In this document: piece by piece, positions 1 through 35,486 of the stretch
Layout of the letters: each line of letters starts with the position of its first letter
How positions within the stretch are numbered: the first letter of the stretch is position 1
Virus record (IMG/VR): IMGVR_UViG_2724679238_000015
Span: 1 to 35,486 of that record
From: a virus
Taxonomy: Duplodnaviria; Heunggongvirae; Uroviricota; Caudoviricetes
Length of the DNA: 35,486 nt
Direction: 5' to 3' (one strand)
Program-made: the position numbers and the translations under genes
The notes under the pieces: model-generated
What the model saw: only the letters and a program-made list of their open reading frames with translations
What the model was told of the DNA's origin: nothing
Databases searched by the model: none

Positions 1-1002
1 TTACCCTCTATTGTCAAAAGGGTTCAATTCAACTGCAGCCTCTAAATGACCTGGAGCAAAATGCGCATAACGCATAGTCATTTTTATATCGCTATGCCCC
101 AGTATTTTTTGCAACACAAGAATATTTCCTCCCCGCATCATAAAATGACTGGCAAACGTGTGACGTAGCACATGAGTTAATTGCCCATCAGGAAGCTCGA
201 TCTTCGCTCTCTTAATTGCAGCGTCAAAAGCCTCATAACATGGTGAAAATAACGCTCCTCGTTTTTTAGGAAGCATAGCCTGCAATTGAGGTGAAATCGG
301 TACAGTGCGGTTCTTCTTTCCTTTAGTTTTAACAAATGTGATTCGACCGGGCAGCACTTGAGATTGCTTTAATCCTTCAGCTTCACTCCACCGAGCACCA
401 GTCGCAAGCCCAATACGGACAACAACCCCCAAATCTTTATTCCGTGACTCATCACACGCAATCAGAAGGCGTTCAATCTCATCTACATACAGAAACGCCA
501 ATTCCTTTTCTTCCTCACGAAACTTGCGAATGCCAGTCAGGGGGTTTTCACCAGACCACTCCCCAAGGCGCTTCAGTTCGGCAAAAACAGCATGTAGATA
601 TGACTGCTCGCGATTAACGGTTGCTTCACTAAGTTTTTTCTTCCCCTTGGGATTCCATTCTCCTGATAACCTCCTTTCCCGATAAGTAGCAAACATATTT
701 TTGTCAAACTGAGAAGCAAATGGATCTCCCAGCCTAGAACAAATAGACTCAAGTTTGACTTTGCGCTCTGCACCAGAGGACAAGGTTTTACCGTACATCT
801 CAAACCAACGAGCAACCAACTCAGAAAGACGAGGACCAGAACCATCTTGAAACTCGTCTCCAACTCTACTATTCATTAAACGGCGCTCATAAGAGAGCGC
901 CTCACTTTTTGTCGCAAACTGTTTACGAATACGTTTTCCCGATGCCCCGTAAGGATAACATTCGCAAAGCCATTTACCTGATGGAATCTTACGAACCGAC
1001 AT
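1..1002 (-). CDS. int: tyrosine integrase, phage 186/P2 family
   Basis: 333 aa. N-terminus MSVRKIPSGKW...GKRIRKQFATKSEA and C-terminus LTHVLRHTFASHFMMRGGNILVLQKILGHSDIKMTMRYAHFAP closely match my memory of phage 186 Int (catalytic R..H..R..Y region). Its stop codon is the first 3 bases of the window. Confidence 0.9.
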   Translation of the reverse strand: MSVRKIPSGKWLCECYPYGASGKRIRKQFATKSEALSYERRLMNSRVGDEFQDGSGPRLSELVARWFEMYGKTLSSGAERKVKLESICSRLGDPFASQFDKNMFATYRERRLSGEWNPKGKKKLSEATVNREQSYLHAVFAELKRLGEWSGENPLTGIRKFREEEKELAFLYVDEIERLLIACDESRNKDLGVVVRIGLATGARWSEAEGLKQSQVLPGRITFVKTKGKKNRTVPISPQLQAMLPKKRGALFSPCYEAFDAAIKRAKIELPDGQLTHVLRHTFASHFMMRGGNILVLQKILGHSDIKMTMRYAHFAPGHLEAAVELNPFDNRG

Positions 1003-1007
1003 TTTAG

Positions 1008-1355
1008 TTACTTATCACATAAATCAAATGCAGCCTTAGTGACATCTCCCAGATTCTTTTTTAACCCTGGGGCGGCATCATTATCCAGCCAAAATGGATT
1101 ATTGTTATCTAACGGTAACGCACCAAATGTTTTACCTTTTATTCGAGCCAAACCTGTAAGCGCATATAACTTATTATCGTCAAAATTCATCACATAAGGA
1201 TTACCATCTAGACACTGTAACTGAACCTCATCAGTATTAAATGGCCATACCCCATTGAAACTCTCACGTTCAATATTTTTAAAAGGCATTGCGACGGCAG
1301 AAAAAGAAAACATAGATAAAAAAGTAACTAATAGTTGAACCTTTTTTACTTTCAT
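1008..1355 (-). CDS. small secreted protein of unknown function (signal peptide), cargo in the repressor-int operon
   Basis: 115 aa. N-terminal MKVKKVQLLVTFLSMFSFSAVA looks like a Sec signal peptide. GAGGT RBS. Only 5 bp from the int start, so probably co-transcribed. Confidence 0.6.
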   Translation of the reverse strand: MKVKKVQLLVTFLSMFSFSAVAMPFKNIERESFNGVWPFNTDEVQLQCLDGNPYVMNFDDNKLYALTGLARIKGKTFGALPLDNNNPFWLDNDAAPGLKKNLGDVTKAAFDLCDK

Positions 1356-1384
1356 ACCATTACCTCAATTTAGCTCAAGTAAGA

Positions 1385-2035
1385 TTACAAATTAAAAAAC
1401 ATCCTAGAAATGGCACCACCTACCAAACCCCCTACGCAGATAAAGAATATTATTTCTTTTGGATAAAGTCGGATTAATTCTGAAGCACGAAGTCGGACTT
1501 CTGGTAAGGTCGAATTCTCTGTGTTGCTTGATACCGATTGTTGCTCTAACCACGACAATGCAGACTGCAACTGAGAACGAGTAAGATCGTTTAAACGTCC
1601 TGTACCGAAATTGATATGGCAATACCGCAGAAGTTTTTGTCGAAGTCCACAGTCTTCACTGTTACGTAGTAATAAACTTACAAGAGCCTTACAGGCATCA
1701 TGATCTTTACATCGCTCAAGCATTGCATGCAGAAAACTCTCCGCTGTTTTATATTGATTTACTGTCATATCATCAATACCAGCTACACCAATCTCCGCAT
1801 GTACTTTTTGCCAAATAATAAACGCTTCAGTATTGCTAGCTTCTGCAATAGCAGCAACCAAGCTATTTAGCTCCTTACGCTGAGCCTTAAGCAAAGGGCG
1901 ATCGTCATCATCATTATTCGAAGGGATTGCGATATTGACGGTATGAGAACCATCATATCGCCCTATCTGAATATTCTTTTCGTGAAAATCACGCCCAGCA
2001 ACGCGATTGTTTGAACCGTTTGAGTTGACGGCCAT
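1385..2035 (-). CDS. C-terminally membrane-anchored protein of unknown function, cargo in the repressor-int operon
   Basis: 216 aa. GGGAGG RBS 5 nt upstream. Single hydrophobic segment at the extreme C-terminus (IIFFICVGGLVGGAISRMFF). N-terminus carries the motif GSNNRVAGRDFHEKN also present at the C-terminus of the upstream HTH protein. Confidence 0.6.
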   Translation of the reverse strand: MAVNSNGSNNRVAGRDFHEKNIQIGRYDGSHTVNIAIPSNNDDDDRPLLKAQRKELNSLVAAIAEASNTEAFIIWQKVHAEIGVAGIDDMTVNQYKTAESFLHAMLERCKDHDACKALVSLLLRNSEDCGLRQKLLRYCHINFGTGRLNDLTRSQLQSALSWLEQQSVSSNTENSTLPEVRLRASELIRLYPKEIIFFICVGGLVGGAISRMFFNL

Positions 2036-2050
2036 GTCACCTCCCTACTA

Positions 2051-2455
2051 TCACCTACCCTTAGTTTCGTTATAGTCACGCCCAGCGATACGGTTATTAC
2101 CGCCAGAAATATTTAACTCACGTCCTGATGGCTGAGTTTCCTTTTCACTGGCCGCACCTTTTAAAGCCCCGATCACCGCGTTTTTCACATCTAACGAAGC
2201 TGCTCGAAAGCGAGTAATCAACTCCTGCTCATCATCGTTATAAGTTTCAGGTGAGTGAATTCCCAACACAACATACTGAACATCAAGGCCAAAACGAGAC
2301 AGCGCTGCCAAATACGCAGCATCAGGAAAGCTATCTCCTTTCTCATATCTAAGCTGAGTTAGCTTTTTGACTCCACCAATGTCGCTCATAGCAACTTGAC
2401 TAAGTCCCAATCTTTCCCTTTCCTCACGCAACCTCTGACCAATATCATTTTTCAT
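2051..2455 (-). CDS. XRE-family helix-turn-helix repressor, candidate immunity repressor
   Basis: 134 aa. N-terminal QRLREERERLGLSQVAMSDIGGVKKLTQLRYEKG is a typical XRE HTH. Divergent from the early operon across a 75-bp control region, the position of cI in 186-like phages. Confidence 0.7.
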   Translation of the reverse strand: MKNDIGQRLREERERLGLSQVAMSDIGGVKKLTQLRYEKGDSFPDAAYLAALSRFGLDVQYVVLGIHSPETYNDDEQELITRFRAASLDVKNAVIGALKGAASEKETQPSGRELNISGGNNRIAGRDYNETKGR

Positions 2456-2470
2456 ACAAAAACCTTGACA

Positions 2471-2488
2471 GGTATCTTTTTTGATACC
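2471..2488. promoter_or_regulatory. 18-bp palindrome GGTATC-N6-GATACC in the divergent control region; candidate operator next to a TTGACA -35-like hexamer (2465..2470)
   Basis: Perfect 6-bp inverted arms with a TTTTTT spacer, between the repressor start (2455) and the first early gene (2531). Seen directly in the sequence; function inferred. Confidence 0.3.
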
Positions 2489-2530
2489 AAAATGATTTCA
2501 CGAGCTATTAGATGATCACAATATATCACT

Positions 2531-2737
2531 ATGAAACAAGTTCTTCACGATACCAGATCACGCATTCCGCGTAACACCGCCACAGGTCCAAGACTGGCAC
2601 TTCGGCTGTCCCTCGAGGAGCGAGCCGTCATTGATGAAATGGCAGCTAAAGAACAACGCTCATCCTCTAACATGGCGCGCATGATCTTCCTTCGCGGCCT
2701 AGAGCTAACCCAGAAAGAACAAAACAAATCTTCCTGA
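2531..2737 (+). CDS. small ribbon-helix-helix-like DNA-binding protein, first gene of the early operon (Cro/Apl-like role inferred)
   Basis: 68 aa. RLALRLSLEERAVIDEMAAKEQRSSSNMARMIFLRG fits the beta-strand/helix pattern of Arc/CopG/MetJ-type proteins. No clear RBS, so the start is uncertain. Confidence 0.5.
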   Translation: MKQVLHDTRSRIPRNTATGPRLALRLSLEERAVIDEMAAKEQRSSSNMARMIFLRGLELTQKEQNKSS

Positions 2738-2753
2738 TCAGGAGGCTAATGGG

Positions 2754-2957
2754 ATGTCAGGTATAACCATCAATATCAATGTGAATGCCCCCTATGTATC
2801 CCTGCAGAAATATGCAGAGATAACAGGTATCCCTCTTAATACATGCAAAAAGATGTTGGCTGACGGTCGAATTATTATCCGACCCAAACGCGCCAAAATG
2901 GAAAAGCCTGAAGTAAACCTTGTGGCGATGTTAAAAGACGCTTTGGCTAACAGCTAA
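2754..2957 (+). CDS. small HTH protein, candidate excisionase/Cox-like regulator
   Basis: 67 aa. GGAGG RBS 8 nt upstream. YVSLQKYAEITGIPLNTCKKMLADGRI resembles a winged-helix excisionase-type DNA-binding motif. Confidence 0.5.
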   Translation: MSGITININVNAPYVSLQKYAEITGIPLNTCKKMLADGRIIIRPKRAKMEKPEVNLVAMLKDALANS

Positions 2958-2978
2958 AACAATGAACAGAGCATCATC

Positions 2979-3329
2979 ATGAAAAAAAACACTAATATTC
3001 CATACTCCAAATTTCGTAATGGCGTAGAACGCCACGCTAACCGTTTCGCTATCAGTACATCACGTAGCAACACTCGCTACAGCCTGAGCGAAACACACGC
3101 TACACCTGATGGCCATCCCGTAAAACAAATTGGTGAACACACCTGGCTGATTGAGAAAGCTGGAATCGTGGTTCACAGATGCCAACGCAACCCATTTACC
3201 GGAAACCGCATTTTTGCTCTGAGCAACGGCGACAATCAGTTTGGACAGGATTTCACGTTGTACGAAGCTCTGCGCACGGTTGATCGTCTGCTACGCGGAC
3301 AGAATTTCATTAAACAGGCTGATTTATAA
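2979..3329 (+). CDS. hypothetical early protein
   Basis: 116-aa ORF in the early operon; no recognisable motif. Confidence 0.45.
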   Translation: MKKNTNIPYSKFRNGVERHANRFAISTSRSNTRYSLSETHATPDGHPVKQIGEHTWLIEKAGIVVHRCQRNPFTGNRIFALSNGDNQFGQDFTLYEALRTVDRLLRGQNFIKQADL

Positions 3330-3339
3330 CAGGTGCTTT

Positions 3340-3618
3340 ATGACCAAAGACCATGCTCAGGGTGTATTTATCCGCTTTATTGATTTTCGCGGTGAGCTGT
3401 TGTTGCGCGCATCAGCTATTGATGGAGTGGTTCCGGTAGATAAAAGCACGGCCACTTACATTTATCTGAACGGCACACGCCTGACCGTAGAGATTCCATA
3501 TCAACCCGTATGCGAAATTATTAGCGAAGCTGAAAAAGCACGTCAGGTTAATGGCGATAAACCCTATCTCGAAATTATCTGCATGGATTCAGAAGCTGAA
3601 ATTCAGAAGGCAGATTAA
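3340..3618 (+). CDS. hypothetical early protein
   Basis: ORF-track frame 3241..3618; an ATG at 3340 preceded by AGGTG gives a 92-aa product that does not overlap the upstream gene. Confidence 0.45.
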   Translation: MTKDHAQGVFIRFIDFRGELLLRASAIDGVVPVDKSTATYIYLNGTRLTVEIPYQPVCEIISEAEKARQVNGDKPYLEIICMDSEAEIQKAD

Positions 3619-3629
3619 AGGGCGTTGCG

Positions 3630-3872
3630 ATGGATAAAGAATATAAAACTCTCGTCAATAAAGCACTTGAGCGCTTTCATTTTCGCTTAAACGCATCAGG
3701 CGCTCATGCTGAACGCGCAGCCCGAGAGTCATTGACCAGAGCTATCAAGAGTATATACGACACGGCTTTTTACGTTGACGACCCGGACGCGCTCGACGAG
3801 CTTTCCGTACTCGTCTGCGCCGCAGAAAACGGGGACCATATTGAGCCATATAAACTGGGAAATATTGCATGA
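3630..3872 (+). CDS. hypothetical early protein
   Basis: 80-aa ORF with AAAGGG RBS. Confidence 0.5.
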   Translation: MDKEYKTLVNKALERFHFRLNASGAHAERAARESLTRAIKSIYDTAFYVDDPDALDELSVLVCAAENGDHIEPYKLGNIA

Positions 3873-3982
3873 GTATATTTATCTCATGGCTTGTTCTGAT
3901 TATTTCGGTGGCCTGCGCTATTGGGATTATGCGAATTATTAATTCAGTAAAAAAGATTGAACGCTTTTTCACTGAAGAATAA
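3869..3982 (+). CDS. 37-aa hydrophobic peptide, predicted single transmembrane helix
   Basis: ATG at 3869 overlaps the upstream stop (ATGA). Translation MSIFISWLVLIISVACAIGIMRIINSVKKIERFFTEE. Too short for the ORF track. Confidence 0.3.
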   Translation: MSIFISWLVLIISVACAIGIMRIINSVKKIERFFTEE

Positions 3983-4068
3983 CCGCGCAAATAAGACTCC
4001 AGGTTAAATAAGAAAATGTGAAAACAATCCGCATTCGCGGAGGTATTCGCACACGCCAAGGAGGCGTA

Positions 4069-4272
4069 ATGGCAATTAAGCATTTTCCTGTCGTTCGTTT
4101 CACCTCCAGAGGACGTGAATACGAAGTTGACGAACGCCTGATTACCACAATCGACAAACACCGTTCAGAAAAGGATGCACATCACATCTATCTCACTGAC
4201 GGTACTTACTTCTGCGCCACCAACGTGGTGCAGGTGAATCTTATCAGACAGGTACAGGAGTCACGCAGATGA
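4069..4272 (+). CDS. hypothetical early protein
   Basis: ORF-track frame 4018..4272; ATG at 4069 has an AGGAGG RBS 4 nt upstream, giving 67 aa. Confidence 0.45.
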   Translation: MAIKHFPVVRFTSRGREYEVDERLITTIDKHRSEKDAHHIYLTDGTYFCATNVVQVNLIRQVQESRR

Positions 4273-4514
4273 CCATTCTGGACTACATCGCTGCCAATCC
4301 GGGTTGTAGCGGTGGAGAAATCGCCGCAGCACTGAATACACCAACCACAACCATTAATGCGGAACTACGCCGTCTCTGGCGCAGCGGTTCAGTCATAAGA
4401 AAAGAGCGCAAAACAGGCGGTCGCTTTTCTTATCAGGTAAACCCGATGCCGTTTGGGTGTAGCAACCCACTAACCCAGATGTTCAACCAGCTACTGAGGG
4501 AAATCAGAGCATGA
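4269..4514 (+). CDS. small winged-helix-like protein
   Basis: 81 aa. LDYIAANPGCSGGEIAAALNTPTTTINAELRRLWRSGSV looks like a winged-helix DNA-binding fold. Start overlaps the upstream stop. Confidence 0.45.
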   Translation: MTILDYIAANPGCSGGEIAAALNTPTTTINAELRRLWRSGSVIRKERKTGGRFSYQVNPMPFGCSNPLTQMFNQLLREIRA

Positions 4515-4655
4515 GCACCTCCTGCTGCCGGAAACCACGTCGGGCTTCAGCAGCTCATCCGGCAGCAAAACAAACTCCGTTAATTCCTGTTCCGGGCCTT
4601 TCCTGCACCTTGCGGCGGGAGGCCTTCGCACATCTGCAACAAGAGGATTGCCGCA

Positions 4656-5021
4656 ATGATTCTCGCCGAAGACTTTTTTGATTACCTGCTGAAAACCGAG
4701 CGCGATTTTGGTATTCGCGTTCTCGACCGCTATGCAATGTATCTGAAATCACTGCCGGAACAGCAGCTCCCGGACGGCCAGATTGTTATTGACGGGCGCT
4801 ACATGGTTGGTAGCTGCCAGGATGATTACACACTTTCCCGCATCGAAAGCGGCACGCCTTCCGTACTGGGTATTTACCAGCGAACTTCATTTCTGATTGC
4901 TGATGTAATTGCTGACAGCATTCGCATAACACACCGTTATGCCAGCACAGAGAGCACCATGCAGGAAATCCAGCGGCTGGCTACCGTCTGCCACAATGCA
5001 CTGAGCGGCAAGGCGGAGTAG
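4656..5021 (+). CDS. hypothetical early protein
   Basis: 121-aa ORF with AGAGGA RBS immediately upstream of gene A. Confidence 0.5.
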   Translation: MILAEDFFDYLLKTERDFGIRVLDRYAMYLKSLPEQQLPDGQIVIDGRYMVGSCQDDYTLSRIESGTPSVLGIYQRTSFLIADVIADSIRITHRYASTESTMQEIQRLATVCHNALSGKAE

Positions 5022-5026
5022 TCAGC

Positions 5027-7822
5027 GTGGCAACGGAGTACATCAGAAACTGGCAACAACCACGCCATGCAGTCGGTCGCGAGGGAACGGGGGAGCCTGT
5101 CCGCCCCTCCCTTCTTTCTTCCTGGCTGGATGCCTACCGGGCAGAGAACGAGCGCCGCCAGGAAATGGCTGATGCGGCGTTCTCCGCCACGCCGCTGGGC
5201 AATCTGATTAATAAAAACCTGGACGCACAGGAAAAACAGGACAAAGCCATCACACTGGCAAGAGAAGCCAGAAAACAGGCGTGTGGCGCGGTGGATGAAG
5301 CAATTGCCGCACTGCGCCTGCTGCCGTCCTATCTGCGAGATCCGCTTATCCGCCATCTCTCTTTCCTGCGCAAAAAACAGGAATCCGATCGTCAGAAAGG
5401 CAAAAAGAGCTGGCAGGCTGAACGCTACGCGCGCGGAACCCTGCGCAAAATATTCGAACGTCTGGAGCGCACCGACAGACGCTGGCTGACACCGGGTTAT
5501 CGCTCCCTTGCCGGGCGTGAACGCCTGGATGATTTACTTTACCTGCCGCAGCTCAACAAACACCAGATACAGACGCTGGCCGTCATGACAGCGGCGATGT
5601 TCAGCAGCACCTTCGAAAAACTCTGCGATGACTTTGGCGCGACCGATGGCGAGCTGACCATGGATATAACGCTGAAGGCGTATCAGATGCTGGCCCGCAT
5701 GGCGTTACATCTGCACACAGTGCCGCCGCATTATGACGCACTGACAACAGACAAAGACCGGAAGAACGAACCGGACACGGAGCTGCTGCCGGGTGCAATC
5801 CTCCGCCTGACCTGTGCGGACTGGTGGAAACGCAAATTGTGGCTTTTACGTTGCGAATGGAGAGAGGAACAACTCCGCGCTGCCTGTCTGGTTTCCAGAA
5901 AAACATCCCCCTATCTGAGTCAGGACGCATTAAGTGAATTTCGCGCACAGCGCGAGAAAACACGCGATTTCCTGAAAAGTTTCATGCTGGAAAATGAAGA
6001 CGGGTTCACGATTGATCTTGAGACGGTGTATTACGCGGGAGTAAGTAACCCGGTCCACCGTAAGGCAGAAATGATGGCCACCATGAAGGGGCTGGAACTT
6101 CTGGCCGAAGCCCGTGGCGACAAAGCGGTATTTCTGACCGTTACCTGCCCGTCAAAATATCACGCAACAACGGAGAACGGTCATCCGAATCCCAAATGGA
6201 ACGGCGCCACCATGCGCGATTCCAGCGATTACCTGGTTAACACTTTTTTTAAGGCAGTCCGCAAAAAACTGAACCGCGACGACCTGCGCTGGTATGGTAT
6301 CCGCACGGTGGAGCCACACCATGACGGCACCGTGCACTGGCACATGATGGTCTTTGCACATCCTGAAGAAATCGACAGCATCGTGGACATCACCCGTGAT
6401 ATTGCCATTCGCGAAGACCGCCACGAGCTGGGCAATGACATAACTCCGCGCTTTAAGGCAGAGTACGTCGACGGTTCGAAAGGTACGCCGACCAGCTACA
6501 TCGCCACCTACATCGGAAAGAACCTGGACAGCCGCGCCGTGGATGGCATTGACCCGAAAACAGGCAAGCCACGCGTTGATCACGAAACCGGAAAATCAAT
6601 GACCGAGAGCGTGGAACGCGCCATCGGCTGGGCGCGCCTTCACCGCGTCCGCCAGTTCCAGTTCTTTGGTATCCCCTCCCGTCAGGTATGGCGTGAACTC
6701 CGCCGCCTTGCCAGTCAGATGGCCCGCACCCCGGAAGGTCCACAACGTCTGGAAAATGACGCAATGGATGCGGTACTCGCTGCCGCTGATGCCGGGTGTT
6801 TTGCCACCTACATTGAGAAACAGGGGGGCGTACTTGTTCCACGCAAGGATTACCTGATTCGCACCGCCTACGACCTCGCAGAAGAGCTGAACGATTACGG
6901 CGAGCAAAGCGTACAGATTTACGGGATCTGGTCGCCACAAATCGGGGAATCTTCCCGCGTGTGCACGCACCCGGATAACTGGAAGCTGGTAAGACGTAAA
7001 CCGGAAGCGGAAGACAGCGCCCGCGAAAATGGTTTTGACCTTCAGGGCGGCCCTGCCGCCCCTTGGACTCGTGGCAATAACTGTCCCCGTGTACAGGAAA
7101 CAGGCAACAGCGGGACAGAACTGTCGGAAGAGCAACCAACACCGTGGCCGCAGATCCCTGACGGCGTTGATGTGGATGAATGGATGCGCTCACTGAAACG
7201 GCACGAACGTCGGGCGCTGATGCGTTCGCTTCGTAACAAACAGGCAAAAAACAACAGTGATGAAATGCAGAGCTGGACACAGAGCCGCAAACAGCCGCGG
7301 TCTTTGCCTGATAACCACGAGTTACTCGCTAAAGAATGGCGGGAGTCTGCCGAATCTCTCGGCCTGCATATCGGTGAACAACAGATGCTGCGCCTGTTAC
7401 GGGGCGGCAGTCTGTACGTTGACGGCAGCATCATTGCACCGCAGGGATTTGAAATTGTACGCAAACCGGATACCCGCCCGGACAGCCGAATCACGCAGCT
7501 CTGGCAGCGCCTGAGCCGTAATCACGGCGTAAGCAGCACGGAGATCCGTCATAACCCGATCGCCAGCTATCTGGAACAGCTGGGGGCATCAGACCCCGAA
7601 GCCGCCGTACGCCTGGCATCCACACTTCAGCAGGACCAGAACACCATGAAAACACCCGTTACCGTGCTTTCTGACATGCTGCGTGCCATCCGTGACGCAG
7701 AGCACGCACAGAGAATCAGTGAAACCACTGAACGCGCCCGCCGCAAAGCAGACCTGCTGCGGTGGCCTGACCAGCGGAAACAAAAAACAGACAGAAACGG
7801 GATTCACAAATCCCGTAAATGA
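5027..7822 (+). CDS. A: replication initiation protein, P2 gpA-like rolling-circle endonuclease
   Basis: 931 aa, GTG start. Contains the conserved metal-binding block VEPHHDGTVHWHMMVFAH and YIATYIGKN tyrosine region of the P2 A family. The C-terminal ~250 aa is a low-complexity R/Q/E-rich extension. Confidence 0.85.
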   Translation: MATEYIRNWQQPRHAVGREGTGEPVRPSLLSSWLDAYRAENERRQEMADAAFSATPLGNLINKNLDAQEKQDKAITLAREARKQACGAVDEAIAALRLLPSYLRDPLIRHLSFLRKKQESDRQKGKKSWQAERYARGTLRKIFERLERTDRRWLTPGYRSLAGRERLDDLLYLPQLNKHQIQTLAVMTAAMFSSTFEKLCDDFGATDGELTMDITLKAYQMLARMALHLHTVPPHYDALTTDKDRKNEPDTELLPGAILRLTCADWWKRKLWLLRCEWREEQLRAACLVSRKTSPYLSQDALSEFRAQREKTRDFLKSFMLENEDGFTIDLETVYYAGVSNPVHRKAEMMATMKGLELLAEARGDKAVFLTVTCPSKYHATTENGHPNPKWNGATMRDSSDYLVNTFFKAVRKKLNRDDLRWYGIRTVEPHHDGTVHWHMMVFAHPEEIDSIVDITRDIAIREDRHELGNDITPRFKAEYVDGSKGTPTSYIATYIGKNLDSRAVDGIDPKTGKPRVDHETGKSMTESVERAIGWARLHRVRQFQFFGIPSRQVWRELRRLASQMARTPEGPQRLENDAMDAVLAAADAGCFATYIEKQGGVLVPRKDYLIRTAYDLAEELNDYGEQSVQIYGIWSPQIGESSRVCTHPDNWKLVRRKPEAEDSARENGFDLQGGPAAPWTRGNNCPRVQETGNSGTELSEEQPTPWPQIPDGVDVDEWMRSLKRHERRALMRSLRNKQAKNNSDEMQSWTQSRKQPRSLPDNHELLAKEWRESAESLGLHIGEQQMLRLLRGGSLYVDGSIIAPQGFEIVRKPDTRPDSRITQLWQRLSRNHGVSSTEIRHNPIASYLEQLGASDPEAAVRLASTLQQDQNTMKTPVTVLSDMLRAIRDAEHAQRISETTERARRKADLLRWPDQRKQKTDRNGIHKSRK

Positions 7823-7888
7823 GCAAAAAACGCGCCGCGATATATGAAACGCGCACAAAACAGGCAAAAGCGGGATTTCAGAATCCCG
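7798..7888. promoter_or_regulatory. two 18-bp palindromes CGGGATT-N4-AATCCCG (7798..7815 and 7871..7888) flanking the parM-like promoter; candidate parC centromere/operator
   Basis: Both copies have perfect 7-bp arms and are followed by TAAA. Centres are 73 bp apart, about 7 helical turns. The second overlaps a plausible -35/-10 (TTCAGA at 7877..7882, then ATTAAT about 17 bp downstream). Confidence 0.4.
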
Positions 7889-7923
7889 TAAACGATTAAT
7901 TAATCAACATAAGGAAAATCGAC

Positions 7924-8883
7924 ATGAAAATTTGCATCGACGACGGCTCCACCAACATCAAGCTGGCATGGACTGAGAACGGCGAACGCCGCAACGCCAT
8001 CAGCCCGAACAGCTTCAAGTCGGAATGGTCTGCGCCGTTCGGTGGCACGCAGCCCGCGAACTACATGCTTGATGGCGTGCGCTATGGTTTTGATCCGGTC
8101 AGCGATCGCTTTGTCCAGACGACCGACACGCAATACCAGTACAGCGATGTGAATGTCATTGCCATTCATCACGCGCTGGTCAAATCAGGTATCACACCAC
8201 AGGAAGTGGACGTGGTTGTCACTCTGCCACTGAGCGAGTATTTCGATACAAACGCACAGCCGGACATGGCCAACATCAACCGCAAAAAAGCGAATGTCCT
8301 GCGCCCTGTGGAGTACCAGAACGGTGAAGCATTCACTATCCGCAACGTGCGGGTTATGCCTGAATCCATTCCGGCTGGCTTTAAGGCACTGGCTGACATG
8401 AGTCCGTTTGAATCCCTGCTGATTGTGGATTTAGGCGGAACAACGCTGGATGTGGCAAAGGTTCAGGGGCAACTGGCAGGCATCAGCCAGGTGTTTTGCG
8501 ATCCACACGTAGGCGTTTCCCTGATGGCTGATGCCGTGCTGTCGGTGCTGGCCACTAACGGTATGCGTACCAGTCACCACATCGCCAATACCATTATTGA
8601 GCACCGTCACGATGAAGCCTGGCTACGCCAGCACATTCACAATGACGCGCATTACAACAGCCTGATAGCGGTTATTCGTGAAAAGGAGGAGACACTGAAA
8701 CAACGCGTGATCCGCGCACTCGCGGGCTTTTCGGGTTACGGGCGGGTGCTGGTTGTCGGTGGAGGAGCGGAGATTGTGGCACCCGCAGTCCGTGAAGTCT
8801 ATGGAGTCAATGCGAATTTCATCACAGACGGGGTGCCACAGTTTGCTCTGGTTAACGGTCTGTACGCTATGGATAAGGAGTAA
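7924..8883 (+). CDS. parM: ParM/StbA-family actin-like segregation ATPase
   Basis: 319 aa. MKICIDDGSTNIKL..ISPNSFK..YSDVNVIAIHHALVKSGITPQEVDVVVTLPLSEY matches plasmid R1 ParM as I recall it (MLVFIDDGSTNIKLQW...ISPNSFK...QYSDVNVVAVHHALLTSG). AAGGA RBS. Confidence 0.8.
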   Translation: MKICIDDGSTNIKLAWTENGERRNAISPNSFKSEWSAPFGGTQPANYMLDGVRYGFDPVSDRFVQTTDTQYQYSDVNVIAIHHALVKSGITPQEVDVVVTLPLSEYFDTNAQPDMANINRKKANVLRPVEYQNGEAFTIRNVRVMPESIPAGFKALADMSPFESLLIVDLGGTTLDVAKVQGQLAGISQVFCDPHVGVSLMADAVLSVLATNGMRTSHHIANTIIEHRHDEAWLRQHIHNDAHYNSLIAVIREKEETLKQRVIRALAGFSGYGRVLVVGGGAEIVAPAVREVYGVNANFITDGVPQFALVNGLYAMDKE

Positions 8884-8889
8884 CCCTCC

Positions 8890-9201
8890 ATGGCGACATT
8901 AACCAGAAGAATAAGTTTCTATCTGAAGCCAGCCGCCGTCAAGAACGAAGGCAAAGCATGCGCCTGGCTGGACAGCCTTACACCAGAAGCCCGCAAAAGC
9001 GGCCAACGCGTGGCTTTTCTGCCCGGGCTGGCACTTCTGAAAATGAATCCGGCAGAGGCTTACCGACTGGCTGCATGGGCTGATGATGAGGCGTTATCAG
9101 TGACACAAACCAGGGCAGAACGCCACATGTTACAGCCAGCGCCCACCGCACAGATAACCAGTCAGCTAGCCGGAAATATCCGGGCGTTATTTCCCGAATA
9201 A
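8890..9201 (+). CDS. parR: ParR-like centromere-binding protein
   Basis: 103 aa, AAGGAG RBS, directly after parM. RISFYLKP, WLDSLTPEARKSGQRVAFLPGLAL and NIRALFPE resemble R1 ParR (IAFKLNP, TLDSIPQGERSRLNRAALTAGLAL, LRSLFPKE). Confidence 0.65.
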   Translation: MATLTRRISFYLKPAAVKNEGKACAWLDSLTPEARKSGQRVAFLPGLALLKMNPAEAYRLAAWADDEALSVTQTRAERHMLQPAPTAQITSQLAGNIRALFPE

Positions 9202-9264
9202 CACAACATCAGGGCGCATCCGCCCTGATGACTTTAATCCGGGAACATAAACAAGAGGGACACA

Positions 9265-9606
9265 ATGCAACACATTGACAGAGAAAAAGCGCAGCGACTG
9301 ATTGAGCGGATGGAAGCGCTGGCGAAAGAAGAAAATGTCAACATCCAAAAAATAGCAGAATGTGGCCAGATAGTTCTTCGTCGTGAAAAAGACATCAAGC
9401 AACTGATGTCTGGCGAAACCAGCAAAACACGGATTCCAGGCGAGAAAACGATTTATTGTAGCTTCTGCAATAAATCCCAGTACGAAGTCACAAAGGTGAT
9501 TGCCGGACCGTCTGTTTACATCTGCAATGAGTGCGTGGATTTGTGCAATGAAATTATCAGGAGAGAAGCGACTGACCATGAAGAAGCGCGGAGATGCAAC
9601 GATTAA
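9265..9606 (+). CDS. small protein with a C-terminal ClpX-type C4 zinc-finger domain
   Basis: 113 aa. [38 protein letters not shown] is near-identical in pattern to the ClpX N-terminal zinc-binding domain ([34 protein letters not shown]). Preceded by a charged, probably helical N-terminal half; no AAA+ domain. Confidence 0.7.
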
Positions 9607-9674
9607 GTCGGGTAATGATATTGAGCAGGCGACTCACTGGATGCCGATGCCAGAAGCGTTTCAGGAGGTTAACC

Positions 9675-9950
9675 GTGGCTAACCTGCAACTTGCCGTCAA
9701 AGGTGAATACTTCGATGCCATGATTCGCGGAGAGAAAACAGAAGAGTATCGCCTGGTTAATTCATACTGGTCTCGCCGTATATTGGATAAGAGCTATGAT
9801 CGATTGATTATTACTAAGGGGTATCCGAAACGCGACGATTTAAGCCGCAGAATTGATGTCCCATATGGGGGATATGAGATCAAGGTGATAACACATCCAC
9901 ATTTTGGACCAGAGCCAGTAAAAGTATTTGCTATTAAGTTGACTCAATGA
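9675..9950 (+). CDS. ASCH (PUA-like) domain protein
   Basis: ORF-track frame 9594..9950; GTG at 9675 has an AGGAGG RBS 6 nt upstream. VANLQLAVKGEYFDAMIRGEKTEEYR fits the N-terminal beta-strand/GxKTxExR signature of ASCH domains. Confidence 0.5.
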   Translation: MANLQLAVKGEYFDAMIRGEKTEEYRLVNSYWSRRILDKSYDRLIITKGYPKRDDLSRRIDVPYGGYEIKVITHPHFGPEPVKVFAIKLTQ

Positions 9951-10210
9951 CCGATACCACTAAGAAAAAGACGTTAAATAACATACATGAAAAGTATGAT
10001 TATTTTACGGATACCGCTTGCTTGCTGACATCTGAAGAACAAAAGATAGCCCAACTTTTAGGCGATGCATGGAACCTGTATTTAACATTGCCAGTTGAGC
10101 ATCCAATGGGTAGAGATGAATTTTGCCGGGCAATTCATCATTGCCAAAATATGGTGTTGGCACGCCCTGCCATCAGGGCGCTGGCCAGTAAGGGGCAAGG
10201 CTATAAATAG
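9947..10210 (+). CDS. hypothetical protein, last gene of the accessory island
   Basis: 87-aa ORF; start overlaps the ASCH stop (ATGA); followed by a terminator. Confidence 0.5.
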   Translation: MTDTTKKKTLNNIHEKYDYFTDTACLLTSEEQKIAQLLGDAWNLYLTLPVEHPMGRDEFCRAIHHCQNMVLARPAIRALASKGQGYK

Positions 10211-10218
10211 ATGAGCAA

Positions 10219-10245
10219 AACGCCCTCCTCCAGGGCGTTTATTTC
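10219..10245 (+). terminator. rho-independent terminator closing the accessory island
   Basis: Stem AACGCCCT / AGGGCGTT with CCTCC loop, followed by TATTTC. Confidence 0.5.
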
Positions 10246-10644
10246 AATGCACAATAGTGCACAAATTTGCACAATTTTTTTGAACAACTTTTTACCCTTC
10301 CGGCCCGCGTGGCGGCTGGATCCGTCAAGGATCCGTGCATGCACAAAAAAACGCGTTTTTTCTGCGCGCAGGTGACGGGGGAACAGCCCGCGTTTCAGGG
10401 GGTAAATAGCATTCCCTGAGCGATGTCGCAGCGACACAACAGAATGGCTGTATTTCTCACGCTGAGCGTGAAAAAGACGTAAGGGTTTTTGATTTGATGG
10501 GTTGAAAGGTAAGGCCGTCAAAATCGCACTGAGGCGGCGAGAACATACAGTCAACGCGGTGGGATTGCGTAAGAGTCTGACCGTCGATGGTGGCGATAAA
10601 CTGGAAGGCGTCGTGAAATTATCTGATTGATACGGAGCTGGAGA

Positions 10645-10672
10645 GTCGGGGCATAAATTTTTTATGCCCCGG
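10645..10672 (-). terminator. hairpin downstream of portal gene Q, probable terminator of the P-Q operon
   Basis: CGGGGCAT / ATGCCCCG stem around an A/T-rich loop, about 30 bp beyond the Q stop. Confidence 0.4.
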
Positions 10673-10697
10673 CGAAGCAGCAGACAAGCGAAGCGCG

Positions 10698-11744
10698 TCA
10701 GGCTGTGGGCTGGGTGTCTAACAGTGCGTAAGGGTTAAAGCGGATCACCTCTTCGCCCAGCCAGTCATTGATGTGCTTCATGGCCTCCATGACGGGCATC
10801 AGCTCGTTAATTGCGTAAACCCGCGCGGCCTTCTCCACATCACCAAACGCACTTTTTTCACCCGGCATCGCCCCCATCAGTTGCGGCGGAACGCGGTGCG
10901 CAGCCAGCACATCATCACGGGATGCCGCCTTAACATTCATGAACTCATCCTTTGCGGTGATCTGCTGGAACGGCAAAATTTGCACCCCCTCTTTGCCCCC
11001 GTTGGGCGCATGAATGAGCACGTTTTTAAACGCACCACCACCACGTGCCCCCTGTAGCGTTTCTTTCAGGGAGTCCATGCTTTCGCGGTTTACCTGCGCT
11101 GCACCGATGTAGATGATGCACCCGGCGTGGGATCCGTTGTCGTAATACAGTTTTCTGAACATGTCCGCCGAATGAGACAGGCTGGCCGAGAGTAATGCGC
11201 CGAGATATTCCGGCATGCCGTAGATTTCCTGGTTAATGTCAGGATTCATCAGGTGGCACACTTTGCCAGGGCGAAACTGAAACGCGTCCTTACCATCCTG
11301 CACATACCACCATGATTCAAGATCGCTTCCGCGTCGCATGTATTTCGCCAGGGCGTGCCGTAATTTAAGCGGTTCGCCGAGCATATTGCTTCGAAGCTCA
11401 AGGAATGCGTTACCGAACACAAACCAGTCCAGCGCCAGCGCCGAGAAATCCTGCCGGGAAAGCAGCGGGTGCGGAATATAGCAGCCGAGCAATACATTGC
11501 GCTTAAAGTAAAGCGCAGACTGATGCCAGGACGTTTGCCGGGCAGCTCTTGCCAGACCGTACCAGTCCACCGGGGTTTCATACCATCGCCCGTTATCGGC
11601 ACAGTACATATTGTCCAGTAAATCATGCCCGGTCAGGCGGTAAGGGCCGTCAAATGTGAATGCACTGAGCGATGATTCTTTCCTGAGCGCATCAGCGAGA
11701 TCAATGCGTGAACTCATGCGCACTTTTTTATTTTTTCTGCTCAT
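10698..11744 (-). CDS. Q: capsid portal protein (P2 gpQ homolog)
   Basis: 348 aa; size, position downstream of the terminase ATPase gene and overall similarity to P2 Q. ATG overlaps the P stop (ATGA). Confidence 0.85.
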   Translation of the reverse strand: MSRKNKKVRMSSRIDLADALRKESSLSAFTFDGPYRLTGHDLLDNMYCADNGRWYETPVDWYGLARAARQTSWHQSALYFKRNVLLGCYIPHPLLSRQDFSALALDWFVFGNAFLELRSNMLGEPLKLRHALAKYMRRGSDLESWWYVQDGKDAFQFRPGKVCHLMNPDINQEIYGMPEYLGALLSASLSHSADMFRKLYYDNGSHAGCIIYIGAAQVNRESMDSLKETLQGARGGGAFKNVLIHAPNGGKEGVQILPFQQITAKDEFMNVKAASRDDVLAAHRVPPQLMGAMPGEKSAFGDVEKAARVYAINELMPVMEAMKHINDWLGEEVIRFNPYALLDTQPTA

Positions 11745-13495
11745 CAGAACTCCATAACCGTGAAACGCTCGTTTTCTCCTTCGCCGCCAATCGGTTCGTT
11801 AATGACAGCAAGCATGGTTGCCCACGCAAGGTCGCCGTGGCTGATCCCCCTCGCGCGGTCCGTTTCGTAAGTGATAAAGCCGCCCGGTGTTTTCACCTTA
11901 CGCACGGCGTTAAAGGCCGCGACCAGCTCCCGTTCGGCACGATCGTATTCCCAGCGCCCGGCACGCATTATTTGCAGCATTTTCAGTACCAGCGACCGTT
12001 TTGATGACAGCGTGAAGGTGTACGGAATAGCAGCAGGGAAAAACCGTTTCACTATCTGATAAACAGCCTCCCCGTTCCCGCCCGTCACATCAATGCCGAT
12101 GTGTTCCACGTTGTAGCGATACGTAAACTCTTCAATGACTCTGGCCTGTTCTTCAAACTCCAGCCCCTGAACGCGTCGCGTCTCCACCGTTCGAAAACGG
12201 CCACCAGGAACAGCCGGAGGAACCACCACGGACACAGCGCCGCTGTCGCCGTTGCCACTGCTGCCGTTTGCGTCATACCCAATCCATACCGGGCGATTCC
12301 CCATCGGGCGGGGAGCAAAAGGTTTCCAGTCTTTCCAGTCGTCGTATCCGTCAACGCCGCAGCCAATCAGGATATTCAGGTTAAATGCCGATTCCCCTTC
12401 GCGGACAAACTCACACATATAGAGATTGAGGAACTCGTCTTCGGTGTTTTCATCACGAATTTCATCAATATCGGTGTGTTTCCAGCCGTGATTAACCACA
12501 TCTTCCAGCGTGACAATTTGCCGCCACGTCCGGTCAGGGCAGATAAGCCCGTTATGCAGCGTTTTCCAGTCAACAGAAAAACGCTGGCGTTTATGCGTGG
12601 CCTTTTTCTCATTCCAGCGGTCGCCGTTCCAGTAGGCGTATGCCTCGTGCGTTTCGGTGGATGGCGTGGAGAAGTAGGTGCGCCGCAGTCCGCTGAGGGT
12701 TGCCATAGCGCCAGCCACCTTGCGCAGTTCAGCAAAGCGACTGACCCAGAAAAATTCATCAAAATAAAAATTGCCCGTATAGGACTGTGCCGACGCAGCA
12801 GAAGTGCCGAGAAAATGCAGCTCTGCGCCGTTGGAGAGGATGATTTTATCGCCCCCTTTCAGCTCCACATCAACTTCAGCCGCGGCCTTCTGAATAATGC
12901 TTTTAAACTGGAACGCCTGACGACGCGACGCAGACAAAAAAATCTGGTTACGCTGGTAAGGTTGCGCCACATCGTCACGCAGCGCCATCAGCAGAGCTTC
13001 CTGTGCAAAATACCAGGTCGCCCCAATCTGTCGGGATTTCAGGATCATCCTGTTACGTATCCCGGCTTCCCTGCAAAGGGTCAGGGAGTCAAACCAGCCC
13101 CGCTGATGCCACTCCAGCCTGCTGATGATTTTTTCCCGCAGTGCGGCAATCTGTTCCGGCGTGAAATGATTTTTAAGTTTTTTCGCCCGGCCTTTCTTTC
13201 CTGTGGCCGTCGCATCCGGCTGGGCATCATGCAGTTTTTTAAGCTGCCGGGTCAGCAGGTCTATTTCCTTGAAGTCACCACCTGTTTTATTCTGTTTTTC
13301 AGTGAGCTGGATGAGGCGCGCATCGATGGACTGCGTGACACGCTGCACGGGTGGCGTTTCATCCCACTGGTCGCGTTTTTTCCACGCATAAATCGTGTTC
13401 GGGTTTATTCCCATCAGACGTGATATTTCTGCGGGCGGATAACCCTGCCAGTAAAGTTGTCGCGCACGCTGGCGCACAAAAGCGTCCTGAATCAT
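11744..13495 (-). CDS. P: terminase large (ATPase) subunit (P2 gpP homolog)
   Basis: 583 aa; N-terminal HTH-like MIQDAFVRQRARQLYWQGYPPAEISRLMGINPNTIYAWKKRDQW and a nuclease-like C-terminal half, as in P2 P. Confidence 0.85.
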   Translation of the reverse strand: MIQDAFVRQRARQLYWQGYPPAEISRLMGINPNTIYAWKKRDQWDETPPVQRVTQSIDARLIQLTEKQNKTGGDFKEIDLLTRQLKKLHDAQPDATATGKKGRAKKLKNHFTPEQIAALREKIISRLEWHQRGWFDSLTLCREAGIRNRMILKSRQIGATWYFAQEALLMALRDDVAQPYQRNQIFLSASRRQAFQFKSIIQKAAAEVDVELKGGDKIILSNGAELHFLGTSAASAQSYTGNFYFDEFFWVSRFAELRKVAGAMATLSGLRRTYFSTPSTETHEAYAYWNGDRWNEKKATHKRQRFSVDWKTLHNGLICPDRTWRQIVTLEDVVNHGWKHTDIDEIRDENTEDEFLNLYMCEFVREGESAFNLNILIGCGVDGYDDWKDWKPFAPRPMGNRPVWIGYDANGSSGNGDSGAVSVVVPPAVPGGRFRTVETRRVQGLEFEEQARVIEEFTYRYNVEHIGIDVTGGNGEAVYQIVKRFFPAAIPYTFTLSSKRSLVLKMLQIMRAGRWEYDRAERELVAAFNAVRKVKTPGGFITYETDRARGISHGDLAWATMLAVINEPIGGEGENERFTVMEF

Positions 13496-13649
13496 TGCTC
13501 CCCCTGAGTAATTACAGGAAGATTACCCGCGCGCGAAACCGTTCTCCTTAACCCCCTGTTCTGGCCGTTTTCTTACAACAAAAGCCCTTTGTATCAGCCT
13601 GTTACGCTTTGCCATCATGACTGAAGAACCAGTCAGAGGGGCAAAAACT

Positions 13650-14486
13650 ATGGCTAATGAAAAAAAGACATCCCGCAAAAAGTTTCGCGTGGCTGTCTCC
13701 GGTGTAACGGCAGACGGGCGCGAAATCAACGGCGACATGCTGAAAGCTGCCGCCACCAGTTATAACCCGTCCGTTTATGGTGCACGTGTGAATATTGAGC
13801 ACATCCTGTCACCACTCCCCGGTAGCGAGTTTTCCGCTATGGGCGATGTTGTGGGGTTGAGCACCGAAGACATAACCGATGGCCCGCTGGCAGGTCGCAC
13901 GGCACTGTATGCCGAAATTGAGCCGACCGCTCGCATGATGTCCCTGCTTAACGATGGTAAAAAAATTTACTCCAGTATTGAGCTGGAACCACAGTCAACC
14001 ATCACGGGAGGCCCTTACCTGCGCGGGCTGGCAATGACAGACACCCCCGCCAGCCTGGGCACGGAACGTCTGGCCTTTGCGGCACAACAACGTATGCAAC
14101 TGATGACATTCAACTGTCAGCAGGGAGACGTGGCGATGTTTACCGCCGCTATGGAGTCAGAACTTATCGAACTCACCGAACAACGTCAGGAAGAAGGCAC
14201 CCAGTGGTTTAACCGCGTTATGGGGATTATTGGCCGTGGCCGCAAAGCGGATGACGCCAGCTTTTCCCGTATTCAGGAAGCGGTGGAAGGCGTCGCAACG
14301 TCACAGGCCGACATTATCGACCGTTTTAATGTGCTGGAAACCCGCCATCAGCAGGACAGCCAGAAAATCACATTACTGACCACAGAGCTGGCAGCACTGA
14401 AGGAAAAACTGCGCACGCAGGACGGCGATCCGCAGAACCGGTTCACCGCAACAGGCGCAGCCTCCGACCAGCTGGCTGACTTCTGA
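13650..14486 (+). CDS. O: capsid scaffolding protein (P2 gpO homolog)
   Basis: ATG at 13650 with AGAGGGG RBS. MANEKKTSRKKFRVAVSGVTADGREI resembles the P2 O N-terminus. Divergent from P/Q as in P2. Confidence 0.8.
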   Translation: MANEKKTSRKKFRVAVSGVTADGREINGDMLKAAATSYNPSVYGARVNIEHILSPLPGSEFSAMGDVVGLSTEDITDGPLAGRTALYAEIEPTARMMSLLNDGKKIYSSIELEPQSTITGGPYLRGLAMTDTPASLGTERLAFAAQQRMQLMTFNCQQGDVAMFTAAMESELIELTEQRQEEGTQWFNRVMGIIGRGRKADDASFSRIQEAVEGVATSQADIIDRFNVLETRHQQDSQKITLLTTELAALKEKLRTQDGDPQNRFTATGAASDQLADF

Positions 14487-14509
14487 TAAGACAAAGGAGC
14501 AAATTTTTT

Positions 14510-15562
14510 ATGAATCTGGTGATGTCAGATATTACCCGCAACAAACTGGGTTGCTATATGGCGCAGCAGGCGTCGCTTAACAATATCCCGGTTTCTGCAC
14601 TGGTATCGCGATTTACCGTAGAACCCTCGGTGCAGCAGCGTTTTGAAAACGCAGTAAAGGAGAGCACTGAATTTACAAAAAAAATTAACGTGTTCGGTGT
14701 GACCGACCAGAAAGGCGAAAAAATCCTCCTGGACACCACCGGGCCGATTGCGCGCACGAATACCAGTTATGACGGCACAAAACGCCGTAACCCGAATAAC
14801 GTGGTTGATCTGAAAAACCGCAAATATCAGTGCGAACAGGTGAACTACGACACGTTTATTTCGTATCCGCAGCTTGATGCCTGGGCGGCACACCCTGATT
14901 TTCAGTCCCGCGTCAGCACACAGATTGCCCGGCAGGTGGCGCTTGACCGCATCATGATCGGTTTCAACGGCACGTCTCACGCAGATGAGTCCAACTTCAG
15001 CACCAACAAGCTGCTTCAGGACGTTAACGTGGGATGGCTGGAGCACATCAGAACCGACGCCAGCGAGCGCGTAATGAATGACGTGACGCTGACCTCCCGC
15101 AACATGGACAACACCGTGGCGCACGCAGGTAAGTATGCTAACGCTGATGCACTGGTACAGGACGCGCGCTCATCCCTGCTGGATGAATGGCACAAGGAAG
15201 CTGACGACCTCGTGGTGATTATGGGGCGCAACCTGTTTAACTCGCTGCGTCTGCCCGTGCTGAACAGCATCAGCGGCCAGAATCCCAATGCGGAATTACT
15301 TGCCGGACAGCTCATCCTGTCATCGCGCGCCATTGGCGGGCTGGATGTATTCCTTGCGCCGTTCTTCCCGGATGCAACGATGCTTATCACCTCGTTCAAC
15401 AACCTGTCAATTTACTGGCAGAAAGGAACAATGCGTCGCCTGATGAAAGACGAGCCGGAATACAACCGCATCGCCACCTACCAGTCCATCAACGATGCCT
15501 ATGTCGTTGAGGATTACGGCAAGTGCGCGATGGTCACTGGCCTGAAGTTCGCCGACAGCTAA
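14510..15562 (+). CDS. N: major capsid protein (P2 gpN homolog)
   Basis: 350 aa, AAGGAG RBS. KFTVEPSV, IGFNGT, LSIYW and YVVEDY blocks match P2 N. Confidence 0.9.
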   Translation: MNLVMSDITRNKLGCYMAQQASLNNIPVSALVSRFTVEPSVQQRFENAVKESTEFTKKINVFGVTDQKGEKILLDTTGPIARTNTSYDGTKRRNPNNVVDLKNRKYQCEQVNYDTFISYPQLDAWAAHPDFQSRVSTQIARQVALDRIMIGFNGTSHADESNFSTNKLLQDVNVGWLEHIRTDASERVMNDVTLTSRNMDNTVAHAGKYANADALVQDARSSLLDEWHKEADDLVVIMGRNLFNSLRLPVLNSISGQNPNAELLAGQLILSSRAIGGLDVFLAPFFPDATMLITSFNNLSIYWQKGTMRRLMKDEPEYNRIATYQSINDAYVVEDYGKCAMVTGLKFADS

Positions 15563-15607
15563 TCAACTCACGGTGGGCATCATGCCCGCCTGTAACGGAG
15601 AGAAAAA

Positions 15608-16405
15608 ATGATTACTCCTGCACAACAACACTGGCAGAACGTGATGGCACAGCGCGCAGGCCGGGCGAATGAAGGCGTGGACCACGCCGCGCGTACTGCG
15701 CATGAAGAGGTGCTGTATCGTCTGCGTCTGGCACAGGCCCGGCTTAAGGGCGTACAGGCCAGAAGCGCCAAAGCCGCCATCAAAAAAGAGTTGTTGCCGG
15801 ACTTTTCCGGCTGGATTGAAGGAACGCTGGAGGCTGACGGCGGGCAACAGGACGAAGTGATTGCCACGCTGATGGTGTGGGCGATTGACTGCGGCGATCT
15901 TCCGCTTGCGCTGCGTATTGGTGCGTATGTGGTCCGTCACAACCTCATCATGCCGGATAACTTTGGCCGTACTGCTGCCACAGTGCTGACCGAAGAAATC
16001 TGCAACCCGGTACTGACGCAGGCCGGGACGGATGCCGACGCGGATTTGTCAGCCTTTATCGAACCACTGGACACCCTCCGGGAGATTGTCACCGACCAGG
16101 ACATGCCGGACGAAGTGCGCGCCAAATTATGCAAGGCGTGCGCCTTTGCCCGTCGTGGTCTGACCGATGCAAACAACACGGCCTTATCACTGAAGCTGCT
16201 GCGCGAAGCGATGCACCTGAACCCGAACGCAGGTGTGAAACGCGAGATTGCAACCCTTTCCCGCGCCCTGAAAAAAGCCGATTCCGCAGCCGCACCAGTT
16301 GCCTGCGCACCGCAGGCGCAGGACGAAAGCAGCAAAAGTAAAAAGACAACGCGGAAGCCTGCAACACGAAAAACCACCGCGACGCAGAAGGCGAAGCGCG
16401 GTTAA
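15608..16405 (+). CDS. M: terminase small (endonuclease) subunit (P2 gpM homolog)
   Basis: 265 aa. DMPDEVRAKL and REIATLSRALK with a basic C-terminal tail, as in P2 M. Confidence 0.8.
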   Translation: MITPAQQHWQNVMAQRAGRANEGVDHAARTAHEEVLYRLRLAQARLKGVQARSAKAAIKKELLPDFSGWIEGTLEADGGQQDEVIATLMVWAIDCGDLPLALRIGAYVVRHNLIMPDNFGRTAATVLTEEICNPVLTQAGTDADADLSAFIEPLDTLREIVTDQDMPDEVRAKLCKACAFARRGLTDANNTALSLKLLREAMHLNPNAGVKREIATLSRALKKADSAAAPVACAPQAQDESSKSKKTTRKPATRKTTATQKAKRG

Positions 16406-16506
16406 CGACTGACCCCGTCAGCGGGCGGCGTGCGCGGTGTTCCGGTTTGACTCCGTGACCGTTTACACCACGCACCCACCGCCCGATTTTTTCAGGAGTG
16501 AACCCC

Positions 16507-17001
16507 ATGAGTATGGTTGCCAGAACCGAAACCCGCCCCGCAGAGGATGACATCACTGATACCGATGATGGCGATACCCGTATTTCTGCGGGGGCATTCT
16601 GGCCGGATATTGTGCTGCGTGAGCTGCGTCTGGCGGTACGACTGCCGGGCCGCGTGACCACCTCCCGCCTGCTGCATACCGCCACCGGGGCGGTGGCCCA
16701 CGTTACCCGTGAGCTGGAAGCGTGGCAGCAGGAACAGCAGGCAGCCGGACACGAAACACTGGCCGATGTCCCGGCGCCATTAATTAACGGAGAAAGCGTC
16801 AATCTCTGGCACTGGCGCAATGCGGTTTACACCGCCACCCGTGCCCTGATTCTGGAGCGTTACCGCGATGCGGACACAACGGATAAGGGCGAGCGCCGGG
16901 CAGATGCACTGGACGCACAGGCTGCGGACCTGTGGCGCGATGTGAGCTGGGCCATCTCTGACATTCTGGGAAGACCACGAATGTTTGCGGAGTTGTGCTG
17001 A
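16507..17001 (+). CDS. L: head completion/stabilisation protein (P2 gpL homolog)
   Basis: ATG at 16507 with AGGAG RBS (ORF-track frame from 16498). C-terminal DLWRDVSWAISDILGRPRMFAELC resembles P2 L. Confidence 0.8.
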   Translation: MSMVARTETRPAEDDITDTDDGDTRISAGAFWPDIVLRELRLAVRLPGRVTTSRLLHTATGAVAHVTRELEAWQQEQQAAGHETLADVPAPLINGESVNLWHWRNAVYTATRALILERYRDADTTDKGERRADALDAQAADLWRDVSWAISDILGRPRMFAELC

Positions 17002-17201
17002 TGAAAGTGAAGGCACTGGCAGGCGACACCGTGGATTCGCTCTGTTTCCGGTACTACGGCACGACGCAGGGCGTCACCGAAAAGGTGCTGGATGCCAACC
17101 CCGGACTCTGCCGACAGGTGTTTCTGGAAGCCGGGCAGGAAGTGGAAATGCCGGAGCCGGAGAAGAAGAAACGAGAAATGATTCAGTTGTGGGGGGAGTA
17201 G
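17001..17201 (+). CDS. X: tail protein X (P2 gpX homolog)
   Basis: ATG at 17001 overlapping the L stop. MKVKALAGDTVDSLCFRYYGTTQGVTEKVLDANPGL resembles P2 X, about 67 aa. Confidence 0.75.
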   Translation: MKVKALAGDTVDSLCFRYYGTTQGVTEKVLDANPGLCRQVFLEAGQEVEMPEPEKKKREMIQLWGE

Positions 17202-17203
17202 TA

Positions 17204-17527
17204 GTGAGCACCATTCAAACAGGGATCACAGAGCAGGTTATTGCGTGGCTCTTTGACCACCTGCCAACGGTGTACGCAGCAGGCGCGGCGGTCAGCATTT
17301 CCGCGCTGATGAGCCTTTATGACGGACGAACGCTGGTTCAGACCGTAACGGGATCGCTGGCGTGCGGCGTTCTTGCCATGGCCGTGGCCGGGTCGTTGCG
17401 CTTCTTCGGAGTTCCTGAAGATGCCGTGACGTTTTTCGGCGCATCTATCGGTTTTATGGGCGCAGAAAAAGCACGCGACAAGATCATTGCCGCCTTTAAC
17501 CGCATAACCCAAAAGGGAGATGAATAA
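17204..17527 (+). CDS. putative holin
   Basis: GTG at 17204 with GGGGGGAG RBS. About 107 aa with two or three hydrophobic helices, directly upstream of the endolysin. Confidence 0.5.
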   Translation: MSTIQTGITEQVIAWLFDHLPTVYAAGAAVSISALMSLYDGRTLVQTVTGSLACGVLAMAVAGSLRFFGVPEDAVTFFGASIGFMGAEKARDKIIAAFNRITQKGDE

Positions 17528-17581
17528 GTCTCAGGCTTAAAGCTGGTAATCACCATAAAAATCATTCACAGAGGTGGCGAA

Positions 17582-18127
17582 ATGAAATCGAAAGACGAAA
17601 TTTTTGATGCCGTTCTGGGCAAAGAAGGCGGCTACGTCAATCACCCGGATGACAAAGGCGGCCCGACAAAATGGGGCATCACTGAAAAGGTGGCACGGGC
17701 GCACGGATACCGTGGCGATATGCGTGATTTAACGCGCGGACAAGCACTGGAAATCCTTGAAGCTGATTACTGGTACGGACCGCGTTTTGATCAGATAGCG
17801 AAGCTGTCCCCGGATATTGCCGCAGAACTGTGTGACACCGGAGTAAATATGGGGCCGTCTGTGGCAACCAGAATGCTGCAGCGCTGGCTGAACGCATTCA
17901 ATCAGGGCGGGAAACTGTATCCCGATATGGACACGGACGGACGCACTGGCCCACGCACGATTAACGCATTGCGTGCATATCTGGAAAAACGCGGTAGGGA
18001 CGGCGAGATGGTGATGTTAGCAGCACTGAACTGTACACAGGGTGAACGCTATCTGGAGCTGGCGGAAAAACGCGAAGCCAACGAGTCGTTTGTCTACGGC
18101 TGGATAAAGGAACGCGTGGCAGCATGA
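17582..18127 (+). CDS. endolysin, GH108-type muramidase with peptidoglycan-binding region
   Basis: 181 aa. GGYVNHPDDKGGPTKWGIT and DYWYGPRFD are characteristic of the GH108/TtsA-like family. Confidence 0.75.
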   Translation: MKSKDEIFDAVLGKEGGYVNHPDDKGGPTKWGITEKVARAHGYRGDMRDLTRGQALEILEADYWYGPRFDQIAKLSPDIAAELCDTGVNMGPSVATRMLQRWLNAFNQGGKLYPDMDTDGRTGPRTINALRAYLEKRGRDGEMVMLAALNCTQGERYLELAEKREANESFVYGWIKERVAA

Positions 18128-18531
18128 GGTTATGGACTTCTCTGGGCGTCGCTTTTCTTCTGATTGCCGCATGGGGAGCATCCATGCGTCTGTCGTGGTC
18201 GCTGGGCCGGGAGAACGCCAGATACGAAGCGCAGGCCAGCACCCTGAGAAGTACCGTCGACACCATGAATATCATCAGCGCCGGGGTACAGGATCTGCAG
18301 CAGGTACTGGCACAACTCCGCGCGGAAAATCAGCAACGCAATCAGGACGGAGAGGCCAGACGTGAACAACTACGCAACGATATTGCAAAAGATGAATGCG
18401 CCCACGCTTTGCCTGACGCTCGTTTTACTGACAGGTTGCGCAGGCACGCAGAACGCGCCACTGCCAGCGCCGTCAGTCCGGCTTATACCGCAGACGCTGA
18501 CCATACCGGTAACGCCTCCCCCCTTCCCTGA
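18124..18531 (+). CDS. inner-membrane spanin (Rz/LysB-like)
   Basis: 135 aa. N-terminal TM (LWTSLGVAFLLIAAWGA) then a coiled-coil-like periplasmic region. Start overlaps the endolysin stop. Confidence 0.55.
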   Translation: MRLWTSLGVAFLLIAAWGASMRLSWSLGRENARYEAQASTLRSTVDTMNIISAGVQDLQQVLAQLRAENQQRNQDGEARREQLRNDIAKDECAHALPDARFTDRLRRHAERATASAVSPAYTADADHTGNASPLP

Positions 18532-18682
18532 TACTCCCACCTGGGGAAACCTCGGTATATGGGGCGACCGCCTTCTGGATGCACTGGAAACCTGTAACAC
18601 AGATAAACGGGCCATTGAATTACTGGAGCAGCGCAGACTGCAACGACTGAACAACGAGGACAACAGCCATGCTGAAAACTGA
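18392..18682 (+). CDS. outer-membrane spanin lipoprotein (Rz1/LysC-like)
   Basis: ATG at 18392 in the +1 frame inside the i-spanin gene. Lipobox LLTGC followed by a proline-rich stretch (PVTPPPFPDTP). Confidence 0.5.
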   Translation: MNAPTLCLTLVLLTGCAGTQNAPLPAPSVRLIPQTLTIPVTPPPFPDTPTWGNLGIWGDRLLDALETCNTDKRAIELLEQRRLQRLNNEDNSHAEN

Positions 18683-19136
18683 TTCCCTGCGTGAAGCCAT
18701 GACCCGTTCATGTCGATGGTGTCACGCCAACCCGGAGAAATTCACCATTTTCGTGGAGAGCGGCAACATTGAAACGACCGGAGAAACTCCCTCGTTTGCT
18801 TACCGCTATCAGATGGTGATGTTTGTCATGGATTACGCCGGGGAGCTTGACGACCTGACGCTGCCGCTGCTGGCGTGGTTGTCGGAGAATCAGCCACAGT
18901 TGTTGCTCAACCCTGAGCGTAATCAGGACATCAAATTTTCCGCCGTTATTAATGACGATGACAGCGCCGACATCCTGTTTACGCTGCCCCTGCGGGAGCG
19001 CGTTCGCGTCACGCGCAGCAGTCAGGGCACACCGCAGGCAGAACACCTGCCGGAGCCAAAACCCCGCATGCCCTCTTCCGAAGGCGACTGGTCACATGTA
19101 TTCCAGGATGTGACGTGGGGCGAAAGCGATGGATAA
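18669..19136 (+). CDS. R: tail completion protein (P2 gpR homolog)
   Basis: 155 aa. MLKTDSLREAMTRS...LPLLAWLSENQP matches P2 R (MLKPDSLRRAL...VPVLAWLRENQP). Confidence 0.85.
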   Translation: MLKTDSLREAMTRSCRWCHANPEKFTIFVESGNIETTGETPSFAYRYQMVMFVMDYAGELDDLTLPLLAWLSENQPQLLLNPERNQDIKFSAVINDDDSADILFTLPLRERVRVTRSSQGTPQAEHLPEPKPRMPSSEGDWSHVFQDVTWGESDG

Positions 19137-19764
19137 GGCATTCACCCGCGCGGATGAAACCTTCGAGGCTATCCGCGACAGCCTGAATCAGCAGGCCATC
19201 AATAACATCGCCAGAAGGCTGGCACAGGATTTACGCCGCGCCCAGCAGGCGCGCATCCGGTCACAGAAAGCACCGGACGGGACCGCATGGACACCACGCA
19301 GACGCCGCGTAACCCGGATACAGGAGCGCATTCGCTTTATCTGGAATAACGAAACACGCACGCTGAAAAACTGGCATCACGACACAGGGAAATACGGGCG
19401 AACTATTACCGGGTGGGATGAGGATAAAAACAATATCCGCACGTTTTACCGGGATGACATCGACCGTTTTCTGGAAATACGCACCCGGCGTATCAACCAG
19501 GACAGCACAAAGCACGTCCCCATGTTCGTAAAACTGCGCACCGCCCGTTACCTGAAAGCCCGCGCGGATGCCTCCGGTGTGACAGTAGGTTACAGCGGCG
19601 TGGCCGCACGTATTGCACGCGTTCATCAGCTCGGTGAACGCGATCAGGTTGCGCCGGGTATTTTCACCGATTACCCGGTACGTGAGCTGCTGGGTATCAG
19701 TCAGGCGGATGAGCGCCTGATTTATAACACGGTGCTGGGCCGGATTGCGGAGGCAGTACAGTGA
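19129..19764 (+). CDS. virion morphogenesis/tail completion protein (gpS position)
   Basis: 211 aa, between R and V homologs; assignment is by position only. Confidence 0.55.
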   Translation: MDKAFTRADETFEAIRDSLNQQAINNIARRLAQDLRRAQQARIRSQKAPDGTAWTPRRRRVTRIQERIRFIWNNETRTLKNWHHDTGKYGRTITGWDEDKNNIRTFYRDDIDRFLEIRTRRINQDSTKHVPMFVKLRTARYLKARADASGVTVGYSGVAARIARVHQLGERDQVAPGIFTDYPVRELLGISQADERLIYNTVLGRIAEAVQ

Positions 19765-20342
19765 ACGCAGAACTTATGAGACTGCTGAGCAATATCATCC
19801 GCACCGGGATCATCTCTGAAGTTGATGAGAAATCCTGGTGCGTGCGGGTCCTCAGCGGCGGACTGGAAACAGGCTGGTTGCGCTGGAACACCACGCGCGC
19901 GGGAGCCTTCAACGTGTGGCTGCCGCCATCAGTGGGCGAACAGGTGGCAATTGCCTGCATCGGCGGCAACCCGGAAACAGCCATGATAATTGGCAGCCTG
20001 TGGAGCGATGACATTCCGGCCCCCGGAAAAAACCTGAAAGAAATCGTGGTCAGCGCGCCGGATGGCGCGGTGTTCTGCTACGACGCGGACGCAGGCGCAC
20101 TGAGCGCCAGCGGCATGAAAACGGCCACCCTGCAGGCATCCGTCAGCGTGAAACTGGACACACCTGTCGTGGAGTGCACAAACCTTCTGAAAACAGCCGA
20201 GATTGACGTCACAAAAGGGGGAAAGATGAGCGGCAATATCACGCACAGCGGCGGCAATTTCACCTCAAACGGCATCACTGTGCATACGCATAAACACGGT
20301 GGCGTTAAAGGTGGCAGCGATTCGACAGGAGGACCGCAGTGA
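19761..20342 (+). CDS. V: baseplate spike protein (P2 gpV homolog)
   Basis: 193 aa. C-terminal GNITHSGGNFTSNGITVHTHKHGG matches the gpV spike signature. Confidence 0.85.
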   Translation: MNAELMRLLSNIIRTGIISEVDEKSWCVRVLSGGLETGWLRWNTTRAGAFNVWLPPSVGEQVAIACIGGNPETAMIIGSLWSDDIPAPGKNLKEIVVSAPDGAVFCYDADAGALSASGMKTATLQASVSVKLDTPVVECTNLLKTAEIDVTKGGKMSGNITHSGGNFTSNGITVHTHKHGGVKGGSDSTGGPQ

Positions 20343-20689
20343 CAACCCGCTACACAGGAATGAACCCGGACGGGACGGGAAACCTGAACGATATGGAGCA
20401 CCTGAAACAGTCAGTCAGGGACATCCTGACCACCCCGCTGGCCAGCCGGGTTATGCGACGGGAATATGGCAGTCTTGTCCCTGATTTGATTGACGAACCC
20501 ATGAATAACACTACGCGTCTGCAATGCATGAGCGCTGCTGTGATTGCACTGACACGATGGGAGCCACGCATTGCCCTGAACGCCATTGATGTTGTCTGGA
20601 AGGCGGGAGGCCGCGCCGGGGTGACACTATCAGGTACTGTCATTCAGACCATGCAGAATGTTGAATTAACCATCACGCTGAGGGAGTAA
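20339..20689 (+). CDS. W: baseplate wedge protein, gpW/gp25 family
   Basis: 116 aa; position and GPW/gp25-like pattern. Confidence 0.8.
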   Translation: MTTRYTGMNPDGTGNLNDMEHLKQSVRDILTTPLASRVMRREYGSLVPDLIDEPMNNTTRLQCMSAAVIALTRWEPRIALNAIDVVWKAGGRAGVTLSGTVIQTMQNVELTITLRE

Positions 20690-20692
20690 ATC

Positions 20693-21589
20693 ATGCCTGC
20701 CGTTGACCTTTCACAGTTACCGGAACCCGCCATCATCGCGGAGCCTGATTTTGAGGCAATTCTGGCTGACACAAAGGCCAGGATGATTGCGGCTTATCCC
20801 GCCGAACAGCGCGAAGCAGTCTCCGCCGCACTGGAGCTGGAATCGGAACCCCTGAACGTTATCGCCCAGACAACAGCGTTTCGTGAAATGCTGTTACGCC
20901 AGCGGGTCAACGAGGGCGCACGCGCCTGCATGTTAAGCCACAGCGCCGGGACAGACCTGGACAACCTCGCGGGTAATATGAACACAAAGCGCCTGGTTAT
21001 CACTCCGGCAACGGATACCACCGACGCGGTGATGGAAAGCGACACCTCACTGAGACTGCGGGCGCAGCGGGCGTACGACGGGCTGAGCGTTGCTGGCCCG
21101 TCAGGTGCATACGAGTATTTTGCCCGCAGTGCCAGCGGTCTGGTGCGTGATGCGCGGGCTATCAGTCCGTCTCCGGCAAATGTGACGGTTTCCATCCTGT
21201 CCACTGAAGGTGACGGCACAGCAACGGAGGCATTGCTCAATACCGTTCGCACTGCTCTGAACGCGGAGGACACCCGCCCGGTGGCCGACCGCCTGACCGT
21301 ACAGAGCGCCAGAATCGTGACATGGCGGCTGAATGCAAAACTGTACTTTTACCCCGGCCCGGAATCCGAACCTATTCTGGCCGCGGCGGAATCGTCATTC
21401 AGGAAGTGGCTGGCTGAACAGGGGCTTATCGGTCAGGACGTGGCGTTGTCCGCCATTGCTGCCGCACTTCATGTGCACGGCGTGCAACGCGTGGAGATAA
21501 TCGAACCCACCCAGAATCTGGCCATCAGCGACATACAGGCGGCGCGCTGTGAGTCATTTACCATCAGCGAAGGTGGGCGCAATGAGTAA
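20693..21589 (+). CDS. J: baseplate assembly protein (P2 gpJ homolog)
   Basis: 298 aa; follows W as in P2. Confidence 0.8.
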   Translation: MPAVDLSQLPEPAIIAEPDFEAILADTKARMIAAYPAEQREAVSAALELESEPLNVIAQTTAFREMLLRQRVNEGARACMLSHSAGTDLDNLAGNMNTKRLVITPATDTTDAVMESDTSLRLRAQRAYDGLSVAGPSGAYEYFARSASGLVRDARAISPSPANVTVSILSTEGDGTATEALLNTVRTALNAEDTRPVADRLTVQSARIVTWRLNAKLYFYPGPESEPILAAAESSFRKWLAEQGLIGQDVALSAIAAALHVHGVQRVEIIEPTQNLAISDIQAARCESFTISEGGRNE

Positions 21590-22112
21590 TTCACTGTTAC
21601 CGCCATCAGCCAGCAGTTTCATGCGTTGTGCCGAAGCTGTCGGAACGCGCATTACAGACATCCCGGTAGACCTCAACACGCTGTGGTCGCCGGACACCTG
21701 CCCGGTGCATCTGCTGCCTTATCTCGCCTGGGCGTTTTCCGTTGACCGCTGGGACCGCAACTGGCCGGAGGAAACAAAGCGCCAGGTGATTCGCGATGCG
21801 TGGCTGATACACCGACACAAGGGGACCATCAGCGCACTGCGCCGGGCCATTGAGCCGCTGGGATACCTCATTCGCGTGTCTGAGTGGTGGGAGTTCGGCG
21901 GAGAGCCGGGAACATTTACCGTTGAAGTCGGCACGCTGGACAGCGGTGTGACGGAGGAAATGTATCTGGAAATGGAGCGGTTGATTGCTGATGCCCGCCC
22001 GATCAGCCGCCACATGACAGGGCTGAATATCATTCAGGAAATCCCGGGGGATATTTTCGCAGCGGCGGCAACTTATGACGGTGAAGTTATTACCATTTAT
22101 CCAGGCGATTAA
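21582..22112 (+). CDS. I: baseplate/tail protein (P2 gpI homolog)
   Basis: ATG at 21582 overlapping the J stop; about 176 aa; position between J and H. Confidence 0.75.
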   Translation: MSNSLLPPSASSFMRCAEAVGTRITDIPVDLNTLWSPDTCPVHLLPYLAWAFSVDRWDRNWPEETKRQVIRDAWLIHRHKGTISALRRAIEPLGYLIRVSEWWEFGGEPGTFTVEVGTLDSGVTEEMYLEMERLIADARPISRHMTGLNIIQEIPGDIFAAAATYDGEVITIYPGD

Positions 22113-22114
22113 GC

Positions 22115-24343
22115 ATGAGCACCACAACACGAAAATTTAAAACCGTTATCACCGATACGGGTGCAAAAAAATTAGCACAGGCAGCCGCACCAGATGGCAA
22201 ACCCGTCCGCCTGACACATATGGCCGTGGGTGACGGCGGCGGTACTTTACCCACGCCAGACAGTAAGCAGACCCGTCTCGTGCATGAGGTGTGGCGACAT
22301 ACCGTTAATCGCGTCTTCCTGGACGCAACACATCAGAACCGCATTATTGCGGAGCTGGTTATTCCTCCAGAAACGGGCGGATTCTGGATCCGGGAAATTG
22401 GTGTGTTTGATGAGCACGGCGATTTAATCGCGGTGGGCAATACTGCCGAAAGTTACAAGCCAACCGTTGCCGAAGGGTCCGGGCGTGCGCAAACATTTCG
22501 CACCATCCTGACCGTATCCAGCACGGCCACCGTGGCGCTTACCGTGGATAACACCATGGTGATGGCCACAGTGGATTACGTGGATGACAAACTAAAAGAG
22601 CATGAACAGTCACGACGTCACCCGGATGCCTCGCTGACCGCAAAAGGCTTTACTCAGTTAAGCAGTGCGACCAACAGCACGTCTGAAGCACTGGCCGCAA
22701 CACCGAAAGCGGTAAAGGCTGCATATGACCTTGCTAGCAGGAAATATACCGCACAGGATGCCACCACAGAGCAAAAAGGCCTTGTCCAGCTCAGTAGCGC
22801 CACTAACAGCGTGTCTGAAACGATGGCGGCAACGCCGAAAGCGGTAAAGGCCGCCTATGACCTTGCTAACGGGAAATATACTGCACAGGACGCCACCACA
22901 GCGCGAAAAGGCCTTGTCCAGCTCAGTAGTGCAACCAACAGCCCGTCTGAAACGCTGGCTGCGACGCCAAAAGCTGTTAAGACGGTAATGGATGAAACGA
23001 ACAAGAAAGCGCCGCTGTCGAGTCCGGCACTCACCGGAACGCCAACCGCACCAACTGCGCCAAAGGGTACTAACAATACTCAGATAGCAAACACGGCGTT
23101 CGTTATGGCCGCGATTGCCGCACTTGTAGACTCATCACCTGACGCACTGAATACGCTGAACGAGCTGGCTGCGGCACTGGGCAATGACCCGAACTTTGCG
23201 ACTACTATGACCAACGCGCTTGCGGGCAAGCAGCCGAAAGACGCCACCCTGACGGCGCTGGCCGGGCTTGCTACTGCGGCAGACAGGTTTCCGTATTTTA
23301 CGGGGAATGACACTGCCAGCCTGGCAACTCTGACAAAAGTCGGGCGGGATATTCTGGCTCAAGCGACCGTTTCCGCCGTTATCGAATACCTCGGTTTGCA
23401 GGAAACGGTAAATCAGGCCGCTGGCGCATTGCAGAAAAACCAGAACGGCGCAGATATTCCAAACAAAGATAAATTTACGCAAACAATAGGTGCTTGCCGC
23501 TCTTTTCATAGCTCTATCAGCACAGGAGCAGGGAACTGGACAACGGCACAATTTATCGAATGGCTGGAATCTCAGTGGGCTTTCAATCATCCATACTGGC
23601 TGTGTAAATGCTCATGGTCATACGGCAATAATAAAATTATTACTGACACCGGATGTGGACTTATTCACCTTGCGGGTTGCGTTATTGAAGTTATGGGCAA
23701 TAAAGGCGCCATGACCATTCGTATAACCACACCGAGTACCTCTAGCGGTGGTGGCACCACTAATGCACAATTTATATATATTAACCACGGTTCAGAGTAT
23801 TTACCTGGCTGGCGACGTGACTACAACACGAAAAATCAGCAGGCCGCTTTTGCTTTAGGGATAACAGGAAGCACTGTCGGAAATGATAAAGCTGTTGGCT
23901 GGAACTGGAATAGCGGGGTATATAACGCAAATATTGGTGGCGCATCGACATTAATCCTCCACTTCAATATGAACGCGGGTAGCTGCCCTGCTGTACAGTT
24001 CCGCGTAAATTATAAGAACGGTGGGATTTATTATCGTTCAGCGCGTGATGGTTATGGCTTCGAGGCTGACTGGTCAGAGTTTTACACCACAACCAGAAAA
24101 CCTTCAGCAGCAGATGTTGGGGCATATACTAAAGCGGAATGTAATTCACGATTTATTACAGGTATTCGATTAGGTACAAAATCATCAGCGCAAACATGGA
24201 ATGGTCCTGGCTGGGGCGATAAATCTGGTTACGTTGTTACAGGTTCCGTTAACTCAAACAAAGATGAACTTATTGATACAACACAGGCAAGGCCAGTGCA
24301 ATATTGTATCAATGGCACCTGGTATAATGCGGGAAGTATTTAA
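22115..24343 (+). CDS. H: tail fibre protein (P2 gpH homolog) with phage tail-fibre repeats; C-terminal part lies inside an invertible segment
   Basis: 742 aa. Three tandem copies of the motif QLSSATNS.SE.(L/M)AATPKAVK. The C-terminal region after LGLQETV is the exchangeable receptor-binding part. Confidence 0.85.
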   Translation: MSTTTRKFKTVITDTGAKKLAQAAAPDGKPVRLTHMAVGDGGGTLPTPDSKQTRLVHEVWRHTVNRVFLDATHQNRIIAELVIPPETGGFWIREIGVFDEHGDLIAVGNTAESYKPTVAEGSGRAQTFRTILTVSSTATVALTVDNTMVMATVDYVDDKLKEHEQSRRHPDASLTAKGFTQLSSATNSTSEALAATPKAVKAAYDLASRKYTAQDATTEQKGLVQLSSATNSVSETMAATPKAVKAAYDLANGKYTAQDATTARKGLVQLSSATNSPSETLAATPKAVKTVMDETNKKAPLSSPALTGTPTAPTAPKGTNNTQIANTAFVMAAIAALVDSSPDALNTLNELAAALGNDPNFATTMTNALAGKQPKDATLTALAGLATAADRFPYFTGNDTASLATLTKVGRDILAQATVSAVIEYLGLQETVNQAAGALQKNQNGADIPNKDKFTQTIGACRSFHSSISTGAGNWTTAQFIEWLESQWAFNHPYWLCKCSWSYGNNKIITDTGCGLIHLAGCVIEVMGNKGAMTIRITTPSTSSGGGTTNAQFIYINHGSEYLPGWRRDYNTKNQQAAFALGITGSTVGNDKAVGWNWNSGVYNANIGGASTLILHFNMNAGSCPAVQFRVNYKNGGIYYRSARDGYGFEADWSEFYTTTRKPSAADVGAYTKAECNSRFITGIRLGTKSSAQTWNGPGWGDKSGYVVTGSVNSNKDELIDTTQARPVQYCINGTWYNAGSI
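22643..23000 (+). repeat. tandem 132-bp repeats (about 2.7 copies) inside the tail fibre gene
   Basis: Unit starts at 22643, 22775 and 22907 (AAAGGC...), each encoding a 44-aa repeat ending ...ATPKAVKAAYDLA. Confidence 0.6.
23379..23406. repeat. left crossover site of the invertible segment (gix/hix-like)
   Basis: TTATCGAATACCTCGGTTTGCAGGAAAC; 25 of 28 positions match the reverse complement of 26255..26282. Confidence 0.65.
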
Positions 24344-24345
24344 TT

Positions 24346-24879
24346 ATGATGCATTTAAAAAATATTAAAGCAGGAAACCCCAAAACCGTAGAACAATATG
24401 AATTAACACGACAATTTGGCGTTGTCTGGTTGTATTCTGATGACGGTAGAAACTGGTATGAGGAACAGAAAAACTTTCAGGAAGATACAATAAAAATTGC
24501 TTACACTGCCGATGGAATCATTGTGGCTGTAGATAAGGATGTATCGACAATTAATCCTGAAGGTTTAAGCGTTGTTGAGGTTCCTGATATTACAGCCAAT
24601 AGGCGGGTCGATATTTCTGGTAACTGGATGTTCAAAGATGGCGCAGTGATAAAGCGGGAATATACCGAAGAAGAACAGAGACAACAGGCGGAAAATGAGA
24701 AGCAAAACCTGTTACAACTCGTCAGAGATAAAACTCAGCTATGGGATTCTCAGCTACGACTTGGAATTATTTCTGCTGAGAATAAACAAAAATTGACCGA
24801 GTGGCTGCTCTACGCGCAGAAAGTAGAGTCTACGGATACCTCCGTCCTGCCAGTCACGTTCCCCGAACAACCAGAATGA
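24346..24879 (+). CDS. G: tail fibre assembly chaperone (P2 gpG homolog)
   Basis: 177 aa immediately after H. Confidence 0.8.
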   Translation: MMHLKNIKAGNPKTVEQYELTRQFGVVWLYSDDGRNWYEEQKNFQEDTIKIAYTADGIIVAVDKDVSTINPEGLSVVEVPDITANRRVDISGNWMFKDGAVIKREYTEEEQRQQAENEKQNLLQLVRDKTQLWDSQLRLGIISAENKQKLTEWLLYAQKVESTDTSVLPVTFPEQPE

Positions 24880-24882
24880 GAG

Positions 24883-24908
24883 AAGGCCCGTTCGGGCCTT
24901 ATTTTTTA
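24883..24908. terminator. bidirectional hairpin terminator between the convergent tfa and tfa' genes
   Basis: AAGGCCCG / CGGGCCTT stem followed by ATTTTTTATT on the plus strand and an A-rich run on the other side. Confidence 0.55.
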
Positions 24909-25319
24909 TTCAGGCTTTTGTGGCCATTCTGGATTTGCCGTATCCACGCGGCTGAGCAGAACGCTGTAACGCTCCCACGACTCCAGCATTTCTCGCTCAG
25001 CATCAGTAGCCATCCCCAGTTTTACGGCTCGCTCCAGTGGTAATATAAAAGATTCCGCTTCCGCCAGAAGTTTAGATTTTTGCCTCTCTGCTTGTCCTGT
25101 TAACTCTTCCTGAGTTGGCGGCTCTGGCTCTGTCACTACTGGCTGACCATATTCATTGATATTGATGGTTTTTCCTTCTGACTGCTTTTGCAAAAGATAG
25201 TTATACCATCGCTCTGATATTTCAGTAAGGTCTTCTGGCCATGAGTCATTATTCTGGTAGTCGTTTTTTAATTTATCGTCGTAAAAACCTTTCGTTGATG
25301 GGCTGTAATAAATCGTCAT
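24906..25319 (-). CDS. alternative tail fibre assembly chaperone (tfa')
   Basis: 137 aa ending ...NPEWPQKPE; convergent with G inside the invertible segment. Confidence 0.7.
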
Positions 25320-25320
25320 A

Positions 25321-26282
25321 TTAGTAACCTATAGCTGTCCAGTACATATTGCCATTACCTTCGCTGTTAAATTTCGCCCCGGTTCTGGATAGTGAGTTAA
25401 CAGCAATACTGTAGTCAAATCGCCCGTGTGCGTTAGTGATTGTTATGCTGGCACAGGCGGATGGAAAAGCCACCGGAAATGTTAATCCCGCTCCAGCGTT
25501 AGAAATATATCCCCACTGTGTAATAACTCCCGTAGAGGCATCTTTATGCCAGCCATTCGCCGCTTTGGACGCGGTATTTTTAGCCTGATAACGGGAATCA
25601 AAATTACCGTAATTAGATGGTATAACCTGACCAGTGACTCTGAGCGCATCAGACTTCAAAAACATCAGGTCTTTTGTTGTGCTTCCAGCCCTGATACGCC
25701 ATTTGAAATATTCATTGCCATTATCACCAGTTTCAAACCACAGGTATGAGTCAGTATCGGAATCTGAATCATTTTTAAATCCGATTTTCGCCCAGTCGGT
25801 GTTTCTTTCCCAAATCAGGAAGGAATCATTTATAAATTTAATACTCCCTGACATGCTACCGCCAGCTAATGCCAATACTGCGAGCTCTGCCGGGGTCGGT
25901 TTGCTTTGTGAATTATATTCTCGTGCCCACGGGGTCCATGGTTCTGATGAATATTTGCTACGTGACCACACTCTTGAGGAGTTATACACATGATAAATTT
26001 GTTTTACGCCAGCATTTTTTAACACAATTAAATTTCCGGCGTTATTCTCCGGGTAGTTTAATGCAGAGCTTGTATTAGCGTTAAGCGACTGATGGTACAG
26101 ACCAGGAGTCATATAATCATTTAAGTTTTGATTAGCACCAATAGAAATGCTCTGCCCATTAAAAATATCCTGTGAAGTAACATTTATATCACTGGTTAAC
26201 GCACGCCCGTTTACTTTGCGTGTTGCTGGCACCGCCCCTGCCGCTAACTCTACTGTTTCCTGTAAACCGAGGTTTTTGATAA
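25321..26282 (-). CDS. alternative tail fibre C-terminal cassette, start-less; would fuse to the H N-terminus after inversion
   Basis: Minus-strand reading frame continues through the right crossover site and encodes [14 protein letters not shown], matching YLGLQETVNQAAGA at the left site in H. No independent start is expected. Confidence 0.65.
26255..26282. repeat. right crossover site of the invertible segment
   Basis: Reverse complement reads TTATCAAAAACCTCGGTTTACAGGAAAC. Confidence 0.65.
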
Positions 26283-26312
26283 TGGTCGTTTCTGGCCCAC
26301 ATGGCATGATTT

Positions 26313-26936
26313 GTGCTTTTGAGCGGGAGATTCAACGTGCTGATTGGCTATGTACGCGTGTCAACAAATGACCAGAACACGGATTTGCAACGCAATGCGC
26401 TCAATAGCGCAGGATGTGAACTGATTTTTGAAGATAAAATCAGCGGAACAAAATCAGCCAGACCGGGATTGAAAAAACTGCTCAGAACGCTGTCAGAAGG
26501 CGATACGCTGGTTGTCTGGAAACTGGACAGGCTGGGCAGAAGCATGAAACACCTGATCACACTGATTGAGGAATTACGGGAAAAAGGTGTCAATTTTCGT
26601 AGTCTGACGGATTCAATTGATACCAGTACACCAATGGGGCGCTTTTTCTTCCACGTGATGGGCGCCCTGGCTGAAATGGAACGTGAATTAATTGTTGAGC
26701 GAACACTGGCCGGACTGGCAGCAGCACGCGCACAGGGGCGCATTGGTGGGCGTCGCCCGAAACTGACAAAAGAGCAACATGAGCAAATAGCAAGGCTGAT
26801 TAAAAACGGCCATGACAGAAAACAACTGGCCATAATTTACGGTATTGGTATATCGACGATTTATCGTTACCACCCCGCGGGAGAATCAACCGGAACAACA
26901 GAGAAGACCAGAGGAAACAAAAAACCGCTAATCTGA
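26313..26936 (+). CDS. serine recombinase DNA invertase (Gin/Hin/Cin/Pin family)
   Basis: LIGYVRVSTNDQNTDLQRNAL...GDTLVVWKLDRLGRS...MGRFFFHVMGALAEMERELIVERTLAGLAAARAQGRIGGRRP...AIIYGIGISTIYRY is the family signature (catalytic Ser in YVRVST). The conserved N-terminus corresponds to a GTG at 26337 in the same frame. Confidence 0.9.
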   Translation: MLLSGRFNVLIGYVRVSTNDQNTDLQRNALNSAGCELIFEDKISGTKSARPGLKKLLRTLSEGDTLVVWKLDRLGRSMKHLITLIEELREKGVNFRSLTDSIDTSTPMGRFFFHVMGALAEMERELIVERTLAGLAAARAQGRIGGRRPKLTKEQHEQIARLIKNGHDRKQLAIIYGIGISTIYRYHPAGESTGTTEKTRGNKKPLI

Positions 26937-26950
26937 TCATTAGCGGTTTT
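26921..26950. terminator. bidirectional terminator shared by the invertase gene and the convergent tail operon
   Basis: AAAA, stem CCGCTAAT / ATTAGCGG, TTTT. The invertase stop codon lies in the loop and the U stop is 12 bp away. Confidence 0.55.
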
Positions 26951-26958
26951 GCATTAAA

Positions 26959-27453
26959 TCAGAACAACCCTTTAACTGAACTGGTCGCGCTGTTAAGGGA
27001 TGCTGTCACCTTATCTTTAAGGCCGGACAGCATATCGCTGAACGATGAGGATTGCAGGCGTTCCCGCAAATCCTCATCACAGCGTTCAAGGGTCAGGGAA
27101 AACTCTATCTTTTTCGCTTTCCCGTAGCGATCCAGTTCAGAGCGGGTCGTGCTCGTTTCGGTCAGAACATACATGCCGTAAATCTGCCCGACGCCATCAA
27201 TCAGAGGCCACGGGCGTCCCGCATACGCCTGCGTGGTCAGCAGCGACAGCGACACTTCGCCGCCTGTAATCTCAGGATAAAGCACGCCAGAAAGAACGAT
27301 GCGATCATCACCTGCACCGATATACTGCCAGCTTGCTGAACGGTTAACGCGCTCGTTTTTCACATGTCGCCAGCTTTTGTTTTGCTGTAACTGCTGATGC
27401 GGCAACGTGCGCAGCTCAAAAACAAACATGCCGTAGATCATCATCATGGCCAT
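26959..27453 (-). CDS. U: tail protein (P2 gpU homolog)
   Basis: 164 aa, directly downstream of the tape measure gene on the minus strand. Confidence 0.8.
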   Translation of the reverse strand: MAMMMIYGMFVFELRTLPHQQLQQNKSWRHVKNERVNRSASWQYIGAGDDRIVLSGVLYPEITGGEVSLSLLTTQAYAGRPWPLIDGVGQIYGMYVLTETSTTRSELDRYGKAKKIEFSLTLERCDEDLRERLQSSSFSDMLSGLKDKVTASLNSATSSVKGLF

Positions 27454-27459
27454 GACTCC

Positions 27460-30297
27460 TCAATCTTTATCGTAAAAACTGCCACGCCCGGCACGGGTAC
27501 GCCGCTCCAGTTCTGCCCTGACCATTTCGCCGACCAGTTTCGCCAGTTCGCGGGGATTCTGCGTAACAACGTTATGCAGATGGACATGAATTTCACCACC
27601 AAATCCGGGGGTCGCAGCCTCCCGGCTGCGGGAAGATGCGGAAACGGGCGCAACTGGCGCACGTGCGGCCTCCACGACCGGACGGGAGCTTGCTGCAACA
27701 ACAGGGGGCAGCGCCGGAGATAACGGAGCCGGGGGCGCGGGAGTGATATTGATTGCAGGAAGAGCCTTGTTGCTCTGCGCAACCTTTCGCTCCTGCCACT
27801 CCCCACGAACAGCAAGCGCACGGGGCAAATTCTTAAAGACAATATCACCGGGGCCGATACGCTTTTTCGTCTCATCAACCAGCTTGCCTGTGTTATCTGC
27901 AATTTTGCTGAGCCTGCGCAGCGTGCCAGTGTTGTTGTCCGTGAGCGGCTTGTTGTCTTTAGGCTTATCGCCTCCGGTCCCTGTTTCCGCAGACTTCGGT
28001 GGATTGATTTTTGCCAGGTCCCCCTGAAGCAAAGCAACCTTGTCCTGAAGAATGGCCGCACGCTGCGCGTCTTCGATTTTCTTTCTCGCCCTTTCCGCTT
28101 CATCTGGAAGGACACCAAGTTTTTCCAGTATCCATGCCAGCGTATCCAGCAGCATTTTTGCAGGCGTCAGGACAAGCTGTAACGCACCGCCAAGAACGTT
28201 GCCGAATACCTCGCCAGCACTGGTGCATTTATCCAGCGTTTCCTTGCTGGATTCCATCGGTGACAGCAGCGATGTAAACCAGTTAAAGACCTGAATCACG
28301 CCATCACGAACCAGTTCGAAAACAGGGCCAAACCGTTCAAAGGTTTCGCGTAACGGGGCCAGCCGCTCCATAATCCCGCTGAACACCCCGGCAAAAAATG
28401 CCCTGATTGGGTCCCAGTATTTCCAGATGAGAACGGCAGCTCCGGCAAGCGCAGCTACGATAAGACCGACCGGGCTGAACAACGCCCCGATAGCGCCTCC
28501 CAGTAAAGAGACGGAACCCTCCACCATTCCCCACAGCGCTGGTAGGACCCTGACAGCATTCATTGATCCGGTCAGGAGGGAAAAACCAAGACGCAGTTTT
28601 GCCAGCGGGCCAGCAAGCACCCCAAGAGCCAGTGACAACGAGCCAACCGTTGCAGTCATTGCCAGCAGCGCACCGCCTGCAATCAGTAGCTGGCGCGTCA
28701 ATGCCGGATGGGCCTGCGCCAGCTCCGTCACCTTTGAGACCACCCGAGTGAGCCACTGCGTGACAGAGCGCAGCGGACCGTCAATCAGATCCGCAATGCG
28801 GATACGCAGCCCCTCCCATGCACTGCCGAGTGATTTCAGGTCGCCATCAAGGTTATTGGCCATAACCTTTGCCGTGCGTTCAGCCTCACCGCGTGCGCCT
28901 TCAAGTTCTTTTCTCAGTTTGGGCAGAGAACCGTCACCTGCCGCATCAACGAGGGCCATAAATGACGTGAAGGCCTCTTCTCCGGCTATGTCCTTAAAGA
29001 ACGATACCCGGTCAACTTCCCCGTATTTGCGGGTGGCTTTATAAAGGTCGGCCAGCACATCCTCCATCGGGCGCATTTTGCCGTTCGCATCAGAGACAGC
29101 CACACCAAGCTCTTTCAGCGCCTCTGCTGCCGCCTTTGGCGGTGATGCCAGACGAGCAAGGCTGGCACGCATTGCTGTCCCGGCATCACTCCCTCTGATA
29201 CCCATATTCGCCAGCACGCCCGCCATCGCTGCGGCCTGCTCCAGCGATATTCCCAGCTTACCCGCCACCGGACCTGCATATTTCATGGTTTCGCCCAGCG
29301 CGCGAAGGTCGGTGTTAGTACGGGTAAACGCCGCAGTAAGTGTGTCGCCGACCCGGTCCATCTGGTCAGCAGAGAGGCCGAACTGCGTCAGGATATTTGA
29401 GCCAATATCAGCCGTCTCGCCAAGGTCCATACCGCCAGCCGTTGCCATGCTCAGCACGCCGGGAAGCGCAGCCTGAATGGCTTCTGGTGTGAAGCCAGCC
29501 ATAGCAAGAAATGCCTGCCCACTGGCGGCATCACTCGCAGTAAACTGCGTTTCAGAGCCGAGCTTTAGCGCCTGCTCACGCAGCGCCTTAAACTGCGGGC
29601 TGTTCTGGTCAATTCGCGTCAGCGCCTGCACACGGGACATCTCTTTCCCGAATCCGATAGCGGGCTGCAAAAAACGCCCGGCAGCATAGCCGCCAGCCGC
29701 TGCCGCACCAGTTGCCAGCGCACCACCTGTTTTCAGTTTTCCCGCAGTTTCCTGCGCGCGTGAATACCGCTCACGCGCCCGCGTTACACGCGCAAGCGCC
29801 TGTCGTTCGCGTTCAAGCTGGTTGTTGTACTGTTCGGTGCGTCTGATGGCCTGCTGGATGGTGTTATCGCTGCCTGTCAGGGAAATACCGTGGCGTTTAA
29901 GCTCTCCGCCAAGCTCCCGCATTTTCTGAATTTCCCGCGTACGCGATTCATTCAGGCGTTCAAGCCGGGTGCTTAACTGCTGCATCAGCCTTTGTTGTTT
30001 TTCGCTGAGCACAGTACCCGTGCGTTGTAACTGATGAAGGGCGTTAAGCTGGCGTCGTGCTTTCACGATGCCAGCATCCGCTTTACTGACAGCATCGCGG
30101 GCGCGCTCAAATGAACGCGCCTGACGCTCGAGATTTTTGATCGCCCCCTGCGTTCGCTGGATGGAGTCACCAAACTGTCCCATCAGGCGGCGGGCGTTTT
30201 CGGCTGGCCGGGTCAGCCTGTCAACAGCACTGAAGGCGACCCGAATGTCAAGAGTCTTCATCGTCTGCATTCCCACTGCGAAGTGCCGCCCGCTCAC
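27460..30297 (-). CDS. T: tail tape measure protein (P2 gpT homolog)
   Basis: 945 aa, Ala/Gly-rich with long helical segments; position between E/E' and U. True start may be an internal Met. Confidence 0.85.
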   Translation of the reverse strand: MSGRHFAVGMQTMKTLDIRVAFSAVDRLTRPAENARRLMGQFGDSIQRTQGAIKNLERQARSFERARDAVSKADAGIVKARRQLNALHQLQRTGTVLSEKQQRLMQQLSTRLERLNESRTREIQKMRELGGELKRHGISLTGSDNTIQQAIRRTEQYNNQLERERQALARVTRARERYSRAQETAGKLKTGGALATGAAAAGGYAAGRFLQPAIGFGKEMSRVQALTRIDQNSPQFKALREQALKLGSETQFTASDAASGQAFLAMAGFTPEAIQAALPGVLSMATAGGMDLGETADIGSNILTQFGLSADQMDRVGDTLTAAFTRTNTDLRALGETMKYAGPVAGKLGISLEQAAAMAGVLANMGIRGSDAGTAMRASLARLASPPKAAAEALKELGVAVSDANGKMRPMEDVLADLYKATRKYGEVDRVSFFKDIAGEEAFTSFMALVDAAGDGSLPKLRKELEGARGEAERTAKVMANNLDGDLKSLGSAWEGLRIRIADLIDGPLRSVTQWLTRVVSKVTELAQAHPALTRQLLIAGGALLAMTATVGSLSLALGVLAGPLAKLRLGFSLLTGSMNAVRVLPALWGMVEGSVSLLGGAIGALFSPVGLIVAALAGAAVLIWKYWDPIRAFFAGVFSGIMERLAPLRETFERFGPVFELVRDGVIQVFNWFTSLLSPMESSKETLDKCTSAGEVFGNVLGGALQLVLTPAKMLLDTLAWILEKLGVLPDEAERARKKIEDAQRAAILQDKVALLQGDLAKINPPKSAETGTGGDKPKDNKPLTDNNTGTLRRLSKIADNTGKLVDETKKRIGPGDIVFKNLPRALAVRGEWQERKVAQSNKALPAINITPAPPAPLSPALPPVVAASSRPVVEAARAPVAPVSASSRSREAATPGFGGEIHVHLHNVVTQNPRELAKLVGEMVRAELERRTRAGRGSFYDKD

Positions 30298-30780
30298 GCC
30301 AGCTAACCACTTCGCCGGGCGTCATCATGAAGATTTCGGCGGGCGACCAGTTAAAAATAACGGCAATATCTGCCACAAAGTCTTCTATGTGCTCAAAGCA
30401 CACAACCGTGATCAGGCTTCCGTCGCCTGTTCGTTCTTCCCGCCAGAGTCCGCACCGCTCAAAAAATTTACGGCAACCACACATAACTGAATAAAGTCAC
30501 GGGATGCCATTTTTTTGATCGTCACTTCATCCAGTCGCGGTGATGTCACGCGTGACAACAGCGTAAACATGGATTCCGCTTTCAGATTCAGCACATCAGA
30601 CAGCGACAGACCACGCAGGGATCCAGCCTGCTCAATAGCCCCGGTGATCTCCACATACGTGATTTTTTCGTCGCCTCGCTCAATTGGCAGGGTAAGTTTT
30701 ACGCCGCGCTCGCTGGTTTCTTTCGCAGTATCAGCAACCACCACAGCGTTTTCAGTATCGGTATTTTTCGTCTCTTTCAT
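30248..30780 (-). CDS. E+E' frameshift product: E extended by a programmed -1 ribosomal frameshift
   Basis: Slippery heptamer UUUUUUG on the mRNA (plus-strand CAAAAAA at 30460..30466) near the end of E; the -1 frame stays open to 30248. Confidence 0.55.
30412..30780 (-). CDS. E: tail assembly chaperone (P2 gpE homolog)
   Basis: 122 aa upstream of T. Confidence 0.75.
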   Translation of the reverse strand: MKETKNTDTENAVVVADTAKETSERGVKLTLPIERGDEKITYVEITGAIEQAGSLRGLSLSDVLNLKAESMFTLLSRVTSPRLDEVTIKKMASRDFIQLCVVAVNFLSGADSGGKNEQATEA

Positions 30781-30834
30781 CAGAAAACTCCTTTCAGTCA
30801 GAGGCGACGCACTGCGCCGCCTGCATATTACTTA

Positions 30835-31347
30835 TCAGCCGAGCCCGAGCGCGGAGCGGATGCGGTCGGGTACAATGTCCTTGCCATCCTTCCGGTAGAT
30901 GTGGTTCACCAGGTCAATTTCCCACACCGGACGATCGTTAATACTCAGCTTGTAGTAGGTGTTTTTGACAGCGTAAGTGTGTGACGTGGCTTCGCCCTGT
31001 TTGGCCTCCCCCATATCAATTTCCGTCACACGCCCGCGCATCTCGATTTCATACAGGTCGCTTTCTGCATCGGTGTAGTATTCACCCGCAAAACGCAGCA
31101 GCGTGCCGTCCATTGTTCCGCCATATTTAAGGAACAGCGCACGAACGGCGCCACCCATGACAAAACTCGCATCAAGCGCGGAATCGTCCAGGCCGAGGTC
31201 GATACTCACCGCTCCCAGCATGCCACCACCACGATAGCTGTCGGTTTTACGCGTCAGTTTAGGCGGGGTGACAGACGTCACCTTACCCACTTCATTTTCA
31301 CCATCCACAAACAGCGTAAAAAAACGAAGATGTTTTGGTACGGCCAT
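30835..31347 (-). CDS. FII: tail tube protein (P2 gpFII homolog)
   Basis: 170 aa immediately downstream of the sheath gene. Confidence 0.85.
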   Translation of the reverse strand: MAVPKHLRFFTLFVDGENEVGKVTSVTPPKLTRKTDSYRGGGMLGAVSIDLGLDDSALDASFVMGGAVRALFLKYGGTMDGTLLRFAGEYYTDAESDLYEIEMRGRVTEIDMGEAKQGEATSHTYAVKNTYYKLSINDRPVWEIDLVNHIYRKDGKDIVPDRIRSALGLG

Positions 31348-32531
31348 TAAGCACCTCCAAGCACTGCAAATGCAGGACCAAAGAACTCATCAGTGAACGC
31401 CTGGTAAAGCTCCATATCTTCCAGCGGAGGAACGGGCGTATATTTATAGCGAATACGCACGCGCCCCTGTCGTAATTCTGTGGTGCTGTTATCCACGATG
31501 TCATACCAGCACGATGCGCCAATCAGTTTCCCGGCAGTAACCAGCGAATCCAGTTTTGCCCTGATGGCACTGATGACGTCCTTCACGTTCGCGGGCGTCA
31601 GTGGACTGTCGATGGTTTCAAACTGCGCTTCCGCAATTGAATCAGCCAGCACCTGTGCGGTTCGGGTATACACCTCAAAGATGTAGGCATTCGTTTCCGG
31701 TGTGCGGTTGCCCCAGAAGCGGAACCCGTTGCGGCGAATGATGGTTGTGATTTCTTTGTTGTTGAGGCTGTTGGCATCGCTGTCAGCAGCCTGCAACGAC
31801 CAGAACACATGCCTGGACATCCCCAGCACATTTTTGACCGGAACGTTGGACAGCGATTTGTGCCAGCCCTGCTCATGGTCAATGTACGCACGAAGGCCGC
31901 ACGCATAGGCTGGCGCGGGGAAAACCTCATTCTCGCCACTTTTCGGGTTGTAAGCGATGAAGTCCGGCCACAGGAGCATCAGCTCGCGTTCGTTGAATTT
32001 TTCACGGTATGCAATGGCTTCAGCCATCGTGTTACAGCCATGACAGGAGGCATACACAAACGCGCGCAGTTTACCTGCAATCACGCACAGGGATTTTGTC
32101 ACCGCCTCCGTGTCCAGCCCCGGCGCGGCCAGAATACGCGGACGGTATCCGATGCTTTCATCCTGCTCTGCAACAAGCAGCGCATACATCCCCGTATAGC
32201 TGCCGTCGGATTCAGAACCACCGATAACCAGTTGATCCTGTGTTTTTCCGTCTTCTTCTTTGTGTTCAGCCACGCGAACGACGATCACCTTTGTGCTCAC
32301 CTGGTCTGCAATGGGTTTCAGCGCACGGTACAGCGTCCCCGTTGTCCCGCATTTTCCCAGCACGTCATTGACGCGGGTCACTAATGCAGGCTTGTTCAGC
32401 GGGAACAGCTTCGCGTCCGCATCGTCCGCCGTTGCCACGATACCGATAACGCTGGAATCAACGTCGTTAATTGCTGTTACCAGGTCGGTACTTTCCGTAA
32501 CGCGGGCGCCATGAAAGCGAGTTTCACTCAT
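31347..32531 (-). CDS. FI: tail sheath protein (P2 gpFI homolog)
   Basis: Start at the Met of MSETRFHGARVTE (AAGGGG RBS), giving about 395 aa. LRAYIDHEQGWHKSLSNV and FRFWGNRT blocks match P2 FI. The ORF-track frame extends upstream to 32666. Confidence 0.85.
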   Translation of the reverse strand: MSETRFHGARVTESTDLVTAINDVDSSVIGIVATADDADAKLFPLNKPALVTRVNDVLGKCGTTGTLYRALKPIADQVSTKVIVVRVAEHKEEDGKTQDQLVIGGSESDGSYTGMYALLVAEQDESIGYRPRILAAPGLDTEAVTKSLCVIAGKLRAFVYASCHGCNTMAEAIAYREKFNERELMLLWPDFIAYNPKSGENEVFPAPAYACGLRAYIDHEQGWHKSLSNVPVKNVLGMSRHVFWSLQAADSDANSLNNKEITTIIRRNGFRFWGNRTPETNAYIFEVYTRTAQVLADSIAEAQFETIDSPLTPANVKDVISAIRAKLDSLVTAGKLIGASCWYDIVDNSTTELRQGRVRIRYKYTPVPPLEDMELYQAFTDEFFGPAFAVLGGA

Positions 32532-32686
32532 AGTTAGCCCCTTGTATCCGTTAAATGATTCGGCAACAATCATCACCCACCACGCGCGTAATCTCATCCC
32601 TGCGCCGTTCTTGCCGCCCGGCGACAACAAAAAGCAGTAACCCCGCCCGCACACACATGCGACCATGCTGCACAGGGAGGGAGCCG

Positions 32687-33787
32687 ATGATTGACACCAC
32701 CATGCAACTGTTCAACCAGAGTACTGACCCCGTGAAGATGCCTGATTTTGATATTCTCGCGGAGGGGAAAACGCTGTCCGGTGTGGCAGAACGCCTGATG
32801 AGCCTGTCACTGACCGACAACCGGGGATTTGAAGCAGACCAGCTCACCATCACGCTGGATGATGCTGATGGTCAGTTGCAGTTGCCGCCACGGGGCGCTC
32901 GCCTGACGGTTCTCATTGGCTGGAAAGGCGAACCGCTGACAGAAAAAGGCACTTACATTGTTGATGAAATTGCTCATGAAGGACCGCCCGACAGACTGAC
33001 CATTTCAGCCAGAAGCGCAGATTTTCGGGATGAATTTAACGTCAAGCGCGAAGTATCCTGGCATGATGTAACCGTTGAACGCGTGGTGTCTGCAATTGCT
33101 CACCGATACGGCCTGAAACCGCAAATCAGCGAAATGCTGATGGATATTGAAATCGACCACGCTGACCAGACCGAAGAAAGCGACATGTCCTTCCTTACAC
33201 GCATGGCGGAAATGCTGGGCGCAATCACCACGGTAAAAAGCGGTAATCTGTTATTCATCATGCCAGGTGGTGGCGTGAACGCGCAGGGAAAACCATTGCC
33301 ATCGTTTGCCATCACACGCAGCAGCGGCGATCGCCATCAGTTTCGCATTGCTGACCGCGAGGCGTATACAGGTGTACGCGCCTACTGGCTTGATCTTAAT
33401 TACGGGAAAAAGAAAAAAGTCAGCGTGAAACGCCGCAAACCGAAAAAGGAGAAAAGCAGCAGCCGGGAAGGCGACTATATGGCAGGCGCGGAAGGCAACG
33501 TGTTTGTGTTACGCAAGACTTATCAGAACGAGCAGGCAGCAAGACGCGCAGCGGCGGCAAAGTGGCAGCAGCTACAACGCGGAGCCGCATCATTCTCCAT
33601 CACGCTGGCACGTGGTCGCGCTGAACTCTACCCCGAAATGCATGGCACGGTGGCAGGCTTTAAAAGCGACATCGACAATCAGGACTGGATTATTGCAAAA
33701 GTTGAGCATTCTATTGATAACAGTGGTTTTACCACACAGCTTGAGCTTGAAGCAAAAATCCCGGAATGGATAGCAGAAACAGAGTGA
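32687..33787 (+). CDS. D: tail protein D (P2 gpD homolog)
   Basis: ATG at 32687 with GGGAGGG RBS; about 366 aa. Transcribed divergently from the FI-U block. Confidence 0.8.
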   Translation: MIDTTMQLFNQSTDPVKMPDFDILAEGKTLSGVAERLMSLSLTDNRGFEADQLTITLDDADGQLQLPPRGARLTVLIGWKGEPLTEKGTYIVDEIAHEGPPDRLTISARSADFRDEFNVKREVSWHDVTVERVVSAIAHRYGLKPQISEMLMDIEIDHADQTEESDMSFLTRMAEMLGAITTVKSGNLLFIMPGGGVNAQGKPLPSFAITRSSGDRHQFRIADREAYTGVRAYWLDLNYGKKKKVSVKRRKPKKEKSSSREGDYMAGAEGNVFVLRKTYQNEQAARRAAAAKWQQLQRGAASFSITLARGRAELYPEMHGTVAGFKSDIDNQDWIIAKVEHSIDNSGFTTQLELEAKIPEWIAETE

Positions 33788-33828
33788 GCAACTTAGAATA
33801 GCGGCAGCACTACGTTAAGGGGGTTGCC

Positions 33829-34089
33829 ATGTTCCGTTGTCCGCTTTGTGGCGCATCTGCCCGTATCCGCACCAGTCGTTCGGAAAATGATTCAGATACC
33901 GTACGGAAAAAATATTACCAGTGTAACAACCTGGAATGCGGCGTATGCTTCTCAACACTGGAGGCTTTCCATAAATTCACATCGAAACACGCCCCCGGCG
34001 TTCACTCTTCAGAGGGCATCCCGTGGAATGAGCTACCAGCTTCACACAGGGGAAACAACCAGATGAGTTTGCCCTTACCTCAGAATTAA
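33829..34089 (+). CDS. ogr: late gene transcription activator, zinc-finger Ogr/Delta family
   Basis: MFRCPLCGASARIRTSR...YYQCNNLECGVCFSTLEAF matches P2 Ogr (MFHCPLCQHAAHARTSR...YHQCQNVNCSATF) with the four-Cys zinc finger. Confidence 0.85.
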   Translation: MFRCPLCGASARIRTSRSENDSDTVRKKYYQCNNLECGVCFSTLEAFHKFTSKHAPGVHSSEGIPWNELPASHRGNNQMSLPLPQN

Positions 34090-34149
34090 CAGGCTGAATT
34101 GCCGGAGTAACAAAAAAGCGATAAATTACGCGCGGGTGCCTTTCGGCTG

Positions 34150-34362
34150 ATGGCTGGAGGGAATACCCGAAGGCCAGATGTGGAAAGGCCCCGGAAAACA
34201 TTTCTGTTTAACCGAGGCCCTGACCATCTAACCTTAGCAAGTGATAGGTTAGCGCCTCCCCAAAAAAGGAGCAAGCGCTATGTCGCAAAAATCGCTTATG
34301 GCCATCACGTTCTGCGTGACGGTAATCCTCATCATCTGGATGCTGCACGGTTCGCTGTGTGA
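34150..34362 (+). CDS. mok-like overlapping reading frame of the hok locus (tentative)
   Basis: 70-aa ORF in another frame overlapping the hok start, as mok does in hok/sok loci. Called by position only. Confidence 0.3.
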   Translation: MAGGNTRRPDVERPRKTFLFNRGPDHLTLASDRLAPPQKRSKRYVAKIAYGHHVLRDGNPHHLDAARFAV

Positions 34363-34420
34363 AATACGGATGAGCTTCTGGGGAGCGGAGTTTGCGGCGT
34401 TCTTACAGTGTAAGCAGTAA
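34280..34420 (+). CDS. hok: Hok/Gef-family small membrane toxin (type I toxin-antitoxin)
   Basis: 46 aa: MSQKSLMAITFCVTVILIIWMLHGSLCEIRMSFWGAEFAAFLQCKQ. N-terminal TM followed by the SLCEIR...E.AAF signature of the Hok/Gef family. Followed by a GC-rich fold-back hairpin. Confidence 0.65.
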   Translation: MSQKSLMAITFCVTVILIIWMLHGSLCEIRMSFWGAEFAAFLQCKQ

Positions 34421-34508
34421 GGAAACCGCGACGGGGGAGCAATCCCCCGTCAATCGGTTGCTAAGGCTGGCCGAAGTGGCACCCTATCCCATGGACACAA
34501 ACAAGAAA

Positions 34509-34540
34509 ACCCGCAGCGTAAAAACTGCGGGTTTTCTTTT
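34509..34540. terminator. bidirectional rho-independent terminator
   Basis: ACCCGCAG / CTGCGGGT stem flanked by AAGAAAA upstream and TTTTCTTTT downstream. Lies between the convergent hok locus and the minus-strand gene at 34612. Confidence 0.55.
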
Positions 34541-34611
34541 GGAGCTCTCACTTAGCTAAGGTACCGTTAACAACACACATAATGCTCGCAAAACAAACCA
34601 GTTAAAAGTGA

Positions 34612-34893
34612 TTACTCAGCATTCTCCTGCTTCCATTGCCGGATCATTTCATCCGTAACATCACTCTCATAACATACCACGTCATACCCTCCAGTACGGC
34701 TATATGCACTGCGTCTACCACATCTACTACCATTCCTTGCATGATTATAAGGACACGCACAATTGCCTGGATACGATTCAATGGATTCTTTAATTATTTC
34801 TTTCTTGATCTGAGCATCAGACTTTCCTGTTGCTGCATACCCACTAAAAGATACCAAACAAAAACAGATTGCCATTAATAAACCACATCGCAT
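34612..34893 (-). CDS. small secreted cysteine-containing protein of unknown function
   Basis: ORF-track frame extends to 35007; the internal Met at 34893 gives a signal peptide (MRCGLLMAICFCLVSFSGYA) and an ~73-aa mature part with four Cys. Confidence 0.45.
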   Translation of the reverse strand: MRCGLLMAICFCLVSFSGYAATGKSDAQIKKEIIKESIESYPGNCACPYNHARNGSRCGRRSAYSRTGGYDVVCYESDVTDEMIRQWKQENAE

Positions 34894-35140
34894 ACCGATA
34901 CACTCTATTACTAACCAATCATAACCCACATCATAAAATCGAGATGTGGAGTACAACACCTTTAACAAGAAGGTGTCATAACGATAATATGCCGTGCAAT
35001 TCATCAAAAAAAAGATCTATATCAAAGAGATAGAGCTCTTATCAGTGCTGCAGACATCGGCATTCGAGGCAGCAGAAAAACAGTAAATCTGACGAATTTG
35101 CCTTTTCTCAGGATGTTATCAGATTAAAAAAGACAGATTA

Positions 35141-35330
35141 GCGCAGGTACCTTTTGGTGGATGGCAGGAGGAAAAATGAAGTCGAGTGGAAAAATCCCAG
35201 AAAAATTTTTGTTTAACCGAGGTCCTAGTTCACTATGCGAAATACGGAGGAGCTGCAGGAGAATTCGGCTTCATCCTTAGAGTTTAAACAGCACGTGCAC
35301 TACTATTGTTTCTGCATATCGCCACACCAT
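35141..35330 (+). pseudogene. truncated hok-locus remnant: leader plus 3' end of hok, lacking the hok start and TM region
   Basis: 35150..35225 aligns to the leader at 34150..34225 (shared TGTTTAACCGAGG.CCT); the following sequence aligns to the hok 3' end (GAAATACGGA.GAGCT). About 140 bp with the start codon and TM is missing. Confidence 0.4.
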
Positions 35331-35364
35331 CGCCACTCCACCGCCATTGCACAAAATACAAATA

Positions 35365-35390
35365 CAAAAAAACCACCCGAAGGTGGTTTC
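35365..35390 (-). terminator. rho-independent terminator downstream of the tRNA gene
   Basis: ACCACC / GGTGGT stem with CGAA loop; on the minus strand it is followed by a T7 run, about 45 nt beyond the tRNA 3' end. Confidence 0.6.
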
Positions 35391-35432
35391 ACGACACTGC
35401 TTATTGCTTTGATTTTATTCTTATCTTCCCCA

Positions 35433-35486
35433 TGGTACCCGGAGCGGGACTTGAACCCGCACAGCGCGAACGCCGAGGGATTTTAA
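35433..35486 (-). tRNA. tRNA-Leu, 3' part only (truncated by the window edge); anticodon probably UAA
   Basis: Reverse complement reads ...TTAAAATCCCTCGGCGTTCGCGCTGTGCGGGTTCAAGTCCCGCTCCGGGTACCA: long variable arm, T-loop GGTTCAAGTCC, acceptor 3' strand plus CCA. Matches my recollection of enterobacterial leuZ. Confidence 0.75.

Follow-up and report, generated by a model that had tools for sequence, protein, structure and literature searches.

A hok-type cassette, a small secreted-protein gene and a hok relic between ogr and the attachment site of a leuZ prophage of Escherichia coli

The stretch of DNA analyzed here, in the following called the window (35,486 nucleotides), is a P88-like prophage (Xuanwuvirus, P2-like) of Escherichia coli integrated in the tRNA gene leuZ, in its 3′ half. 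At its right end the region of interest begins after ogr (33829..34089, plus strand), the late-gene activator of P2-like phages, which matches Pfam Ogr_Delta with 53.4 bits and is annotated as ogr/Delta-like in RefSeq relatives. This is the last conserved phage gene upstream of the hok cassette, and it ends 45 nt before the putative start of the hok mRNA. The other border is the attR copy of the att identity block (35364..35486, minus strand), which comprises 3′ETS-leuZ (35366..35432) and the 3′ half of leuZ (35433..35486) and which we defined by comparison with the empty site of K-12, attL of strain 510016 and attP of the viral contig L021. A tRNA scan of the window did not report a complete tRNA because the window holds the 3′ half of leuZ only. 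Between ogr and the att block lie three phage-borne items, namely a hok/sok-type cassette, a gene coding for a secreted four-cysteine protein of small size and a hok relic, and we regard this reading as a whole, including the type of the cassette and the nature of the relic, as highly probable. The overall arrangement of hok, four-Cys gene and second copy at the prophage end had been described in an earlier note on this DNA, and it stands.

The intact hok gene (34280..34420, plus strand) codes for a protein of 46 amino acids and forms, together with the ribosome-binding site AAGGAG (34266..34271), a unit from 34266 to 34420. The earlier note had assigned this reading frame to the hok/gef family of toxins, and profile searches place it there: Pfam PF01848 (HOK_GEF) matches residues 7-44 with 30.3 bits (cut-off 22), and PHROG 251 ("MokW-like host killing") is matched with an E value of 3e-23. 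The NCBIfam models for HokA and Hok match below their cut-offs, the best being HokA with 35 bits versus a cut-off of 89. The translation has an N-terminal hydrophobic segment, LMAITFCVTVILIIWML, followed by the motif SLCEIR, and ends in QCKQ with the C-terminal cysteine. This layout of hydrophobic segment, SLCEIR and cysteine is kept in seven of nine homologues, those with intact frames; in the homologues Stx2_6804 and EH2011 hok is frameshifted. In the literature we found no experimental test of the 46-aa Hok type, and a search for P88 or P2-like phages together with hok gave no paper on this cassette. A hok-type toxin/antisense-RNA cassette at a prophage end is as such an ordinary, database-annotated element of an already known kind.

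The hok mRNA unit extends from the leader to an intrinsic terminator (about 34134..34541, plus strand) and folds with a minimum free energy of -186.4 kcal/mol (z -8.4). Its probable promoter (34099..34127, plus strand) consists of the -35 element TTGCCG (34099..34104), a spacer of 17 nt and the -10 element TAAATT (34122..34127), and transcription would start near G34134. The -10 element (TAAATT or TAGATT) is conserved in the nine homologues; with agreement at 8 of 12 consensus positions the promoter is under the threshold of a simple scan. A generic sigma-70 scan of 34050..35486 reported neither this promoter nor that of the antisense gene discussed below, both of which we infer from conservation. 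The sole hit of the scan (34962..34990, plus strand) is unsupported. The leader, which had been recognized as conserved before, matches Rfam RF01794 (sok/hok leader) from 34134 to 34268 on the plus strand with an E value of 2.9e-8, although its 45 bits are below the gathering score of 59.

The 3′ fold-back proposed for this RNA was likewise recovered in the structure predictions. The tac-like element at the 5′ end (34134..34148, plus strand) is predicted to pair with an fbi-like element (34469..34484), and the 3′ UTR (34429..34484, plus strand) contains in addition a hairpin (34429..34452) and a sequence (34453..34466) that is predicted to pair with the target of the Sok-like RNA (34232..34245). 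In the full-length fold obtained in silico the GGAG of the ribosome-binding site (34268..34271) is masked by 34256..34259. For the RNA shortened at its 3′ end, folding predicts a free ribosome-binding site and a loop that contains 34229..34242. The structure is conserved among the nine homologues: 88.8% of the structure cells are paired (slid controls, about 41%), and the number of pairs changed on both sides is 15 (controls, 1-6), in a comparison that is biased by the derivation of the tested structure from the window's own sequence. Helices 5 and 13 contain three and two pairs changed on both sides. The fold-back helix (helix 1) is paired to 94.8% across the homologues, mostly in invariant columns, and it shows no covariation because its columns are nearly invariant. 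In the homologue alignment the non-coding parts of the cassette are more conserved than the coding sequence. A bidirectional intrinsic terminator (34503..34541, both strands) ends the hok mRNA as well as the mRNA of the small gene on the opposite strand; matches to Rfam Thr_leader, Spy1786666, BSnc120 and Rev39 at 34484..34562 are sub-threshold look-alikes of this terminator.

Within the leader a Sok-like antisense gene is probably encoded in cis (34182..34274, minus strand), as suggested by a conserved -10 element and a hairpin. Its candidate promoter consists of the -35 element TTGCTC (34274..34269), a spacer of 17 nt and the -10 element TAACCT (34251..34246), and the RNA would start near 34239, form a hairpin from 34222 to 34190 and end near 34182, which gives a length of about 58 nt. 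The -10 element agrees with the consensus at only three of six positions; it is invariant in the nine homologues, down to 75% identity. The antisense hairpin folds in 9/9 homologues despite sequence changes. In size and position the putative RNA is similar to the annotated sokC of K-12, with its length of 59 nt and its start site 49 nt before the ATG of hokC. For the sok-like antisense promoter, a search for which was recommended in the earlier note, the leader offers TTGCTC-17-TAACCT with its invariant -10 element as a candidate, which the generic scan does not report.

A mok-like frame overlapping hok had also been described. This frame is indeed open in the window, where it runs from 34150 to 34362 on the plus strand (70 aa) and overlaps the start of hok in another frame; counted from the GUG at 34180 it comprises 60 codons. 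It is, however, not conserved in close relatives: in P88, the DNA of which is 95% identical, and in the Stx-phage homologues the frame is closed or frameshifted, and there is no alternative start. In this part of the leader only the putative start of a short ORF is conserved, GAAGG-N5-AUGUG (34169..34182, plus strand). It is invariant in the nine-way alignment and could serve as ribosome-binding site with a start at AUG (34178) or GUG (34180), and the position of the stop drifts between relatives. We can only infer a function of this leader ORF because its length and end vary between relatives. Its start sits at the 3′ end of the footprint of the Sok-like RNA.

The hok/sok (parB) system of plasmid R1 is the paradigm of type I toxin–antitoxin systems, and a conserved mok frame is essential in this paradigm. 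Like R1 hok/sok, the cassette codes for a small membrane toxin of the Hok/Gef family and has a long leader, a fold-back of the tac/fbi style predicted between the 5′ and 3′ ends, a masked ribosome-binding site with predicted activation by 3′ trimming, and a putative antisense gene in the leader, the promoter of which overlaps the region of the hok ribosome-binding site. It differs in the carrier, a P2-like phage instead of a plasmid (only 34 of 72,556 plasmids have the 46-aa type), in the size of the toxin (46 aa versus 52), in the unconserved mok frame and in the sub-threshold Rfam score.

Following the mechanism established for R1, the weak promoter would give rise to a long, stable and tightly folded hok mRNA. 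In its full length this mRNA would be inert because its ends, the ribosome-binding site and the antisense target are all sequestered by folding, the ends by pairing with each other. Slow trimming of the 3′ end would then lead to refolding, by which the ribosome-binding site is freed and the target is exposed in a loop, and the short, unstable Sok-like RNA (about 34239 to 34182, minus strand) would bind and silence the refolded mRNA as long as it is made. If the cassette were no longer transcribed, be it through induction, loss of the element or shut-off of the host by another phage, the antisense RNA would be the first to decay. Once it is gone the 46-aa Hok would be made, would insert into the inner membrane and would kill or lyse the cell. 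As a conserved mok frame is absent from close relatives, the coupling step of this mechanism may differ. Prophage addiction is a possible role of the cassette.

For one phage-borne system of this kind experimental data are available. [quoted passage not shown] 2021, PMC8621323). The present cassette is likewise a phage-borne hok/sok, and by PHROG name both proteins belong to PHROG 251. HokW is, however, a different protein of 51 aa, similar to HokC/HokD and starting with MKQQKAM as deduced from primer YO-357 (PMC8621323). The 46-aa type has a locus of its own beside lom in 933W and VT2-Sakai, where the DNA is 82% identical. Directly after ogr the same cassette is found as gp52 of P88 and its equivalents in Chuche, P884B11, 500465-2 and PhiR44_2, annotated as "MokW-like host killing / hok/gef family protein". 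The DNA identity of these gp52-type cassettes is 92-95%, and it is 98% for the clipped prophage record 520873; the ogr–hok cassette is present at 92-98% identity in the records of P88, Chuche, P884B11, 500465-2, PhiR44_2 and Shae_phiSM.

It could be argued that the intact cassette is silent baggage like several hok loci of K-12, that is, preserved, unexpressed and of no effect. The K-12 genes hokA-E belong to the same gene family, in which decay of hok by IS insertion or deletion is common (compare the relic described below), and hokA and hokC of K-12 adjoin the insertion sequences IS150 and IS186A. The frameshifts in the Stx-phage homologues mentioned above imply that the cassette is dispensable, and in O157:H7 it has been lost by an IS30 event with the neighbouring genes retained. 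The K-12 hok genes occupy fixed positions in the chromosome and have annotated mok frames (mokC being in frame with hokC), unlike the hok of the leuZ prophage, which is mobile cargo with an unconserved mok frame. Against the reading as baggage speaks that the hok coding sequence is 98-100% identical among the leuZ-prophage lineages, with about 7% difference between their leaders, that two unrelated phage families have conserved the RNA structure and the antisense -10 element, and that the related phage cassette is active (PMC8621323). We consider it unlikely that the cassette is mere baggage and continue to regard it as a hok/sok-type cassette carried by the phage as cargo.

The second item, situated between the two hok copies on the other strand, is a small gene (34612..34893, minus strand) for a protein of 93 aa which matches PHROG 27544 with an E value of 2e-58. 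The description as a small secreted four-Cys protein holds: there is an N-terminal hydrophobic, signal-like segment, and none of the cysteines C45, C47, C58 and C74 varies among 87 homologues (221 homologues were found). Profile searches gave no Pfam or NCBIfam family for this protein, and its AF2 model (pLDDT 76) has no fold match in the PDB. Matches to Sclerostin and to ragweed allergen are sub-threshold and reflect the cysteine content only. The gene is cargo unrelated to hok.

The third item is the hok relic (35126..35300, plus strand). Pairwise alignment confirms that a second copy of promoter and leader part (35126..35226, about 80% identical to 34112..34221) is joined at position 35226/35227 to the 3′-terminal third of hok and the beginning of the 3′ UTR (35227..35300, about 70% identical to 34349..34426). 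Overall 167 of 219 columns (76%) are identical between the intact copy and the relic. The 127 bp corresponding to 34222..34348, with the putative Sok promoter, the ribosome-binding site, the start codon and the membrane helix, are missing. In a database of 2.3 Gb the leader of the relic matches P88-like hok leaders with 75-76% identity at E values of 7e-8 to 9e-7, and therefore the similarity is not due to chance. The term duplicate used in the earlier note is, however, not appropriate. The identity of the copies is no more than about 76%, and none of 5,426 E. coli genomes yielded an intact sequence closer to the relic, which is therefore a remnant of some age that has diverged, rather than the product of a recent duplication. 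All full-length matches in these genomes share the same deletion, and the other matches are intact hok leaders with 75-79% identity.

The junction is identical in all lineages seen, and a single ancestral 127-bp deletion has disabled an older hok cassette, the remains of which travel with the leuZ-specific int/att module. Between lineages the relic diverges by 4-14%, which is equal to or above the divergence of the flanks, and its identity is 86-96% compared with 96-97% for the neighbouring small gene. In SCU-124 the relic has suffered an additional 7-bp deletion. Its sequence marks the relic as a pseudogene in neutral decay, derived from a hok cassette that was different and older. A 12-mer (tagttcactatg) that occurs both at the relic junction and at the end of the P88 record was considered as a common scar or att-related site, but when the P88 tail was aligned with the relic and the intact locus, only noise resulted, and the 12-mer is therefore taken as a chance match.

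We also considered whether the truncated copy could be functional, as a decoy or sponge for the Sok-like RNA, as the source of a 39-aa peptide or as an integrase arm-binding part of attP. In line with such a function the relic has been kept with the same junction in all leuZ-type lineages seen, which are 4-14% apart in this stretch, and it lies about 64-240 bp to the left of the att block (35364) and about 190-360 bp from the crossover, which is presumably in the anticodon loop, where arm sites could fall. However, the relic has no counterpart of 34222..34239, the 18 nt with which the Sok-like RNA would pair through its single-stranded 5′ tail; the antisense promoter is absent, and the relic's own promoter-like -10 element is degraded to CAGATT. 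The chimeric 39-aa frame is frameshifted in H10407 and no longer has a start codon in O157 and SCU-124; in H10407 the relic is less conserved than the adjoining small gene (86-88% versus 97%). We regard a function of the truncated copy as improbable and hold to the reading as a pseudogene, which has been retained because of its position between a selected gene and attP.

The boundaries of the prophage bear on the origin of all three items. The 123-bp leuZ/3′ETS block is repeated at attL in strain 510016. At the empty site of K-12 the yecA side is joined straight to the equivalent of position 35364, and only the sequence from 35364 rightwards is shared with K-12 and most E. coli genomes. An attP pattern search furthermore identified the viral contig L021, in which int, attP, relic, small gene, hok and ogr follow each other in an unbroken series; L021 is a database contig and represents either an excised phage or an assembly. 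From the sharing with the empty site, the repeat at attL and the contiguity in L021 it follows that both hok copies are phage-borne. They are inside the att boundaries and on the same side of the att core, between attL and attR. The leuZ prophage type is present in about 600 of 5,426 complete E. coli genomes, among them the O157:H7 and ETEC H10407 genomes examined. In a search with the segment 34545..35361, 586 of the 5,333 matching genomes cover at least 80% of the query, and the listed genomes without the segment each matched merely its final 34-39 nt.

A different history would see in the small gene and the relic (34545..35363) the stump left by an earlier leuZ prophage, beside which the present phage integrated. 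This segment is found in no record of the phage collection searched, and the sole record with the same integrase, "Escherichia phage 520873", is not informative on the neighbour of attP because it is not a virion genome but a clipped prophage which starts within yecA and ends inside hok. However, no internal copy of the att block is present between the hok cassette and the relic, the genome counts for the segment (586-615) and for the integrase type (599) are similar, the segment is seen only beside the leuZ prophage or its IS-truncated remains, and L021 ties it to int via an intact attP. We regard such a stump as very improbable and keep to one phage carrying all three items. The earlier note offered, as an alternative to phage-borne cargo, a chromosomal hok locus that the insertion interrupted; the prophage would have inserted in or beside this locus, with the truncated copy left on the far side. 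The layout alone, with an intact and a truncated copy near the prophage end, speaks for it, but it is refuted because neither copy is present at leuZ in prophage-free genomes (no hok between yecA and leuZ in K-12 and the others listed), both copies are on one side of the att core within attL and attR, their 76% identity and different flanks show that they are not two halves of one gene, and complete phage genomes carry the intact cassette. The other alternative of that note, cargo at the prophage end, is the one that survives.

In P88-like phages the stretch from the hok cassette to attP serves as a slot for variable cargo. The homology downstream of the cassette stops near 34488 in some phages and at the terminator, near 34540, in others, and the cassette is followed by gp53 in P88, by Com and a DNA methyltransferase in Chuche, and by the four-Cys gene and the relic in the leuZ type. 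The 46-aa Hok subfamily is carried by P88-like phages and, beside lom, by Stx phages. Tentatively, and with more doubt than conviction, we suggest that this subfamily might work without a classical mok and that the relic might be the scar of repeated hok replacement in the ogr–attP slot. If this were true, hok translation would be controlled by the short upstream ORF or by RNA refolding and cleavage alone, and such control without mok would be a variant of the R1 mechanism.

For the R1 hok/sok system exclusion of phages has been reported. Should the cassette of the leuZ prophage be active, it could make the prophage more stable, bring lysis forward as hokW-sokW does, or exclude other phages. 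An active cassette would be a useful but unsurprising addition to the knowledge of phage-borne toxin–antitoxin systems. The value of the analysis is mainly in the annotation, since it places a toxin–antitoxin cassette, a conserved small secreted protein and a hok pseudogene in a common leuZ prophage.

The right end of the prophage carries ogr (33829..34089, plus strand, Pfam Ogr_Delta), a 46-aa ORF with a long leader and trailer (34280..34420, plus strand), a strong bidirectional intrinsic terminator (34503..34541), a small gene on the minus strand (34612..34893), a second hok-like stretch (35126..35300) and, up to the final base of the window, the 3′ external transcribed spacer (3′ETS) and the 3′ half of a tRNA-Leu gene. 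Because only half of this gene is present, ARAGORN reported no complete tRNA in the window. Profile searches place the 46-aa ORF in the Hok/Gef family, as the earlier note had proposed: it scores 30.3 bits against Pfam PF01848 (cut-off 22) and matches PHROG 251 with an E value of 3e-23. The best NCBIfam model is HokA, with a score under the cut-off, and the Rfam sok/hok-leader model hits 34134..34268 (E 2.9e-8), its 45 bits falling short of the gathering score (59).

The earlier note had left two origins for this locus, phage-borne cargo or a chromosomal hok locus interrupted by the insertion. In RefSeq E. coli genomes the region adjoins glyW-cysT-leuZ and is the terminus of a P2-like prophage. 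The suggested comparison with an empty site was carried out with K-12, where yecA lies immediately beside leuZ and the leuZ 3′ETS; the window and the K-12 chromosome agree only from 35364 rightwards. The query 34545..35400 matched 5,333 genomes, at least 80% of it being covered in only 586, and in a spread of the genomes lacking the segment each matches just the final 34-39 nt. The integrase at the opposite end (1..1002) is present in 599 genomes. At attL of strain 510016 a second copy of the 123-bp att block (leuZ 3′ half and 3′ETS, ending in the anticodon loop) adjoins yecA and is followed by phage sequence and int. Since the block is repeated at attL, the prophage reaches from there to 35486, and all sequence to the left of 35364 is internal to it.

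Viral contigs were also screened for an arrangement possible only in attP, namely the relic-side flank, the block and the int-side flank in that order. One contig matched (L021). It aligns to 3690..1 and 35486..26954 of the window, the sole separator being a 107-nt int-side arm, and carries ogr, hok, the terminator, the small gene, the truncated hok copy, the leuZ block and the int arm in this order. On the strength of this contiguity and of the att boundaries, the small gene and the two hok copies belong to the phage, so that the cargo alternative stands and the interrupted chromosomal locus is refuted. A tandem-stump model is refuted as well, since the internal att copy which it requires was not found and L021 is contiguous through attP.

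The attP itself holds a copy of the sRNA sponge 3′ETS-leuZ (35366..35432), together with the leuZ 3′ half; copies are located at 35364..35486 in the window, 1274..1396 in L006 and 3809..3931 in L021. Lysogens therefore express a 3′ETS supplied by the phage, and an orphan copy is left beside yecA at attL. Position 35428 (nucleotide 5 of the 3′ETS) is C in the window copy and T in K-12, the strain 510016 attL and the viral contig.

The ogr and hok locus is 92-95% identical in P88, Chuche, P884B11, 500465-2, PhiR44_2 and Citrobacter phage Shae_phiSM, and 98% identical in the prophage record 520873; in P88-like relatives the hok gene is annotated as "MokW-like host killing / hok/gef family protein". 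The record in question (NC_049344.1, "Escherichia phage 520873") is a clipped prophage and no phage genome, starting inside yecA, with a split integrase annotation, and ending mid-hok. Homology to the P88-like phages ends at about 34488, just past the fold-back element, or at about 34540, past the terminator. The cassette (about 34113..34485) is also found, 75-83% identical, after lom in about 185 records of Stx-converting and related phages (933W, VT2-Sakai), and is rare on plasmids (34 of 72,556 records). As a mobile module the intact cassette is already known, and its shared boundaries in two unrelated phage groups point to horizontal movement as a discrete unit. Its boundaries (34113..34485; L008-L013) are the same after ogr in the P2-like Xuanwuvirus and after lom in the Stx-converting Sepvirinae. 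The cassette of the 933W/VT2-Sakai-type Stx phages is distinct from the published hokW.

The cassette is followed by gp53 in P88, by Com and a DNA methyltransferase in Chuche, by other ORFs in P884B11, and by the four-Cys gene and the relic in the leuZ type. As this content differs among the P88-like phages, the stretch from hok to attP is a cargo slot of variable content, linked to the int/att module; the slots compared were 34541..35363 in the window, 3743..4369 in L002, 3243..4600 in L023 and the part from 3192 onwards in L022. At the int end two minus-strand genes, one for a DUF2511 protein (1008..1355) and one for a 216-aa hypothetical or membrane protein (1385..2035), lie between int and a repressor-like helix-turn-helix gene, and 1008..2035 looks like a second cargo slot. 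Elsewhere, the structural gene region contains a 132-nt tandem direct repeat (22642..22905, two copies, 81% identity).

The truncated second hok copy described in the earlier note is indeed present. Pairwise alignment matches 34112..34221 to 35126..35226 (about 80% identity) and 34349..34426 to 35227..35300 (about 70%), whereas the 127 bp at 34222..34348, with the putative antisense promoter, the ribosome-binding site, the start codon and the membrane helix, are missing from the second copy. Overall 167 of 219 columns are identical, and no intact closer relative was found in 5,426 E. coli genomes, which speaks against the recent duplication implied by the word duplicate. The leader of the relic matches the hok leaders of P88-like phages with 75-76% identity (E 7e-8 to 9e-7). 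All leuZ-type lineages, among them window/510016, O157:H7, SCU-124 and H10407 (86-96% identical across the relic stretch), share the identical junction; a single deletion therefore predates their divergence. The chimeric 39-aa frame which it created contains a frameshift in H10407; in O157 and SCU-124 its ATG is gone, and in SCU-124 there is a 7-bp deletion besides. In H10407 the relic stretch is 86-88% identical as against 97% for the adjacent small gene. Given the broken frames, the low conservation and the lack of an intact closer relative, the second copy is what remains of another, older hok cassette and is decaying neutrally; it survives because it is located between a retained gene and attP. 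It may be left over from the ogr-hok-att arrangement of a donor phage, dating from the acquisition of the leuZ int/att module, or it may be the scar of a cassette replacement. In the O157:H7 leuZ prophage (SS TX 754-1, L004 3470..5016) gene D lacks its 3′ part, and ogr and the intact hok cassette are gone, an IS30 standing in their place; the small gene and the relic are retained. This event probably explains much of the difference between the 586 genomes with the relic segment and the 323 with the whole ogr-to-leuZ stretch.

The retained gene encodes a 93-aa protein. Its position between the hok copies on the other strand and its four cysteines had been recognized correctly, and a hydrophobic N-terminal segment agrees with the proposed secretion. 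C45, C47, C58 and C74 are invariant across 87 homologues, the conserved motif being YPGNC-C-PY...CG-RSAYSR-GGY...CY. Altogether 221 homologues were found, named ones including Salmonella, Pseudomonas, Geomesophilobacter and an alphaproteobacterium. Searches of Pfam and NCBIfam gave no family, and the AlphaFold model (pLDDT 76) had no PDB match; the protein is a putative secreted member of the uncharacterised family PHROG 27544.

In R1 hok the mRNA ends pair (tac/fbi), and activation by 3′ trimming is established. The predicted fold of the cassette mRNA (34134..34541; -186.4 kcal/mol, z -8.4) has the same arrangement, with the 5′ end (34134..34148) paired with 34469..34484; in addition 34453..34466 pairs with 34232..34245, and CUCC (34256..34259) masks the hok ribosome-binding site GGAG (34268..34271). 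When the 3′ part is removed, the 5′ end is predicted to re-pair with 34183..34192, GGAG is unmasked and a hairpin loop holds 34229..34242, mirroring the trimming model. The intact mRNA would thus be inert, and 3′ trimming would refold it, free the ribosome-binding site and expose 34229..34242 in a loop. In an alignment of nine homologues (to 75% identity) leader and trailer are better conserved than the coding region. The structure was derived from the window, itself a member of the alignment, and its fold-back helix is nearly invariant; it is 88.8% paired in the nine homologues versus about 41% with partners slid by 1-3 columns, and 15 pairs are changed on both sides versus 1-6 in the slid controls.

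Conservation suggests a sok-like minus-strand promoter with -35 TTGCTC (34274..34269), a 17-nt spacer and -10 TAACCT (34251..34246), the -10 being invariant in all nine homologues; a generic promoter scan reported neither this nor the inferred hok promoter. A hairpin about 17 nt past the inferred start folds in nine of nine homologues despite sequence changes. Transcription from the minus-strand promoter would yield an antisense RNA of about 58 nt whose 5′ end lies about 41 nt ahead of the hok ATG, comparable to the annotated K-12 sokC (59 nt, 49 nt upstream). Candidate roles of the cassette are stabilisation of the prophage, help in lysis as for hokW-sokW, and exclusion of other phages, which has been reported for R1 hok/sok. 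Among phage loci tested by experiment the nearest is hokW-sokW of Sp5, which encodes a different, 51-aa Hok; its toxicity is neutralised by the antisense RNA, and after induction the locus hastens phage release (PMC8621323).

As a description the earlier observation is confirmed, the sole caveat being the overlapping mok-like frame. The locus is a known, database-annotated type of element on a common prophage, plus a pseudogene. The 70-aa frame (34150..34362) is open in the window, but it is closed by a 1-bp indel in P88 (DNA 95% identical) and contains stops in the Stx-phage homologues, where none of the frames offers another start codon ahead of hok. In the nine-homologue alignment only GAAGG-N5-AUGUG (34169..34182) is invariant, and ORFs beginning there stop at different positions in the relatives. 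A classical mok therefore appears not to be conserved in the 46-aa subfamily. This apparent lack of a conserved mok is the only mildly novel thread of the locus, and might be the one point at which the 46-aa Hok subfamily departs from the hok/sok paradigm.
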